From an uncultured virus (IMG/VR IMGVR_UViG_3300028590_000012) (Duplodnaviria; Heunggongvirae; Uroviricota; Caudoviricetes), in the IMG/VR virus record IMGVR_UViG_3300028590_000012: DNA of 64,000 nucleotides, one strand, 5' to 3'. The position numbers and the translations under genes were made by a program. Of the stretch, positions 1 to 64,000 are shown in pieces. The notes under the pieces are model-generated. The model did not search any database. It worked only from the letters and a program-made list of their open reading frames with translations, and was not told the origin of the DNA. How positions within the stretch are numbered: position 1 is the stretch's first letter; every line of letters starts with the position of its first letter.

Positions 1-3000
1 AATGAAGTCCAGCGCTTTCTCGGTCAAGAAGTCCGGGAACCCATACTCGTACTTGAAGGCTTCTCCAAGACGGCGATATACGTCATCCACGCTTTCTGCG
101 GGCTTGGAAAGAACGTCTGCAAGGATTGAGTCGAGGGATTGTCCTGCTTCCTGCGTGATCACCTCTTTGAATTTGTCCTGTCCCTCCAGGCCTTTTTCAA
201 ACTGTGAGGCAATTTCCTTATTGGATTCTGGAATGGCGCGTTCCGCCATCGGCGCGACAAGATCTTGATCCAAGTTACCGTTCTTTGCTTGTTCGACAAT
301 ACTTACAAGCTTATCGCGGGTTTCCTCCCAGTTCTTGAAGAACGGACGAACGTCTCGGGACATGCTGGACGCTCTGCCTGTAAGGGCGTTGAGGAAATCC
401 ATCGCGGCATCAACCAGCCGCTCAAACAGGGGCTTGTCTTTCTGCCAGAGTCTCCTCCAGAACTTCCCGTCGTTGAAGTGTGCGCCGATGAAGTCTTCCG
501 TAAATTCATCTGCGGCTTGGAATTCCGAGTAGCCCTTGTTGTTGATCAGGTTGTTCTTGTAGGCCGTCCAGTCGGTGGCGTTATCCAAAACGAACTGCTG
601 GAGATCTTCGTACAGAGCTTTGTTCTTGGCCTTCAGGCTGTGGCCAAACTCGTGGCCGGTAAGGAACATCAATGGGTAGTTTCCATTGACATTGATGTAG
701 ATGGCGTCGGGATTACTCTTTAGGAAGAGAGCAGACGGTGCGGTTGACGGAAGATCCGTAAGGAATACTATACGCTTCCCGAAAATCTTCTCCAGTTCTC
801 CTGCAAATGCGTTGAAGTTTACGTCGTTGCCCAGCACTCGTCTTGCTGCTCTGGCGTCAGTTGGTTCCAGAGTTCGAGTGCTCGCGCCGGATCGGAAGGC
901 CTCAAGGTCGGCATCCCGTCCCGCCTCCGCAGTTCGTCCATTATCTGCCGAAATCCATTTTGACATGGAGCTAACCGCGTCATTCTGCGCAAGAGCTTCG
1001 ATCTCGCCACTGTCCGCAGCGAAGACTCCTTCATCAACGAGTCCTTCATCGGAATAAATCGGTCTGCCTTGCTCAAGGTCTTGGGCTTCAAGCGTGCCGA
1101 CCGTGCTTTCTTGGAATGCTTGTTCATCTTCTGGAGTTGTTTGTCGTGTCGTTTCTGCTGCGGTCTGTTCCTCCACGGGGGCGAGGATTTCGGAAATGTC
1201 GTTGATGCCACGGAGGAATAGGGCCTTCTCCACGTTGGTTCGGTAGCGGGTGATGGTCTTTTTCACCCCTTCTTGGGAAAGCCCCACTTCTGCTCCGATC
1301 TCGCGCAACGATTGTCCACTGGCGTATCCACGGAGAATGGTCCTATCTCTCTCGCTGGCCTGCGACATGACGGCTTGCAGAGCCTCTCGCGCCACTCCTT
1401 GCATCCTCTTGCGGTCATTTTCTGCGATGGTGGTTTCCTGTGGAAAGGGCGCTGTGGAGACGATGGTTTCCACGTCATCATCCTCCATCACAGGTCGGTC
1501 TGGGGTGACGTACTTACTGCGGATCTTCCTGCTCTTGGCGTAGTCCCGCATGTGGTTGCGGATGATACCTGCCGCATACTGAGGGAATGAAACGCCCTTG
1601 GCAGCATCGTAGGACTTGGCTGCTTTGACCAAGCCTTGCACCGCTTCACTCTGGCGGTCATTGAAATCGGTTCCAGGAATGTTGCTGAACTGACGGGCAA
1701 ATAGGGCCGTCAGCCCAAGAGGCTTGAAGGTGTCTGTTTCTTGGAGAAGCTGCTGCTGTTCGGGAGTGAGCGGAGTAACATCAATCCCCGCGTCCGACTC
1801 AAGTTCCTGCGTGGCCTCTACCAGCGCCTTGGCCTCTGCGGCCTCACTGGCGTTGGGGTTGGTGATGGTTTCCGACCAGCTACCGCTTTCCGCCATTGCG
1901 GCGACAGCGCTTTCACCAGAATCAAGGGCGGATTCCGAAACCACCAATAGTGTTGTATCTTTACCGCCACCGTAAAAGTATTCGTTCAGCCTAACCGAGT
2001 CATATCCAGCGTTGGCAATTCTGGCCGACAGTTCCTGTAAATTATTAGCCAGGGATTGTGCAAGCTCTTCGTCCTTCGCAAATTTAATGCCTGTTGTATT
2101 TACTCCTCCACTCTCTAACAAACGCTTGAGTTCTTGCGAACCAGAATCAAAGTCTGCCGATACCTCAGTTAAGTCTAAAGTGTTTTTTGGAAACACTCTA
2201 ATCTCTTTTGGATTAGCTCCAAAATTGGATGCGTATTCTGGATTTGATGCTGCGTAGAAGGGAACCTTCGGAATCCCATCATAAGAGTTTCTCGTGGCGT
2301 GGTATAGCGTCTCCCCACTCCGCATAGGAGCCGATCCTCCTCTGGACTCAATAATCGGAGCACCAGCCAAGGTGAACGCATTCTCAACGGCGCTGTGTAG
2401 AAGGGATGTCTGTGCCGCAGGCTTGTTGAACAATAGCCTTGCGATGGCGTTGACGAAACGCTGCCACAGGGTTTGCTTCTGTCCGGGGCGCACTCGGTCC
2501 AGCTTCTTGCGGAAGCCTGCGTTGGAGAATGCCTCGGCAACCATTTCTTCCACGTTGCTGATACCGTATTCCCCTTGAAACTCTGGCATGGCAGAGATTT
2601 CCTTGTGAATGGCTACAAGTTCGTCGTACGCCTTGCGGGCTTCTCCGGTCAGTTTCTCGGGATTGCGGATCTGGTCGAGGGTTACCCGATGGCTGGCCTC
2701 ATGGAGGATGGATAGTGCCGCTCCGGGGTTCCTGCGGGCGAGGTTGATGAGAGTTGCGGGGGTTTCTCCTCCGACATAGAGCGCACTCCAGGAACTATCA
2801 GGACGGTTGACGGCCTGAATATCCATGGCCGTTCCGAGCGCTAGGAGCCTCTTGGAAAGCGTTTTCGCCCAGTCAGGGGTAGATTTGCTGTCCGCGATCT
2901 TTTGGAGAACCTTGGTGGCTGTGGCATCCTCGTCAAAGACTCCCAGTTCGGAGAGTTCGTTGAACAGCGGAATGTTAACGCTAGGCAATGGCGCAGCGTT

Positions 3001-5184
3001 CGTGAGCGGGACGCCTTGGTAGGGGTCCGGTTCTGTGGAGATTTCCGTAGCGGCTTCTGCTTTGGCTTGCTGCTTGGCCGGAAGCTTCTTTATCGCCTTT
3101 TTGACCCGCTCGCTCTTGGGCTTTACGTAATGAGCAATGTCGTTCCGCTCAATTACTTGTGTCTCTCCTGTGCGGTCATTTACAACCTCGAAAGAATGCT
3201 CGTCGTTAGCACGTTCCGCCTCTGTTTGCGGGAGAGCGCGAGTAATGGTGAACGTCTGAGGATTTCCACGCAACTGGACACGCTGGGGCTGCTGTTGGGC
3301 TGGTTCCGTAGCTCCTGTACTTGCAGTAGGTGCTTGCTGAACTCCTTCTGGGACATTTGGCTGATCTTGCTGGATCGGAGGGTTTTCATTGACCGCTACC
3401 TCTTGGCCTTGCGCTTCACTGAGTACGCTATCGCTAATGCTTGCTTGCGCGGTTTCCCGGCCCTCAATTCCGTCTTCAGGTTGGACTTGAAGGCCTTCTT
3501 GCTGGGTGACTGTTTCAATGGCATTGGGTTCTCCTTCTGGTTGTGCTGTCGTGATCTGCGCTTGGGCAAGTGCAACATCCGCTAGAGCAGGTGTCTCTCC
3601 TGCCGCAAGGGCTTCTTCCACCCTTGCTCTGGCGGCTTGTTGCTCAGATTCGACAGGCAAATCTGCTTGTGTATCACCGACAGGGGTTTCGTTAACGACA
3701 ACGGGTTCAGAAAGGGGTTGCTCCGTCCCGGCTTCCGTTTCCACCGCTGGAGTTACGGCTGGGGTTGGAGCAAATTGGGTTTCCTCTGTAGCCTGAACAT
3801 GGGCTTCTAGAGAGGGCTTGGAAAGGTCTGCTGCTGGAGTTGAAAGCAGTTCGTCGATGACGCTGGCAGATTTGCGCTGGGACTCGATCCTGTTGTCAGT
3901 GACTTCTGCGGCTGCGATTTCCACCACGGCCTCGGCTGCCGCTGGAGAATCATTAGCCTCAAGGTTCTTAGCCTGGACTGCGGCTTGTTGAACAATAGCT
4001 GTTTCTTTGGCTGATGCCGCGCCAGCCACTTGTGCAACGGTAGTTCCACCTAATCCCACTGCTGCTCCAACTAGGACGGAACTTGCAACATCCTTTGTCA
4101 GGGGTCGCTCTGGGTCGTACTTCTCAAGTTGCTTGGCAACCGTGTTGAGCCAAAGTTGCTGTGTTCCCTCAGTTCCACCTTCCTGAGCGCCTTGCTTGGC
4201 AATTTCTGAAAGGGCTTGTCTGATCGTGGACTTTCCCTCCATGGCGCGAAGGGTTTTCCCCACGAGAAGCTTATCTGCCAGGACTTCCAGGGGGCCGGAT
4301 ACCGCCACGTATTCCTTGGCTGCTGCGTGGGCTTTTTCTGGAGTTGCTCCCGACTGGATCGCATCATCGTAACCCTCTTGGTAGAGCTGCCCAATAGCCA
4401 TCGCTGGGCCAAGACCCGGCACCGCATAGGCCGGGATATTGGCGAGTTGACCGATACCTTGGGCAGCTTGTCCTAGGAATGTGCTTTGAAATTCATCGCT
4501 GACTGGGAGAGCTTGGCGCGCACCTTCCCGCATTCCAGAGGCTTCATTGGCGGCTGTTTCGAGAAATCCTCCAACGTCTCTCCGTGCCTGCTGTGCTTCC
4601 GGGGTTACCGCAAGGTTCTCAATGCTCCCTGGAGTGGTGAGACGGGTAAGGTCTGCTTCCGCCGCAGCCTTATCCAGACCCACCTGGGCCTTCTGGGATT
4701 CGGCATCCTGTGGGGACATCCGACCCTCTTTCACCATGTCATCAATCATGGTGATGGTTTGGTCGAATCCTGCGACCTTCTCCTTGGCTCGGGCCAGCGG
4801 ATCAGCTTCAGAGATTTCCTGACCCAATCCACGGTAGATGCCTTCTGAGGACATCAACACGCCCTCGGACGTAGCTCCCCTGGCGATGGCTGGAAAAACA
4901 TTCCCTATACTGTCTTCAAGGCTGTTGGCAACATTCTCTAAGAAGTTGGTTTCCGGGAGCTTGGATGCGGCCTGAATCTCCTTCAGTTTTGCCGCTGTGG
5001 AGGTATGGAACTGGTCCTGAATGGCGGCATCCTGCCATGCCCCTACAGAGTCTCCATAGGAACGGGTAGCTTTGGCCCAATTCCCAAGCGTGATGGCCTT
5101 GTCCTCGGGGGATAGCTTCTGAAACTCCTCGTTTGTTTCAACCTCCTGCCAAGACGGCGGGGCAAGGATTTCCTCGGTGGGCAT
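1..5184 (-). CDS. Giant virion/internal (ejection-type) protein, >1700 aa, C-terminus beyond the window edge
   Basis: ATG at 5184 (MPTEEILAPPSWQEVETNEEFQKLSPEDK...). The frame was spot-checked as open and no ORF in this frame appears in the track, consistent with running off the edge. Ala/Glu/Gln-rich; follows other structural genes. Confidence 0.75.
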   Translation of the reverse strand, partial: MPTEEILAPPSWQEVETNEEFQKLSPEDKAITLGNWAKATRSYGDSVGAWQDAAIQDQFHTSTAAKLKEIQAASKLPETNFLENVANSLEDSIGNVFPAIARGATSEGVLMSSEGIYRGLGQEISEADPLARAKEKVAGFDQTITMIDDMVKEGRMSPQDAESQKAQVGLDKAAAEADLTRLTTPGSIENLAVTPEAQQARRDVGGFLETAANEASGMREGARQALPVSDEFQSTFLGQAAQGIGQLANIPAYAVPGLGPAMAIGQLYQEGYDDAIQSGATPEKAHAAAKEYVAVSGPLEVLADKLLVGKTLRAMEGKSTIRQALSEIAKQGAQEGGTEGTQQLWLNTVAKQLEKYDPERPLTKDVASSVLVGAAVGLGGTTVAQVAGAASAKETAIVQQAAVQAKNLEANDSPAAAEAVVEIAAAEVTDNRIESQRKSASVIDELLSTPAADLSKPSLEAHVQATEETQFAPTPAVTPAVETEAGTEQPLSEPVVVNETPVGDTQADLPVESEQQAARARVEEALAAGETPALADVALAQAQITTAQPEGEPNAIETVTQQEGLQVQPEDGIEGRETAQASISDSVLSEAQGQEVAVNENPPIQQDQPNVPEGVQQAPTASTGATEPAQQQPQRVQLRGNPQTFTITRALPQTEAERANDEHSFEVVNDRTGETQVIERNDIAHYVKPKSERVKKAIKKLPAKQQAKAEAATEISTEPDPYQGVPLTNAAPLPSVNIPLFNELSELGVFDEDATATKVLQKIADSKSTPDWAKTLSKRLLALGTAMDIQAVNRPDSSWSALYVGGETPATLINLARRNPGAALSILHEASHRVTLDQIRNPEKLTGEARKAYDELVAIHKEISAMPEFQGEYGISNVEEMVAEAFSNAGFRKKLDRVRPGQKQTLWQRFVNAIARLLFNKPAAQTSLLHSAVENAFTLAGAPIIESRGGSAPMRSGETLYHATRNSYDGIPKVPFYAASNPEYASNFGANPKEIRVFPKNTLDLTEVSADFDSGSQELKRLLESGGVNTTGIKFAKDEELAQSLANNLQELSARIANAGYDSVRLNEYFYGGGKDTTLLVVSESALDSGESAVAAMAESGSWSETITNPNASEAAEAKALVEATQELESDAGIDVTPLTPEQQQLLQETDTFKPLGLTALFARQFSNIPGTDFNDRQSEAVQGLVKAAKSYDAAKGVSFPQYAAGIIRNHMRDYAKSRKIRSKYVTPDRPVMEDDDVETIVSTAPFPQETTIAENDRKRMQGVAREALQAVMSQASERDRTILRGYASGQSLREIGAEVGLSQEGVKKTITRYRTNVEKALFLRGINDISEILAPVEEQTAAETTRQTTPEDEQAFQESTVGTLEAQDLEQGRPIYSDEGLVDEGVFAADSGEIEALAQNDAVSSMSKWISADNGRTAEAGRDADLEAFRSGASTRTLEPTDARAARRVLGNDVNFNAFAGELEKIFGKRIVFLTDLPSTAPSALFLKSNPDAIYINVNGNYPLMFLTGHEFGHSLKAKNKALYEDLQQFVLDNATDWTAYKNNLINNKGYSEFQAADEFTEDFIGAHFNDGKFWRRLWQKDKPLFERLVDAAMDFLNALTGRASSMSRDVRPFFKNWEETRDKLVSIVEQAKNGNLDQDLVAPMAERAIPESNKEIASQFEKGLEGQDKFKEVITQEAGQSLDSILADVLSKPAESVDDVYRRLGEAFKYEYGFPDFLTEKALDFI
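3396..3524 (-). CDS. Small basic protein nested in another frame of the giant ORF
   Basis: MPLKQSPSKKAFKSNLKTELRAGKPRKQALAIAYSVKRKAKR resembles a common small phage protein type (MPLKK...GKPQKQAIAIA). Confidence 0.6.
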   Translation of the reverse strand: MPLKQSPSKKAFKSNLKTELRAGKPRKQALAIAYSVKRKAKR

Positions 5185-5199
5185 CCTTCAAGATGTAGG

Positions 5200-6237
5200 C
5201 TACGGACCCGTTTTTGTCGAGGGTTTCGGGAAGAGACTTTGAATTGGCATCGTCTTCACCGGAGTACCTGTAGCTGCGTCTGCGGAAGGATTGGATTGCA
5301 GGGACACAATTTCCTGGGAGATGGCGTTGTAGTCATCAGCCAAGTCTCCTGTGAGGTCTGCCGGGCTCTGGACACCTGCTGTGCGCAAAATTCCGAGACG
5401 CTGGGCGCGTTTGCTGCTGATCTCCCGCTGCACCTGCTGCGGAGTCATGGGACGATCCTCGTATTTCTGGCGCTCCTGCTCGGCCTTCATCTGGTTGATG
5501 AAACCTGAAGCTTTGGAAAAGGCTTCAATGCGCTTTTCGGGTGTAATGAACTGTCCCGGTTCCACCTTCATGGCATCCTGGTACACCTTCATAGCGGCGG
5601 GGCCAAAAGCTGCTACCTGTGCATCAAGGCTCTGCGCCATGCGGTCTTGGGCGTATTGCTCCCTTGCATCATCATCCTGCGCCTGCCGTTTCAGGATTTC
5701 ATTGGCCTGCATCTGCTGGGCGTGGGTTTGGTCTAGGCGTCCCAACTGGGTTTGCAGGGCTTGGTTTTGGGCAGCCAGCGGGTAGGTTTTGAGGAAAAGG
5801 GCCTTCTGGGCTTCGTAGTCAGGGGTTCCGGGAGTAAGGTCCGCAAGCGCGGGCTGCGCCTCCTCAGCTTGATTGATGACCCGGTTATCGTAGTCCAACT
5901 GCTGCTGAGTAACACGCTGGTTCAACAATTGTCCTCGGATGTTTACCTGACGAGCCTGCTGCTGGGTCTGGAACTCATCCATTGCCATCTGCTCCTCAAG
6001 GGGAACCTGCTGGCGTGGGATGGTAGGACTTACGGGGTAGCGGTCAGATACCTCGTTGTACACGTTCCTGTCCCCACGGAAGGCGTAAGGATCTCCCATT
6101 GCGGTCTGATCCTTGTATTGCGTTACCCAACTGAGTCCCGGCTGTGGCATTCTGGTCCTATCGGTGAAGCTTGTCGTGGTACCATCCCCGTTGGGGTAGG
6201 TGATTGTGATGAACTGGGCAAGAAGGAGAGCAATCAT
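5200..6237 (-). CDS. Putative virion/ejection protein (Gln-rich)
   Basis: 345-aa ORF directly upstream of the giant ORF. Confidence 0.6.
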   Translation of the reverse strand: MIALLLAQFITITYPNGDGTTTSFTDRTRMPQPGLSWVTQYKDQTAMGDPYAFRGDRNVYNEVSDRYPVSPTIPRQQVPLEEQMAMDEFQTQQQARQVNIRGQLLNQRVTQQQLDYDNRVINQAEEAQPALADLTPGTPDYEAQKALFLKTYPLAAQNQALQTQLGRLDQTHAQQMQANEILKRQAQDDDAREQYAQDRMAQSLDAQVAAFGPAAMKVYQDAMKVEPGQFITPEKRIEAFSKASGFINQMKAEQERQKYEDRPMTPQQVQREISSKRAQRLGILRTAGVQSPADLTGDLADDYNAISQEIVSLQSNPSADAATGTPVKTMPIQSLFPKPSTKTGP

Positions 6238-6279
6238 GCCACACACTACGATTGAGAATAACTGGCGTCAACGCATCCA

Positions 6280-6927
6280 TCAGTAGAACCCGTTGGCCCG
6301 GCGCTGCATGTACTCCCGGAAAGGACTGTTTCCAGCAAACTGCTCCTGCCACCATGCACGGTTCGCCTCGTAAGACCTTCCTCCTTGCATCTCCTGAAGA
6401 GATTGAGCTTGGTCCAAAAGTTCCATGCCCAACACAGGATTGCCACGCCTACGAGCAGCAATTGATGCTGCCCGCAAAGATCCTTCCTGAGCGTTTGCCA
6501 TGTTTGCCGCTCCTACCGCCCGGCGCTGATCTATCAGGGAAGGGTTGTCGAGCGAACGATTGCTAGAACGCCCCGTCAGGCGCGCGGCTCCAATGGTATT
6601 GGGGTTAATGCCCTGCTCTTCCAGGAAAGCATTGTATCGGTCCCTGCGAGAGTTTGCGGCGTCGGCCTGCTCTTCGGCCCTACGCGCCCCGATCTGCTCC
6701 GCTGCCACCATGGCCCGGTCTGCCTGTTCTGGCGTAACCGCTGGGATTTGCCGCACTCCAGGAGCGGGTAGCACGGGATTCCTTGCTGCTACTTGCGCAG
6801 GAGTTGCTCCCAAGGCTTCCCGCACAGGCATTCCGTTGATGGTTCCTCCGGGAGGGAGTGCTGCCCTGCGGGCGCGGTACGCTTGTATGAATGCGTCCGT
6901 TTCTGGGTCATTTGAGGCTTTGGCCAT
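6280..6927 (-). CDS. Putative virion/internal protein
   Basis: 215-aa Ala/Arg/Gln-rich ORF, co-oriented with the ejection-type genes. Confidence 0.55.
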   Translation of the reverse strand: MAKASNDPETDAFIQAYRARRAALPPGGTINGMPVREALGATPAQVAARNPVLPAPGVRQIPAVTPEQADRAMVAAEQIGARRAEEQADAANSRRDRYNAFLEEQGINPNTIGAARLTGRSSNRSLDNPSLIDQRRAVGAANMANAQEGSLRAASIAARRRGNPVLGMELLDQAQSLQEMQGGRSYEANRAWWQEQFAGNSPFREYMQRRANGFY

Positions 6928-7439
6928 GGAGTATTGGTGAACAATACGTACCCATACTGCAATTGAAGTGCAAGAAGGAAAAGCTTGTGCCGAATTGGGA
7001 GGAATCTAGGAATTTTTCCTAGAACCCCGAACCACCAACTCCAGTTCCACCCTAGAAATCCACTCCAGAACTTTCTTTCGTGAATCAGTGTGAATGTCTT
7101 TCATATCGGTCCTCACTGGCATCATGTCCGACATATATCTCTGAAGGAACCCTGTTGATACCGATGCGGGGATAGGGCCATTTGAAACCAGCGCCGAGTT
7201 AAGATCCACAAATTCTTTCCCAAGAAGGACGGTCTGAATGATTTTCGTGATCATGGAAGGAATTCCTGACATAGGAAATTCGCTGACTCAATCTCCATTT
7301 CTATTCCCGACATCGGCGGACTTACGTGGACGAAAAAACTTTCCCCTTGCGCTCCTTTGGGGGAGTGGTATGGTCGCCTTGCTCGTTCGGGTCGCATCCG
7401 AAGGATAACACTTTCCAAAGCCGGTTTAACCGGAAGAGG

Positions 7440-7471
7440 CCCGGAGGATGCGACCCTCCGGGTTTTTCTTT
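7440..7471 (+). terminator. Intrinsic terminator
   Basis: CCCGGAGG-loop-CCTCCGGG followed by TTTTTCTTT. Confidence 0.7.
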
Positions 7472-7543
7472 GGCATGAAGCGCAAGCAGTTCCCCAAAGA
7501 GACTCAACGAGTCGTTAATCCCTTTCAGCGTCATTGTGGGGAC

Positions 7544-7573
7544 AAAAAGATCGGGTAGCACTTTATATCCCGA
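7544..7573 (-). terminator. Probable terminator ending the tRNA/HNH operon
   Basis: Minus strand TCGGG...CCCGA followed by TCTTTTT. Confidence 0.45.
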
Positions 7574-7585
7574 GCACTGGCCTCT

Positions 7586-7866
7586 GAACCTGAAACACGG
7601 AGAACGGAGAAGCCTTTGAACCCGCAGATCGAGATCGAGGTGGAACCTCGCCCCGTCATTCCCGTAAGGGAGGGCATAATCACGTCATCCTACGCATTAC
7701 CACATGACCGAGTGCGCAGAGTGCTACTGGACGTGATCCAGTATAGAATCTGGTATGTTCGGAAACTTCAAGCGACCCACAACCGCGTTTCAGTTCTTAG
7801 CTCCCGTGTAACATCGGGGGCACTATGCCCGTGTTCTTCTACAATTTCCCCTCCCGGTTTCAGTCG
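7586..7866 (-). ncRNA. Candidate structured ncRNA downstream of the HNH gene
   Basis: Long-range helix GAACTGAAACGCGG/CCGTGTTTCAGGTTC encloses ATCACGTC/GACGTGAT, CTGCGCA/TGCGTAG and CGAGG/CCTCG; G-U pairs favour the minus strand. Confidence 0.4.
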
Positions 7867-7879
7867 TATGAAAATAACT

Positions 7880-8458
7880 CTACGACAAGAAATGATTCCA
7901 GTCCTGAACTCCATGCTTGTTCCTGATGAACAAGCTGACAGGAAGCTCCTTTGGGGCTTGTGGAGCACGGGAAAGCTTCAGTCCTGCTTCCTGTGGAAGC
8001 CTGTCAGCTTTCCTGCTATTCACCTTTTTATCAGCAAGAACGCAATTCTCCCAGGATGTAGCTCCTCCCTTTGATCGAGGAAGTACGTGGTCAATATTCG
8101 CTTCTTCGGGAGATAGTTTTCTTCCAGTGTATTGACAGATTCCATTGTCCCTTTCCCAAATTGTCTTGGATGAAAGCTTTGGTCGCTTCTTTGGAACCTT
8201 TGCGTAGTTGCACAGAACAATCACAGTGGGAACCCGAATCGCCATTTTTGAAGTATGTACTGCACAGTCAGTTTCCCTTACTGGCAGCTTCATCCAGTCA
8301 GTCCACTTTACGGCCTGCATGTTCTGACCATCTATGTCCAGTGCTGTGGCAACGTCCGTTGCGAGCATACAGATTGCTTCTGCAACAGTTTTGGTGTGGA
8401 TGGGCTGCCAAGATCGGTTCAGGACAAGAACCGTTGGCTTGTGGAGGATGTCTGTCAT
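7880..8458 (-). CDS. HNH endonuclease (McrA-like, tRNA-array-associated type)
   Basis: VLVLNRSWQP...IWERDNGICQYTG...IDHVLPRSKGGATSWENCV...NSRKADR. Confidence 0.9.
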   Translation of the reverse strand: MTDILHKPTVLVLNRSWQPIHTKTVAEAICMLATDVATALDIDGQNMQAVKWTDWMKLPVRETDCAVHTSKMAIRVPTVIVLCNYAKVPKKRPKLSSKTIWERDNGICQYTGRKLSPEEANIDHVLPRSKGGATSWENCVLADKKVNSRKADRLPQEAGLKLSRAPQAPKELPVSLFIRNKHGVQDWNHFLS

Positions 8459-8491
8459 AAATTCGTTAGTCTGTTCTTCTTGTTTTCGAAA

Positions 8492-8569
8492 TGGTGGAAG
8501 CGGACGGAGTTGCACCCTCACCTTGCCGGTTAAAAGCCGGATATGCTTGTCTGTTAACACTACGCTTCC
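8492..8569 (-). tRNA. tRNA-Lys(TTT)
   Basis: GGAAGCG/CGCTTCC acceptor, loop CTTTTAA, CCA. Confidence 0.85.
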
Positions 8570-8574
8570 TGAAA

Positions 8575-8650
8575 TGGTCCCTCATCCCGGTAATGCTCCG
8601 GGCACAGTGCTTTTTGAGAACACTCGGTCTGCTATTGCCATCAATGAGGG
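8575..8650 (-). tRNA. tRNA-Leu(CAA), short variable arm
   Basis: CCCTCAT/ATGAGGG, loop CTCAAAA, A73-CCA. Confidence 0.75.
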
Positions 8651-8651
8651 A

Positions 8652-8727
8652 TGGTCCCCATGATTGGTCTTGCACCAACACATTACATCCTTCTCGGGGA
8701 TGCTCCTCTGCTTTGGGATACATAGGG
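8652..8727 (-). tRNA. tRNA-Leu(GAG), short variable arm, C33
   Basis: CCCTATG/CATGGGG, CATCC-CCGAGAA-GGATG, CCA. Confidence 0.75.
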
Positions 8728-8730
8728 AAA

Positions 8731-8806
8731 TGGTACCGCCGACCGGTGCTGCCCCGGCTCGCTCCTCCTTGAAAGGGAGGCAGACATGCTGTTGTCCATC
8801 AGCGGC
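8731..8806 (-). tRNA. tRNA-Glu(TTC)
   Basis: CCTCC-CTTTCAA-GGAGG, CCA. Confidence 0.8.
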
Positions 8807-8812
8807 ATAAAT

Positions 8813-8886
8813 TAGAACCCGAACATGGACTCGCACCATGACTTGTCCTCGTTCAAAGCGAGGGTGACTACTTTGCCGACTCGGGT
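8813..8886 (-). tRNA. tRNA-Gln(TTG), ends CTA rather than CCA
   Basis: CCTCG-CTTTGAA-CGAGG. Confidence 0.75.
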
Positions 8887-8888
8887 AT

Positions 8889-8981
8889 TGGTCCTCCTGC
8901 TAGGTAACGCTCCTAGACTCGGCCCACTTCAAGGACTACTGACGATTATAAGTCGTCCGGTTCTCTTTGAACTACAGGAGG
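8889..8981 (-). tRNA. tRNA-Ile(TAT) with long variable arm
   Basis: CCTCCTG/CAGGAGG (same 5' acceptor strand as Ile-GAT), GACGA-CTTATAA-TCGTC, ~24-nt variable region. Confidence 0.8.
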
Positions 8982-8984
8982 AAA

Positions 8985-9071
8985 TGGCGGATCGCAGAGG
9001 ACTTGCACCCCATGCCCGAAGGCATCATCTGTTTAGCAAACAGCGAAGGCACCTTGGCCCCTATACGATCC
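8985..9071 (-). tRNA. tRNA-Ser(GCT)
   Basis: Loop TTGCTAA, long variable arm, G73-CCA. Confidence 0.85.
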
Positions 9072-9075
9072 AAAA

Positions 9076-9149
9076 TGGCTGGGCTCCGTGGATTCGCACC
9101 ACAACGACCTGTTTCAGAGACAGGCAGGCTACTATTACCTCAGAACCCA
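9076..9149 (-). tRNA. tRNA-Gln(CTG)
   Basis: CCTGT-CTCTGAA-ACAGG, G73-CCA. Confidence 0.8.
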
Positions 9150-9155
9150 ATAAAA

Positions 9156-9228
9156 TTGGATAGGAGTGTGCTATCCGCTACACCAACGAGCCGAAGCCCG
9201 TGTTGGATTCGAACCAACGCTTCTCCAA
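9156..9228 (-). ncRNA. Circularly permuted tRNA mimic (YrlA/Y-RNA-like module)
   Basis: Order is T arm GTTGG-TTCGAAT-CCAAC, acceptor ACGGGC-TTCG-GCTCGT closed by UUCG, D arm GTGT-AGCGGATA-GCAC, open stem GGAG/CTCC. Confidence 0.75.
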
Positions 9229-9230
9229 GA

Positions 9231-9305
9231 TGGAGGGAATCGAGAGACTTGCGCTCTCCTCTCAGGTTTACAAAACCCGTGCATCGCTTTCTATGCTTGA
9301 AACCC
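9231..9305 (-). tRNA. tRNA-Thr(TGT)
   Basis: CGGGT-TTTGTAA-ACCTG, CCA. Confidence 0.8.
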
Positions 9306-9309
9306 AAAA

Positions 9310-9395
9310 TGGCGGTCAGCGGAAGTATCGCGCTCCAAACCCGAAGGTTCCTTCCGTTTTCGAAACGGAGTCCATGCTTCATGGATTCACTAACC
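9310..9395 (-). tRNA. tRNA-Ser(CGA)
   Basis: TCCGT-TTCGAAA-ACGGA, long arm, G73. Confidence 0.8.
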
Positions 9396-9399
9396 AAAA

Positions 9400-9474
9400 T
9401 GGTGGTTCGCCACGGTACTGCCCCGTGTTCTCAAGGTTAAGAGCCAAGTGCATCACTTCGTATGCTTGCGAACC
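9400..9474 (-). tRNA. tRNA-Lys(CTT)
   Basis: GGTTCGC/GCGAACC, loop CTCTTAA, mismatched anticodon stem. Confidence 0.8.
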
Positions 9475-9476
9475 AA

Positions 9477-9563
9477 TGGCGGTTGATGGAGGTATTGCGC
9501 CCCAAGGATTGCTCCTCCACCTGTTTTCCAAACAGGGACAGCCCCTTGACTGTGCCACCAACC
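9477..9563 (-). tRNA. tRNA-Ser(GGA)
   Basis: CCTGT-TTGGAAA-ACAGG, long arm, G73. Confidence 0.8.
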
Positions 9564-9566
9564 AAA

Positions 9567-9792
9567 TTCAGACAATAGCCGCGATTCTGTAACCCTTTCG
9601 GGGTTCATCATTCGACTGACGATTTCTCGCCGGGAGTATTAACTTCCCCGCACCAACCCGCCTTCTCAGGGAAGCACTACCCTCAGGCTGTTTGGCTTGC
9701 TGATACCACGTAGTAAAAACGGACGAATCCTCCTACGGCTGCTTTTCAGTCGCGAACTTCCTCACCATTGCTGGCGCGATGAACTATCTGAA
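9567..9792 (-). ncRNA. rnpB: Minimal bacterial-type RNase P RNA (~226 nt; catalytic domain intact, S-domain largely missing)
   Basis: P1 TTCAGATA/TGTCTGAA; P2 GTTCATC/GATGAAC; P3 CGCCA-GCAA-TGGTG; GAGGAAGTTCGCGAC and ACAGAATCGCGGCTAT (P4); AGCAAG-CC-AAACAG...GGGTTGG-TGC (P15 with GGU); P18 GGCGA-GAAA-TCGTC; P19 CCC-GAAA-GGG. Confidence 0.85.
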
Positions 9793-9793
9793 A

Positions 9794-9869
9794 TGGAGCC
9801 CAAGGTCGGATGTGCGCCGACCATCTCCCGCTTACCGAGCGGGCGCATCGCTATCTATGCTTCATGGGC
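9794..9869 (-). tRNA. tRNA-Thr(GGT), C33
   Basis: CCCGC-TCGGTAA-GCGGG, CCA. Confidence 0.8.
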
Positions 9870-9874
9870 AAAAA

Positions 9875-9948
9875 TGGTCCGTGACCCCAGAGTTGCACTG
9901 GGCCTGCATCTTTCACAGAGATGAATGCTTCTGCTACACTATCCACGG
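9875..9948 (-). tRNA. tRNA-His(GTG), A73, no encoded G-1
   Basis: CATCT-CTGTGAA-AGATG, ACCA end. Confidence 0.8.
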
Positions 9949-9949
9949 A

Positions 9950-10017
9950 TGGAGCCTCATCTGGCATCTCAGCCAGCACGCCTATTTACGAAACAGGACT
10001 AGGATCTTACATGAGGC
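9950..10017 (-). tRNA. tRNA-Thr(CGT), reduced D arm
   Basis: GCCTCAT/ATGAGGC, CCTGT-TTCGTAA-ATAGG, only 68 nt. Confidence 0.65.
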
Positions 10018-10020
10018 AAA

Positions 10021-10099
10021 TGGCGCTCCGAGTAGGACTTGCACCCACAACCACATCGGTTCGAAGCCGAGTATGCAAAAGCTCTTACACCTCCGGAGC
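10021..10099 (-). tRNA. tRNA-Arg(TCG)
   Basis: Loop CTTCGAA, GCTCCGG/TCGGAGC, CCA. Confidence 0.8.
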
Positions 10100-10103
10100 A
10101 AAA

Positions 10104-10177
10104 TGGTGTTCCTGCCGAGATTCGCACTCGGGGCTGTACCTTCGCAGGGTACCGTGATTCTGCTTCACTACAGGAAC
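10104..10177 (-). tRNA. tRNA-Arg(GCG)
   Basis: GTACC-CTGCGAA-GGTAC, GTTCCTG/CAGGAAC, CCA. Confidence 0.85.
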
Positions 10178-10178
10178 A

Positions 10179-10253
10179 TGGTGCCCTACCCCAGTGCTGC
10201 CCTGGGTCATCCGCTTTGGAAGAGCGGCATCATAGCTGGTAGATCAGTAAGGC
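10179..10253 (-). tRNA. tRNA-Gly(TCC), A73
   Basis: CCGCT-CTTCCAA-AGCGG. Confidence 0.8.
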
Positions 10254-10269
10254 TTGTTGAACAATAAAG

Positions 10270-10344
10270 TGGCCGTTGGAATCCGTAACGCTCGGATCTC
10301 TGCGGTTCTTCAGACCGCCGCACATCTGTCTATGCCATCCAACG
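10270..10344 (-). tRNA. tRNA-Phe(GAA), G73
   Basis: GCGGT-CTGAAGA-ACCGC. Confidence 0.8.
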
Positions 10345-10348
10345 AGAA

Positions 10349-10422
10349 TGGTCCTCCGGGGTGGTACTGCCCCACCGTCTTGCGTTTATCAAACGCGGAT
10401 TCTGCTTTTGAACTACAGGAGG
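10349..10422 (-). tRNA. tRNA-Ile(GAT)
   Basis: Loop TTGATAA, CCTCCTG acceptor, CCA. Confidence 0.85.
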
Positions 10423-10423
10423 A

Positions 10424-10497
10424 TGGTGCCCAGCCGAGGAATCTCACCCCGTCTTCAGCTTTGTAAGAGCCGCTCGCTAATGTTACAACAGCCGGGC
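10424..10497 (-). tRNA. tRNA-Val(TAC)
   Basis: CGGCT-CTTACAA-AGCTG. Confidence 0.8.
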
Positions 10498-10500
10498 AAA

Positions 10501-10573
10501 TGGTGGCGGGGGTGGGAGTCGCGCCCACGGAGGCAAGCTTATGAGACTCGCTGGAATACTCATTCTCCCCGAC
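10501..10573 (-). tRNA. tRNA-Met(CAT) (initiator/elongator/Ile2 status unresolved)
   Basis: CGAGT-CTCATAA-GCTTG; fMet-like CGGGG/CCCCG acceptor. Confidence 0.75.
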
Positions 10574-10579
10574 ATAAAA

Positions 10580-10656
10580 TGGTGCCTGTGGCAGGATTTG
10601 CACCCGCAACCTCTGCGTTCTAAGCGCAGCGCCTCTGCTGGTTGGGCTACACAGGC
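10580..10656 (-). tRNA. tRNA-Leu(TAG), short variable arm
   Basis: GCCTGTG/CACAGGC, CTGCG-CTTAGAA-CGCAG, variable loop AGGTT. Confidence 0.85.
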
Positions 10657-10662
10657 ATAAAA

Positions 10663-10737
10663 TGGCGACCTCACCGGGTAACGCTCCCGATATTCCACCT
10701 TGAGAGGGTGGCGTCTCATCTTTTCGACTTTGAGGCC
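10663..10737 (-). tRNA. tRNA-Glu(CTC)
   Basis: CCACC-CTCTCAA-GGTGG. Confidence 0.8.
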
Positions 10738-10738
10738 A

Positions 10739-10805
10739 TGTTCCCAAACGGTAACGCTCCGTTTCATCAGACTTAGGAGGTCCGAGCCCGTCTATTGGTG
10801 GGAAC
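10739..10805 (-). tRNA. tRNA-Arg(CCT), reduced D arm, no encoded CCA
   Basis: GTTCCCA/TGGGAAC, CGGAC-CTCCTAA-GTCTG. Confidence 0.65.
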
Positions 10806-10811
10806 GGAAAG

Positions 10812-10887
10812 TGGCGGTTGAGACGGGTGCTGCCCCCGCTCGGTCCAGCTTGACGGGCTGGCATTGATGCTGTTCAAACTCTCAACC
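10812..10887 (-). tRNA. tRNA-Asp(GTC), C33
   Basis: CCAGC-CCGTCAA-GCTGG, G73. Confidence 0.8.
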
Positions 10888-10888
10888 G

Positions 10889-10974
10889 TGGCGGGTCACT
10901 GAGGTATCGCGCCCCAAGCCTTTCGGCTCCATCCGTTTTCAAGACGGCGACAGGACTTTCCTGTTTAATGACCC
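10889..10974 (-). tRNA. tRNA-Ser(TGA)
   Basis: Loop CTTGAAA, long arm, G73. Confidence 0.8.
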
Positions 10975-10978
10975 AAAA

Positions 10979-11053
10979 TGGCACCAGCACTTGGAGTCGC
11001 ACCAAGCTCGTGCGGTTTAACAGACCGACTGCGCACTCCGCGCATCTACTGGT
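10979..11053 (-). tRNA. tRNA-Asn(GTT)
   Basis: Loop CTGTTAA, G73-CCA. Confidence 0.8.
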
Positions 11054-11054
11054 A

Positions 11055-11121
11055 TATCCCATCACGGTAACGCTCCGTGCCTGAGTCTTTAGAAGAGACT
11101 TGTCCGTCTATCGGATGGGAT
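11055..11121 (-). tRNA. tRNA-Arg(TCT), reduced D arm, no encoded CCA
   Basis: ATCCCAT/ATGGGAT, AGTCT-CTTCTAA-AGACT. Confidence 0.7.
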
Positions 11122-11125
11122 GAAA

Positions 11126-11201
11126 TGGTCGGGCTACTGGGACTCGCACCCAGGATGTTCTGATCCCAAATCAGACGGATTAGCTGCTATCCTACAGCCC
11201 G
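11126..11201 (-). tRNA. tRNA-Pro(TGG)
   Basis: C1-G72, TCTGA-TTTGGGA-TCAGA, A73. Confidence 0.85.
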
Positions 11202-11202
11202 A

Positions 11203-11287
11203 TGGTGTATGGGGTCGGTAACGCTCCGACACAGTGCTAAGACGACGGGTTTACAGTCCGCGAGGCTCACTTTTGCCCAGCCCATAC
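11203..11287 (-). tRNA. tRNA-Tyr(GTA)
   Basis: Loop CTGTAAA, long variable arm, A73. Confidence 0.8.
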
Positions 11288-11288
11288 A

Positions 11289-11366
11289 TGGACTCCGTGG
11301 CGAGATTTCCACTCGCAAACCCTGAATTTTAAGAACAGGAGGTTTGGTAATTACCGTCACACGGAG
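11289..11366 (-). tRNA. tRNA-Leu(TAA), short variable arm, weak anticodon stem
   Basis: CTCCGTG/CACGGAG, loop CTTAAAA. Confidence 0.65.
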
Positions 11367-11380
11367 GTTGATTGTTAAAA

Positions 11381-11456
11381 TGGTGGAGATGAAGAGATTC
11401 GCACTCTCATAATCGCAACTTGCAAGGTTGGAGCATCCTCGTCTAGCCACATCCCC
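11381..11456 (-). tRNA. tRNA-Ala(TGC)
   Basis: G3:U70 pair, loop CTTGCAA. Confidence 0.85.
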
Positions 11457-11466
11457 ATTTTGAAAT

Positions 11467-11542
11467 TGGAGGCCAACCCCAGACTCCCACTGGGTAAATC
11501 GCGCTTTGCAGGCGCACGCTTCGAGTCTTTAGCTTGTTGGCC
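11467..11542 (-). tRNA. tRNA-Cys(GCA)
   Basis: Loop CTGCAAA, U73-CCA. Confidence 0.85.
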
Positions 11543-11543
11543 A

Positions 11544-11615
11544 TGGCAGGTTGCCTCAGTGCCGCCCTGAGCGGGATCGGATTTGGAGTCCAATCTGCAC
11601 GCTGGTGCGCAACCT
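11544..11615 (-). tRNA. tRNA-Trp(CCA)
   Basis: AGGTTGC/GCAACCT, loop CTCCAAA, G73. Confidence 0.8.
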
Positions 11616-11620
11616 ATAAC

Positions 11621-11691
11621 TGCGGTCGGCGGGAATTGCACCCGCATCTCATCGTTGGCAACGACAAATCCTGCTATTGAACGACGACCGC
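11621..11691 (-). tRNA. tRNA-Gly(GCC), A73, no encoded CCA
   Basis: GCGGTCG/CGACCGC, loop TTGCCAA. Confidence 0.85.
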
Positions 11692-11788
11692 GTGAAAACA
11701 AAAAGAACAGACCTTTCTCATTCCTGAGCCCACAGGTATTTCGCGGTGGTGTTTCGGAGATTCGGGCTCTCCTTCCAATCTGGCCCTT

Positions 11789-11850
11789 AAAATGAAAAAC
11801 CCTACTGGCTTGTTAGCGAGCAGGGTGAAAATGTTTTCTTGTGCTCGCTA
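11789..11850 (-). promoter_or_regulatory. Transcription attenuator (antiterminator/terminator switch)
   Basis: Terminator CCCTGCTCGCT-AACA-AGCCAGTAGGG-TTTTTCATTTT. TAGCGAGCA (11850-11842) pairs perfectly with TGCTCGCTA (11822-11814) in the terminator 5' arm. Confidence 0.8.
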
Positions 11851-11851
11851 G

Positions 11852-11950
11852 TTATTGACGCATCGGTTCTGCATTACGCAGGATGGAGCAATAATCTCCC
11901 GTCCAGATAAACTGGCTTTGGGATTTTGAATGCGAGGTTGTCTTGAACAT
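11852..11950 (-). CDS. Leader peptide of the tRNA operon (32 aa)
   Basis: MFKTTSHSKSQSQFIWTGDYCSILRNAEPMRQ*; the stop lies 1 nt before the antiterminator strand. Confidence 0.75.
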   Translation of the reverse strand: MFKTTSHSKSQSQFIWTGDYCSILRNAEPMRQ

Positions 11951-11956
11951 GGATGA

Positions 11957-11986
11957 AGTATTGTGCTAAACCATCAGGAATGTCAA
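11957..11986 (-). promoter_or_regulatory. Sigma70-type promoter of the tRNA operon (probably leaderless)
   Basis: TTGACA-N18-AATACT-N6-ATG. Confidence 0.55.
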
Positions 11987-12130
11987 CTGCATTCATTTCA
12001 TGACGACGAATTCCACACCCACACCCGAAAACCCCCGTAGCGAGCCTCCTACGCGCAAGGAAGGCCATCCCAGAAACTATCCCAGCGGTATCCGTGAGGA
12101 TCGCCCAGAAGACGATGTAGAGTATGACAC

Positions 12131-12475
12131 GTGAAATCCCTCCCCGCTAAAGAACTCTCCCTGCGCCCCTACCATGGAAGGCTGTTCGTGGCCAAGAGCA
12201 AGAATTCCTACCTCAAGGCCCACCAGATGTTGTTCAAGGAACCGGATGTTCTGGAATGCAATATATCTGGACGGTTCTCAGGAAAGATGAGCGCAGGAGG
12301 CGGCCATGACGAGATGTGGACCTACCTCGTCTGGGGTAACGCTCCTCACACCCTTGTCCACGAACTCTCCCATGCTGTCCTCCATGTATTCGAGCGCTGC
12401 GGGATCGACCCCAGGGAGGCTGGAGGAGAGCCCTTCTGCTACATGCTTTCCCAGCTTATGCTGGAGGCGAGGTAG
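12131..12475 (+). CDS. Small HExxH (zincin-like) phage protein
   Basis: TLVHELSHAV...GEPFCYM. Confidence 0.6.
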   Translation: MKSLPAKELSLRPYHGRLFVAKSKNSYLKAHQMLFKEPDVLECNISGRFSGKMSAGGGHDEMWTYLVWGNAPHTLVHELSHAVLHVFERCGIDPREAGGEPFCYMLSQLMLEAR

Positions 12476-12680
12476 GGGGATGGATGTAGGTCCAATGGGA
12501 TGGCTCTACAATTTCCCAGTCACATTCACAGATCGGACCAATATACCAACCCTTGCTACTATCAACGCCATCTACAATTCCGAATCTGTCTCCGTACTCT
12601 TCTGAGCGTATCCAAATGAGAACTGTTGACCCCGGTTCTGGGGATGCCTCTTTGGATGGAATCCATTTGAGAGTATTCAT
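12456..12680 (-). CDS. DUF551-like small phage protein
   Basis: KWIPSKEASPEPGSTVLIW...PSHWTYIHPP. Confidence 0.55.
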   Translation of the reverse strand: MNTLKWIPSKEASPEPGSTVLIWIRSEEYGDRFGIVDGVDSSKGWYIGPICECDWEIVEPSHWTYIHPPTSPPA

Positions 12681-12901
12681 GCTTGTTGAACAATAGTTGG
12701 CGGTTCAGGGAGGGGCATCCAGTAGGTAATTTTATCCCACATTTCAACATTGCAATCGTATCCTCCTATGCACTGCGGACAACACCAGTGCCGAATTGTA
12801 CGGTCATATGATGCCATACCCATCATTGTTCCGTCCCATACCAAAACGTCTCCTGCTTTAGATTCCGGCAACCGCTCCTCTACGCTGATCCAAGTGTTCA
12901 T
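12677..12901 (-). CDS. DUF551 family protein
   Basis: MNTWISVEERLPE...ITYWMPLPEPP. Confidence 0.75.
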   Translation of the reverse strand: MNTWISVEERLPESKAGDVLVWDGTMMGMASYDRTIRHWCCPQCIGGYDCNVEMWDKITYWMPLPEPPTIVQQA

Positions 12902-12944
12902 ACCCTCCATTCTGCCACAGCCATCAGACAGTGCAAGGAGATAG

Positions 12945-12973
12945 TTGACAGGATGCGACATGGTGCGTATGGT
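12945..12973 (+). promoter_or_regulatory. Sigma70-type promoter
   Basis: TTGACA-N17-TATGGT, ATG 6 nt downstream (12980). Confidence 0.65.
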
Positions 12974-13181
12974 ATCCCCATGATCCTCTTCTGCGCAGCA
13001 AACCTAACCCTGATCTCCGCAGGCATTGCCTGGGACAGATTATTCCCGGCAAGAATGGGCCGGAAATCCCTTCACATTCAGGCCATTTTGAGGAAATCAT
13101 GAACACTGAGAGGACCAGATGCTCATGAAGTGCGTATATCGAAAATGATCCAGCTAACACCACGATGAGGAATCCCGAGCC

Positions 13182-13499
13182 ATGAGCGCGACCAGAAAGA
13201 GCGGCAATCCCGAGGGATTTGCTCCATCGCCTGTTCGACAATATGGGCCTTGGTCCACGGAGTACGGTGTAGAAATGATCGAGGAAATTGGTGGATCGTG
13301 GGCAAATGTGGACGATTACGAAACTCTCAAACGAGAACATAAAAATCTGTGGGATGCTCTGCAAGAACTGGTCAACGACGAGTGGCGAGTGTGTTGCGAC
13401 TATGGGCCGTATGAGGAAAGAGCCGCGATCCTAAAGCGGGCCGAAGATGCTTTGTCGAACAGCGCTCCGAGCAGCGGAGGAGGGCAAAATGAGCGTTAA
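13182..13499 (+). CDS. Hypothetical phage protein
   Basis: 105-aa ORF in a plus-strand run. Confidence 0.5.
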   Translation: MSATRKSGNPEGFAPSPVRQYGPWSTEYGVEMIEEIGGSWANVDDYETLKREHKNLWDALQELVNDEWRVCCDYGPYEERAAILKRAEDALSNSAPSSGGGQNER

Positions 13500-14372
13500 C
13501 GGAACGTCTGCTCCGGCAAGTGGTTCACGCGACATGGAGCGTGCCAGCAAAGAAGCCCGACGGAGTGGAGCGGCGCGCTGTTCACGCGACCTGTGCCCGA
13601 CCTGCAAGGGCCGAGGCTGCATTTCGCTGGTGATTAACTATCAGCACACCAGCGCCAATTGCGACCGGTGCCAGGGCACAGGTCGCGTGAACGTGGAAGT
13701 GAGCCACCGAGAGGAGGCGTCCGATGTCTGAATCAACATCAACGGCGGTTGGCTCGACTGACTGGGTAGCCGCCGCCCGAACATGCGAGACGCTCGCGAA
13801 TGAAATAGATGTGCTCCTGAAGACCGTGGGGACGGAGACAATGCGCGAACTCACGAATCTCTCCGACGACAGACATGCGCTCTGGAGAGCCGCGAGAGCA
13901 CTACAGACCAAGGCGGCTACCAGTGATTCAGCAATCGCCGTTCGTGTATCAAATCCCGCAACCGAAACTCCCCCAAAGGAATAACCAAAATCACCCTCAT
14001 GAGCCAATCCGCCTACAGACTACGCCGGAAGCCCTACAGCAAGCATGAACTACAAGACCACTGGGAATGCCGGGAAGGCTCCACGAATGGCAGATATGAG
14101 GATTCCTGCTGGTGCTGTGGGGAGGAACGGGAGAAAGATTCCGAACAAGAACACCACGATGAAGAGTGAACTCAGGATGCGGTTTGAAACCGTGTTTTAC
14201 ACAGAACAGGAGAGGGAATGCCTTCGACAAGAGCGTATCAGAGAAGCCATGGCTTGGATTCCTCCAATGACCTACTCCAAGGAGGTGATCCTTTATCCTG
14301 GAGACGCTGGCTATGACAATGCTCCGTATGTCATGGGATGTGAGTTTGGGACAATCTCTTACCCCATCACGA

Positions 14373-14702
14373 ATGAGTGACTTGTTGAACAATACTCCTG
14401 AAATTCGCGGCATTCAGAGAACCGTTCCGATATTTGATGATTTTCCTACCATATCTCCCACAGGAATTGAGGCCGAGGTCTGCGCTGACATCGCCTCCCG
14501 TCAGGCTGTTGGGATCAGGAAATACGGTGTGACGTTGGCGGAAAATCCCGCTGACCTTCTGGAACGACTTCAGCACGCCTACGAGGAATGCTTGGATCAA
14601 GCCTGCTACCTGAAGTGGGCCATGAAGGTATTCAATGTAACTTCCCATTCCCACGCCTCAAAAGCCTCTGTAGCGTGTCCTGATGGCGAAACCATGCCAT
14701 GA
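14373..14702 (+). CDS. Conserved-looking phage hypothetical protein
   Basis: RQAVGIRKYGVTL...LQHAYEECLDQACYLK; stop overlaps the next start (ATGA). Confidence 0.6.
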   Translation: MSDLLNNTPEIRGIQRTVPIFDDFPTISPTGIEAEVCADIASRQAVGIRKYGVTLAENPADLLERLQHAYEECLDQACYLKWAMKVFNVTSHSHASKASVACPDGETMP

Positions 14703-14920
14703 CACCTGAACCGATCGTAATCGGCGCTACGAAAGATCGTTGGGAGGAAATCTTGGAAGCCCTAGAGTCTGGCCTGGAATACTCTCGCGATTGCCTTGCA
14801 ACCCACGATTCCACCCTTGGACGAACTATCCGAAGAAACCGGGTTGCGGCAGAACGCTTGGAACAAGACATTGCTCAAATTATTGAACAGATGGAATATG
14901 TGAAGAATTGCGTATTATGA
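14699..14920 (+). CDS. Hypothetical protein
   Basis: ATGA-coupled to the upstream ORF. Confidence 0.5.
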   Translation: MTPEPIVIGATKDRWEEILEALESGLEYSRDCLATHDSTLGRTIRRNRVAAERLEQDIAQIIEQMEYVKNCVL

Positions 14921-15080
14921 CACCTGAACCCGAATACACGGGCAAATGGCAGGTTTCTACCATGGAGTGCATGGCCTGTGGGACTATTCAGGTATCCGTG
15001 CACCCTGTAACCTGCGAATATCTGGAGTGCTACATGTGCCACAGACTGATGCCAGCACCGTTTTTGGAGGAGAGTTTGGA

Positions 15081-15488
15081 ATGAAAATACTATGCGTATG
15101 CCGAGGAGGCAATGTCCGGTCAGTTGCAGCCAAGATGATCCTGAAGAGATACTTCGGGCATGAAACTCTTGCCTGCGGGTGGGAGAACAATGCCTGGGAG
15201 ACGCTGTGCCTGCTAGGTGAATGGGCTGACCGTGTGATTGTCATGCACAATGATTTCACCGCTATGCTCCCTGCTCATATCCAGGGGAAGACATACTGCC
15301 TGCATGTCGGAGAGGACATTTGGGGGAACCCTTTTCATGAAGAATTGCAGGATCGGATTTACCACCTCGTGATGGCCGACAAAGTATTGTCCAATAATAA
15401 ATCCCCCAAGTTGGATACCGTGATTTCCCGGCTTAGGAAATATCGGGATAAGATCGCGGAACGAAATGTTCAGGATATTGCTGTGTAG
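15081..15488 (+). CDS. Low-molecular-weight protein tyrosine phosphatase-like protein
   Basis: N-terminal MKILCVCRGGNVRS (CX5RS P-loop), WADRVIVM. Confidence 0.75.
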   Translation: MKILCVCRGGNVRSVAAKMILKRYFGHETLACGWENNAWETLCLLGEWADRVIVMHNDFTAMLPAHIQGKTYCLHVGEDIWGNPFHEELQDRIYHLVMADKVLSNNKSPKLDTVISRLRKYRDKIAERNVQDIAV

Positions 15489-15541
15489 GGGTTGACAGGA
15501 AGTGATACTCGCAGGAGTGACCGTTCCTGCTGCGGGTTACT

Positions 15542-16585
15542 TCACCTGCCGGGGTACAGCCCGGCCATATTCCAGGTGGAGGCGTTGATCCGCAATGTCA
15601 TTGCCGCGCCACCACGAAACGACCGCAGTTCATTGTTCAACAAGTCAATGGCCTGAGCCATTTCTTGATCTCTCCTGCCGCCATCATTTGAAGACTCGTA
15701 AACGATGGCCGTCAAAGCTGTCCTCAATGCCCCCAAGTTACTCGGCACAACGTAGTCCTGATCATGGAGTACAGGGACATACTGCCTCTTGCAGATGGCC
15801 CTCACGTAGAAATCCTGAGAGGAATCCCGATTGCAGTTAGGGACAGTGTAGCGCTTATAGGACGGATTGGTGTCGTTTGGCTGGTAGGTTCCGATCAGGG
15901 TTTCCGCAGAGGTATCCACGTCCACCGCGTAGATTCGCATGTACCCTTGGAAGCGTTCCCGGTAGAGGAAGTACAGTTGCTTGGTGAAATGCTGGGAAGG
16001 TTCTGTTGAGGGGTAGGTAAGATCAAACTCGATCCCCTCGTAGGAGGAAGAGGACTGCGGGGTGAAGACCCTGTTCCCATCCTCGTCGTAGCCTTTGACA
16101 AGAAGTGTCTGCCCGGCATCCTCCGCGTCGTCAATTTCGATGCGCAGGGTGTACTCCACATAAGGAGAATCCCGGAAGGTAACAAACCCATCACCCCGAT
16201 CGTTTGCGAAGCTATTGAAGGAGGAGAACCCGAACTGCCCCCACAAGTCCCACCTCCATAGGAAAGGACCAGAACCAAGCACCGTCAACCATTCGTTGCG
16301 GATCTGGACAGGCATTCTTCCGATACATCCATTCTCTCCCCGCAGTTCGTAGGACAGGGCCTCCACCGAGGCGAATTCCATCGGCAGCGTGATGTGATGA
16401 TCTCCCTCGGGAATCAAGAATGCGACATGCTCATACTGGCCAAGCCACGAACCGCTGTTGATGATCCGCTCGCAGGCAAGGTTCAAGGTCAGGTTGAACT
16501 TGTCGATGTTCTCCTGCGAGGAAAGATTCGGCACAACAGCCTTGTAAAGCTGATTGCGCACCTGACCCAGTGTGAGCTTTGCCAT
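15542..16585 (-). CDS. Putative virion structural protein (adaptor/tail-tube-like)
   Basis: 347 aa, MAKLTLGQVRNQL..., in a minus-strand structural-looking cluster. Confidence 0.5.
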   Translation of the reverse strand: MAKLTLGQVRNQLYKAVVPNLSSQENIDKFNLTLNLACERIINSGSWLGQYEHVAFLIPEGDHHITLPMEFASVEALSYELRGENGCIGRMPVQIRNEWLTVLGSGPFLWRWDLWGQFGFSSFNSFANDRGDGFVTFRDSPYVEYTLRIEIDDAEDAGQTLLVKGYDEDGNRVFTPQSSSSYEGIEFDLTYPSTEPSQHFTKQLYFLYRERFQGYMRIYAVDVDTSAETLIGTYQPNDTNPSYKRYTVPNCNRDSSQDFYVRAICKRQYVPVLHDQDYVVPSNLGALRTALTAIVYESSNDGGRRDQEMAQAIDLLNNELRSFRGGAAMTLRINASTWNMAGLYPGR

Positions 16586-17176
16586 TTACCAGAGGGCTTG
16601 GAAAGAGGTGTTTGGCTGACGGGTGCGGTATTTCGCGTAAAGCGGAGCCATGGCCTGCTGATATGCCTGGGCTTGGGTGGAAATCTTGTCATTCCACGAA
16701 GAATACCGCTGTCCTGGCGTAGAAGTGCTTCCTCCCAAGAGTCCCGCCGCTCCCTGCCCGCTCATGAATTGCCCGTAAGAAGTCTGCGCCAGTCCAGAAG
16801 AACCTTGTCCGTACCCACCGCTGGCGGTGGGATCGCGCATGTAGTTGTTGTAGTTCACCCCCTGAAGGCCGCCCAAAGCATCAGCCTTCTCGGACTGGAA
16901 CTGGTCAAAAGCCCGCTGCCGAAATTGATTCCCAGCCTCCCACTTCTCATACATCTTCTGTGCGCGATTGGTGATGCGATCTTCAGGGCTGCCAGACCCC
17001 ATGCCGTTGATGTTGGTACTATCCCCTACCGCGCGGAGATTACTGAGGCCGGTATTGTACTGGATCGGTCCAGGCACAGGATTCGATGGCGTGGCCGGGA
17101 TTCCAGCATTTACGCCCATGAATCGGTTGTAACTATTCTCAACCGTGCTGTATGGCTGGTAGGTGTTCGTTGCCAT
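16586..17176 (-). CDS. Putative virion protein (Gly/Gln/Asn-rich)
   Basis: 196-aa ORF abutting the downstream gene. Confidence 0.5.
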   Translation of the reverse strand: MATNTYQPYSTVENSYNRFMGVNAGIPATPSNPVPGPIQYNTGLSNLRAVGDSTNINGMGSGSPEDRITNRAQKMYEKWEAGNQFRQRAFDQFQSEKADALGGLQGVNYNNYMRDPTASGGYGQGSSGLAQTSYGQFMSGQGAAGLLGGSTSTPGQRYSSWNDKISTQAQAYQQAMAPLYAKYRTRQPNTSFQALW

Positions 17177-17414
17177 TACACCGAATCCTTTTTCGCCTCC
17201 CCATCAGGGGATTCTGTGAAGTACTCCTTGGTGAAGACAGCCACTTCTTCTGCGGTCTGTTTGATCAGCTTCTCCACCTTACCTCCAGAGTTGACGTAAA
17301 GGAGAAATCCTCCGGTAAACGACTGAATCTTGAGGGTCTTCTGCATGAGGGACATGTAGCACTACCTGCAACACGGTTGCAAGAGGGAAGTTTTAACCGC
17401 TTGTCGAACAATAC

Positions 17415-18047
17415 TCATGAAACAACTACCGTTCCTCCGTCATAATCTCCTATCGGTGTATTCTGGTCGCCGTCTTTTATACCGTTGAAAATGTTCCCAC
17501 CTTCATCGGAAATATCCGCATGCCAATTGTAATCCCCGGGATATTCAACGAATACGCTATATGTGTTTCCTTCCGACTCAATTGTTCCCTCCCAGCGACA
17601 CAATGAAACCCGCGAAACAGTGGTGGTTGCAGCACCCCAGTCGAATGTCAGCGTGTCAGGGAACTCGTCTTCAGTCTCTCCTGGGTCTGGTAAAGAATCA
17701 TTTTCCCATCCAGAAGATATAAGACAACCAGAAGTCCACTGTCCGAAACTCAAATTTACGATGGCCCAATTATCACCAGAAAATTCGGATTCCTTGATTG
17801 TAAAATCACCATAAATGTCGTGAGTTCCAATGTAAATAGTGTCTCCGGCTGCCTGTAGAACCATTGTCACTTCATATGTATCACCCTCAAAAATAAACCT
17901 GAAAAGGAACTGTGAAGGAAGATCCGTACGAGGATAGGAAGAATCCAAATATCCAATAGACGAATACAGGCAACACTCCGCAGGAGGCTCGCAGCAACAG
18001 GGATCTGTAGCGCTTCCTGCAAGGACTGCGGCTATTGCGTAAGCCAT
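17415..18047 (-). CDS. Acidic Cys-cluster protein, probably tail-associated
   Basis: DPCCCEPPAECC motif, beta-rich composition. Confidence 0.5.
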   Translation of the reverse strand: MAYAIAAVLAGSATDPCCCEPPAECCLYSSIGYLDSSYPRTDLPSQFLFRFIFEGDTYEVTMVLQAAGDTIYIGTHDIYGDFTIKESEFSGDNWAIVNLSFGQWTSGCLISSGWENDSLPDPGETEDEFPDTLTFDWGAATTTVSRVSLCRWEGTIESEGNTYSVFVEYPGDYNWHADISDEGGNIFNGIKDGDQNTPIGDYDGGTVVVS

Positions 18048-18050
18048 GAC

Positions 18051-18308
18051 TCAGGGAGGGATGATATACCCCGACACTCTGGCAATATTGCCATCACACA
18101 GCGCAAGATCCACTGTAGGCAAATCTCCACCACCCCCCCCTCCTCCAGAGACATTCCCGTTTGCTTGGGAAGGAGTGCTTGTAGGAAATGCTACCGCCTG
18201 ACCGATTGGTTGATTATTCCCGTAGTAGATCGAGGAAATCCCGCCATCTCCAGGGATGGACGCTGGAGGGAGTTGCTGAATCTGGTACTGGTAACTGTCG
18301 TTTGGCAT
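18051..18308 (-). CDS. Small Gly-rich structural protein
   Basis: MPNDSYQ...GGGGGGG. Confidence 0.45.
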   Translation of the reverse strand: MPNDSYQYQIQQLPPASIPGDGGISSIYYGNNQPIGQAVAFPTSTPSQANGNVSGGGGGGGDLPTVDLALCDGNIARVSGYIIPP

Positions 18309-18310
18309 GG

Positions 18311-19519
18311 CTACACAAGAAGAACCTTCGTTTCCTGCAAAATCCAAAGCGACCCTCGGTAGCGCTTTATATCCACAGCTACGGTCTGATAAGTCCCGAT
18401 CAAGGCATTGTATTCGGTAGCTGTCGGCGTGCTTTCTGCGAAGATGTGATCCTCTTCAAGATCTCCGTAATTGGCATCATCTAAGAAAATAGCCTCTACA
18501 GAAATCTCGTCATTAAGCACTCCCCCGATGTTGATTGAGAAGGAAATACCATTGTAGATCAAATCGCGGGTTCCCAGTGCAAAGATGGTCGGAACGGACG
18601 GACTACTTGTGTAGTAACTCGTGGTGGTGCTGAAAATGGCGGGAACCTGGGGAGCGGCTTTATGGGTGGGATACCAACGGACCTGTGACCTGTCGGGGTC
18701 TAGTGTCAACTGGAGGACATCCACGGTAATATCGAAGTACAACGCGGGCCAGTTGAAGCGACCCGTGTTGTACTCGGTGAATGTTTCAGGAAGCTCTTGA
18801 AGGTACGACCATATGCGGAGCTTTGTGTATTTCGTAATGGAACTCTCTTGCATCGCAAGCGTGAGAGGTTCTGTGGAAGGGTCAAATTCATCCGTGGACA
18901 GAACCACCTGTCTATCCGTGAACACTAGAATATTCATCTCTGTGTCGAAATCCTGTGTCGTGACCACTGGTCCAGGAAGTGTGGTGTAGGTGCGGACTAC
19001 TTGGATGAACTTCGAGTGGAGGTCTGCTGGGTCCGTCTGATTTACCGTGTGCTCCTCGGTAAGAAGTGCTCCTGGATAATCAGGATCAGGGGTAAGAGGA
19101 GCGAGCGGAGTGTACCCTTCGCGTGGAACCGTGTACAACCTTGTTATGGTCGGGTAGTCGGGGTCTGATTCTGCGTAGGCGAACGAATAATTCCAATCAT
19201 CCTGATCCTGCCAAGCTTTCGCCCAGACATACCGCATCCACCACGAATTATTATCAAAGGCTGGCTGCTGGGATACTAGGAAGTATCCGTTGTACGCTTC
19301 CGAGAACGCCGTGTGGTCAACCGTTTCGTAAAGGGTGCCATACTGTCGAAGTTCATACGCCCCAGTCTCCATCGGCACATATTCCACCAAAAGGCGATTC
19401 TCTACTGATGGCGTTGGATAATTCTCCTGCGGTTTGAGAAGGACCGTGCTGTTGGGCTGGATTCTGGCTGGGCCTGGAGGCATATTTCGCAAGAACCTTG
19501 CAACAAGACTGCCCGCCAT
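18311..19519 (-). CDS. Putative virion structural protein
   Basis: 402-aa Thr/Tyr-rich ORF heading the cluster. Confidence 0.55.
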   Translation of the reverse strand: MAGSLVARFLRNMPPGPARIQPNSTVLLKPQENYPTPSVENRLLVEYVPMETGAYELRQYGTLYETVDHTAFSEAYNGYFLVSQQPAFDNNSWWMRYVWAKAWQDQDDWNYSFAYAESDPDYPTITRLYTVPREGYTPLAPLTPDPDYPGALLTEEHTVNQTDPADLHSKFIQVVRTYTTLPGPVVTTQDFDTEMNILVFTDRQVVLSTDEFDPSTEPLTLAMQESSITKYTKLRIWSYLQELPETFTEYNTGRFNWPALYFDITVDVLQLTLDPDRSQVRWYPTHKAAPQVPAIFSTTTSYYTSSPSVPTIFALGTRDLIYNGISFSINIGGVLNDEISVEAIFLDDANYGDLEEDHIFAESTPTATEYNALIGTYQTVAVDIKRYRGSLWILQETKVLLV

Positions 19520-19693
19520 GCAATATCTTTCCCCAGATGCTCAAGAACCCGTATAACCTTCCCAATGCCAAGCAGGCTTCCAACGCCCTGAAAGCTGCCT
19601 GGGAAGCGATAGGGAAAAGGCTTGATGCCAAGCACGCCCATGAAATGTCCCGCCTGCGCAAGGCAATCCCCGAGGTGAAGGATTTCCAAGGGA

Positions 19694-20557
19694 CTATCGG
19701 GAAACTGTAATCTCCGACATGTATGGGATGGAAAGCCCTCGGCAGATATGTTCTGCCCGGACCATCAGCTTGCACTGCATCTCGTCCATGGCGTAGATGG
19801 GGCTCCCCTCGCAATAGCCCGTAAATGCCCCCCTGGTTGATTCTGGCACGTGATGGAACTCCTTCCCCAGGATCTCCACATGAAGTTCTCCTGTGACCGC
19901 GTAGAGCGTGGATGGACGGCTAAAGAAACAGTCGCAGGCGTAGGAACATACTTCCAAAATGTTCGGGTGGTGCAGCCCTTCGCAGATCGCGTTGCAGGAT
20001 GACTGGTTCCCGATGAACACCGCGCTCCCTTTGATGGCCCTAGCGGCTTCGTAAAGGTCTGCGGTTCGGAGGTACTCCACCATTCCAAACTGGGTACAGA
20101 ATGCCTTCCATTCTGCCTCAAGTCCGATGAAAAGGATGTCTCGTTTGTATTGTTCAACGATACCCTTCCAGGGGAATGTGTTGAAAGATTGCCACCGGGG
20201 GCAGCGGTTCACAACGATCCTTCCGGAAGTTCGAAGGTCAGGCTCTACCTCAAGCCACGGCTTGGAAATGTCTGCCTTCACACGCGCCCACCGGGCCACC
20301 TTGCTGATGATGTTCTCCCCTACCCTGTGTCCACCAGAACGGTAGGTGGAAAGATCCATATCCAGGGGCTCTCCATTGTGAGGAGCGAAGGTGTAGCCCT
20401 GTGCCTCCAGGAGTCGGGAGAGGGTCTTTGACCTGACCGCGAATCCAGGCCGCGTCCAGGGGCGTTCTAGCGCGAATAGATGGGTGGCCTGTAGCGCCCT
20501 GAAGGTGGGGATGCTGTAGAGGAAGTCCCCAGCCTCGCCTCCTTGGCCGATCCTCAT
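19694..20557 (-). CDS. Glycosyltransferase, GT9 (heptosyltransferase)-like
   Basis: GEAGDFLYSIP...DLYEAARAIKGSAVFIGNQSSCNAICEGLHHP. Confidence 0.7.
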   Translation of the reverse strand: MRIGQGGEAGDFLYSIPTFRALQATHLFALERPWTRPGFAVRSKTLSRLLEAQGYTFAPHNGEPLDMDLSTYRSGGHRVGENIISKVARWARVKADISKPWLEVEPDLRTSGRIVVNRCPRWQSFNTFPWKGIVEQYKRDILFIGLEAEWKAFCTQFGMVEYLRTADLYEAARAIKGSAVFIGNQSSCNAICEGLHHPNILEVCSYACDCFFSRPSTLYAVTGELHVEILGKEFHHVPESTRGAFTGYCEGSPIYAMDEMQCKLMVRAEHICRGLSIPYMSEITVSR

Positions 20558-20958
20558 TTATTATGCTTAATCCAACGATTAACCATGCGGAAAGATCTAA
20601 CAAATTCCGGCAATACTTCTCCAAGGAATGCCGATAATCTTGATGCCATCTCTGTCCATTGAGAATGGTTCATATGAAACTGAACTATGTCACTGGCATC
20701 TCGTTCAAAACACATCGGCTTTAGAGCCACGCCAAGATCATTCATAATAAGTTCTCCGGCTTCGTGTGTTAACACAGCCACAGCTTTCGTCTCAAATTCC
20801 GAATCTGCTCCAACATGGATAACTGGATGTTTACCATCCAAGCACAACACAAACCAACCTCCGTCCAAATTTGGTTCTATCCAAACCTCAACCATGCGAA
20901 ATCCTATTTGATATATTCCTACCAAATAATTCCCTCCAGAATATTGTTTTCGTTTCAT
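20554..20958 (-). CDS. Hypothetical protein (VLTHEAGE motif)
   Basis: ORF coupled to both neighbours. Confidence 0.5.
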   Translation of the reverse strand: MKRKQYSGGNYLVGIYQIGFRMVEVWIEPNLDGGWFVLCLDGKHPVIHVGADSEFETKAVAVLTHEAGELIMNDLGVALKPMCFERDASDIVQFHMNHSQWTEMASRLSAFLGEVLPEFVRSFRMVNRWIKHNK

Positions 20959-21185
20959 TGCGGAATCTCCTCCCATGTCACCTTGGCGATTTGGGATTTC
21001 GGAAGAAATTGCCTATCCCCAACTTCTATCCAATCGTACCCAAGTCTTAACCAATTAAGAAGCGCCTGTACTGGATCAAGGGCTTCTCCACAAAGGTATC
21101 TGGAATTTGGATTTGGAGGAATATCATAAAACTCCTTCTCAAGGGTCTGTCCGTCGAGGAAGTGTATCGTGGCTTTGATGGTCAT
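20955..21185 (-). CDS. Hypothetical protein, paralogous to 21799-22140
   Basis: KATIHFLDGQTLEKEFY...IAKVTWEE. Confidence 0.5.
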   Translation of the reverse strand: MTIKATIHFLDGQTLEKEFYDIPPNPNSRYLCGEALDPVQALLNWLRLGYDWIEVGDRQFLPKSQIAKVTWEEIPQ

Positions 21186-21798
21186 GGTGTTGCGGTAGCT
21201 ACAGGTTGATTTTTCGGCAAGTCTTTTGGAGGCCGAACATCAATCCGAACCTGCCATAACATTCCACACGAACCAATCCCGAGCGGGAATGCCAGTATGA
21301 TAAGCGCTATGCCAGCAAGTTGACCAAATGTTTGTGGGTCATCTGAATCACTCATACCTCAATAATCTCCCATGACTTGGCCGTCTTTCTCGCCTCGTTG
21401 TACTTTTTGAGCCATACGTTGAAATGCTCCCATAAAGGATGCTTCTCCGAAGGAAGCCATCCCTTCTTGCTCCCATTCACGTAGAATGTTGGTCCGCAGT
21501 AATGGTGGTGTTCCCATCGGTACCTCTGTTTCCCAATCGTGCAGCTACCCTCCCCATCGTGGTAGTCGATCGCCATTCCGTTAATGATTTGTCCTGCCAT
21601 AATTTTTGTTAAACAATCACATCTCCACGCGCCTTGGCCTGCTTCCACCAAAGAGCATCGTAATGGGGCGGCCTGCACATTCCTTCAACGGTATCTAGCA
21701 GGGCATCAGCTTCCGCGAGATCCCTGTGACAGGCTAGGCATACAGGGCCAATCATGGGCTCGTAGGTCTCCGCCCAGTCCTGGCGGCAGCAGGTGCAC

Positions 21799-22140
21799 TC
21801 ACGCTTCATGATCGTCAATTACTTTCCACTCAGGGATGTATTCCTCGTAATCCACTTTTGCGATGTCGATTGCCCTTCGGAACTTCCGTCCAAATTGCAT
21901 CAGATTATCCCCGTCGGAAATTTCATTTTTCAGATCCAAGTATCCTGAATACCAATACGTTCCGCCTCCAACATCAGGAACAGATCTGGGATAAAACGTC
22001 TTTTCAAGAATTTCCCCATCCTTGAACGTGATGGTAGCTTTAGCTGCTTTTTTTGATATTCGCTCGTCTCGTTCTGCATCAGTCTCTTTCACCATCACCC
22101 GAATCCCTTCGAGGTCTAAAATCCTTCTCGCCGTTTTCAT
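21799..22140 (-). CDS. Hypothetical protein, paralogous to 20955-21185
   Basis: KATITFKDGEILEKTFY...IAKVDYEE. Confidence 0.5.
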   Translation of the reverse strand: MKTARRILDLEGIRVMVKETDAERDERISKKAAKATITFKDGEILEKTFYPRSVPDVGGGTYWYSGYLDLKNEISDGDNLMQFGRKFRRAIDIAKVDYEEYIPEWKVIDDHEA

Positions 22141-22479
22141 TCCTCCTCCTTGTCAAAAGGGAAATCCACCTCACACCTGCGCATGGACTGCTCCCGTTTC
22201 GCCTCCTCGTATTCCTCCCAGTCCGATTCCACGATCCCCTTACCTCGGATGAATCGGTAGTCCAGACGGTTCTCGTCGTAGTCGTCTCTGTCGGGGGAGA
22301 AGCTCATTCGCCGTCCCTACAGTCGCACCTTCCACCCAGGAGTTCCGCGCCACAATTGACGCAGTATCCGTCCCTGATGGAATCCAAGACCGTTTCCCGA
22401 TCCCTTTGCTTCATCCCTGCCATCCTATCCCGCAACTCGTCGATGAGTTCCTGGGTGGCAAGCTCTTGGGCGTTCATGA

Positions 22480-22824
22480 CTATTGGTTTTTCCACTGTCC
22501 CTTCCTGCACTCCGAGCACAACCCCGTACCCTTTTCATCCTGGGGACTTGCGCAGAACCGGCACAGTCCACGGGATATGTTGTCAAACTGCCAGAATCCC
22601 CGATGGTCGAATCCCACTTCCTTGTAGGCCGTCACCTTGGCCTCCTGAGCAAGCAGCTTTGCCGCCCGTGCCTTGGCGATGGTTTCCTTGCTCTTGCGCT
22701 GGCGAGTGCCCTCCCGCTTGAGCACCTCCACAAATTCCAGCCGGGTGCGCTTGGCCTCATCCGATAGGCGCTGGAGTTCCTTGATGGCTTCCGGGGTTAG
22801 CTTGGAGAAGTATTCGTCAAACAT
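22480..22824 (-). CDS. Hypothetical protein with C-terminal Cys cluster
   Basis: CRFC...CSEC. Confidence 0.5.
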   Translation of the reverse strand: MFDEYFSKLTPEAIKELQRLSDEAKRTRLEFVEVLKREGTRQRKSKETIAKARAAKLLAQEAKVTAYKEVGFDHRGFWQFDNISRGLCRFCASPQDEKGTGLCSECRKGQWKNQ

Positions 22825-22853
22825 TGGCAGTACAGGTAAAGGTCATGCTGGAT

Positions 22854-22882
22854 ACCATAGCGTTGATGGTGATGAGTGTCAA
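22854..22882 (-). promoter_or_regulatory. Sigma70-type promoter
   Basis: TTGACA-N17-TATGGT. Confidence 0.6.
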
Positions 22883-23376
22883 CCTTGCGATAAGGTGACA
22901 TGGCCAGAATATCCTCGCTGTATGTGAATGGCCCCCAACTGGAATCCGCTCTGAGGCCATGGCTTTGGAGGAGTGTCAAGAAGGAGGATTTCTTTAATGG
23001 CAAATCCAGCATCCTGTATCGCCTTCATTCGCGCCTTCAATCCCAACACCGCATTTAGATTACACAGGAATACGACATCATCGGCCTGCTCCATGGACCT
23101 CACTAAAAAATGCCTCAACTTGCTGAACGGAGGGTTGGTAACAATCCAATCGTAGTGATTGATCTCGGGAGGATCGCTCAAGAAGTCTCTGCCTTCGTCT
23201 ATCTCCATCCACCTGGCATGTAGCGGCAAATGCTCCAGAAACGCTCCTGCGCCCTTGCAAGGCTCAAGGATTCGTCCTTCTGGACGGAAGTGGTCCACGA
23301 TCCTTTTAGCTAGGCAGGACGGCGTATAAATCTTGTCATCCCCTCCGTTGGGCACCATTGGGCGAGTACTGCTCAC
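22879..23376 (-). CDS. DNA amino-methyltransferase (N6-adenine type)
   Basis: DKIYTP...ILEPCKGAGAF...DWIVTNPPFS. Confidence 0.85.
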   Translation of the reverse strand: MSSTRPMVPNGGDDKIYTPSCLAKRIVDHFRPEGRILEPCKGAGAFLEHLPLHARWMEIDEGRDFLSDPPEINHYDWIVTNPPFSKLRHFLVRSMEQADDVVFLCNLNAVLGLKARMKAIQDAGFAIKEILLLDTPPKPWPQSGFQLGAIHIQRGYSGHVTLSQG

Positions 23377-24078
23377 TGCTGATTTGTCTTTTGAAGTTGC
23401 TCCCAGGAAATGATGCACCATTCTCTGTATGACGCCCACGCTTGCCTTCTCGCCATCCAGGCAAAAGGGAAGGCGCATCCAAACTCCCTCCCATTTGGAT
23501 TTTTATAGTCCCATTTGAACATCTCATGTCGGATAAGCGTGTATCCTTTCGGGACACCCTCTGTGGTGGTTAGCTTCATTTCCTAGAACCCCTTCTGCTG
23601 GCGCTTAATGGAATCCCTTCGATCAATGGCCCGATCAAGCTGCTCGTCGTAACGGATCTTGCGGAGTGCCATGCGCTTCCTTGTGGAAGGGATCACGCAA
23701 AGGAACAACGGAGCGAGGATCGCTAGAACAATCCACACCCACGTTCCTGCCAGCCACAGTAACGCAGCCACACATCCCACAAGGGTTGTCAGGAACTTCG
23801 CAGCGGAGATGATATTCTCCTCACGATCCTGCCAGTCCTTCGCCTCCTTGCAGATGGCTGCTATGGCACGCTCGGCTTCGATAAGGTAGTATTCGTTGTT
23901 GCTCATACTTGTTTCCCGCAATGACTGCATTTATAATACGTGAGACCAGAGATCATCCACAGATCCAAGGCCATTGCTCCACAGGAAGGACACTTTAGAG
24001 GGGCTGTACTTTCGGCCTCCCCGTGAGGGTAGTCTTCTGGAAGACATCCCTTCCATATATCCCGGATTTCTTTTGTGT

Positions 24079-24588
24079 TCATTCTAATCCCTTCGTCTGG
24101 ACAAGTTCTAATGGCGAAAATTCCTTGTTCTGCTCTAGCCAATCTTCGGCACGCTGCCAAGGCTCTTGACCAGCCATTGCATTCACGAGCTTCCATGCTT
24201 CCTGCATCCGCTCGCGGAATGTTGGGCCGGATGGCGTAGCGGCGAGGGCTTCCTTTGCATGATTCCGCGCCTCCTCGCATTTGATTGCGGTATCGCAACA
24301 GTCAGGATCGCAGCAGGGTCCGTTTTCAATAACCGACTCCAGCGCCCTCCGCAGCCCCTCCTCGCGCTCTTGGGCATCCATTGCTTTCCGCATCCATTCT
24401 TGTGTTGCTCCACACTGCCGCGAATACTGCTCATCCAAGAAATCAATGCGCTCTTGAGCGGCGGCGAGTTCGGTTTCCAGTTGACGCATGTCTTTGGAAG
24501 AAACCGCAGGAAGCATTGTAAGTTGAATCTTGCTCCAATCGACTATTGCAGCATCCGTCCGAAGTGTCTTTGAAAGGTTGTCATTCAT
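24079..24588 (-). CDS. Hypothetical coiled-coil protein
   Basis: 169-aa ORF in a coupled run. Confidence 0.5.
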   Translation of the reverse strand: MNDNLSKTLRTDAAIVDWSKIQLTMLPAVSSKDMRQLETELAAAQERIDFLDEQYSRQCGATQEWMRKAMDAQEREEGLRRALESVIENGPCCDPDCCDTAIKCEEARNHAKEALAATPSGPTFRERMQEAWKLVNAMAGQEPWQRAEDWLEQNKEFSPLELVQTKGLE

Positions 24589-24968
24589 GGATTTTTACCG
24601 TACGCCTTTCGGAGTCTGACCCGGATCGGAGATCCTTTCGCCCCAACCCCAATATTATCGAGAGCATCATCGGCCTCCTTCAGTAAGGACCGCATCTCCT
24701 TGCAGCGCTCAAGAAGTTCGCCCTGCATCAACTTCCCTTCTGGATCTCCGAGGGCAGCACGGACCTTGGCCACAAGCATCAGGGCGGAAAACTCCGTTCT
24801 GTCCAGGATTCCCTGGATGCGATCTACCCCGTCTGTGATCCCCTCTCCAGGCAGAAGTTGTGAGGCCGCCCAGAGTTCATGGGCCAGATCGTTGTGTTGA
24901 TGGTTTTCCATTGATTTACTTTCATTCATGGCTTGTTCCAAGGCTGGTTCCATAGGTGTATGGCTCAC
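24585..24968 (-). CDS. Hypothetical protein
   Basis: LAHELWAASQLLPGEGITDGVDRI; start uncertain. Confidence 0.5.
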   Translation of the reverse strand: MSHTPMEPALEQAMNESKSMENHQHNDLAHELWAASQLLPGEGITDGVDRIQGILDRTEFSALMLVAKVRAALGDPEGKLMQGELLERCKEMRSLLKEADDALDNIGVGAKGSPIRVRLRKAYGKNP

Positions 24969-26547
24969 GAAGCGGCCACTGAGGCATAGGGCGTCGCTTC
25001 ATCTGGTGAAATGGCTTTGGAAAGATGAGGCGGGACTGGCAGCTTGGGCAGCGCACAGAGCACGCATTACTTCCCCCAATGCCGCGCATGTCCGAGTAAT
25101 CCGTGACACAGTCCCCGTCCTCCAGTTCCACTTCGGCCCCACAGGAGCAGTTCAGCTTCAGGCCTACCCACCAGGGCTTTGGGGGAGGCGTTCCTTGTCG
25201 GATGATTTTCATAGGGTATCTCTGCTACCTTCCTTTGTGATGAGTTCGATGAGTTTTTCTGTGTAATGAATTGCCTTCTCTCCTGTAATTACAGCAATTC
25301 CATTTCCGTCCAAGATCTCAGCGTCTCCGGTTTCCTTGTTCCATCGAAACTCAGCGATAGTGAACTGTCTTGAGTCGTCTTTCATAGTATTGTTTAACGA
25401 TGCTTTCTGTTGAGGCATCTTATGATGGTTCTGGACTTGCTTATGCTTTCGCTGATCTCATAGTCCGCAGCCATCCTGGCCCAGAACCCCCTCCCGCGAC
25501 TGTAGGCATAGAGCGTCCTGCGACACTCCCGCAGGAGTTTGAGATACTTGCGCTCTAGGTCATGGAAGCTGCCCGGTTGGATCATTGCTTGTTGAGTTCT
25601 GCGATCAGAGCATCAGCCATTCTTACGGCAATCTGCGCGACGATTGTGACATCTTCAGGAAAGGGCGTTTCCCGGTAGGTGTTCTTAAGAAGAACAAGTG
25701 CCTGCCCAGCGAAGTAGGCCCGGAGTGACATGCCTCGCTTCCCAGTAGCGTCACATGGAAAAGCCGGTTCTTCGTAATGTTTGTTCATATGATCAGGAAA
25801 TGACGATCTTCTCCCCGGGGGTGAGGCGACGGACGCGCAGATTGCTTTCGGAAGGAGCGGTCCATGTGGAGCCTTCGCCACCGAGTTCAACGGCGCACGT
25901 GTACCCCACTGCAATAATTGCACCGGTACAGAAGTGAACCGGTTCAATTATCTCCGCAATGTCACCGGGCTTAAGGTCGCGCATGCGAAGTTGCTTTTCA
26001 GTGGTGGGCTTTTCAAGTGTTGCTTTCATGGGCTTTGTCTTTGAGTTGTAGTCTGCGGTGAAGTTCATCCAACATGACGGCCTTCCGATCCGCTGGGTGG
26101 GGCGTAACAATCCCCGTCATGGCTGACATTAGTAGGTCTGTTGAGGAAAGGTTATCCCCAGAGGGCATGACCATCACAACCTTGGAAGGGTCATCCGCCT
26201 CCACCGCCAAGAATCCTTCCTTGCTCATGCGCTCCTTGTCTTTTGGACTGATGGAGCCTTTCGGGAAAACTACGAGTTGTTTCACTTTGCTCCTTTTCCC
26301 TTGGAAACCCTGGAGGATGCCGAGCGCCTTCCTTTCTTTCCAAGAACGTACTTCGCAGCACTCACCATAAATTCGGCTGCCCTCACCTGCGCAAGGCTGG
26401 TTGCCCAGTCAGGATTACGGGCAAGAGCCTGCGCATCGTGTTGTATCGCCCGGCAGCAGCTCACAAGGCCGTCTTGGGTGCGAGGTATAGAGAAGGCTGC
26501 TGAGATGGTTTTCAGCAAGGCGTCGATCTGGTTGTAGGTGTCTCGGT

Positions 26548-27078
26548 TCATGGCTTTGGCTTGGAGCAGGGTTTCCAGTTGATCCGGTCGGGGCTGCATT
26601 CCCAGTTCATCATCTCGCTGTAGGGCTGGCTTCTTCCGTGGCCTGCAAAAACGCAATCCTTGTAAACTGCCGTCACCAGAATATCTCCATCCACATCAGG
26701 TATCCTCAACCAGCACACCGGAGGAATGTCGTAGGCTTCCAGGGGGACCAGTTCTGGCTCGGGGCGGATGCGGTAGTGGTCAACGGGACAGTCCCACTTG
26801 GGGTGCGTAAGGACCCACGGTTTACTTGAAGGCTCACATCTGAACTCAATCACCATCCCAGCCGCATGAGCCGATTTCAGTTCCGCGTATGGGTCAGCTT
26901 TGGGTTTGATGCGCACGTCTATGCCGAGTTCGATTGCCCAAGTAATATCCCTTAATTTAGGTGCCGCACACCAAGGGCCATCCCCTCCGTCAAGCATCCG
27001 CGTCCGGTACTCACACTCGACACCGTTCCACGCTGCATCCAGAACCGCTTTCTGTTCTTCTCTCGTTTGTGTTGTCAT
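26548..27078 (-). CDS. Hypothetical phage protein
   Basis: Repeated xEYR...W...YRIKP modules. Confidence 0.55.
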   Translation of the reverse strand: MTTQTREEQKAVLDAAWNGVECEYRTRMLDGGDGPWCAAPKLRDITWAIELGIDVRIKPKADPYAELKSAHAAGMVIEFRCEPSSKPWVLTHPKWDCPVDHYRIRPEPELVPLEAYDIPPVCWLRIPDVDGDILVTAVYKDCVFAGHGRSQPYSEMMNWECSPDRINWKPCSKPKP

Positions 27079-27082
27079 AGGT

Positions 27083-27517
27083 TTATTGTTGAACAATTCT
27101 GTTCTGGTGTGCCGCCATGAACTGGAGCACTGTAATCCCCAGCCCGGAACAGATCACCTCGATGGTTTTCATACACGGGTTCACGTTGGGGGTTCTCTCA
27201 AGGATAGACAGTCTGCATGGCGGAAGTCCTGAATGACGGGCCAACACAGATTTTGATATACCCGCCCTGCGCCTGAGCATCTCTATAGTCCCGCCATATC
27301 CTGGAATGTTTAAGGGAGGGGTTCTGTTCGTGCTGGACCTTTTCGCGCCCGGACTTGTCTTGAGCATGATCTTATCCGCACACGAATCGCAGTGACTCTT
27401 GGTGGAAAGCGGCAGCACCCCACAGTTCTGGCAAAGGCCAGCCTTTATCAGTCGAAGCTGCCTCTTGCGCGCTGGGGATACTCCCAGATCCGTGAACTCA
27501 TCAATGATTTTTATCAT
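27083..27517 (-). CDS. XRE/Cro-type HTH regulator with N-terminal Cys4 finger
   Basis: CQNC...CDSC; IEMLRRRAGISKSVLARHSGL...NPCMKTIEVICSGLGI. Confidence 0.7.
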   Translation of the reverse strand: MIKIIDEFTDLGVSPARKRQLRLIKAGLCQNCGVLPLSTKSHCDSCADKIMLKTSPGAKRSSTNRTPPLNIPGYGGTIEMLRRRAGISKSVLARHSGLPPCRLSILERTPNVNPCMKTIEVICSGLGITVLQFMAAHQNRIVQQ

Positions 27518-27540
27518 GGTGGATTATTGTTGAACAAGAC

Positions 27541-28038
27541 TCAGAAAGTCTCCCCACACTTGGGGCAAATGTGCTTCAGTTTGGGCTGACGAATCTTGCT
27601 TGCAGGGATGGCCCCTGTCTTGGCCGCCAGGGCCTCGATCTTTGATGCAGTAGGCTTACCTTCCGCCACCACAGCCTGAACAACTTCTAGGCGGCTTTCC
27701 GGCTCAATGCGGGCCACTGCACGAAGCTGCGTCTCCCCCATGCTTTGAATATTCTCAAGCAACACTCCATCCCCCTTCGCCTGATCAGCCAAAAAATCCC
27801 TCACGTTCTCCGCATTGATCAACTGATTTCCCCGACTCAACGACATGTCCCACTTCTGGCGGAGGTATGATTCAAATGTCTCGTAGTCCGCAGCCTTATA
27901 GAGACGCTTCTCGCGAATCTCCCGAAGCTGCCTCCCAATTGTTTCAACCGCTTTCAAGATTTTCTCCTCACAATCGTTCAGTTCATTGCTCAACCACCGC
28001 TTGTCGCGGCGCACTACCCAGTCTGGTGTTTCGTCCAT
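27541..28038 (-). CDS. Phage DNA-binding-type hypothetical protein
   Basis: IGRQLREIREKRLYK...YETFESYLRQKWDMS; C-terminal CPKCG. Confidence 0.6.
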   Translation of the reverse strand: MDETPDWVVRRDKRWLSNELNDCEEKILKAVETIGRQLREIREKRLYKAADYETFESYLRQKWDMSLSRGNQLINAENVRDFLADQAKGDGVLLENIQSMGETQLRAVARIEPESRLEVVQAVVAEGKPTASKIEALAAKTGAIPASKIRQPKLKHICPKCGETF

Positions 28039-28116
28039 AGATACCAAAAGTATCAATAGATACGAATAGTAGCAAGTAGTTTCTCATAGGGTGATACGTT
28101 TCGTAGCAATGCCAAT

Positions 28117-28145
28117 ACCATAGACACGGGACGGAATGCTGTCAA
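28117..28145 (-). promoter_or_regulatory. Sigma70-type promoter
   Basis: TTGACA-N17-TATGGT. Confidence 0.6.
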
Positions 28146-28644
28146 CGAGTAAGGGACAGGATGGAAAGGAAAGATTTTTTGGAGGGGCTGAGATTTAAAG
28201 ATGATGCCACCCCCAACTTCCCACCCAGCGCCCCTACCCGGCCCAGGGGCCTACCCCTCGTTCTTCCTGCCCTCCTACCCTCCCCACAGCGCAGGCCATC
28301 GTGTCCTTTGTGCTGCTGCTTTCCCCTGATCCTGCCAGTGTCTTGCTCCTGTCCGAGCTAGGGGAAACACCCATACCGGAAATCCATTCCCCACCATGGC
28401 GAAAATGTCATGCAACAATCCCGGTCCAACAGAGTAGTGGGGAGCTGTCCCTACGTTGCGTAGATTCTAGACCGTTTACCCGGGGAACGCTGTACGCAGG
28501 TATAACGGGCATAACATCATAGATGCATGGACACGTATAATTCTCACGTAAACCGTTGAAAACCGTCTCAAAACGGCTTTGGTGGGGAATCCACCCTAAA
28601 TCCCGCAGAAGCCCTTTCCTGGGCATCCTAGCGCAATTGCGCCC

Positions 28645-29343
28645 CTACTCCGGCAAATCCTGCTTTTCAGGCTCTACCTCCACGATATCCGCCGAAGGAA
28701 CCTCCTGGCCCAGCATCGCGAAGTTGAATGTCGCGGATACCTGGGCTTCGGATGTGTCCAGGCCTGCGGCCTGACGGTTCAGTTTCACGATCTGAGCCAC
28801 GTCTGACCAGGATTCGACCTTGGGAATGGGCTTTTCCCCGCTCAGAAGCTGGTCCAGGGGCTTTTCGGTGATGGCCCACGCCAGATTCCGGCTCTTTTCG
28901 CCCCTTTCGAGCCAAGTTTCAGCCGTAACACGGGTCTCTAGACGGTTCTGGGACACTATTTGGGACAGCCTTGTGGCCTCCTTTGCGACGTTCTGCGGGA
29001 TGGGCCATTCCTCGCGCTGGCACTTCTTGCGCAGGGCCTCGTAGCTGAGGCCGTACTTGTCTGAGGCTTCCCGTTGGGAGAATCCCAGCTTGCAGACGGC
29101 TTCCCTGGCGAACTTCCACCGGGTTTCTTCGTCAAGGTCTTGTTCCTGGTGGAATTCTATGGAGGGGGATTCTGTGGTGCCAGTCCAGATAGCTTGTTCT
29201 CCTTTGGCGGCTCTTTCGGCGGCTAGCTGGATGAGGATTTCTTCCTGTTCGGAGAGGGGTTCCCGGTCGTATTTGACTCGGAAGGCTCGTTCAAGGCGAG
29301 CTTTTGCCTGGGATACCTTGTCGGGGTTTGTGTCCTCGCTCAT
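28645..29343 (-). CDS. Putative terminase small subunit (HTH)
   Basis: SQREASDKYGLSYEALRKKCQREEW HTH followed by helical region and acidic tail. Confidence 0.5.
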   Translation of the reverse strand: MSEDTNPDKVSQAKARLERAFRVKYDREPLSEQEEILIQLAAERAAKGEQAIWTGTTESPSIEFHQEQDLDEETRWKFAREAVCKLGFSQREASDKYGLSYEALRKKCQREEWPIPQNVAKEATRLSQIVSQNRLETRVTAETWLERGEKSRNLAWAITEKPLDQLLSGEKPIPKVESWSDVAQIVKLNRQAAGLDTSEAQVSATFNFAMLGQEVPSADIVEVEPEKQDLPE

Positions 29344-29400
29344 GGAGTCTGCGATTACACCTGTAGGCTTGTCCTTGCAAGCTCTGTGTGTGGAGGTTGG

Positions 29401-29429
29401 TTGACAGTGTTTGTTCTCCGTCGTATGGT
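29401..29429 (+). promoter_or_regulatory. Early sigma70-type promoter, leaderless
   Basis: TTGACA-N17-TATGGT-N6-ATG(29436). Confidence 0.7.
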
Positions 29430-29435
29430 ATAGGT

Positions 29436-29690
29436 ATGACTGCAACACACTCACATAAGATTGAAACCTTCACCGCAACTGCTCCCTCCTATTGGGCGAG
29501 TTACCTCATCAATGGTGATGCTTCCGGGTTGGAATATCCAGAGATCGCACAAGCAGACGCTTTCTTGGCCCGTCAGGGCGGGTACGTTGTTTCCTGTGAG
29601 GATTACGGCTTCTGCACTCGTCATGATGCGTGGTGGGAATGTCCCTACGCTGTAGACTGTCAGGAATACACTTTCATCGCCCGCCCCTGA
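29436..29690 (+). CDS. Early hypothetical protein
   Basis: PSYWASYLINGDASGLE motif. Confidence 0.6.
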   Translation: MTATHSHKIETFTATAPSYWASYLINGDASGLEYPEIAQADAFLARQGGYVVSCEDYGFCTRHDAWWECPYAVDCQEYTFIARP

Positions 29691-29716
29691 CTCACCCTTT
29701 ACCTTGGATAAAACAC

Positions 29717-29974
29717 ATGAAAACACCCGCGCAACACATTCAACACCTCATCAATCTTTACAAGCTGGAGCCTTCCGACCTTCAAGAGGAGATTACACAG
29801 GCCCAGCTTTCCTTAAATCAGCTTGTTTTGGAGCGTCGAACCAATCTTACAGGGTTCCGGGAGGCTCTCCTTTCGCTGGAACTGGCCCACACTGAGAATC
29901 TCCGTAATGGCTACACTCCTGCCATCATTGGATGGCTCAGGGAGCGCATCAAAGCTCTGGAGGGCAAGGCATGA
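29717..29974 (+). CDS. Early hypothetical protein
   Basis: MKTPAQHIQHL... Confidence 0.5.
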   Translation: MKTPAQHIQHLINLYKLEPSDLQEEITQAQLSLNQLVLERRTNLTGFREALLSLELAHTENLRNGYTPAIIGWLRERIKALEGKA

Positions 29975-30788
29975 CTCCCTTTGAGAAGTTCCAAGAGCGG
30001 CTTTACTACGCACATCTTACGGCGGTTATGGGCTTTTTCCTCTCGGTTGCGCTTGCTGGAGTTATCCTCCTGATTCTTTTCCTCTGCGGGGTTTCCCTAT
30101 GAAACTTAAACCTTTTGGCGCTGGATGCAGTTCTGAGGATTACGGTTTTGACCTCCCCACCATTGTTTCGCACCTGGAGAACATGGTCAACACTGAGGAA
30201 GCGTCAGGGAATGGACCTCGGGCAAGGCGTTTAGCAAAAGTAGAGGATGCCGTGCAGCTTCTCAATGCGGCTCTCGAAATGGGAGGGGAACTATGAACAA
30301 GGGCCATCTATCGCCACAGTGGACTGCATGGTGCGGAACATGCGTTCGATGGGATATGGAATCAGGGAGCAAAAAGTACTGTGTTGGTGAATTCAGGCGC
30401 AAGGGCTGGAGGCGTACACACGATTCTGGATGGGTTTGCCCTGACTGCCAATCTACGCAACAAACCCACGCCACACCAGTCTTGTTCAACAATACTCACC
30501 TCAACATTCCCAGCCATGACACCTAGCCCGCAATTGCTCAGAAATCCCCTTCCTGGGCGTTTTGCTGGCGCTTCCTTGTAACTTCCCTATGAATGACGAA
30601 ATGCTCAATAAATGGTCTAGCCTGCATGCAGAACGCTCCTCGATAGAGGACTTCTGGGCATGGCTGGAAGAAACGCAGGGCAATGTCCCTTTGTACGATC
30701 TCCACCTTTCCAAGCTTCTGGACGAGTACCACGGCATTGATCGTGCACAGCTTGAATCTGAGCGCAGGCTGTTGCTTGCGTCTCTTGG

Positions 30789-30817
30789 TTGACGCGCCAC
30801 AATCTCAATCGTATTGT
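30789..30817 (+). promoter_or_regulatory. Early promoter
   Basis: TTGACG-N17-TATTGT. Confidence 0.6.
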
Positions 30818-30875
30818 AAACCATCGCCGGGAATACCTCCCGAAGATTCTTTGACCGACTACCTGCTCACTCACA

Positions 30876-31130
30876 ATGAAACATAAAACACCATTACAAG
30901 CACTTCGCCACCATGTCTCTGGAGCTATCGCACGCGGAGAAGGCGAAGCCATCGTAGGAATTACCGCCAGCGACTTGCCCTCACGCCTAGAATACCTTCG
31001 TGGCGAATTACGGGCAGAGCGTATCAGTTATGGCGAGATTGCCGAATTGCAGTCTCTTGTCCCGTTCATCTCTCCCGATGATTTAGAGCTTCTGGAAGCT
31101 GCTGGCGTGCCTGAATTTCCTACCGTCTAA
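30876..31130 (+). CDS. Early hypothetical protein
   Basis: RLEYLRGELRAERISYGEIAELQSL...LLEAAGVPE. Confidence 0.6.
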   Translation: MKHKTPLQALRHHVSGAIARGEGEAIVGITASDLPSRLEYLRGELRAERISYGEIAELQSLVPFISPDDLELLEAAGVPEFPTV

Positions 31131-31520
31131 TTTCTCAGTGAGTGGGAAGCCCCTTCCAAGGAAGCTTGGGAGGGGTCCTCGCTCGCTTGTTCAACCATAC
31201 TCGATACCATGAACACTCAAGATACCTGTTTGCCGTTCCTGCTCTCGCTGGCCGGAACTCTTTCCCTCATCTCCATAGCTGTGCAGTTCACGGAAGTCTG
31301 TGCCGCGATTCACAAGGCGCTGCTTTTCCTGGTCGGTCCCGTTTAGGGCCATTCCTCTGCCAGAAACACACCTAGAAAGCGTTTTTATGCTCAAGACCTA
31401 CATTTGCCGGTTGCCCTACCCTTCCTCCGTTTCTGAGCGGATTGTTGCCCGGTCCATCTACGAGGCTGCGGCTATCTTCCAGGACAAGCGCGGGGTACAG
31501 CCCTTCCTTGTGAGGGCTGG

Positions 31521-31549
31521 TTGACAGCATTCACTCTCGGTCGTATTGT
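31521..31549 (+). promoter_or_regulatory. Early promoter
   Basis: TTGACA-N17-TATTGT. Confidence 0.65.
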
Positions 31550-31602
31550 ATATCATCGGTTGGGAATGACTCCTGACCGCCTCACTCAAAACTCACTCAC
31601 TC

Positions 31603-33192
31603 ATGAAAAACTCTGATTTATTCAACGAATCCAATCAGGCCACGTATTGCCCTGAAGACAACAAATTGCGCCTGTACGTCGGGCGCGTTCCTCGGGAAGA
31701 ATACCTTGCGCTAAAGTCCGAGGGCTGGACATCCACACCGAAACAATCCTGTGATTTCGTCGCCGTCTGGACACCTGACCGGGAGGACACGGCTATTTCC
31801 TACGCGGGAATCATTGGAGACGAAGATCAAGACCCTGGAGAACGTGCGGCAGAACGTGCGGAGCGCTTTGCCGGATACCTTGGAAAGCGTCTTTCGGAAG
31901 CCAGTACACACGCCGATTCCTTTGAGTCTGGCCCTTCTGTCCATGGCTACCAGTCCCAAGAACGCGCAGAACGTGCTGCTGCTCGGCACGACCGACTTGC
32001 GGACAAGGCTGTAAACCAGTGGGAGAAAGCGGAATACTGGCAGCGCCGCACGGAAGGCGTTATTTCCCATGCTCTTTATAAGGATCTTCCGGGGGTTCGT
32101 ATGGGACGCATCAAGACCATCGAAGCCGACATGCGCAAGAATGTTGCAGACCGCCAGAAATGGCACTCCGAGCAGGTTATGAACCATTCCGTCATGCTGG
32201 CCATCGTTAAACACTCCGAAGGCAAGCAGGAGAAGATCGTCGCGGCCCCCGGCTATCAGTATTGCATCCACTACATCCGCGAAGCTGATGGACTTGAAGA
32301 GGGCACACCAATGTCCTTCGAGCAAATCTGCCGTGTCATGATTTCCACCGTTCTTTCCAGCTCCTATTCGGAACCTTGGGCCACGCTCTGTATGCAGGCA
32401 GAAAAGGGTGAAATTCCCGCCGCTGATGTTGCGCGTAAATGGCTGGACCGCCACGGCTGGGAGGCTCCTGGTGAATTCAAGGAAGACGATAGCCGCTGGT
32501 ACCGTCACTTTCAGCTTCGCCTGTCCTACGAGCGCCAAATGCTGGAAGCGCAAGGCGGCACACTAGAAAGCCAAGTTGCCGACATTATCCCCGGAGGGTG
32601 GATTCGTGGCGGTCGCCGCTTGAGTAATGAAGAGCGCCAGATTCAGAAAGTGAACAAATCCCCCAAGACTGGCCGCGTTGTCTCGGTGATCGTGGCCGAC
32701 AATCGTCCATCTTCTGTCAACCATTACGGAAACCCCTTCCCGGACGGGGTCACGAAAACCCTCTGGCATGACGTGGACGTGGAACGCCTGGACCCAAGCG
32801 CTTATCGCCCCCCGACAGACGAAGAACTTGCGGCCTTCCTTGGAAAGAAAGCTGCCAAAAAAGCCGCTGCTCCAAAGATTCAGTTCATCAATCCAACCAA
32901 GGAAGACGCGCAACGCCTGCAATCCTTCCTGAACAACGAGGCTCGGATTACGGATGCTGGCAAGAATTACCCGCGCCAAGCTTCGGAAGTCTCGGAGATG
33001 ACGCAATCCCGATTCTCTGATGGTTGCGCAGACTACCGCACAACAACCGTTCTCCATGGAGTGAAGTTTCGCGCCTACCTTATCGGATGGCGTGGAGTTA
33101 ACTCCGTGGTTGTCCTTACCGACAAACCGCAGAAGCCTTTCCCGGCCTCATTCTGGGAAAAACTCGAAGTCAAGCGGGAGGTTGCGGCGTGA
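31603..33192 (+). CDS. DUF3560-like protein
   Basis: ATYCPEDNKLRLY...VAVWTPDRED...ERAAERAERF...KAEYWQRR. Confidence 0.65.
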   Translation: MKNSDLFNESNQATYCPEDNKLRLYVGRVPREEYLALKSEGWTSTPKQSCDFVAVWTPDREDTAISYAGIIGDEDQDPGERAAERAERFAGYLGKRLSEASTHADSFESGPSVHGYQSQERAERAAARHDRLADKAVNQWEKAEYWQRRTEGVISHALYKDLPGVRMGRIKTIEADMRKNVADRQKWHSEQVMNHSVMLAIVKHSEGKQEKIVAAPGYQYCIHYIREADGLEEGTPMSFEQICRVMISTVLSSSYSEPWATLCMQAEKGEIPAADVARKWLDRHGWEAPGEFKEDDSRWYRHFQLRLSYERQMLEAQGGTLESQVADIIPGGWIRGGRRLSNEERQIQKVNKSPKTGRVVSVIVADNRPSSVNHYGNPFPDGVTKTLWHDVDVERLDPSAYRPPTDEELAAFLGKKAAKKAAAPKIQFINPTKEDAQRLQSFLNNEARITDAGKNYPRQASEVSEMTQSRFSDGCADYRTTTVLHGVKFRAYLIGWRGVNSVVVLTDKPQKPFPASFWEKLEVKREVAA

Positions 33193-33830
33193 AATCCTCC
33201 AGTCTCCATCGCCTTCTGGGCTTAAAGGGGGATCTCTCGCAATTCACCGCCGACATGAACACACAGCGGGAGCGTTTCGGCGATCTCGCTGGCAGGCACG
33301 AGAACGGCACCACCCCTAAAGCTGTTTCCGTGTTCAACCTCTTCCAGACACCGAAAGACATCGCGCAGCGCATGGCTGGCATTGTTCAACAGCACTGCGG
33401 AATGTCTTCCCGCATTCTGGAGCCGTCCGCAGGGCTTGGCCGCATTTATTCCGCAGTCATTGACACCCTTCCTGGTTCTCGGGTGTCTCTGGTGGAGCAA
33501 TCCGCCGAATGCGCTGGAGAACTTTACCGGATCGCCCGCGACGGAGATAGGCTTTTCCAGCGGGATTTTCTGGAAGTTTCCCCGGAAGAAATCGGGTTTT
33601 TCGACGCCATTTGCATGAATCCGCCTTTCAAACAGGGGCTCGACATAAAGCACATCATGCACGCAAAAACCTTTCTTGCGCCCGGGGGTGTGCTTGTGTC
33701 CCTTTGCTACAACGGAGCGCGGCAAAATGCTTTCCTGAAGCCTTTAGCAACCTCTTGGGACGTTCTCCCTGACAATTCCTTCCGGGCAGAAGGAACAACC
33801 GCAAGCGTCTGTCTTCTCATAATCCAATAA
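33189..33830 (+). CDS. DNA methyltransferase (N6-adenine type)
   Basis: LFQTP...ILEPSAGLG...FDAICMNPPF; GTGA overlap with the upstream ORF. Confidence 0.85.
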   Translation: MKSSSLHRLLGLKGDLSQFTADMNTQRERFGDLAGRHENGTTPKAVSVFNLFQTPKDIAQRMAGIVQQHCGMSSRILEPSAGLGRIYSAVIDTLPGSRVSLVEQSAECAGELYRIARDGDRLFQRDFLEVSPEEIGFFDAICMNPPFKQGLDIKHIMHAKTFLAPGGVLVSLCYNGARQNAFLKPLATSWDVLPDNSFRAEGTTASVCLLIIQ

Positions 33831-34034
33831 CCCACCCTGACTTGTTGAACAATACTCACGATGAGCGCATATAAATCCTGCGGGACATCCCGAGAAGCAA
33901 ACGACTGGATCCGATTTGTGGATGTTTTAACTGCCAGGCTCAACGAGCACTGCGCCGCGCCCAATCACTCACCTCTCAACAAAAACCCTGTAGCGGTTAT
34001 TTTGACGCAAATGCGGGGGTAATCTGAACGAACG

Positions 34035-34691
34035 ATGGACGCACTATCGAAAGACATACAAAAAGCTCTGTCCTACGACCCTCTTTCGGAAGCGGAGCAA
34101 ATCACCGGGGAATCCTACAGGGACAGTGACGTTACGACTGGGCTCGGTTTCCTCCTCATGCACAAGAACAGGGAACACAAAGACGCCTTACTTCACCTGA
34201 CCAACGACACGAACTCCTATAACCAGACGCCAGACGAATGGGTTTCTGTTGTCGAATCACTCGGGTTCGAACTGGTTTTGGAAGATCCCATGAAAAGCGG
34301 GGACACCTTTCGCGTCTGGTGGAATCCCTCCATCTCTGCGCTCTTGGTAGCAGATACCTACTGGAAAGGTGAAACCATCAACAGCGCCAAGTGCTATTTC
34401 GTGGTGGAATATGACGATCGCCTTAATTGGAATACATTCGATGGATGCTCTCATGGTCCCATTGGAGATGGCAATATTCGGCATGTTTCCTACGACTCAC
34501 GCGAGGGACTTCGGCATGTCCTAAGCCGTTTCCAGGCTGGCGCAAGATTCATTCTCCAGTGGCCTGAAACTCCATTTCTGTGGCTTTTGAGTCATGAGGA
34601 CACAAAGGCGGAAGGATACAGCTATGACGCGATTACCGCCGAACGCATCTCCCTGCTTCCCGATCATGTTAGAAAGGCCATTTCCCAATGA
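34035..34691 (+). CDS. Hypothetical protein
   Basis: 218-aa ORF (YDPLSEAEQITGESY). Confidence 0.6.
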   Translation: MDALSKDIQKALSYDPLSEAEQITGESYRDSDVTTGLGFLLMHKNREHKDALLHLTNDTNSYNQTPDEWVSVVESLGFELVLEDPMKSGDTFRVWWNPSISALLVADTYWKGETINSAKCYFVVEYDDRLNWNTFDGCSHGPIGDGNIRHVSYDSREGLRHVLSRFQAGARFILQWPETPFLWLLSHEDTKAEGYSYDAITAERISLLPDHVRKAISQ

Positions 34692-34830
34692 AACCCCGTT
34701 GGATGATTCATGCATTCTTCGCCTCTGGCTGGATGCGCGCCCGATACACTGCTACGGGTGCGCGACTTCTGAAAGCCGATCAACGGTATAACCTTGCTGA
34801 TGCCAAGTTCCGGACATCGGTGTTTGAATT

Positions 34831-35244
34831 ATGACCACTAGAAAAATACACGCTACAATCACCATTTCCCGCCCAAGCTACCACGACGGCAGGAAAGCAA
34901 TTAGAATCACAATCAATGATCAAGCATCCCGGATTGAGTTCCTTGATGCTGAAATCTCAATGGAAGACTTTGCTGAATGCCTTACCGGACACGGTCACCA
35001 ACCCATTGAGATCGAACTTCGCGGGATGGATGTTGTTGGAAAAACCCGCGTTCGCGAGACTAGGACTATTGAGTACACGGGCTCAAATTCTTGGGAGCGG
35101 GAAGTTTTGGAGCAATGGTTGCAAGATAACGCACAAGAGGAGGGATGGATTATTGATCACTACCTTGGATCGCAATCCAGCATCGACCATATGGATGGGA
35201 AAACCTTCCTCAACTATTCCGTACACAAATACGTCGAGCTATGA
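34831..35244 (+). CDS. Hypothetical protein
   Basis: 137-aa ORF. Confidence 0.55.
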   Translation: MTTRKIHATITISRPSYHDGRKAIRITINDQASRIEFLDAEISMEDFAECLTGHGHQPIEIELRGMDVVGKTRVRETRTIEYTGSNSWEREVLEQWLQDNAQEEGWIIDHYLGSQSSIDHMDGKTFLNYSVHKYVEL

Positions 35245-35524
35245 TCCGAAAACTTCTCCACCGATGGCTATCTTCCCGCCTCAACGCCAAAGCCCGGAAC
35301 ATCCGGACGGAAGCCTTCCGGGAACACAGGATCGCTTGCAACCAGGCAGAACGCCTGGAACGCAAGGCCCTCAAGCACTCCCGCATGGCTGGGCCTCGCC
35401 TGCTGTCCGGTACGCGGCGCATGACCGCACCATGGCCTAGCAAGTCCCGGCTGTGCGTTCCTCGGGTCCGAGAGATTCTTGACAGGATCTCACTTGTTCG
35501 ACAATAAAAGGTTCTTCATAACGC

Positions 35525-35562
35525 AGAAAGCCCTCCAGAGATTTCTCCTTGGAGGGCTTTCT
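35525..35562. terminator. Bidirectional terminator between convergent gene blocks
   Basis: AGAAAGCCCTCCA...TGGAGGGCTTTCT inverted repeat. Confidence 0.75.
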
Positions 35563-35722
35563 TGCGTGCGGATGGATTTTATACACGAACCGCTGTTTGC
35601 TTATTCACTGTTCAGACCAATCCTCCCAAACATCAGCAAAAACCTGTCCTGGCGGGGCAGTTCCTCAACCTCGCGCCAGTTCTCAGCGCGTTCTTCTTCT
35701 GTGGGCGCTTCCGGGTCGGCGG

Positions 35723-36790
35723 TCATGCGGCTTCCTGTTGGGGTTCTTGATCGGCAATACCGAGAGCATTCCTCGCCTGTTGGGCGATACTTGTCAGATC
35801 ATCAGCCCGCATATCCTCACGCAGTACCTTCAGCCCCTCTTCCGCTGCAATGAGGATTTCCCGGAAGGTTTCCTCAAGGAACATTATTCGACGATCCTGG
35901 GCGGAAAGCTGTTCCCGCAGGCTTGGCCTTCCTTCTACTGGATCATCCTTCCCTTTGCGCATCCTGGCGTGGCTGCGGGCCTCAGAAGCGTTCCAGCCGT
36001 CATTGATGGCAGATTGCAAAAGTTCATCAATCACCTCTTGGTTCTTCTTCTCGTCGTCGTCATACCGGCCAGCGGCAATCTCGACACAGGTTGTCAGAGG
36101 AAGGCTTTTTCGGGCCTCACTGTTGCAGGGAACACGGCGGGCAACGCGGCAGTAATTGTATGCGGTGGACTTGGCCAGCTTGAAGTCTGCCGCAAGCTGA
36201 GTGAGGGAATCCACGAACCCCAATGCTTCCAGGTGGGCAGCGGCATCCGCCATAACCCATCCTGCGCTGTAGGTCCAATCTGCGGCGAATCCCCAAACCT
36301 TCCCCCAGTCTGCCGGGGTAACGATTGCCCCATCCTTCACCTTCACGTACGCAAGATTGTCTCCAAAATCAAACAGGTCGCGCAGTTCTGTGTAGCTCGC
36401 CTTGCTGGCGGATTTCGCCGCGTTGACGATCTGGAGTTCCATTGGTGCAGGGGCTTCCAGGATAACCGGGACGCACTCCGGGGCCGGTTCTTCCGTTAGA
36501 GGGCCTTCTGCGGGTGTTTCTGGCGCAGTGTGGGCCGCTTCCCATTGCTTGGATTGCTCCAGAAGTTGGCATATGGACTCGATGATCTCGTAATCCTCCT
36601 TCGGGGAGTCCTCGGGCAGGTCATCCCCGCTGCGGCATACGTCCACCATCTTTTGGATGTTCCCGGGGAGGTAAATAAACCCCTCCTCGGAGTACTTCTT
36701 GGTGAACTCTTCGGCCATCCTGATGCACCACTCACGCCGAGAGATGCACTCGGTCGGGCTAATGAAGACTGGTTCGGTGATTCTGTTCAT
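35723..36790 (-). CDS. Hypothetical protein, probably DNA-binding
   Basis: 355 aa; QLAADFKLAKSTAYNY is HTH-like. Confidence 0.55.
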   Translation of the reverse strand: MNRITEPVFISPTECISRREWCIRMAEEFTKKYSEEGFIYLPGNIQKMVDVCRSGDDLPEDSPKEDYEIIESICQLLEQSKQWEAAHTAPETPAEGPLTEEPAPECVPVILEAPAPMELQIVNAAKSASKASYTELRDLFDFGDNLAYVKVKDGAIVTPADWGKVWGFAADWTYSAGWVMADAAAHLEALGFVDSLTQLAADFKLAKSTAYNYCRVARRVPCNSEARKSLPLTTCVEIAAGRYDDDEKKNQEVIDELLQSAINDGWNASEARSHARMRKGKDDPVEGRPSLREQLSAQDRRIMFLEETFREILIAAEEGLKVLREDMRADDLTSIAQQARNALGIADQEPQQEAA

Positions 36791-36814
36791 GTCATGCAGT
36801 ATGGTTGAACAAGC

Positions 36815-37585
36815 CTAGAACCCAACATCAGCCGCTTTTTTGGATGGAGTTTTTGGGATGGCCTTCTCCAGGTCATCGCTTTCAGGATCGGGTTCCGGGT
36901 CAGGGTAATCCGCCGGGGGTTCTTGGGAGAAATCCTCTTCTCCAGGAAGCTTGTCCGATCCTTTGGAGGTAACCCCTTTGGCAAGATAACCTTTCAGGTA
37001 TTCCTGCAATTTGCGGTCCAGTTCCTTGGCCTGCTCGTCTGCCTCGGGACTGATTTCGATGATGGAGAACTCAGGCGGGGTGAACTCCACGTCTCCCGTG
37101 GTGTCCTTTTCTCCCGCTGTAATGGCCACGGCTTTCGTCTGAATTTCCTTCTGGTGTTTCTTTCGGAAGTCGAACCAAGGGCCAAGGGCACAGCCGGAAA
37201 TCTTGAAATTGCCAATCTTGACCTCGTTTCCGTCCCTGTAAGCGATGTAGCAGGAACTTGCGAAGCTACCCTTCTTGAATGCGACCTTTTCCTTGATCTC
37301 GGACCAAAGGCCGGTTGCAATTTCCTCCCCATTGAACAACTTGACCGTAAATGGGTCCGTGCGGGTGTCCCGAACCTCGTTTGCGTAGATTCCGGATTTT
37401 GCTTTCTTATTGTATCCACTAACTGTGGAAAGCTCGTCCAGCACCAGCATCTTAAAGGGAGGCGGGATCTTGATGTTTTCTCTGGCTTCCTTGTCGTAAA
37501 AAACGATGGCCCCCTCGGAGCCCTTCCACTCGAAGAACTTCTCGGCGGGGTTTTGATTGTGACTGGTCGGGTTTGATCTGCTCAT
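36815..37585 (-). CDS. Putative ssDNA-binding/recombination protein
   Basis: Acidic C-terminal tail ending in F; sits near the exonuclease. Confidence 0.5.
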   Translation of the reverse strand: MSRSNPTSHNQNPAEKFFEWKGSEGAIVFYDKEARENIKIPPPFKMLVLDELSTVSGYNKKAKSGIYANEVRDTRTDPFTVKLFNGEEIATGLWSEIKEKVAFKKGSFASSCYIAYRDGNEVKIGNFKISGCALGPWFDFRKKHQKEIQTKAVAITAGEKDTTGDVEFTPPEFSIIEISPEADEQAKELDRKLQEYLKGYLAKGVTSKGSDKLPGEEDFSQEPPADYPDPEPDPESDDLEKAIPKTPSKKAADVGF

Positions 37586-37835
37586 GATGTTTTTGTGTGA
37601 GTTGTCGGGTTGAAAATTTCCTAGGATTCCTGCTTAATCGGAGTCCATGTTCCATTGTAGTAATCCAATGGATTCTTTGGGTCGGTAATGTCGATGCACT
37701 GGCAAATGCCGTTATCACAGGCGTCAAGAACTCCTTCGCCAAGAGATCCTAGGAAATGCGTCACGGCTCCATCCTCAAAGATTGATAAATAGCTTTTCAT
37801 GTGGAGTATTACAATAGATTTCTGAAATCGTCCTG

Positions 37836-38705
37836 TCAACCAAGAATCGCCTTCCCGTACCGGCAAAATCGCGCCACGCTACAGAAGGATTGGCATCGGG
37901 TTGCCTCCCCTGGGCGGTGTTCGATCTCAAATTTCTTGCTGGGATTCTTTGCGGAAAGAACGGATAGCCTTTTCTTGGCCTCGTCCTCGCTCCCCAAGAC
38001 CGCTGTAGCGCGTTTTGCCCCCTTGGCCTTCACTGCCCAACCTTCCGGCCTTTCCCAGCGTTCCTTGGGCGTGCAGAGGGGGATTTGATCGTCCTCTAGT
38101 TTCTCGGCAGCTTGATGTAGGAGGATTCTTTCCCGGATATAGGAAAGGCACTTCTCATTTGGCCACAGGGGGAGCTTTTTGACGATTACCGGGGTCTGTG
38201 GATACTCGCTGTCAAACTCTGCCTTTCGCCTGCTCCAGTCCTTCAGGATTGCAACGATTTGCAGACCGTTTACCAAGAACCCTGCGTTACGCATCATGGC
38301 CGCATTGGTGTTACATTGGTTCACCCAGTCCTCCTTTTCTCCCAAAAGGAAGCTGTACACGCTGGTAATCTTGAAGTCTGAGATTGTCTCGTCCTCGTAA
38401 AGGTCGATCTGGCCGGAAAGGGTCCAGCCCTCCACCTCCATGTACAAGCGTTCCTCGGAAATTGCATCCTTGGCCTCCGCTCGTTCGATAACTACATGGG
38501 CGGCCTGCCCGAGAAGGCTCCAGATCCGGTCTGCCGCATCCTCCGTGACCTTGTGGCCATGGCGCTTCTTGAGCTGCCGGATGAGCGGAGGAGCGATCAA
38601 AGTTGTTGTACTGATGTTAGAATGCCTGCTTCCGGGGTCGTACCCATCGTAGGACAGAGCCCGGTACATGGACTTTGGTAGGTTGTGCTTGTTGGTGAGT
38701 TCCAT
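37836..38705 (-). CDS. PD-(D/E)XK Cas4-like exonuclease
   Basis: SEERL...LSGQIDL...ISDFKITS; C-terminal RCQSFCSVARFC. Confidence 0.8.
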   Translation of the reverse strand: MELTNKHNLPKSMYRALSYDGYDPGSRHSNISTTTLIAPPLIRQLKKRHGHKVTEDAADRIWSLLGQAAHVVIERAEAKDAISEERLYMEVEGWTLSGQIDLYEDETISDFKITSVYSFLLGEKEDWVNQCNTNAAMMRNAGFLVNGLQIVAILKDWSRRKAEFDSEYPQTPVIVKKLPLWPNEKCLSYIRERILLHQAAEKLEDDQIPLCTPKERWERPEGWAVKAKGAKRATAVLGSEDEAKKRLSVLSAKNPSKKFEIEHRPGEATRCQSFCSVARFCRYGKAILG

Positions 38706-38722
38706 ATTATTGTCCAACAAGC

Positions 38723-39118
38723 CTATTTCCCGTCTTTCCCATACACCAAAAGCCCTTTGGCCCGAGCTTCTGCGGGGTTGTCATGCAACCGCTGATGGCA
38801 GGAACGGCAGAGCCCAACCCAAGTTGAGGTGTCGAGGTAGAATTTACCTCTCCCAAGTCGGTGATGGATGTCACTCGCAATTCCTCCGCAAAGAGCACAC
38901 GAAGGATTTTCTCGCAAGTGGGCCAGTCGTAGTCTTCCGTACTCCTTTTCATCGCGTTCCCTCCGCTTGCTCCTGGCCCGAAGCTTCCCGCCTCGGTTCA
39001 GCCTGCCCTTTGATGTACCTCCAAAGGGATTCGAGGAAACGGATGTCTTCAGGAGTGAGCCCTTCCAGGTCTTCTTTAACCCCTTCTTGGATCGGAGGGG
39101 TGTTTTTCGGAGTAGCAT
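38723..39118 (-). CDS. HNH-type small nuclease
   Basis: CALC...DIHHRLGRG...LCRSCHQRLH. Confidence 0.65.
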   Translation of the reverse strand: MLLRKTPLRSKKGLKKTWKGSLLKTSVSSNPFGGTSKGRLNRGGKLRARSKRRERDEKEYGRLRLAHLRENPSCALCGGIASDIHHRLGRGKFYLDTSTWVGLCRSCHQRLHDNPAEARAKGLLVYGKDGK

Positions 39119-39162
39119 GTGGGGAGTGTGTCATGGTCAGTATAATTGGCAAGGAAGGGGTG

Positions 39163-39507
39163 TTATACGGAGCCCTTGGAGGGATAATTGGTGTTCTGGC
39201 CACGAGCCTTTGCAATTGCAGCACGCAGCCGCGTCAAAAATTCCTTGTCGCGCGGCGTGCCTAGCCAAACAGGCCAATTACTTTCCATTTCTTCCGCCAC
39301 GGAAAGCAGGTCGGGCGCGGCTGCAATCAACGGTTTGTCCTCGTCGCTTGGGCCATACGGATCGTCCTCCGCGATCATTACAGGCTCGGATGCCATGTAG
39401 CGTTCAGCCAAAAGTTGAGGGCCAACCCACACCCAAGGGCCTGCCGTATGGCCAGAACCAGTCAAAGCAGCCGAGGGGCCGGGCTGCGCGGCATTTTGAT
39501 TTTCCAT
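39163..39507 (-). CDS. Hypothetical phage protein
   Basis: HTAGPW...LIAAAPDLL...AAIAKARG. Confidence 0.65.
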   Translation of the reverse strand: MENQNAAQPGPSAALTGSGHTAGPWVWVGPQLLAERYMASEPVMIAEDDPYGPSDEDKPLIAAAPDLLSVAEEMESNWPVWLGTPRDKEFLTRLRAAIAKARGQNTNYPSKGSV

Positions 39508-39558
39508 AGATTATTTACCGGACTCCCGGCTGTTCTCGGCGTTCTCTTCCATCTCCAT

Positions 39559-39587
39559 ACCATACGATTGAGAAAAACACTTGTCAA
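39559..39587 (-). promoter_or_regulatory. Sigma70-type promoter for the recombination block
   Basis: TTGACA-N17-TATGGT. Confidence 0.65.
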
Positions 39588-39616
39588 CCATCAACCCACG
39601 ACATATTGTGTCTCGC

Positions 39617-40042
39617 ATGACAACGGAAGAACACCTCACCCGTATCCACAACCTGTTCGCCAAGATTGAAGAGATGGAGAAGTTGGCGACGGAATTTCCT
39701 TGGATTTACGATCCTGAAAATAAGCTGGCTAAAACAGATCGGTTTTCCGGTTATCGAAACGCACCTCAAATGATATGGGGGCCAAAGGGTCCAGGATATG
39801 GAACTGTGGCGGAAACCTGTTCTGCGGGGCTAATGCCGTATCCGGGAGGACAGCAAGCCCGCGACGCCTCCTTCATCGCGCTCAACCGCAACATCATCGT
39901 GCCGCTAGTAAAATACGCTTCTACGCAACTTCGCGATGTATCCTACGCATACAAAACGGATTTTATCAGCCAAAACGATCCGCGTTTGACAACGCTCCTC
40001 TCCCTCTTCCCTGACGAACTCTTAACCCTTTGTGGAGTATGA
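39617..40042 (+). CDS. Hypothetical protein (Ead/Ea22-like)
   Basis: LATEFPW...DASFIALNR. Confidence 0.5.
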   Translation: MTTEEHLTRIHNLFAKIEEMEKLATEFPWIYDPENKLAKTDRFSGYRNAPQMIWGPKGPGYGTVAETCSAGLMPYPGGQQARDASFIALNRNIIVPLVKYASTQLRDVSYAYKTDFISQNDPRLTTLLSLFPDELLTLCGV

Positions 40043-40896
40043 AAGAAACCCTCGGAAAGGAAATCACGGAATGAAATGCCTGCTATGCGCTTTTATGATT
40101 GGGTTCGCAGCAGGGGTATTTGTGATGGTGCTCGCTTGTTACAAATTTCCAATGACCGCTCCAGCTCGTGAAGCTGCGGTAAAGGCTGGAAAAGCTGAAT
40201 ACTACTTGAACGCAAACAACGAACGCGAATGGCGATGGAAACCATGACCCCTCCTTCCTTCACCCTCGCCGACCTCCTCTCCGGCGACCACAACGACGTT
40301 CTCCGTGAACTTGCGGCGAAGAATATCGGTTATCGTGTTATCGACATTCATAGAATGATGGAACAGTGGGTTAGGCCTGACGGCACATACATAAACCAAA
40401 GTTGTGTGCCGATTCCAGAGTTTCACACCTCCCTCGACTCCTGCCGTGAACTTCTGGAGGCGTTGACGGATGAGGAATTTGGATGGATGGACCTAAACCT
40501 CTCGGAGCTATTCTCGAAGCAAGGAAAAGACGAATATACCTGGAATGCTTCTGCGCTCGAAATTCTCATAGCCTTCTGCCTGACCCGCAACCTCATCCAA
40601 CTTGTTGAACAATAATCCATGAACGAACCACGCCATGCCTACGTGGGAATAGCCATTGACGGCACCCTCCAGCTAGTCCTCTCCCGAGAGGTTCTGGACC
40701 CCATCGGGGCAAGACTCCAGCAAGGCACTCGCTTCCCGGCTGCGGTGTTCGACCTTTACGATGAATCCATCCCCATCTCCAGGGAGGTCATTGTGAGCGC
40801 TGTGCGGGGCCTAGAAGCCTTCATGGCTGGCGAGGAGTATCAGGCCCACACTCTTACCTTCGGACAACCTACATACAAACCTAGACGCAAAAGATC

Positions 40897-41274
40897 ATGA
40901 ATCCTGAATATTGGAAGAGTTTTGCCATTCACCCGGAAAATGAACTCCCCGAGTCGCCTGTCCTTGAACTTAAACCCGGAGGGCCACCAACCAAGAAACC
41001 CGCTTGGTTCAAGCCTCCATCCCGCCTCTCCTTGAATATGGAGAAGGTGTACACGCTTCTTGTTTCCAATCTTGGAAAGCGTCTTTCCATTGAGCAGATC
41101 AGCACCATGCTGTCCATGCCACAGAAGTCAGTCACAGCGGCTTGCAAGGCCCTCTCCTTGCGAGGATTCGCCTCTCCAGCGCGAGAGAGGGCTGTAGTAG
41201 AGAAGCGGCTCGTGACCATCACCTACATGCAGGGCGTCGATCCCGCAGGCAAGCTTGGGAGAAAGGAGTGGTAG
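40897..41274 (+). CDS. Winged-helix-like protein
   Basis: LSIEQISTMLSMPQKSVTAACKALSLRGF. Confidence 0.5.
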   Translation: MNPEYWKSFAIHPENELPESPVLELKPGGPPTKKPAWFKPPSRLSLNMEKVYTLLVSNLGKRLSIEQISTMLSMPQKSVTAACKALSLRGFASPARERAVVEKRLVTITYMQGVDPAGKLGRKEW

Positions 41275-41647
41275 CCATGAACACTGACAAGATCAACAAG
41301 CTGATTGCGGAGGCCAAACATGCCGAGGGTGGTAACTGGGTTCCTGTGGCGGATTCCCTCCACGATTCGGAACGATGGAACGCCCAAGTGGCTGTTTCCG
41401 AGAATCACCAATTCGTCAGCCGTATTTGCGAGTGCGAGTACTCGGAGGCTGTCCATATCGCCAACTGGCGTCCTGATCGTGCCATTGCGTTCCTGGAGGC
41501 GTTTAAGGCCATGAGAGAAGCACTTGGCGATATGTCCTATCGTGCTCGCCAAGAAAAATGGGAGAATTCCATAACTGGGAAACAAGTCCTGCTCAAGCAT
41601 GCCGAATCCGCAATGATCGCCGCCGACAAGGCCCTGGAGGAACTCCC

Positions 41648-41881
41648 ATGAACTGCCCGAAATGTAAGAAGGACAAGGACCGGGTGATTGATTCGCGCTC
41701 GTCCTATGACAGTATTCGTCGTAGGCGTCTTTGTAAGCGATGCGGAACTCGTTGGACCACGTATGAGCGCAGCGAAGAATCGTTTTCCGCCTTCAAGGAG
41801 GAACTCCGCAGGAAACTGTCATTGGACTTTGATGGCGCATATCGCTACTTGGATCAGGCCTACAAGAAACTCCTGCCCTGA
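41648..41881 (+). CDS. NrdR-like zinc-ribbon protein (no ATP cone)
   Basis: MNCPKC...VIDSR...[18 protein letters not shown]. Confidence 0.75.
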
Positions 41882-42301
41882 GTATTGTTTAACAAGCGTA
41901 TGGAACTTTCCACGGTTATCAAACCCCACCCTGAAGGATGGTTTTACAGGAAAAGCGTTCGAATCTCCGACACAGGAGAATTGCCCTCAATGCTTGCGCG
42001 GTATGGCGCTGTTTATGATGAGGGATACGTCCTCGTACAGTTTGATTCGATTGTCTCTGACATTCACTCCTCATTTGGAAGGGAACACAAGATGTGCGTT
42101 GTGATGGAGCGCTTCATTACCGTACATGAAGCGATGGAAAGGGGATTTCTGTGAATCTTTTGGCTTGCGTGTGGGGAAGTGGAGCGGTACGGGTGATCGT
42201 ATCCACACCATGCGTATCGTTACCTTTCAAACCGGCTGGCCATCTGTACGCATTGGTGTGGAAACTTTTGTTTCCAGATGTGCCGGTCGATTTGAGGGGT
42301 A

Positions 42302-43057
42302 ATGAAATACCAGGTTACCGAAATTGTAGAGGGCGTGCGGCTGCACGAGCAAACACCGGACGCACACCTGATCGGGGTTACTCAGACGACGATTGAGCGG
42401 ATCATAAAACTGTCAGACTGCCCCGGAGAAGCCATGGCCCTATACCTTTTCTACGCATACACCTGTAAATGGCAGAAGAACTCATGCGCATTTGCTACTG
42501 CCAAATTTGTCCAGAAACATTTCGGATGGGGGAGAGACAAATTCCAGAAGGCCAAGAATAGCCTGAAAGAAATGGGGTTGATTGAAGATGAAAAGAGGCG
42601 TGGAGAACGGAATAAAATCGTGGGTCACTACATCAAAGTTCGGTACGCATCGACCACTACTACGGAAATCCACCCTGTGGACTCACCAGCGAGTGGGAAA
42701 CAGACAACAGATACCATGTACTCTAACGGAGATACCAGTAACTCTCATGTACATGCCATTGACTCTCATAAAAGTGGTACTCCTGTACAGGATGTTCGTT
42801 CCAACAAAGAAATTTTCCCTTCAAAAGCCAAGGACACAGCGCGTACAAGGAAAAGTAAGGCTGCGCCACAAGTACCCACCACCCCCGAGTGCCGCGTCCC
42901 CCCTCCTCCCATGGAAATCAGCTGTAATGAGTGTGACATTCGATTCGTGACTCCCGATCCTCTGAATACGCAATTCTGCGATTCTTGTGCCATCAAGATC
43001 GCCAAACAACGACAATCTGAAGACTCGTGGGCCGAGATAGAGAATGCGATTGCCTGA
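42302..43057 (+). CDS. Putative replication initiator (N-terminal wHTH)
   Basis: AMALYLFYAY...HFGWGRDKFQKAKNSLKEMGLIE; upstream of DnaB. Confidence 0.55.
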   Translation: MKYQVTEIVEGVRLHEQTPDAHLIGVTQTTIERIIKLSDCPGEAMALYLFYAYTCKWQKNSCAFATAKFVQKHFGWGRDKFQKAKNSLKEMGLIEDEKRRGERNKIVGHYIKVRYASTTTTEIHPVDSPASGKQTTDTMYSNGDTSNSHVHAIDSHKSGTPVQDVRSNKEIFPSKAKDTARTRKSKAAPQVPTTPECRVPPPPMEISCNECDIRFVTPDPLNTQFCDSCAIKIAKQRQSEDSWAEIENAIA

Positions 43058-44035
43058 TCCCTTCCGAAGCCATGTTTGCCATTTCCAAACCACAATGACC
43101 CCCTACACCTTCCATCGAGCCTCTGGCTGGCATCCCTTGGACCTGCCCTCTGACGAGGAAGCCATACGCAACGCCCTGTGTAATCCTGGGACCGTATCTG
43201 TCGTCAACGAAGTGACCGGGAAGGTGGTCTGGTCGGAAGCTGACATTATTGACCATCAACTGCCATGAACAACATCGAAGAAACCCACTCCATTCTCGCC
43301 AACGAGAACTTCCGCTACTGCGTATGCTTCCTGAAAAACTCCGGAGAGAAGATCCGTGCCATGCGCCTTGTAAGGGATGTCACCGGACTCCCGATTGGCG
43401 CTGTGATGAGTTGGGTGAATGCCCTTCACATACCATTGGGCGTGGCGGATGAACTGGTACGTTGGGTAGAAAATCCCGAATACGAGAACGCTACCGCTGA
43501 AATTGTTCTGACTGGAGTGCCTCAAGGGCTGCGCGAGAGTTGCAAAATGCCCACAAATGGACGGGTCAACGAGTTCTTTGTGTGCTCTTTCTGCCAAGAA
43601 CTTCCAGAATGGACTGAACCATGAAGGTCTGGCACATAATTCAGAACCGTCCGATCAACATCATTGAGCTACTCCCGGATGACGAGATGTACTTCGGAAT
43701 GGAAATGGCCGAGTGGAATGAACCAATCGCTATAGCTCGTGACTCAATCTGCCCGCATTGTATTTCTGGAAGGTCCCATATCCATCAGTTAGGGGAACAC
43801 ATTCATGCGTTTGGGGCGCCTGCCGGGAAAAATCCTCCAAAAAACCATGCCACCCACACACCTTGAAGTAGTTTTCCGCCACAAGAATGGCCGGGAAGAA
43901 GTCCGCTACCGCCGTCCCATTGACTCCGCATCCGCCAAGGAACTCCGGGAGTTCGTGGATGCCCTGCGGGAGGATCTTGGGGAAGATTGCCAGTATGGGT
44001 ATCGTTATGTGTGACTTGTTGAACAATACTCCTGA

Positions 44036-45379
44036 ATGACAATCGACCCTCCCTCACCTCTCCCAGAAGTCCCGAAAGCGGAACTTGGCCTACTCTGCTC
44101 CTTCCTGCACTCCCCGGACACCGTGGCGGGGCTTGTGGCGCAAAAGAAGGCCATTCCAGAGTTCTTCCACCACCCCGACAACAGGACTCTTTTCGAGACT
44201 CTCCTGCGGATGCACAAGGAAGGGGTGCCTATCGACATGATCTCGGTGGGGCTCTACATCGCCAAGCACAAGATCCACTTGGAAACCCTCACACCGGAAG
44301 CTTACATCGCGGAAATCTGGTGCTTCATCGAGACAGCTTCAATGGCCCTCTTTTACCTGGAAACGCTCCGTGAGAGCTTTGCCCGGAGGTCTGCCATCCT
44401 GGAGTGCCAGCGGATCGAGAGGGAACTGCGGGAGGATGCGGTGACTACGCAAGACGTTTACGACCTGACCACTTCCGCGTTCAAGGAAGTTCAAGAAATC
44501 TGCATCATTGAGGAGCCAGAGGATGACGTGGACAAGCAGGAAGCAATGAGGTTCCTTGATGACATGCAGAAGGCTGCGATGGGGCAAAAGAATCCCGCCC
44601 TCATGCCGTTCGGACTGCCAACCATTGACGATATGACTGGGGGAGGGATGAGGGGAGAACTGGTGGTCATAACAGGCTTGCCGGGGGTCGGGAAGAGCCT
44701 TACTGGACAAAAACTCGTCACCCAATCAGTTTTCCAGCGCAACGAGAATGCCCACGTTTACTCCATGGAGATGGGTCACCAGCAATGCTTGCGACGGTAC
44801 GTGGCTGATCTGGGCAACATCTCCCTGCGCTCCATGCGCAAGGGGATCTTTACCGAGCGAGAGTTCAATGGATTTGCCGGGGCGCTTTCCAAGGTGACTT
44901 CCTCCGGACTCAAGATTTACGACATCAAGCGCAACAAGATGACACCTCAAAGCATTGAGGCTGAGATTCGGAAAGGGAAAAAGAACCGTGGGTTGGACGT
45001 GGTGATGGCCGATTATCTGCAACTCATCCGCACAAACTCCCAATCTGAGAAGCGCAGGGATCAGGAATTACAGGAGATTTCCAAGCGATTCAAACTGCTC
45101 GCTGGGGAACTGGACATTATGTTCATACTTCTCGCTCAAGCCAACGAGGCAGGCGGGTGCTTTGATTCCTCCCAGGTGGAAGCAGACGCGGATTGGGTGC
45201 TCAACCTGAACCCTGTGTTCAAGACGGAGGGCAAGATCCGTCGCATCACCGGCACTGACTCCATTTACCTCTCAAAAGCCCGTGAAGGAGAGCGTGGAAA
45301 GAGAATCCCGCTTCGGATGCTGGGAGAGTACGCCCGGATTGAAGAGTGCCAAGAGGTTGTTAAAGCCACGGATTTCTGA
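44036..45379 (+). CDS. dnaB: Replicative DNA helicase, DnaB-like
   Basis: GELVVITGLPGVGKS, YSMEM, VMADYLQL, LLAQAN, VEADAD. Confidence 0.92.
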   Translation: MTIDPPSPLPEVPKAELGLLCSFLHSPDTVAGLVAQKKAIPEFFHHPDNRTLFETLLRMHKEGVPIDMISVGLYIAKHKIHLETLTPEAYIAEIWCFIETASMALFYLETLRESFARRSAILECQRIERELREDAVTTQDVYDLTTSAFKEVQEICIIEEPEDDVDKQEAMRFLDDMQKAAMGQKNPALMPFGLPTIDDMTGGGMRGELVVITGLPGVGKSLTGQKLVTQSVFQRNENAHVYSMEMGHQQCLRRYVADLGNISLRSMRKGIFTEREFNGFAGALSKVTSSGLKIYDIKRNKMTPQSIEAEIRKGKKNRGLDVVMADYLQLIRTNSQSEKRRDQELQEISKRFKLLAGELDIMFILLAQANEAGGCFDSSQVEADADWVLNLNPVFKTEGKIRRITGTDSIYLSKAREGERGKRIPLRMLGEYARIEECQEVVKATDF

Positions 45380-45400
45380 AAGAATTGTCCAACAAGCCAC

Positions 45401-45922
45401 ATGTCGCAAAACCATCCCAAAAACGACACGTTTAACGGATATGTCGCCAAAGAGAACATGACCCGAGAACACCTGCGCCACCTTTTCCCCCTCGCATCGC
45501 AAGAATTCCTGGATAAGAACGCCGACGCCATCATTGCCCGAAGCAATGCGGAGGAGCAATCTGCTGCCAGAGGGGCCTCTACGGGCATCCTGGAGAAAAA
45601 GAAGGCACAATCTCATGAACAAGATATTCGAACTAAAGGTTCCCGGAAGGCTTCCAAGCTGGAATGCACTGCTGGGGATGGAACACTGGGGCAGGATCAA
45701 GGCCAAGAAGGAAGTCCAGAGCGCCTTCATATCCGCATTGAAAGCGTCAGGAAACGATTGCTGGACCCTGACAACATTAGCGAAAAAGCAATTCTCGACT
45801 GTCTCCGATATGTTGGCGCGATTCCAGGCGACCAGCCAGATCAAATCACGCTCGAAACCACTCAAAGGAAATGCGAAAAAGGGGAAGAAGAGCACACCTT
45901 GATACAGATATTTGAGCCATGA
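45401..45922 (+). CDS. RusA-like Holliday junction resolvase (catalytic half)
   Basis: RLLDPDNISEKAILDCL...AIPGD. Confidence 0.65.
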   Translation: MSQNHPKNDTFNGYVAKENMTREHLRHLFPLASQEFLDKNADAIIARSNAEEQSAARGASTGILEKKKAQSHEQDIRTKGSRKASKLECTAGDGTLGQDQGQEGSPERLHIRIESVRKRLLDPDNISEKAILDCLRYVGAIPGDQPDQITLETTQRKCEKGEEEHTLIQIFEP

Positions 45923-46124
45923 CGATTCAGCAGGCCGCCACCATTGAGGCTAAAAGACTTCATAAAGCCGGAGAACAACACTCTGGCATCAAGTTCACGC
46001 CACGGGGCAAACACAAGGCCATTGCTAGCATTGCAAGATGGTTGCTCCGAAAAGATAATCCATGGTATATGGCTGAGACTGGCCCTTGGGGAAGATGGGG
46101 TCCAAATGCCAAATCTTTGTACAA

Positions 46125-46280
46125 ATGACCTCCTCCGCCCTCCACATCGACGTAGAGCTTTTCAACGGGCTCTACTACGCAGAGTGTGAGGAAACACCTG
46201 GCCTGCTTGGTTGCGGGGATTCCCCGGAGGAAGCTGCTGACGATCTGATTGACTGGATTGCGGCCATTGTTTGGAATTGA
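46125..46280 (+). CDS. HicB-like antitoxin domain protein
   Basis: YYAECEETPGLLGCGDSPEEA; ATGA overlap. Confidence 0.6.
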   Translation: MTSSALHIDVELFNGLYYAECEETPGLLGCGDSPEEAADDLIDWIAAIVWN

Positions 46281-46561
46281 GTGTTATGAAAACTCCCTGC
46301 CAAGATGCGCCTTTCGAGGAGTGGATCGTGGACATTGGAGGCTCTCTCATACAGCCTGACACCACCACTGGTCGGTGCCGACTTCTCCAGATAGGAGAAA
46401 GGATCGTGTGCTCAGGACTCCCGCGAAGGTACATTTTTGAGAACGGGGAGTTTGTGGAAGTCTTTCCACAGGAAGAAGACTTGCGATATCCGCCTAACAA
46501 GCTATCCTAACCTCGTTGTGGTCCTTAGCGGGCCGTGTTCGTTGAACGAGTTGTCATGCAG

Positions 46562-46594
46562 ACCCCGGCTGGAGAAATCTGGCCGGGGTTTTGT
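46562..46594 (+). terminator. Intrinsic terminator
   Basis: ACCCCGGCTGG...CTGGCCGGGGT-TTTGT. Confidence 0.65.
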
Positions 46595-46907
46595 GCGTCC
46601 AGGGAGTGCGGGAGGAGCGATAAGGGGGTATGATTTCCGCGTTCCTCATTCTTACAGTCATTGCCTTACTCCTGGCAGTGGCGTCACTTGTTAAACCTGG
46701 ATGGCCCCTATTGGCTGTTTCCGTGATCCTTCTGGCCGTGGCAATACTAATCGGCGGAAGGTAGCTACTGCAACGGCTGCGTCCCAACGTCCTTTTTCCC
46801 CAGCCACACGGAACGGAACAACTTGCCCCACTTCCGCCTAACGATGCCCTTACGCAGGTTCGGGAAGGTGACAAGCATCTCCCTCAAAGCCCGGCGTTTG
46901 GTCTTTT

Positions 46908-47516
46908 TTACGATGGCTGTAGGGGATATGTGATGCCGTTTACTTGGGCAGGTGTCCCTGGCCAGAAAATATACTCAAAAGCCTTCTTGCTACTGCCTCC
47001 ACTCTTTGGGTTGCCAGAAAGGCCCAAGGCCACGGCAGCGGCAATGCTGGCTTCCCCAAGGTGTTTTGCTGGTCCGATGTCGGCCACAACAGCCATTACG
47101 AACTTCCCTGTGCGAGTATCGATGATCTTGGCCTGACTCCCAAGCACTACACCACGGACCTTTTTGATAAGCGGACTAGGGACTACAATGAATGGAACCT
47201 TCTCGCTGTCGATTTCACGGCGAGGATCTCCATGCTTGAACCCCTTGTTCTTTAGCGCAGTCGTCGAAACGTAGTATCCAGGATACGGGTCATCCTTGCC
47301 TTGAATGATGGGGATTCCTTTGGAGTCGGTAGCAATACCCCACCAGTTCCCCGGATTCCCGGCATTTGCCAGAAAGTCCAAAGGCTTTGTTCCTGGAGGG
47401 CCGTAGCAACGCGGGGAACCGTCTCCATCCACAGTGAGTTCCCCCAGAAAGGAAACACTCCCATCCTCATTGAGGTACACGTTCTCTCCATCTACGGACA
47501 TGAGTGCTGTTTCCAT
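46908..47516 (-). CDS. Glycoside hydrolase family 75 (chitosanase-like), candidate endolysin
   Basis: VDGDGS...IDSEKVPFIVVP...VVADIGP..LGEASIAAA. Confidence 0.7.
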   Translation of the reverse strand: METALMSVDGENVYLNEDGSVSFLGELTVDGDGSPRCYGPPGTKPLDFLANAGNPGNWWGIATDSKGIPIIQGKDDPYPGYYVSTTALKNKGFKHGDPRREIDSEKVPFIVVPSPLIKKVRGVVLGSQAKIIDTRTGKFVMAVVADIGPAKHLGEASIAAAVALGLSGNPKSGGSSKKAFEYIFWPGTPAQVNGITYPLQPS

Positions 47517-48187
47517 ATGAGTCAGAAGGTGTACCCCACCCCGGCCTCAATCCGTGGGATGAAGGGGTTGGGTGATTTAAAGTCAGGCTCTCCGGTCATC
47601 TTTGCGTTCACAGTGGTCCCCGCGCAACCCGTCAGCAAAGAGAGCAGCCACAGGAATCCCATGACTACGGCTGCGGTGATGATGAGTCTCCAAATCACAA
47701 CCAGTGAAAGCTTTCATTATCAATCGTGGTGGCAGGGAACTCCACGACGTTTGTAAGCCTCTCAGGACGGGCTTTACGCTGCACCCATGCCATGGCCACA
47801 CAGAACCCCGCAAAGGCTCCTAGGGCGATTATAGAGGCGAAGATGCGGGTCATATCACAACTGGCACCGGCCAGAAAGGTTTTCCAAGTCGCGTGACAGT
47901 TCGCGGATTCGCCTTTCCTGATTCACAAGAAAAGACGCAGCAGCGCATCGCAGTTCTTCAGAATCACCTTGCGCTGTGCAAACAGGCTCAGGAGGTTCAG
48001 GCAAAAGTGTTCGCTGAATCTTGTTTTGGATCTGCTCTACCGAGTCTGCAAGAGCGTCAATGGCCTGAGAAAGGCGACTTTCCCGCTCCTCCAGTTCAGA
48101 CATAGGACGAGAAGAAATTCCTCCAATGTGATTTGCGACATATGATGCGGTTTGGGTATTTGTCATAGATTTTATTTGGTTGAATGT

Positions 48188-48622
48188 TTATGGAATTGCT
48201 CCTACGGCTGGGGCTGCGGCTGCACCTAGAACAGTTGTCCCCATAATGTATTGGCCAACTTTGCCAATAGTGGTGCCGAGCCCTGAAAAGAAAGCGTCCC
48301 ACGCATAGGACGCCCTCTGGGATGCCATAAGAGGTTGCTGCGTGGTGGTCGTCACCCCATCCTTTACAGTGGTTGTTTCAGCGAACTTCCCTTCATATCC
48401 AGTCGGCATGGACCGATCCACGACAACCTCGTAGCCACCCTTTTTAACGGTGATCTTGCTGGGTCCAAAGTTGTCATTCCCATTCTGATAGGCTGTGGCC
48501 ATGAATTCCACGCGAGTTCCGTCTTTGGTTTTTCCAGCTACCGGGACACTGATGCGTTCTCCTGGACCAGCGGCGCAGGCCGCGAGCAGGCAGAGGATGA
48601 GTGCTATGGGGATGTATTTCAT
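48188..48622 (-). CDS. Lipoprotein, candidate spanin
   Basis: MKYIPIALILCLLAAC lipobox; hydrophobic C-terminus. Confidence 0.55.
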   Translation of the reverse strand: MKYIPIALILCLLAACAAGPGERISVPVAGKTKDGTRVEFMATAYQNGNDNFGPSKITVKKGGYEVVVDRSMPTGYEGKFAETTTVKDGVTTTTQQPLMASQRASYAWDAFFSGLGTTIGKVGQYIMGTTVLGAAAAPAVGAIP

Positions 48623-48640
48623 AAAGTATTGTTGAACAAG

Positions 48641-48904
48641 TCACCTGTTGTTGGGGTTTCCGTAGTTCCTTCGTACACGTTCTGCTTTCTTGGCGAATTC
48701 CTTGTTAACCTCTGCTGGAGACTTCATCGGATACTGCTTGTCGGGAACCTGTTGGATTCCAGTTTCCTTGGCGTGCTCTTGGTCAAATACACGGTCAGCG
48801 GCATCCACGGTCTTGCGAATGTTCTCCCGCTGATTATCGGGGATCTTGTGGTACACGGTCCTCCACAGCTTGTTCCCGAACATCTTGGAGAACCATCCGC
48901 TCAT
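48641..48904 (-). CDS. Hypothetical protein
   Basis: Coupled to the upstream ORF. Confidence 0.45.
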   Translation of the reverse strand: MSGWFSKMFGNKLWRTVYHKIPDNQRENIRKTVDAADRVFDQEHAKETGIQQVPDKQYPMKSPAEVNKEFAKKAERVRRNYGNPNNR

Positions 48905-49200
48905 TTGTTCAGTTGGTCGTACGCAGCCTTCACCGCCAAAGAAATGACGGCCTCACGCACCGGCTCGATGTAGCTGGTGGCGGTGTCCTTCAGGAGTGGT
49001 TTGATTTCCGAAACCACCCACGAGTGCCGCGCCTCGCCAGAAAGAAGAGTCGGATCAGCCGCAGCATGAGTGATATAGGCTGTGGCCTTTTCGGTGGCCT
49101 TGGTGAGGAGTTCAGAGAGAGCTTTGGCAAAAAGCGGAGCGAGTGCCGCCGCTAGCTGCTTCGTGACGCCAAGGAAACTGGCGAGAAGTTTGTTCCACAT
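48901..49200 (-). CDS. Hypothetical Ala/Leu-rich protein
   Basis: Follows TTGACA-N17-TATGGA (49237-49209). Confidence 0.5.
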   Translation of the reverse strand: MWNKLLASFLGVTKQLAAALAPLFAKALSELLTKATEKATAYITHAAADPTLLSGEARHSWVVSEIKPLLKDTATSYIEPVREAVISLAVKAAYDQLNK

Positions 49201-49286
49201 GAGCACCATCCATAGACACCGGCATGGGAGATGTCAACTCGTGAAATCAATTGACATTGGATTAGCTTTCAGGATAACTCAATGCC

Positions 49287-50039
49287 ATGCCAAAGAAATT
49301 AAACCTTGCAGGTACCAGATTTTCACGATTGCTGGTCCTCGATGAGCATCCCATACGGAACGGCGGAAAAGTATGCTGGGAGTGCATTTGTGATTGCGGT
49401 CAGAAGTGTTATCCAAGTGGAACCAATTTAAAGACCGGTAACTCTACATCGTGCGGATGCTTCAAACAGGAACGTTCAGCGGCAGCTAAAACTACTCATG
49501 GGTTTTCAAAAAATGTTTCCGAATACCGGATATGGAAAAACATGAAGAGCAGATGCCTGAACCAGAGAAACCCGGCATTTAAAAACTATGGATCACGCGG
49601 CATAGCTGTATGTGATAGATGGAAAAATTCTTTTCAAAACTTCTTGTCCGATATGGGGAGACGCCCATCCACCCACCATTCCATAGACCGAATTGACAAC
49701 AATGGAAATTATGAACCCGGGAACTGCCGGTGGGCCACTGAATTCGAACAATCCAACAACAAGTCTTCAACTGTGATAATTGACGCTCACAAGAAGCCTG
49801 TTGCACTCACCATGTATCTTCGTTTTCTCGGAATTCCCGGCCTCCCTGTTTACAAGCTTCGCCATCGCTACCCAGATGCTTCAATGCAGGACATTATCAA
49901 TTTCCAATTAGAAAACCTTGGAAAGAGGGTGCGATTTCGCGCATGGCTCAAAACAAGGACCGCCAAGCCCCTGCCTGCCTATGTCGTGACTCCATCTGAT
50001 CAGACTGCCCCCACAATGTGGCCACAAGCCCCGCTATGA
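49287..50039 (+). mobile_element. Free-standing HNH homing endonuclease, opposite strand to neighbours
   Basis: WECICDCG...TSCGC...YRIWKNMKSRC...YGSRGIAVCDRW...SIDRIDNNGNYEPGNCRWAT. Confidence 0.85.
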
Positions 50040-50268
50040 CTCCGATAGCGGAAGACATGGCCAAGGATATCTCGGGGAAGTATCCGAGTGGACGCTCGCC
50101 AGTGATAGCCGTCTGGCACAACGTCAGAATGGAAACCGCGATAATGGCGACATAGAGTCTTGGAGCAACTCCAAGACCTTTTCTTCCCATGGCTACAAGC
50201 AACGCGATGGAAAGCGTCACCGTCACTGCTGCACAAAATATCAAAATGTATTGTTCGCCCATACTCAT
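49948..50268 (-). CDS. Membrane protein (3 TM)
   Basis: Three hydrophobic segments. Confidence 0.5.
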   Translation of the reverse strand: MSMGEQYILIFCAAVTVTLSIALLVAMGRKGLGVAPRLYVAIIAVSILTLCQTAITGERPLGYFPEISLAMSSAIGVIAGLVATLWGQSDQMESRHRQAGAWRSLF

Positions 50269-50358
50269 ATCCTCCCTATACGAATAGCATCGCACACCAC
50301 CAACCATCCGTCTCCTCGGGGATTGCCTGATTCACTCCTATCCATGAACCAGTTGACC

Positions 50359-50688
50359 TTATCGGGCGTCATCTTTGCGAAAACTCAGAAGGAGTTCCAA
50401 ACCCTTGAAAAACAGAGGAGGGACAATCTTGGGGATTCCGCGAATGATTCCCAGGCCAGACACTCCCAGAAGGAATGCGACTCCCGCGTAAAGCTGGTCT
50501 GAAGGTATTGGCCACCAGAGATTTATAAACGGCGTTCCGACGACGGCAACGCAAAAACCGCCGAAGACCTGTACAAAAGCTGGGGCAAATCTCCTGGTCG
50601 GCTTGAGGGCGAAGGCAATGATGCCTCCAGCAGCGCCAAACACCGCAACATCCGCTCTAATGTTTTGCGCCCACTCAGGGAGGTTCAT
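50359..50688 (-). CDS. Holin-like membrane protein
   Basis: GAAGGII...GVAFLLGVSG; 3 TM. Confidence 0.6.
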   Translation of the reverse strand: MNLPEWAQNIRADVAVFGAAGGIIAFALKPTRRFAPAFVQVFGGFCVAVVGTPFINLWWPIPSDQLYAGVAFLLGVSGLGIIRGIPKIVPPLFFKGLELLLSFRKDDAR

Positions 50689-50697
50689 CGCGGGAGT

Positions 50698-50949
50698 TTA
50701 CGGATTCCCGTTCGTCTTGGCAACAGGTTCCGCAACTGACTTGTTGGACAATACCTCAGTAGAGGATCGGTCGATAAATGCGCGAAAAACCACCATTCCC
50801 GCAAGCGTAACTCCCAGCCAGAACTTGGCCCGCGATTCAAGGTCTGAAGAAAAAGCGGAATTTAGGTCAGTAGAGGCTTGAGTGGCCGCTGCAATGGCGG
50901 TGTAAAGCAATCCGCGCAGGAAGAAAGAGAAGCTGGACATTGGGGTCAT
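50698..50949 (-). CDS. Small membrane protein (holin-like)
   Basis: 2 TM, ...VFRAFIDRS. Confidence 0.5.
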   Translation of the reverse strand: MTPMSSFSFFLRGLLYTAIAAATQASTDLNSAFSSDLESRAKFWLGVTLAGMVVFRAFIDRSSTEVLSNKSVAEPVAKTNGNP

Positions 50950-50974
50950 TTGTGTTTGCCTCCTTCGAGACGAT

Positions 50975-51508
50975 TTAATTACTAGGTTGCGAAATAGCAG
51001 GGTTGAACATGAAATCAGGGAACCGTTCGCCGTAACTTTTCTGCCAAAGAAGTGCCACAAAACGCATCTGTGTGGTTATCTGGAGGTTGCGAACCTGATC
51101 AGCAGATCTAAACTGTGATTCTTGTTCGGTTTGCTTCTCAGTCCACTTTGCCTCACTGGCTTTTGTTTCTGCCTCCATCCTATCAAGCCTGTCTCCAATC
51201 GCCGCGATAGCCACGTTAAGTTCATTGCGGTCCCGGATCGACACCTCTGCCTTGGACTCCAATGGGTTGACTGCATTCTGGATGGAGAAGGACACGAACA
51301 TTGCCAGCATCCCAATGCTTGGCAGAACAATGGCTACCACTACGGAGATGGCCGCGAAGATGAGAGCCCAGTTGGTACGTCCTGTAGATCCAAGCCTGTC
51401 TAGGATCTGGCGAACTTCTCCAGAAAGCTTTTCCTGTCCCTCTATGAGGCCACCAACTTGGGCCTCCAACCTTGCCAACCGCTCTGTTTCAGTGGGATCT
51501 CCACTCAT
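50975..51508 (-). CDS. Membrane-anchored coiled-coil protein
   Basis: ERLARLEAQV...TNWALIFAAISVVV. Confidence 0.55.
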   Translation of the reverse strand: MSGDPTETERLARLEAQVGGLIEGQEKLSGEVRQILDRLGSTGRTNWALIFAAISVVVAIVLPSIGMLAMFVSFSIQNAVNPLESKAEVSIRDRNELNVAIAAIGDRLDRMEAETKASEAKWTEKQTEQESQFRSADQVRNLQITTQMRFVALLWQKSYGERFPDFMFNPAISQPSN

Positions 51509-53118
51509 GGTCCAACAAGTATCCAATTATACGTGGATGTGTCGGTAATGGCCCCAGTAAACAGCGCCGTCCCGTTAAATACCTGAACCGTGGGAGGTCC
51601 CGACACAGTTCCTCCAATAACTCGAAGAGTTGGAATAATTGTAGATCTTGTCGTAATAGCTGCATTTGTAATGCTCTGGGTTCCGCTGACCAAAACCACT
51701 GTCCCGCTAGATACTAGCTTTACTGTAGCAAATAGTGGAGAAACGGCATCCAGAAAAACCTGTCCCGCGATAGCGTGTCCCGCATTCGTAAGATGTACGC
51801 CGTCTGAATAGTAAGTTACATTACTTGCTGCGGCTTGTGGCCCTATGGTAGAATTGGCTGCAAAATCAACCAAAGCATCAGCGAATGTTGACCAGTTTGC
51901 CCGCAGCCATGTATTAAATGTATTTCTGGCGGTCTCAAATCCTGCTGAATCTTGACCTCCCGAAAATGATGCAGATCTTGGAAGAATTGTGCATGCAATT
52001 ACTTTCCATTGAGGGTTGAAGGTTTTTCTAGCCGCGCAGAAAGACTGATAATTCGTTTCTAACGTCCCAACAGAACCATTGGTCGCCAGGTCATTTGTTC
52101 CTGCAAATAATGATGTGAGATTAGTTTTACCAGGTACATAACTTGCGTTTACCATGGAAGAATTAAGGGATGCGATAACCGCCATAGTCGCTCCAGACTG
52201 TGCGGAATATTTCGGTGTTACAGGAAGCTGTGCTGCTGCAATTCCTGAATATGACTGGGCCAACGTACTCGCATTACTGCCAATTGTAAGACTGTCGCCA
52301 GTAAAGTTTAGGACATTGTCCCCAACTGAAGAAACTCCATGGTACGAAAATATACTGGAGATTTCCTGCTGTGAAAGCGTACGGTTGAATACATAACAGG
52401 CAATAGTTGGGTTCCCCCAAGGATACTGTCCTCCTTCAAATATGAATAACTTGGTCAGAGTGTCTGTTCCAGAATTATTACCTGTACCTGTAAAAAACAA
52501 GCCATTTGAACAAACCGTGGTAAGCGTAGATGAAAACGCAGTCGCTACCCCATTCACTGGTTGGGAGAAAACCGTTCCAATGAATCGAGTTGGGTTGTAT
52601 ATAGTTATTGATGGCTCATTAGAGTAAGCAATCATGCCACCTGTACTTACAGGGTTGGTCGCTATAAGCGTGCCATTTTGATTGATCGGCGCTTGGATCG
52701 GGCTGCCAATCCATACAACAGTCAGGCTTTGGTAGTTGATGGACAGACCAGTCAAATCATACCCTATATTTTGCCCAGGAGGAGGAATGGCACCGTTTGC
52801 CGTCCATGTCCATTGAGCAGCAGTACTAGATTGGACCAAGGAATTTCCGTTTCCCGATTTGTCATTCCATTGACTGACTCTGCCTGACGACAAAATAACA
52901 TCATCAATGGACCATGCCGCAATACAACCAGAAAATTGCCATGGTAATACAGGAACGGTTTTGGGAACACTGCTGCCAATTACCAACATCCCTGTTCCAG
53001 TCCATGTGCCAGTGCTCCAGATAGAACCATTCCAATAGGAATTACGGACGTTTCCGGTGGATTGACCGAAGGCTGTTATTGTCCAACAAGCGAAGAGGAG
53101 CGCGAAGAGTTTTTTCAT
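51505..53118 (-). CDS. SGNH/GDSL esterase-domain protein with LamG-like region and signal peptide
   Basis: GDSLT, GTND, DGVHL; VSQWNDKSGNG; N-terminal MKKLFALLFACWTITAFG. Confidence 0.8.
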   Translation of the reverse strand: MKKLFALLFACWTITAFGQSTGNVRNSYWNGSIWSTGTWTGTGMLVIGSSVPKTVPVLPWQFSGCIAAWSIDDVILSSGRVSQWNDKSGNGNSLVQSSTAAQWTWTANGAIPPPGQNIGYDLTGLSINYQSLTVVWIGSPIQAPINQNGTLIATNPVSTGGMIAYSNEPSITIYNPTRFIGTVFSQPVNGVATAFSSTLTTVCSNGLFFTGTGNNSGTDTLTKLFIFEGGQYPWGNPTIACYVFNRTLSQQEISSIFSYHGVSSVGDNVLNFTGDSLTIGSNASTLAQSYSGIAAAQLPVTPKYSAQSGATMAVIASLNSSMVNASYVPGKTNLTSLFAGTNDLATNGSVGTLETNYQSFCAARKTFNPQWKVIACTILPRSASFSGGQDSAGFETARNTFNTWLRANWSTFADALVDFAANSTIGPQAAASNVTYYSDGVHLTNAGHAIAGQVFLDAVSPLFATVKLVSSGTVVLVSGTQSITNAAITTRSTIIPTLRVIGGTVSGPPTVQVFNGTALFTGAITDTSTYNWILVGP

Positions 53119-53465
53119 GGGTTATTCTTGTCGATGATCGTCCATTGGGTGTCTCCACCAGCAATTGTCCAAAGGGTTCCTGCATCCCTAGGCGCAAAGA
53201 ATACCTCGTCTCCGGTAGGCGCAACACCACCAGGAAGCACTGAGAAGTCATTGATCCCAGAAGGAGCCTCCACGACCACGGCAGGAGTTCCGCCACTGGC
53301 AGCGTTGATGTTGGCAATGTTCGTGGAAAGCTTGTAAAGCAAATCCCATGTCCGGTCTTGGTAGTTTGGACTCACAAAATTGGTAACGTAGGGTTCCAGA
53401 TCGGCAACCGCTTTGTAGAGAAGATCCCACTCGCGGTCCTGAAAGTTTGGGGTGAGGACTGGCAT
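53115..53465 (-). CDS. Structural-region hypothetical protein with internal repeat
   Basis: PNFQDREWDLLYK / PNYQDRTWDLLYK. Confidence 0.55.
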   Translation of the reverse strand: MPVLTPNFQDREWDLLYKAVADLEPYVTNFVSPNYQDRTWDLLYKLSTNIANINAASGGTPAVVVEAPSGINDFSVLPGGVAPTGDEVFFAPRDAGTLWTIAGGDTQWTIIDKNNP

Positions 53466-53469
53466 GGCA

Positions 53470-53790
53470 TCACACTAGTCCGGCTGCCTGCGCACGAGAC
53501 GCGAGGCTGTCTTCTTCCGCTGCGTCTGTGGCTTCGGAGGAGGCTTGGTTCTCGTATTCCTCTTCGTTCTCTTCCTCGTCAACCATTTCGTCCTCGTCTT
53601 CCTTGAGGGCTACCCCGTTGATCTCAACAAGGCACAGTCGGTCGCCTTTCTTGCGCACTGTGGCAACAATTTCCTTCTCGTCTCCTTCACGGAGATCCGC
53701 CACATCGACACCCACAGGGACATCGAACTCGGGATACTCTGATTCCTTTTTACCGATGCCGATTGCCAGCATCATTTTGTCTTTGTCCAT
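53470..53790 (-). CDS. Acidic hypothetical protein
   Basis: 106 aa, E/D-rich. Confidence 0.55.
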   Translation of the reverse strand: MDKDKMMLAIGIGKKESEYPEFDVPVGVDVADLREGDEKEIVATVRKKGDRLCLVEINGVALKEDEDEMVDEEENEEEYENQASSEATDAAEEDSLASRAQAAGLV

Positions 53791-53794
53791 AATT

Positions 53795-54475
53795 TTAGGT
53801 GGCTGCCCGCATGTAGTCTGCGGTGGGTGAAGGTTTGAGGAACATCAGAAGATATTGGAACTCGCGGTAGAGGGTGTTCCACATCTTTCCGCGAAGAATG
53901 TAGCGCATATTGTTTGGAGCCAGACCATATTTTCGTGCAAGCCCCTTTACAGATGCGCCTTCTAGGTAATGCGCCTTAAGAGCTTCGCGCACTTTCTCTG
54001 CCGTCATTTTCTGGGCCATTCCATTTGTACTGGTGGATTTTGTGCGGTTATGAACATCCGCCCAGAGTTTTCGATTCAGGATCAAACTGATATTGCCAGC
54101 GTCATAGTTCATGATCCCCTTAATTTCCGCCAAGGTCTTTCCTTCGGAATACAGGTCAAAGATTTTGTGGATCTTTTCCACCGTCATGCGCGTAGATGAT
54201 TTCTTACGCTCGTTGTCTCTCACGGAGAGGAATTGCACATTTTCTGGACAATATCCCAGTTCATTGTCAATCCGGTCTGTGTGAAGGCCCTTCTTCCATC
54301 CTTTCGACAAGGCAAACTCTTCAAAAGCAAAATAGTTCTCGCGCCATTCTTGGCACACCGAGATTCCGCGAGCGCCATAATGTTTGAAGGAAATGTGTTT
54401 TGGATTATGGCACCGCTGGATCATGGAACGCCACACGCTATAAACCGGACCAAGGGATTTATGGGATTTATACAT
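53795..54475 (-). mobile_element. Free-standing HNH homing endonuclease downstream of the capsid gene
   Basis: WRSMIQRC...YGARGISVCQEW...DRIDNELGYCPENV plus two HTH-like repeats. Confidence 0.8.
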
Positions 54476-54560
54476 TGGCGAATTGTATGAAGATTTACTC
54501 TCAAAAACAACCTAACTTCTCTCGCCAAAATGAATTGGCGAGAGATTGTTAAGTTGCTGA

Positions 54561-55748
54561 TTACGAGCAGATTGCTACATCATAATTGCATGTAGCAGTT
54601 CGCTTGTACAGCAGGCTGTATGCCCATTCCGTGCGCTTCGGCTGGGACCCCTGCATACTCTCCGAGTAGAAGAACCCTTGGTTGCCAAGGATGTTGCAGT
54701 TGTTGTCCCGGTTGTTGATCCAGATGAAGTCGCCACGGTAGTTAACCGGGTCGAACTTGGTGTTTCCACCAGGGCTGGTGATGGCCGAGGCAACGCGGGA
54801 GGTGTAAGCCTCCGGGTTGAAGATGAACGCCACTTCATACGGAGCGGTGAGGTAGGCCGGGTTGACAACCGCTTGGTTGCCTTCCGACGCTGCCGCAGTC
54901 GTGTAGTAAGGCACACGCACATATTCACCATCGGTGAACGTGTAGCGGGGCACCTGCATGTCCGCGATGTAGATGTAGTTCATGTAAGCCCAGGTCGCGC
55001 CCAGAGGAGCGAGCAGGGTGTTGGCCTCACTGGAGAAGCGGATGTCCTGACGGATGTCGTTGTTCTGCTTCTTCAACGCATTGATGATTTCCGGGGAAGC
55101 AATCAAAGCGAACTGCTTCTGACCGTCGATCTTGGCGTATTCGCCAGTCGCGTTATCACGGGCAAGCTGGAGCCAGTAGGCATCCAGGTAACCCTGTTGG
55201 AGCGTGGTGATGGGCTCAACCGCCGGGAAATCCTGATCCGATCCGCTCGAAGAAGCGCTGTAGGGGTCAAGGGAGTCCAGGACGATGTGGTTGCCAGAGA
55301 GACGCAGGAATTCATCGCGGTAACGATTTTCCCAGATCCAGGTGGTGTTCTCGGACAGCACACGGAATTGCTCCGAAAGCTGCTCACGGACCTGCCAGCC
55401 GTAGCGCAGGTCATTGACGCACAGCACAGGACTCTTAACCGCCAACTGCTGGAGGTTGTAGCTCTTGTAGCTGAACGCATAGTTGATCTGCTGCGGGGTC
55501 GGGTTACAGGTCGTACCGTCGCCGCTGTTGAAGTTCACATCACTCCAGGCTGCGCTGGACACATCAGGTACCGTAGTACGCTGATAGATGAGGGTTTGGA
55601 GGGTGCTTCCAAGTCCCGTTGGGAATTCGGCCTGTTTTACGAGCCGGTTCCACGGGCTGGTCATAATGGCCTTAGCGGCCACCATTTCGGAAATACGACC
55701 GCTTTCTGCGGCCAAAATACTATCTACATTACAGACATCGACTGCCAT
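54561..55748 (-). CDS. Major capsid protein
   Basis: 395 aa, strongly biased codons, follows portal and scaffold, hairpin at 54514-54550 after the stop. Confidence 0.75.
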   Translation of the reverse strand: MAVDVCNVDSILAAESGRISEMVAAKAIMTSPWNRLVKQAEFPTGLGSTLQTLIYQRTTVPDVSSAAWSDVNFNSGDGTTCNPTPQQINYAFSYKSYNLQQLAVKSPVLCVNDLRYGWQVREQLSEQFRVLSENTTWIWENRYRDEFLRLSGNHIVLDSLDPYSASSSGSDQDFPAVEPITTLQQGYLDAYWLQLARDNATGEYAKIDGQKQFALIASPEIINALKKQNNDIRQDIRFSSEANTLLAPLGATWAYMNYIYIADMQVPRYTFTDGEYVRVPYYTTAAASEGNQAVVNPAYLTAPYEVAFIFNPEAYTSRVASAITSPGGNTKFDPVNYRGDFIWINNRDNNCNILGNQGFFYSESMQGSQPKRTEWAYSLLYKRTATCNYDVAICS

Positions 55749-55964
55749 AAAAATTGCCCCGTTATCTGGGGACTTATTGAGGTTTGAATTGCCGCATATG
55801 CGCGGCGGTTGCTTGACTGATCCCTTGAGCCACTAGGGGTCTGCCGATGGCAGGAAGCTCTTCTGATTTGGAATCGAGGTCGAAGCCCTCAACTGGCTTG
55901 AGACATTTTAGCAGCGTCTCGACTGCGATTCGCCTTATCGCATACGACTTGCAACTTGTCTAGG

Positions 55965-56001
55965 AAAAAGAAAAGGGCGGCGGGAGTGATCCTGCCGCCC
56001 G
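55965..56001 (-). terminator. Terminator after the scaffold gene
   Basis: GGGCGGCAGGA...TCCCGCCGCCC-TTTTCTTTTT. Confidence 0.7.
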
Positions 56002-56024
56002 TCTCTTTCTCAGTAACTTCCCGT

Positions 56025-57227
56025 TTACCGAGATAAGCTGGAGGTCAGTTGCGCCGCGAAGTCATCGAAGCTGGTCGCGGCCAGTTCATCACGGGAAGGT
56101 TGTTTCTTGGCCTCCTGCGGGCTGCTGGGCGCTGTCCCCGTGGTGTTGGCCTTGGGAGCCCCATTTCGGAACTTGGCAAGTTCTGCGGTCATTTCCTTGA
56201 TCTTAGCTGCCTGGGACTGTGACAGGCGAACCAGTTCCGGCATGACTGCCGCCGCGTGACCAGCATAGACCTTCAGTTCAGGGGTCCATGTATCGATCTT
56301 CTGGGACTCCATTCCCATGCGGGTGTAGTCCGGGGATGCGTCTTCAGGGAGAAGCTTGGAGAGTGTCTCCTTGAACTTTTCCCCGATGGAGGAAGCGGCC
56401 TTCTCGTATTGCTGGATCTGCTCCTGCTGTTGCTTCTGGGAAAGTTCCTGCTGGCTGCGTATGGATGTTTCGTAGGCTTCCTTGGAGTTGGCCTTAAGAT
56501 CCTGCGCCCGCTTCTGGATGGCCACCATGTTCTTGGCAAGGTCACGAGCATCAGCCCGGATGTCTCCTGCCATGTCCGCGTCCATGCCTTCAAGGAGGCC
56601 GCGCAATGGGCCAAGGTCTCCTTTGGCAAGCTGGGCTACAGCCTGATAGAGCTTATCGCCCTCGATGTTTCCTAGGCGAGCAAGGCTGTCCACCCCTTCA
56701 AAAACCTGATCCAGAGGTTCTTGAACGGCCTTCTTCCACTCTGAGGTTGCCTCCACGCGATGGACGAACAGTTCTCGGTTGGCTTCCTCGATCTGCTTCT
56801 GAACGCTTTGCAGTTCAGCTTCCCGCTGCTTGAGGCGCTCACTGGCTTCCCCGGCCTGCTGGAGCTTTTGTTCCAGTTCGGCCTTCGTGGTGCGCAGGGT
56901 TTTGACCTCCTTCTTGAGTTCACCCCATCGGTAACGGCCTTTCTCGTCAGTAGCAGGGGGAGCGTCGTCAGTTTCCGTGGCCTCCCCTTCTGATTCCGTC
57001 TTCTCCTTGGAAACCTCTTCAGGCTTCTTTTCCTGTTGCTGCTTTTCAACTTCCACCTCTCCGGGGCTTTTGGCCTCGGTTGGGGGTGCAGTTGTTACCG
57101 TGGACCGGCCCGCTTCAAAGCGGGGGTCTTTCGGCATTTCGCCCTGCATTTCATCAAACAATCCTTTTACCGCTGATGCGGCTTCGGTCATGTCGATAGT
57201 CGGTGCTTCTGCTACTGCTTCAGCCAT
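56025..57227 (-). CDS. Capsid scaffolding protein (putative)
   Basis: Acidic disordered N-terminus plus coiled coil; lies between portal and capsid genes. Confidence 0.7.
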   Translation of the reverse strand: MAEAVAEAPTIDMTEAASAVKGLFDEMQGEMPKDPRFEAGRSTVTTAPPTEAKSPGEVEVEKQQQEKKPEEVSKEKTESEGEATETDDAPPATDEKGRYRWGELKKEVKTLRTTKAELEQKLQQAGEASERLKQREAELQSVQKQIEEANRELFVHRVEATSEWKKAVQEPLDQVFEGVDSLARLGNIEGDKLYQAVAQLAKGDLGPLRGLLEGMDADMAGDIRADARDLAKNMVAIQKRAQDLKANSKEAYETSIRSQQELSQKQQQEQIQQYEKAASSIGEKFKETLSKLLPEDASPDYTRMGMESQKIDTWTPELKVYAGHAAAVMPELVRLSQSQAAKIKEMTAELAKFRNGAPKANTTGTAPSSPQEAKKQPSRDELAATSFDDFAAQLTSSLSR

Positions 57228-57236
57228 GGTGCCTCC

Positions 57237-57347
57237 TTATTTCTTTTCCTGCTTTGCGCGGTGATCCGCTCCCCAGGTAGCCTTTTTGCCGGTAGGGGCA
57301 ACGGGCTTGGGAAGCGACTTCATGGTGCTTTTCTTCGGTGTTTTCAT
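57237..57347 (-). CDS. Small basic protein (36 aa)
   Basis: MKTPKKSTMKSLPKP...KQEKK; ATGA overlap with the upstream ORF. Confidence 0.45.
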   Translation of the reverse strand: MKTPKKSTMKSLPKPVAPTGKKATWGADHRAKQEKK

Positions 57348-57700
57348 GATGCGTTTTGGGTTAATTGGTATTCCTGACGGATTTTTGCGATTTCTTCTTT
57401 GCTGAATCCTTGTTGCTCCAGAGCCTTTGTCGCTTCGGCATCGTATTCCATCGGCTGTTCTGATGGCTTCTTAAGCGGCTGAGTAAGCGTAAAGATCCCC
57501 GATACCACAAGGTTTGCCCCGCGTGTCTTCATGGCTTCCAAGGCTGCTTGGTGGATGATGTCTCCCATTTGGGAAAGAGGTTCCTTGGGCTGGAGTTCTG
57601 CTACCGCAATCTGAATGGCTGTTGCGAGAACAGGGTCACCCAGAAGTTCTGCGAGCCTCTTGCAGTTGGCCGGTTCAGAGGTGAATTGGGTTCTGGTCAT
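57344..57700 (-). CDS. Small head-module protein
   Basis: Coupled to the portal stop. Confidence 0.55.
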   Translation of the reverse strand: MTRTQFTSEPANCKRLAELLGDPVLATAIQIAVAELQPKEPLSQMGDIIHQAALEAMKTRGANLVVSGIFTLTQPLKKPSEQPMEYDAEATKALEQQGFSKEEIAKIRQEYQLTQNAS

Positions 57701-60015
57701 GGTTTGCGTTGCTGGCGATTCTTGGCAGCGTTGGATGTCAACTGCTGGGCTGTAGTTGCATCCTTGAGCGCCATGTCCTGAGAAGCTTTACGCTGTTTGA
57801 TCTCGATGTCGGCGTCCGTCTTGGCTCGAAGTGCGTTGATCTTCTCGGAGGTAAGCGCTCTTTGATCCTCGATCTTGGCCAGAACAGCAGGGTCAGGACC
57901 GGCAGGCGCTTCCTCTCCTTGAGCAGCTTGAGCCTGCTTTTCCATGATGGCTTGGATCTGTTCACCGGAATTATGCACAACCTCGTCGGCCTGCTGGAGG
58001 ATCTGCTTGTATTGTCCAACAAGCTGCTGGCCTGCGGGGTTGACAGCAATCTTCTCCACGGTTTCTGCGGTGTGGGCGGTGAGGAGTTGCAATCCTTGGA
58101 GCATTTCCACGGTCTTGGTGATGTCGTAGGGCTGCCCCGAGCCAACGATTTCCGCCGCCTGCTTGACCGCCTGACTGGTCTGCTCTGTGGCTGCGGGAAG
58201 GATGGAGGTATGGACCTTTGCGTGAACAAATACATCCTCGTCTGGCAGAACCGGCTGGAACGACCCCTTCATGAGGAGGGAGTTCTGAGTGAAAGCCAAT
58301 CCTTCTTGGTTGGTCAGGGATGGCGACGAGCCTGAGAACGTGTATCGGTTGGCGTTCTGGTAGTTTACCGCGTTGGCTGTGATGTCGTAGATCAAGTTCT
58401 GCCGTCCGCTTTCTGGATAGTAAGGCATCAACGGAAGAAGTTGGTTCAAGGCAAGCTGCCGAGCCGCTTCGGACCCAGATCCAATGGCACTGATGGATTC
58501 GAGCTTATCCACATCCAGCTTGTGGAAGGCTTCCAGGAGAGCATCACCGCCAAGCTTCAGGAGTTCTGCCCTCAGCTTCACGACGTAGCTTCCCCCATTC
58601 TCCAGTTCGCTGTAGTCAGGCCGGATGATACGGCGCACAATCTCGCGAAGGGTCAGTGTCCAGGGCGGACGGAAAAGGTTCTGTGAGGTGTTGGACATCT
58701 TGGCAATCGTGCCAAGGCGACCATTGAACTCCGCTGCGCTCATCTCCTTGGTGGAGTCCAGAAGGGCCTGCGTGTTTGCGTTCGCGGTCTGCTCCCGGAA
58801 CATGCTAGTGAAACTCTGGATGATCGGGAGAACCCCGGAGGAAATGTTCGGGACGATTGCCGAGGGAATGACGGTCAGGTTGGGGCTGATGACATTGAAA
58901 ATTCCCATCGGGGTGAACTGCATTTCCTGCATCGCAGACTCATCCCGAGGCTGTAGGATGGGAGCGCTACCAAAGGTTCCTACCTCCAAGAGTTGACTGT
59001 AGGCCCGGTTGAGGGCTCCTACGATGGGATAAATAACGTAACCCTGCCCACGGATGCCGTGGTAGTAGTCGTTACCCACCCCGTAGGTGTAGGCGACGTA
59101 CGCGTTGTAGCTGCTCTGGTAGCGGCCTACTTTGTGGCACAACCAATCTTCACCATTGTTGTCATCAGTGATGACCCCGTAGCTCATGCGCCCGTCGAAC
59201 TCCTGCCAGACCATATGGACAAGTCGGATGTTCTGCGTCTGGGCTACTCCGTAGGTCCAGAAGTAATCGTTGTTGCGGAGTTCGATTTCCAGCTTCTCCC
59301 ACTCGTAGAACTGCCATTGGCGGAACGTGTTCGAGTTGTTAATGGAGTGCATGATGACTTTGCGAACAGCCTCCACATTCCATCCATGGGCTTCTGCCAC
59401 CTCGGGGTCTTTGATGAACTGGTAAAGTTGGCTCTGGGAGTAGAACCGTAGCCAGCAGGCCACATCAATATTCTCCTGACCGACTTTCGTTTTTCGAGGG
59501 ATCTTGAAATCGCTCATCCCTTTGGAATCGAATCGCCAGTCGTACTCGTCATCGAAGGTCGCAAAGCTTACTGCGTGCTTGATGAAGGTAGAGGTCAGTC
59601 GAAGAAAGGTCGGCATGAAATCCGGCCAACTTCGGATCATCTGGGAGATTTTCTCCGCGATAATCCCTTCGTACTCCTTCTTCTTTTCAGGCGAAAGATT
59701 GGCCCGAGTAGGGCAGCTAAAAAGGGTTTGGATCGAGCTGATCATGTCGATGTACCCAGACTGGGCCATCTCCAGAACCATCGGAGCAAGGCCCCAGGAC
59801 ACGTTCACACGATACGATTGCCCGTTCGCATCAAGCTGGGCCTGATTGAGCGGAGGAGTGTTGTCGTAAAGAGCGTCGTGGCGGGCACGCTCCATAGACG
59901 ACATAGCATCAGCCATCCGAAGGGTGTTCCAAATCTGGTACCCCTTTTGGGCGGATTCAAGACGGGTCTTTGGAGGTGTCCCGTCAGGCTTGAGTGTGGA
60001 TAGCTGGTCAATCAT
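57697..60015 (-). CDS. Portal protein (putative)
   Basis: 772 aa with Gln/Ala-rich C-terminal helix; position in the head module. Confidence 0.7.
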   Translation of the reverse strand: MIDQLSTLKPDGTPPKTRLESAQKGYQIWNTLRMADAMSSMERARHDALYDNTPPLNQAQLDANGQSYRVNVSWGLAPMVLEMAQSGYIDMISSIQTLFSCPTRANLSPEKKKEYEGIIAEKISQMIRSWPDFMPTFLRLTSTFIKHAVSFATFDDEYDWRFDSKGMSDFKIPRKTKVGQENIDVACWLRFYSQSQLYQFIKDPEVAEAHGWNVEAVRKVIMHSINNSNTFRQWQFYEWEKLEIELRNNDYFWTYGVAQTQNIRLVHMVWQEFDGRMSYGVITDDNNGEDWLCHKVGRYQSSYNAYVAYTYGVGNDYYHGIRGQGYVIYPIVGALNRAYSQLLEVGTFGSAPILQPRDESAMQEMQFTPMGIFNVISPNLTVIPSAIVPNISSGVLPIIQSFTSMFREQTANANTQALLDSTKEMSAAEFNGRLGTIAKMSNTSQNLFRPPWTLTLREIVRRIIRPDYSELENGGSYVVKLRAELLKLGGDALLEAFHKLDVDKLESISAIGSGSEAARQLALNQLLPLMPYYPESGRQNLIYDITANAVNYQNANRYTFSGSSPSLTNQEGLAFTQNSLLMKGSFQPVLPDEDVFVHAKVHTSILPAATEQTSQAVKQAAEIVGSGQPYDITKTVEMLQGLQLLTAHTAETVEKIAVNPAGQQLVGQYKQILQQADEVVHNSGEQIQAIMEKQAQAAQGEEAPAGPDPAVLAKIEDQRALTSEKINALRAKTDADIEIKQRKASQDMALKDATTAQQLTSNAAKNRQQRKP

Positions 60016-60018
60016 GGA

Positions 60019-61296
60019 TTAGGCGGAAACTGGTTCCCTCTTCTTGCCAAACTTGCCCTCTGCCACGAGCTTCTTGGCCCGTTCGCTGGCAGCCTGCCGT
60101 TGCTCAGGAGTCCAGGCACGCTTGCCCTTCTTGGCTCCCCTTTTGTAGGAAGTTGGGACTTTCGGGGCTTCCGCAACAGGAGGGGCTTCTGCCACTGGCG
60201 TGGGCTCTGGCTCTGGCGCAGGAACGGATTGCGCTGGCGTTGCTACGGCAAGTCCGCTGTCGTCGTACTTCTGCGGAGCGGTGTTGCTGTGGGACGCTGC
60301 AAGTTCGCCAAACTTACGGACAGTCGGAGGGGGGAGTTTTTGATGGATAACTGGCGTGCTCTTCATCTCGCCAAGTCGGGATACGGGAGTTGGCGGGACC
60401 GGGACGTGTTGTTGCTTTGGAAGCGTGGCGGTCTGGTAGGGGGTGATATGCTGGAAGTAAGGCTTGGCCACCACCTTTGGAACGGGGATGGCTACCTTTG
60501 TCTCAACGGTAACCGTGCGAGAAGAGTCCACAACGTCGATCAGCGAACCATCCTTGCAACCATGGAGGATGAGGGTGTCTTTACCAAGAGGGCTGTTCCA
60601 GTGAATATCCCAGGCGTTACGGGCTTGCGAGTCGCAGACAATGGCCTCGCCTTCCACTCGGTAGTTGCAGGTATCCCGGTTGTTCTGGATCAGGGATGTT
60701 CGATTAAGGCTCTTCAGGGGATACCATTTGATGTGAGCGGCGAAATGGAACTGGATACCCCCCAAGCTTTTTAGGACCGGACAGGTTGACGAGAAATCTG
60801 CGGGGTAAATTCCAACAGGGGCCATATGCTCCCCGGCGTCTGTGAGTTCTCCTGCTACGGATTTGATGGTCTTCTCCATGGTCCCCATATACCGCCGCAT
60901 AGGACGGCCCTCTGCCTGGGCAAAGGTGGAGTCTGCGTAGTATTCCTGCTCAAGGATGGTCAGCCAGTTGGGAGCTACAGGAACACTGTCGAGTTCCATC
61001 CATAGCCATCCTTGATTGGGCTTGGCGTACTTGTGGATCAGGAATGCAGACTGCTGGAAGTAGGAATTACAGGCCCGAGGCCAGCCTTGGTTATTGGCAC
61101 TGACGAAAATCTCCACCCCACTGTTTTCAAAGAATGGGCGAAGCTTGTTCAACAATACATCAGCCTCAGTTCTGGCGTCTGGTCCAGCTACTACGAGAAG
61201 GTTGTGGCCGGTTCCGGGGTTGAACTTTTGGAACGCCTTTTCCATGGCGTCCATAAGGTGAGCGTCAGCGCGACTGATGGGCAGTACTACGAGCAT
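60019..61296 (-). CDS. Glycosyltransferase-like protein with Pro-rich/basic tail
   Basis: MLVVLPIS...GWPRACN...WLWMELDSVP (GT-A-like xExD motif). Confidence 0.45.
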   Translation of the reverse strand: MLVVLPISRADAHLMDAMEKAFQKFNPGTGHNLLVVAGPDARTEADVLLNKLRPFFENSGVEIFVSANNQGWPRACNSYFQQSAFLIHKYAKPNQGWLWMELDSVPVAPNWLTILEQEYYADSTFAQAEGRPMRRYMGTMEKTIKSVAGELTDAGEHMAPVGIYPADFSSTCPVLKSLGGIQFHFAAHIKWYPLKSLNRTSLIQNNRDTCNYRVEGEAIVCDSQARNAWDIHWNSPLGKDTLILHGCKDGSLIDVVDSSRTVTVETKVAIPVPKVVAKPYFQHITPYQTATLPKQQHVPVPPTPVSRLGEMKSTPVIHQKLPPPTVRKFGELAASHSNTAPQKYDDSGLAVATPAQSVPAPEPEPTPVAEAPPVAEAPKVPTSYKRGAKKGKRAWTPEQRQAASERAKKLVAEGKFGKKREPVSA

Positions 61297-61309
61297 ATCG
61301 TGTGTTGGG

Positions 61310-61867
61310 CTATTTACTCTTGTTGCTAGTTTCTTGCAAGATGTTCCTAGCGTGGCGATAGGCGGCATGTTTGATGCGCCACCATTTTACGGATTCCCTC
61401 GCAAGAGCGATTTTCATGGCAATCCTTCCCTTGGATTGGGCATTGAACAACCTGACCCACCGATCTCCCATTTCACCTTCAATATCAGCATGCCCAACTA
61501 TTTCTTTCGTCCCCTCTCGCCAACTCACCCAATCCAATTGGATGGGCTGAATTTCCCACGGGAACAACCATTTACGAGCCTTGTTGACCCCTAAATAGTG
61601 CTTCCATTTCCATGGTAACGAACAAAGAAACGCCCTTGTCTTCAAGGTTATGCTCGTCACGAGACTAGGTTTCGTACGATTCTCTAAAGCTCGCTTCATG
61701 GACTCTGCGCTACGTTGCGCCTCGCAATAACAGCATTTGCATTTTACGGGAATAAACCCATAACCATCGCGACCCTTGTTTACGAACTCTCCGAATGGTT
61801 GTCCTTTATTCATGATTTTTTCGATTCTGCTTCTTGAATCTCCTTCTGGCCCATTACTTTGAACCAT
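61310..61867 (-). CDS. Hypothetical protein
   Basis: 185-aa ORF; start uncertain. Confidence 0.35.
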   Translation of the reverse strand: MVQSNGPEGDSRSRIEKIMNKGQPFGEFVNKGRDGYGFIPVKCKCCYCEAQRSAESMKRALENRTKPSLVTSITLKTRAFLCSLPWKWKHYLGVNKARKWLFPWEIQPIQLDWVSWREGTKEIVGHADIEGEMGDRWVRLFNAQSKGRIAMKIALARESVKWWRIKHAAYRHARNILQETSNKSK

Positions 61868-62256
61868 TTGGTGATATTGGTTCCTTTCAGCGCAAGGGCT
61901 GCCTTGAGCTTGTTGCGGAACTCCTCGGAGACTTTCACCGCTATGCGAGGCTCATTCATCTTGTTTCTTCAAGCCCACCTCTTCCGCGTGCTTGATGGCA
62001 TCAGAGACAAGATCGAACTGTGGGCTGAACCAATGGCCAGAGTTACTACCCCAGCGGAACCCTCCTTCAGGGCGACTCAGGATGGCGATGGTGTGGGTCT
62101 GCTTTTCCAGCGCCCGTTCCGCCAGTCTGCGTGCTGCCCGATTTGCTCTGTCTCCGTTGATGTGCATGTGGGTATAAGTGCCACTATTGCAAGAAATGTG
62201 CGTTATGACAATCCCCATCTTGCAAATTCTTTGCATCTTCGTAGTATGCCCGAGAT

Positions 62257-64000
62257 ATGGCAGCAACACAGGCACCCCTTGCTCGTCCCTTTCGTGGACC
62301 AGAAACCAAGGGGTACTTCTACAAGTATGGATGGAACTGGGATAAGCGCTATGCACAGCCAGCCAACGCACTTTACCTAGAACTCCTCGCCTTCCGTATC
62401 CTCCCAGGAATAGAGCGTGTAGAACCCTTTAAGAACGTCTGTAGGATGCTTTGGCCCAACACGGCAGATTCCCCGAAGAAGTTCTATTTCAATGAGTGGA
62501 ACGAGAAGATGCTTCGGGAAGCCTGTAAGTGGAATTACTTGAGCGTGATTGGGTCGGGCTCCTCGGGAAAGTCAGCTTTCTTCGCGGTATGGGCCATCGT
62601 GAATTACCTGTGCGCGCCTGAATTAACGAAGGTACTATTGACCTCAACAACCCTTAACGATGCTCGCGGACGCATCTGGGGCGATGTTGTGGGATACTGG
62701 CTTGCTCGCCCAGGACTTCCGGGGAAACTTCTCAACTCACAAGGGACCATCCGTTTCCAAAACGGGGACAAGTTCTCGGACAAGAGCGGCATCACGCTGA
62801 TTGCCGGGGCTCCTACCAAAGCGCAGGAATCCGTGGCGAAGATGATCGGTTTCAAGAATCAGCGGTTGATCTTGATCGCAGACGAGCTTCCCGAGCTTTC
62901 CGAGGCGATTGTAGAGGCCGCTCTTACCAACCTCACCCTGAACCCGTACTTCCAGCTTGTTGGCATTGGCAACCCAAAGAATCGCTTTGATCCGATGTCC
63001 CGAATGACCATCCCAAAAAACGGGAACTGGGATTCGGTGAACGTGGATACCGGGGAATGGGAGACAAAGCTGGGCTACTGCCTGCATTTCGATGGCCTCA
63101 AATCCCCGAATGTTATCGCTGGACGAAACCTTTACCCAGGCATCATCACCCTCGACAAGGTCCAGGAGGCTATTGACCGGGTAGGCCCTAATTCCTCAGG
63201 CTTTTGGCGAATGGTGCGCGGGTTCTACTGCCCAATCGGTGAGGACAATACCATCTATTCCGACATCGAATTGGAGCAATGCGGGGCCATGCAGACGCTC
63301 GGCGAAGGGTTCGCGTGGCTGGACAATGACCTTACGCCTGTCGCGGCCCTGGACCCGTCCTACACCAATGGCGGTGACCGGACGATGATGATTTGGGGCG
63401 TGGTTGGGAAAAACCTGGAAGGAAAGAAAACACTCCTCATTACCGAATATTCCCCGCTGTTCGAAGATGTTGAGAACAAGGAACTCAATCGGACCCAGCA
63501 GATCATCTCCCAGTTCAAAGACCGTTGCCACAAGCTAGGCGTACAGCCCAAGCATATGGCCTTTGATGCGACCGGGGCAGGTAAGCCTTTCGGAGATGTT
63601 GTGGACCTGATGATTTCCAAGGAAGTCCTGAAGGTAGATTTTGGAGGACGCCCCAGCGATAAAGCTGTTTCAGCCTACGACCCTACCCCGGCAAGTGAAC
63701 GATATGTTAACCGGGTTTCGGAGTTGTGGTATTCGGGCTGCGAGTATTTCCGAACAGGCCAGATCAAAGGGCTGACTCGGGAAATTGCCAACGAGATGTG
63801 CCAGCGCAGGAAGTCAGAGGAAAAGGGGACTGGGCTCATCTTAAAGATCCGCGTGGAATCCAAGCGCGAGATGAAGGCCAGAAGCATCCCATCACCCGAT
63901 TTGTCCGATGCGCTATTCATCCTTTTGGAGGTCTGCCGGGAACGCCTAGGGTTTGACTCCGGTTCCGTACAGAGAGAAAAGAATCCTCAAAACAACTCCA
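62257..64000 (+). CDS. terL: Terminase large subunit (runs off the window)
   Basis: ATG at 62257; Walker A GSGSSGKS, Walker B LILIADE, GIGNP, RNase H-like AALDPS...FDATG...SPDLSDA. Confidence 0.9.
   Translation, partial: MAATQAPLARPFRGPETKGYFYKYGWNWDKRYAQPANALYLELLAFRILPGIERVEPFKNVCRMLWPNTADSPKKFYFNEWNEKMLREACKWNYLSVIGSGSSGKSAFFAVWAIVNYLCAPELTKVLLTSTTLNDARGRIWGDVVGYWLARPGLPGKLLNSQGTIRFQNGDKFSDKSGITLIAGAPTKAQESVAKMIGFKNQRLILIADELPELSEAIVEAALTNLTLNPYFQLVGIGNPKNRFDPMSRMTIPKNGNWDSVNVDTGEWETKLGYCLHFDGLKSPNVIAGRNLYPGIITLDKVQEAIDRVGPNSSGFWRMVRGFYCPIGEDNTIYSDIELEQCGAMQTLGEGFAWLDNDLTPVAALDPSYTNGGDRTMMIWGVVGKNLEGKKTLLITEYSPLFEDVENKELNRTQQIISQFKDRCHKLGVQPKHMAFDATGAGKPFGDVVDLMISKEVLKVDFGGRPSDKAVSAYDPTPASERYVNRVSELWYSGCEYFRTGQIKGLTREIANEMCQRRKSEEKGTGLILKIRVESKREMKARSIPSPDLSDALFILLEVCRERLGFDSGSVQREKNPQNNS

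Follow-up and report, generated by a model that had tools for sequence, protein, structure and literature searches.

The tRNA array of this soil phage, which comprises about 36 genes, rides in a mobile cassette, and the layout at the head of that cassette looks like a ribosome-operated transcription switch. By computation, a promoter match, a short ORF and two mutually exclusive hairpins with favorable energies are present there, and all of them belong to the cassette (Table 1); the switching itself is predicted. Our favored reading, which is tentative and still short of probable, is that the element is a ribosome-mediated transcription attenuator that heads the cassette and senses general translation. 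Such an attenuator most likely senses the overall speed of translation and not one amino acid. The candidate element occupies about 200 nt, a small and self-contained part of the cassette. To our knowledge, little has been described of how phages time tRNA production. If the favored reading is true, tRNA synthesis would be tied directly to decoding performance by a ribosome-operated switch, and the element would have no known precedent as an attenuator of tRNA genes; among the titles listed by our literature searches there was no published attenuator ahead of tRNA genes, a result that falls short of proof that none is in print.

Table 1. Features of the tRNA-array cassette and its leader. Positions are those of the window, i.e., the whole 64-kb stretch of DNA that was analyzed.
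Feature	Position	Strand	Description	Basis
Cassette	7007..12014	-	5,008 nt; promoter, leader, tRNA array, HNH endonuclease gene and 88-aa ORF	blastn against L024
HNH endonuclease gene	7880..8458	-	Within the cassette, by the array's 3' end	Pfam HNH_4 (2.1e-09), plus HNH and HNH_5
tRNA array	8492..11691	-	33 cloverleaves by tools and 3 by eye	
U-tract	11789..11798	-	Follows the terminator stem; with closing U11799 reads UUUUUCAUUUU	Sequence
Terminator hairpin (regions 3:4)	11799..11826	-	-13.5 to -15.2 kcal/mol, predicted	Folding
Antiterminator hairpin (regions 2:3)	11814..11850	-	9 perfect bp; -15.2 kcal/mol, predicted	Folding
Leader ORF	11852..11950	-	32 codons (MFKTTSHSKSQSQFIWTGDYCSILRNAEPMRQ) and TAA stop; putative coding	Translation of sequence
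Local hairpin in ORF	11897..11923	-	UCCC..CCAG-UUUAU-CUGG..GGGA	Minimum-energy and centroid folds
Candidate region 1	11932..11936	-	CUCGC, codons 5-7	Minimum-energy fold of 11950-11789
Sigma70-like promoter	11957..11986	-	TTGACA (11986-11981), 18-nt spacer, AATACT (11962-11957)	10/12 positions

The boundaries of the cassette were given by a relative, L024, which has 1,135 unrelated bases where the cassette stands. In blastn comparisons the two sides matched L024 at 96% (12485-12015) and 97% (7006-6001) identity with no match in between, and the proteins flanking the cassette were 95-98% identical to those of L024. The promoter is located 28 nt in from the edge of the cassette, and as the whole cassette is absent from L024, promoter, leader and array travel together. 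Wider searches returned little. The window had no DNA match in a phage isolate collection, and the 348-aa, 215-aa and HNH proteins had no match in IMG/VR. The 114-aa neighbor had 17 IMG/VR relatives, none of them syntenic and none with an adjoining minus-strand array, and the relatives of the giant protein (L020-L023, L025 and L026) were distant and had no tRNAs. An exact 22-nt piece of the leader found no match in IMG/VR or GTDB genomes. A canonical tRNA fragment that was searched as a clue to the host also gave no match, and the 13 sequencing runs listed included no RNA run. A pattern search with the hairpin arms gave two matches, one in a coding region and one in a giant-virus contig, both of which were dismissed as chance.

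Genes of the array were called with ARAGORN (default and relaxed settings), Rfam RF00005 (9 matches), our own parser and by-eye parses of the gap sequences. The first gene is tRNA-Gly(GCC) (11691-11621), located 97 nt 3' of the U-tract, and neither our parser nor Rfam identified a tRNA or tRNA remnant within 11690-11960. The original prediction had counted four Ser and three Thr tRNAs in the array and had named two codons each for Lys and Gln as mirroring it. The tRNAs for Ser (anticodons TGA, CGA, GCT and GGA), Lys (TTT and CTT) and Gln (TTG and CTG) are all present; for Thr, GGT and TGT are present, and the third, CGT, is a candidate from a by-eye parse only. A copy, with 3 mismatches, of a 15-nt motif that this phage carries near gene starts was also seen inside the array (10264-10250).

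The promoter was joint best among the 7 sites found in a sigma70 scan of 4000-14000. Its predicted +1, A11950, is the A of the leader ATG, so the mRNA would be leaderless, and as the leader ORF has no Shine-Dalgarno sequence, its translation would depend wholly on the predicted start site. CAATACT occurs 15 times in the window versus 4.05 expected, and in 7 of the 15 copies an ATG follows within 0-7 nt (background 13%); the genes starting in this manner include dnaB (5 nt) and the 215-aa gene (2 nt), and the leader ATG stands at 6 nt. Shine-Dalgarno sequences are rare in the phage, with even a loose match in just 10 of 34 long ORFs, and the non-canonical 15-nt motif is found near gene starts in 42 copies versus 1.3 expected.

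The leader ATG sits in the same context as the starts of real genes, which would also suit a separate transcription unit of ~155 nt that encodes a small protein or yields a small RNA and ends at its own good terminator, with the array transcribed from a non-sigma70 promoter or through leakage of the terminator. The phage clearly uses the 15-nt motif, and the 3-mismatch copy within the array would suit such a promoter. However, over the minus-strand interval from the terminator to the first tRNA (11799-11691), the sigma70 scan found no promoter and there was no copy of the 15-nt motif with up to 3 mismatches. In addition, neither relatives nor features of the peptide were detected and the antiterminator would be superfluous, and we consider a separate unit quite unlikely.

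The TAA stop (11854-11852) is followed by C11851 and then by TAGCGAGCA (11850-11842). The perfect complement of this arm, TGCTCGCTA (11822-11814), supplies the other side of the predicted antiterminator. This hairpin has a loop of 19 nt that includes a 4-bp inner stem, and none of 200 shuffles folded as well (z -3.53). The terminator stem is A-CCCUGCU-C-GCU-AACA-AGC-C-AGUAGGG-U, and 8 nt (11822-11815) are common to its 5' arm and the 3' arm of the antiterminator, making the two hairpins mutually exclusive. The original prediction of an arm one nucleotide past the stop, able to pair with the 5' arm of a U-tailed terminator, was thus borne out, and computation likewise placed the terminator/antiterminator pair downstream of a strong promoter and ahead of the first tRNA. 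The predicted terminator ranked 4th of 147 hairpin and U-tail candidates on both strands (128 kb); canonical terminators are not enriched in the phage (9 versus 10.5 expected in a simple scan).

In predicted folding, the free 162-nt leader (11950-11789) was more stable than any of 200 shuffles (z -3.66) and adopted a trp-like, four-segment structure in which regions 1:2 and 3:4 are paired. The terminator had a probability of 0.97 in the free leader RNA, and when each state was forced the terminator fold was at -42.7 and the antiterminator fold at -40.6 kcal/mol, 2.1 kcal/mol apart. In this fold the candidate region 1 pairs with GCGAG (11848-11844), part of the antiterminator 5' arm, at a predicted probability of 0.96, through a helix of only 5 bp that closes a large multiloop; by our estimate, an arm match of this length is not rare by chance. 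These folds, with their candidate region 1, do not support the earlier view of the leader as an inverse of the trp design. When the first 13-16 nt after the stop were masked, the terminator fold was obtained, and both this result and the placement of the stop agree with the prediction that a ribosome at the stop would mask the antiterminator 5' arm.

Stalling at any codon had been predicted to allow read-through, which the folding did not reproduce. With a 30-nt footprint masked, the minimum-energy fold was the antiterminator at just 17 of the 32 A-site positions and the terminator at the other 15; terminator positions included codons 30-32 and the stop. The footprint model is one of equilibrium folding only, and it flips irregularly between the states along the ORF. 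A pan-codon OR-gate is therefore not established.

Under the favored attenuator reading, host RNA polymerase would initiate at A11950, so that the transcript would open with AUG and would be translated as a leaderless mRNA. A ribosome that kept up with the polymerase as far as the last codons or the stop, through a coupling of the two that we infer, would cover UAGCGAGCA (region 2). Regions 3 and 4 would then pair, and the U-tailed terminator, if efficient, would halt transcription 97 nt before the first tRNA. A ribosome that lagged or stalled early, especially over region 1 (codons about 2-11, FKTTSHSKSQ), would instead permit 2:3 pairing, by which the terminator would be blocked and the ~36 tRNAs transcribed. 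With the response running in this presumed direction, and because the products of the array would speed translation, the circuit would be a negative feedback on tRNA supply.

The peptide itself is unrecorded: its exact sequence was absent from a collection of 15 billion proteins, no gene caller had recorded it, and it has no detectable relatives or features. The minus-strand ORF at 11950-11852 translates exactly as the original prediction had it, and the counts then claimed, namely 19 amino acids (no Val), 27 distinct codons in 32, and 17 different amino acids in residues 13-30, all hold. At least 19 amino acids were present in 179 of 54,642 stop-free 32-codon windows of the 64-kb stretch (0.33%). 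Of the 106 ATG ORFs with a length of 28-36 aa, 1 had as many, and when the letters of the leader ORF itself were shuffled, 1.3% of the stop-free products reached 19. A stretch with 17 amino acids in 18 residues was found in 3 of 77,201 windows, and at least 27 distinct codons in 6.8% of windows. The leader's 26 distinct decoding classes were matched in 1.4% of windows, in 0.9% in long ORFs and in 5.3% of own-composition shuffles. By these chance levels the diversity is unusual, not extreme; it is a 0.3-5% event, depending on the null.

The further claim that the choice of synonymous codons mirrors the array has little power as evidence, since the array leaves hardly any codon class undecoded and almost any ORF would match it. 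By hand count, about two thirds of the leader codons have an exact anticodon partner in the array, which is approximately the array's share of sense codons. There is no cluster of codons for a single amino acid in the leader; the nearest is in residues 3-13, where S occurs four times and T, K and Q twice each, and each of these repeats uses different codons. High amino-acid diversity fits the attenuator mechanism without amounting to proof of design.

The 26 decoding classes, which include those of all the Ser, Thr, Lys and Gln isoacceptors of the array, could on a stronger interpretation mark the leader as a selected pan-tRNA sensor, which we regard as decidedly unlikely. Loss of almost any usable tRNA, whether via host anticodon nucleases, host shut-off or phage attack on host tRNAs, would in that case slow the ribosome and open the switch, and once decoding was restored the ribosome would reach the stop and the array would be off again. 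This interpretation takes the tRNA set of the array to be complete, with elbows that all deviate from the universal form, and if true would make the cassette head a self-contained, transferable homeostat of tRNA supply. Phage tRNA genes are now discussed as a counter to host tRNA-cleaving defenses (PMC10264068, PMC11464382).

Conservation could be assessed in one diverged array-bearing relative (run X3), which was read through an overlapping reading frame. A 73-kb contig of this relative covers the leader at about 92-93% identity. No change was visible across 12002-11889, which spans the promoter and leader codons 1-21 (first 63 nt), and this unchanged block includes all 21 visible third-codon positions. 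In the preceding 22 codons (12068-12003) there were five residue changes and one inserted residue. In codon 22, which the fold leaves unpaired, Ser is replaced by Ala. Among the indels listed, none was in the ORF or either stem and the only one in the hairpin region, a C, was in the antiterminator loop; an additional 2-letter insertion lies somewhere in 11359-12100. The original prediction looked to relatives for leaders that keep the diversity but not the sequence, and the opposite was found, as the promoter and codons 1-21 are visibly unchanged at the nucleotide level. Because the conservation is at this level and takes in third positions and the promoter, it could reflect DNA or RNA signals rather than coding. 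It is possible that these signals include a rightward promoter for the plus-strand gene starting at 12000. An overlapping 64-aa ORF (11874-12068) was rejected as the real gene, since the cassette junction (12014/12015) falls within it and the part that encodes its N-terminal third is antisense to a conserved plus-strand ORF.

A visibly unchanged 63 nt with changed flanks, at the start of ~100 nt of leader ahead of the hairpins, might instead be expected of a riboregulator worked not by the ribosome but by another factor (protein, tRNA or small molecule), and the whole leader does fold well (z -3.66). We think this very unlikely, since there was no Rfam family match in 11700-11990 even at E up to 10, no T-box-like features were noticed, and the stability of the upstream 100 nt alone is unremarkable (z -1.33, with 20 of 200 shuffles folding as stably). 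The local hairpin within the ORF lies in the unchanged block and is possibly an RNA polymerase pause or a structural element, the pausing being inferred only.

The nucleotide-level conservation is also what would be expected if the ORF were fortuitous, that is, if a constitutive promoter preceded a structured 5' leader whose hairpins serve tRNA-precursor processing, stability or polymerase pausing and compete weakly with no regulatory role. Liberal rules, which admit a start at any ATG, GTG or TTG within the first 43 nt and a stop anywhere from 15 nt ahead of the hairpin to 3 nt inside it, gave a short ORF near the hairpin in 30% of shuffles. The diversity is just a 1.3-5.3% event versus the ORF's own composition, there is no Shine-Dalgarno sequence, and gene callers did not record the peptide. 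We judge a fortuitous ORF to be somewhat unlikely. It leaves unexplained why a good terminator (4th of 147) should separate the tRNAs from the only evident promoter, and why that terminator has 8 nt in common with a stronger upstream hairpin. In addition, the strict geometry of the leader (ATG no more than 1 nt from the +1, an uninterrupted frame, and a stop that precedes the hairpin by 0-3 nt) was found in just 0.08% of dinucleotide shuffles. Every statistic is post hoc and very many windows were scanned, so all but the promoter could be coincidence; yet several independent features would have to co-occur by chance, and such an explanation seems to us very improbable.

In the trp, his, thr and ilv leader attenuators, a promoter-proximal short ORF precedes alternative 1:2, 2:3 and 3:4 pairings and an intrinsic terminator, and a ribosome at the stop of the ORF masks segment 2. 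The phage leader matches this plan in having a short promoter-proximal ORF, four predicted segments, a predicted intrinsic terminator and a stop located where a ribosome would mask segment 2. Unlike those attenuators, the phage leader has no regulatory run of one amino acid and no Shine-Dalgarno sequence and is apparently leaderless, its 1:2 helix is just 5 bp, and the genes downstream are the tRNAs of a phage cassette and not biosynthetic enzymes.

Similar in the breadth of what would be sensed is the toiL uORF of Escherichia coli topAI-yjhQ, which is reported to sense many translation stresses through stalling at different positions and, like the phage leader, is a short uORF with no amino-acid run (PMC12121999). 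As described there, toiL is chromosomal and works by occlusion of a ribosome-binding site and Rho-dependent termination, whereas the leader studied here is phage-borne and has a predicted intrinsic terminator and antiterminator (PMC12121999). The mycobacterial polycysteine short ORFs, which are reported as leaderless first cistrons that sense ribosome stalling for the genes downstream, share with the phage leader a short first ORF that is leaderless (in the phage, by prediction); they are reported to be cysteine-specific and to act through an RNA duplex on translation of the following gene, not on transcription termination (bioRxiv 10.1101/834739). In Bacillus subtilis, vmlR and bmrCD are reported to be read through upon ribosome stalling, and they have the same combination of a leader ORF with an intrinsic terminator/antiterminator pair that is predicted for the phage; they differ in that antibiotics are the inducers, resistance factors are the regulated genes, and the leaders have ribosome-binding sites (PMC9226507, PMC4191407).

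The ORF of 32 codons and the antiterminator arm one nucleotide beyond its stop, both described in the original prediction, were present in the 64-kb sequence of this uncultured soil phage, ahead of the tRNA array (8492-11691, minus strand), as was the claimed pairing of that arm into the 5' arm of a terminator. The antiterminator arm, UAGCGAGCA (11850-11842), pairs perfectly with UGCUCGCUA (11822-11814), and the antiterminator and terminator share 11822-11815. The antiterminator had a predicted energy of -15.2 kcal/mol and none of 200 shuffles folded equally well. The terminator, A-CCCUGCU-C-GCU-AACA-AGC-C-AGUAGGG-U (predicted -13.5 to -15.2 kcal/mol) followed by UUUUUCAUUUU, is better than a 7-bp stem and ranked fourth among the window's 147 hairpin and U-tail candidates, both strands counted; it escaped a simple terminator scan owing to a 1x1 mismatch within the stem.

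Positions of the leader features and of related elements
Feature	Position	Strand	Remarks
Promoter TTGACA-18-AATACT	11986-11957	-	10 of 12 positions matched; joint best in 4-14 kb
ORF of 32 codons, MFKTTSHSKSQSQFIWTGDYCSILRNAEPMRQ	11950-11852	-	19 distinct amino acids, 27 distinct codons
Stop codon TAA	11854-11852	-	Followed by one C, then the antiterminator arm
HNH endonuclease gene	7880-8458		At the end of the cassette array
TTGTTGAACAATACT, example site	44016-44030	+	
TTGTTGAACAATACT, example site	33842-33856	+	
TTGTTGAACAATACT, example site	14382-14396	+	
TTGTTGAACAATACT, example site	6944-6930	-	
Open-ended ORF, >1,728 aa	1-5184	-	Sigma-70 region 2 domain (Pfam, 4.9e-07)

The free 162-nt leader RNA was predicted to fold at -42.7 kcal/mol (z -3.66), with none of 200 shuffles equally stable. 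In this fold the terminator was formed (pair probability 0.97) and the 5' arm of the antiterminator (region 2) was held by CUCGC in codons 5-7 of the ORF (region 1, 11936-11932; pair probability 0.96), in a 1:2 helix of just 5 bp. The forced antiterminator state reached -40.6 kcal/mol, and the ORF region by itself was not unusually stable (z -1.33; equalled by 20 of 200 shuffles). The design had been proposed as an inverse of trp attenuation; the predicted free-RNA fold instead follows the four-segment logic of trp-type attenuators. No Rfam family was found to match the leader, which speaks against a riboregulator worked by a factor other than the ribosome, an explanation we regard as very unlikely.

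To model ribosome positions, a 30-nt footprint was masked for A-site positions 2 to 33 in turn and the minimum-energy fold was taken. The antiterminator appeared at 17 of the 32 positions (codons 2-7, 9-11, 14-15, 20-21, 23 and 27-29) and the terminator at the other 15, positions 30-33 among them; masking of 13-16 nt from the stop, which mimics a terminating ribosome, also gave the terminator fold. The clean part of the prediction is that stalls in region 1 would open the switch and a ribosome at the end of the ORF would close it. In this equilibrium model the two states have almost the same energy, which left positions in the middle of the ORF undecided, and the proposal that a stall at any codon allows read-through was thus unsupported as stated.

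How readily such an arrangement arises by chance was estimated by shuffling the upstream 103 nt with the hairpin fixed. A strict geometry (ATG no more than 1 nt from +1, an open frame and a stop 0-3 nt before the arm) occurred in 0.08% of shuffles. A liberal one, in which the first 43 nt may supply any ATG, GTG or TTG and the stop may lie anywhere from 15 nt ahead of the arm to 3 nt inside it, occurred in 30%; the true chance level lies between these values, as the definition was chosen after the case had been seen. These figures bear on two alternatives: a constitutive promoter followed by a structured leader of the precursor, in which the ORF is there by chance, which we consider rather unlikely, and plain coincidence, to which we give little credence.

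The codon diversity of the ORF, which the original prediction asked to be compared with random windows, was real but amounted to an event of 1 in 20 to 1 in 300. At least 19 amino acids were found in 179 of all 54,642 stop-free 32-codon windows (0.33%), in one of 106 ATG ORFs of 28-36 aa, in 0.5% of independent draws from the six-frame amino-acid composition and in 1.3% of stop-free shuffles of the ORF's own letters. The rarest statistic, 17 distinct residues in a stretch of 18 (3 of all 77,201 18-residue windows), came from a stretch picked post hoc. At least 27 distinct codons occurred in 6.8% of all windows. The count called for by the pan-codon hypothesis itself is that of distinct decoding classes, and the 26 in the ORF corresponded to 1.4% of all windows, 0.9% of windows in long ORFs and 5.3% of own-composition shuffles. 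In a scan this large, diversity of this order cannot carry the pan-codon claim alone.

The predicted transcript starts with the AUG of the ORF, as the -10 element ends 7 nt before A11950. There was no Shine-Dalgarno sequence ahead of the leader ORF, and even a loose one was found for just 10 of the phage's 34 long ORFs. A 15-nt motif, TTGTTGAACAATACT, had 42 copies in the window with at most three mismatches (1.3 expected); its core is palindromic (TTGTTSAACAA), TGAC often precedes it, and about 12 copies had the start codon of an ORF of at least 40 codons 0-7 nt after them. This motif may serve as a promoter or gene-start signal specific to the phage, for which the phage's own sigma-like protein is a possible reader. 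Its 3' half, CAATACT, occurred 15 times (4.05 expected), with an ATG within 0-7 nt at seven copies, or 7/15 against a background of 13%. The leader, with its ATG at 6 nt, is one of these seven, so its start context resembles that of real genes of the phage.

The >1,728-aa ORF with the sigma-70 domain also matched PHROG 351 (RNA polymerase sigma factor family) and, weakly, a LuxR/GerE-type domain (residues 1163-1320), and has relatives at 37-44% identity in IMG/VR and metagenomes. Pfam and PHROGs further identified DnaB, a terminase large subunit, DUF551, HNH endonucleases, an exonuclease, methyltransferases and a GDSL tail-type enzyme in the window. No DNA matches to the window were found among phage isolates, whose DnaB proteins reached at best 27% identity to that of the window. 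The sequencing runs containing window DNA were all labelled soil metagenome and none was recorded as RNA.

A close relative, the JGI metagenome contig L024, has flanking DNA 96-97% and flanking proteins 95-98% identical to those of the window; in place of 7007-12014 stand 1,135 bases of unrelated sequence that contain three other ORFs (L024 7028-8162). The promoter lies 28 nt inside this boundary, so the promoter, leader, array, HNH endonuclease gene and an 88-aa ORF form one cassette, a reason to assign the leader to the array. A further alternative, in which a small gene or small RNA forms a unit apart and has a terminator of its own, seems to us improbable. A plus-strand ORF of 44 aa (12000-12134) is what remains, at the C-terminal end, of an ORF of 97 aa that L024 has intact. 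At the far end of the cassette, a plus-strand terminator-like hairpin (7439-7473; 10 bp, -18.1 kcal/mol, then a U-tail) sits where it would halt rightward transcription that would otherwise cross the array in antisense.

The leader was identical in run X2. A 73-kb contig from run X3 has the array; across the 742 nt of 11359-12100 it differs by 49 substitutions and 11 gap letters, an identity of ~92-93%, and it has one C inserted in the antiterminator loop; none of the indels listed lay in the ORF or either stem, and one 2-letter insertion falls somewhere in 11359-12100. The X3 leader was seen in part, through a spurious overlapping 64-aa ORF in another frame. Residues 23-60 of this ORF were identical in X3 and the window, so that 12002-11889 had no visible change; the unchanged stretch takes in the promoter, the ATG and codons 1-21 of the leader with all their third positions. 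The preceding 22 codons (12068-12003) had five residue changes and one inserted residue, and the next difference lies at 11887, a position unpaired in the fold, and replaces Ser by Ala in leader codon 22. With ~8% divergence in the rest of the aligned stretch, by our own estimate ~6.7 visible changes would be expected by chance in these 117 nt and none was seen, which makes the promoter-proximal leader a conserved island. Relatives had been expected to keep codon diversity with the sequence free; codons 1-21 of X3 were instead nucleotide-identical where visible. What is conserved is the nucleotide sequence, in a stretch that includes the promoter; this does not show coding, and could also reflect a rightward promoter of the plus-strand ORF starting at 12000.

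In X3, 518 nt of the array (10840-11359) were replaced by 611 other letters, and at 12100-12378 there was a 387-letter replacement before a 114-aa gene with a 216-nt deletion inside the gene, so that close relatives differ in what the array contains. In two unrelated IMG/VR phages (L005 and L006; 7828-7985, plus strand), tRNA-Met and tRNA-Arg directly precede a homologue of the 114-aa gene on the same strand, and this small gene, which is widespread (PHROG 1365), may repeatedly occur beside tRNA genes.

The array is much larger than default settings reveal: tools parsed 33 tRNAs for 19 amino acids in it (ARAGORN, nine at default and ~25 relaxed; Rfam, nine; a custom cloverleaf parser, nine more), and Trp-CCA, Thr-CGT and Leu-TAA were further candidates by eye. 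The four Ser (TGA, CGA, GCT, GGA), two Lys and two Gln tRNAs said to be mirrored by the leader's codons were present; for the three Thr tRNAs, GGT and TGT were tool-parsed and CGT was seen by eye only. Nucleotide 55, T-loop position 2, was G in 28 of 28 parsed T-loops; in tRNAs it is almost universally U or pseudouridine. T-loop types included TGCRANT, AGCGTTA and GGCAGCA, the D-loops had AG or CAG in place of GG18-19, and most tRNAs with parsed T-loops encode the 3' CCA. These altered loops account for the low Rfam scores. The elbow looks systematically altered across a complete tRNA set, in which tools account for 19 amino acids and Trp was seen by eye; a literature search listed no report of this. 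Unlike the altered T-loops elsewhere, a fully canonical T-arm fragment, GTTGG-TTCGAAT-CCAAC, lies inside the array (9150-9230, minus strand), adjoining what resembles the 5' half of another tRNA of canonical appearance. The fragment may be left over from tRNA sequence of host type; an exact-match search of GTDB genomes with it found nothing.

Overall, an attenuator architecture is credible here, and the case for it is somewhat better than first described. We tentatively read the leader as a ribosome-mediated attenuator that senses general translation speed and gates the tRNA array, a reading to which we grant a substantial chance, if somewhat short of even; the pan-codon OR-gate, placed on top of it, is attractive but unproven. 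Among the titles listed by literature searches on the topic, none was on leader-peptide control of tRNA arrays. In its proposed working the leader resembles the trp, his and thr attenuators, although it fails their codon-run criterion. Nearest in logic are toiL, a mixed-codon sensory uORF (PMC12121999), and the mycobacterial leaderless sensory short ORFs (10.1101/834739), and nearest in output is the attenuation of vmlR and bmrCD (PMC9226507, PMC4191407).
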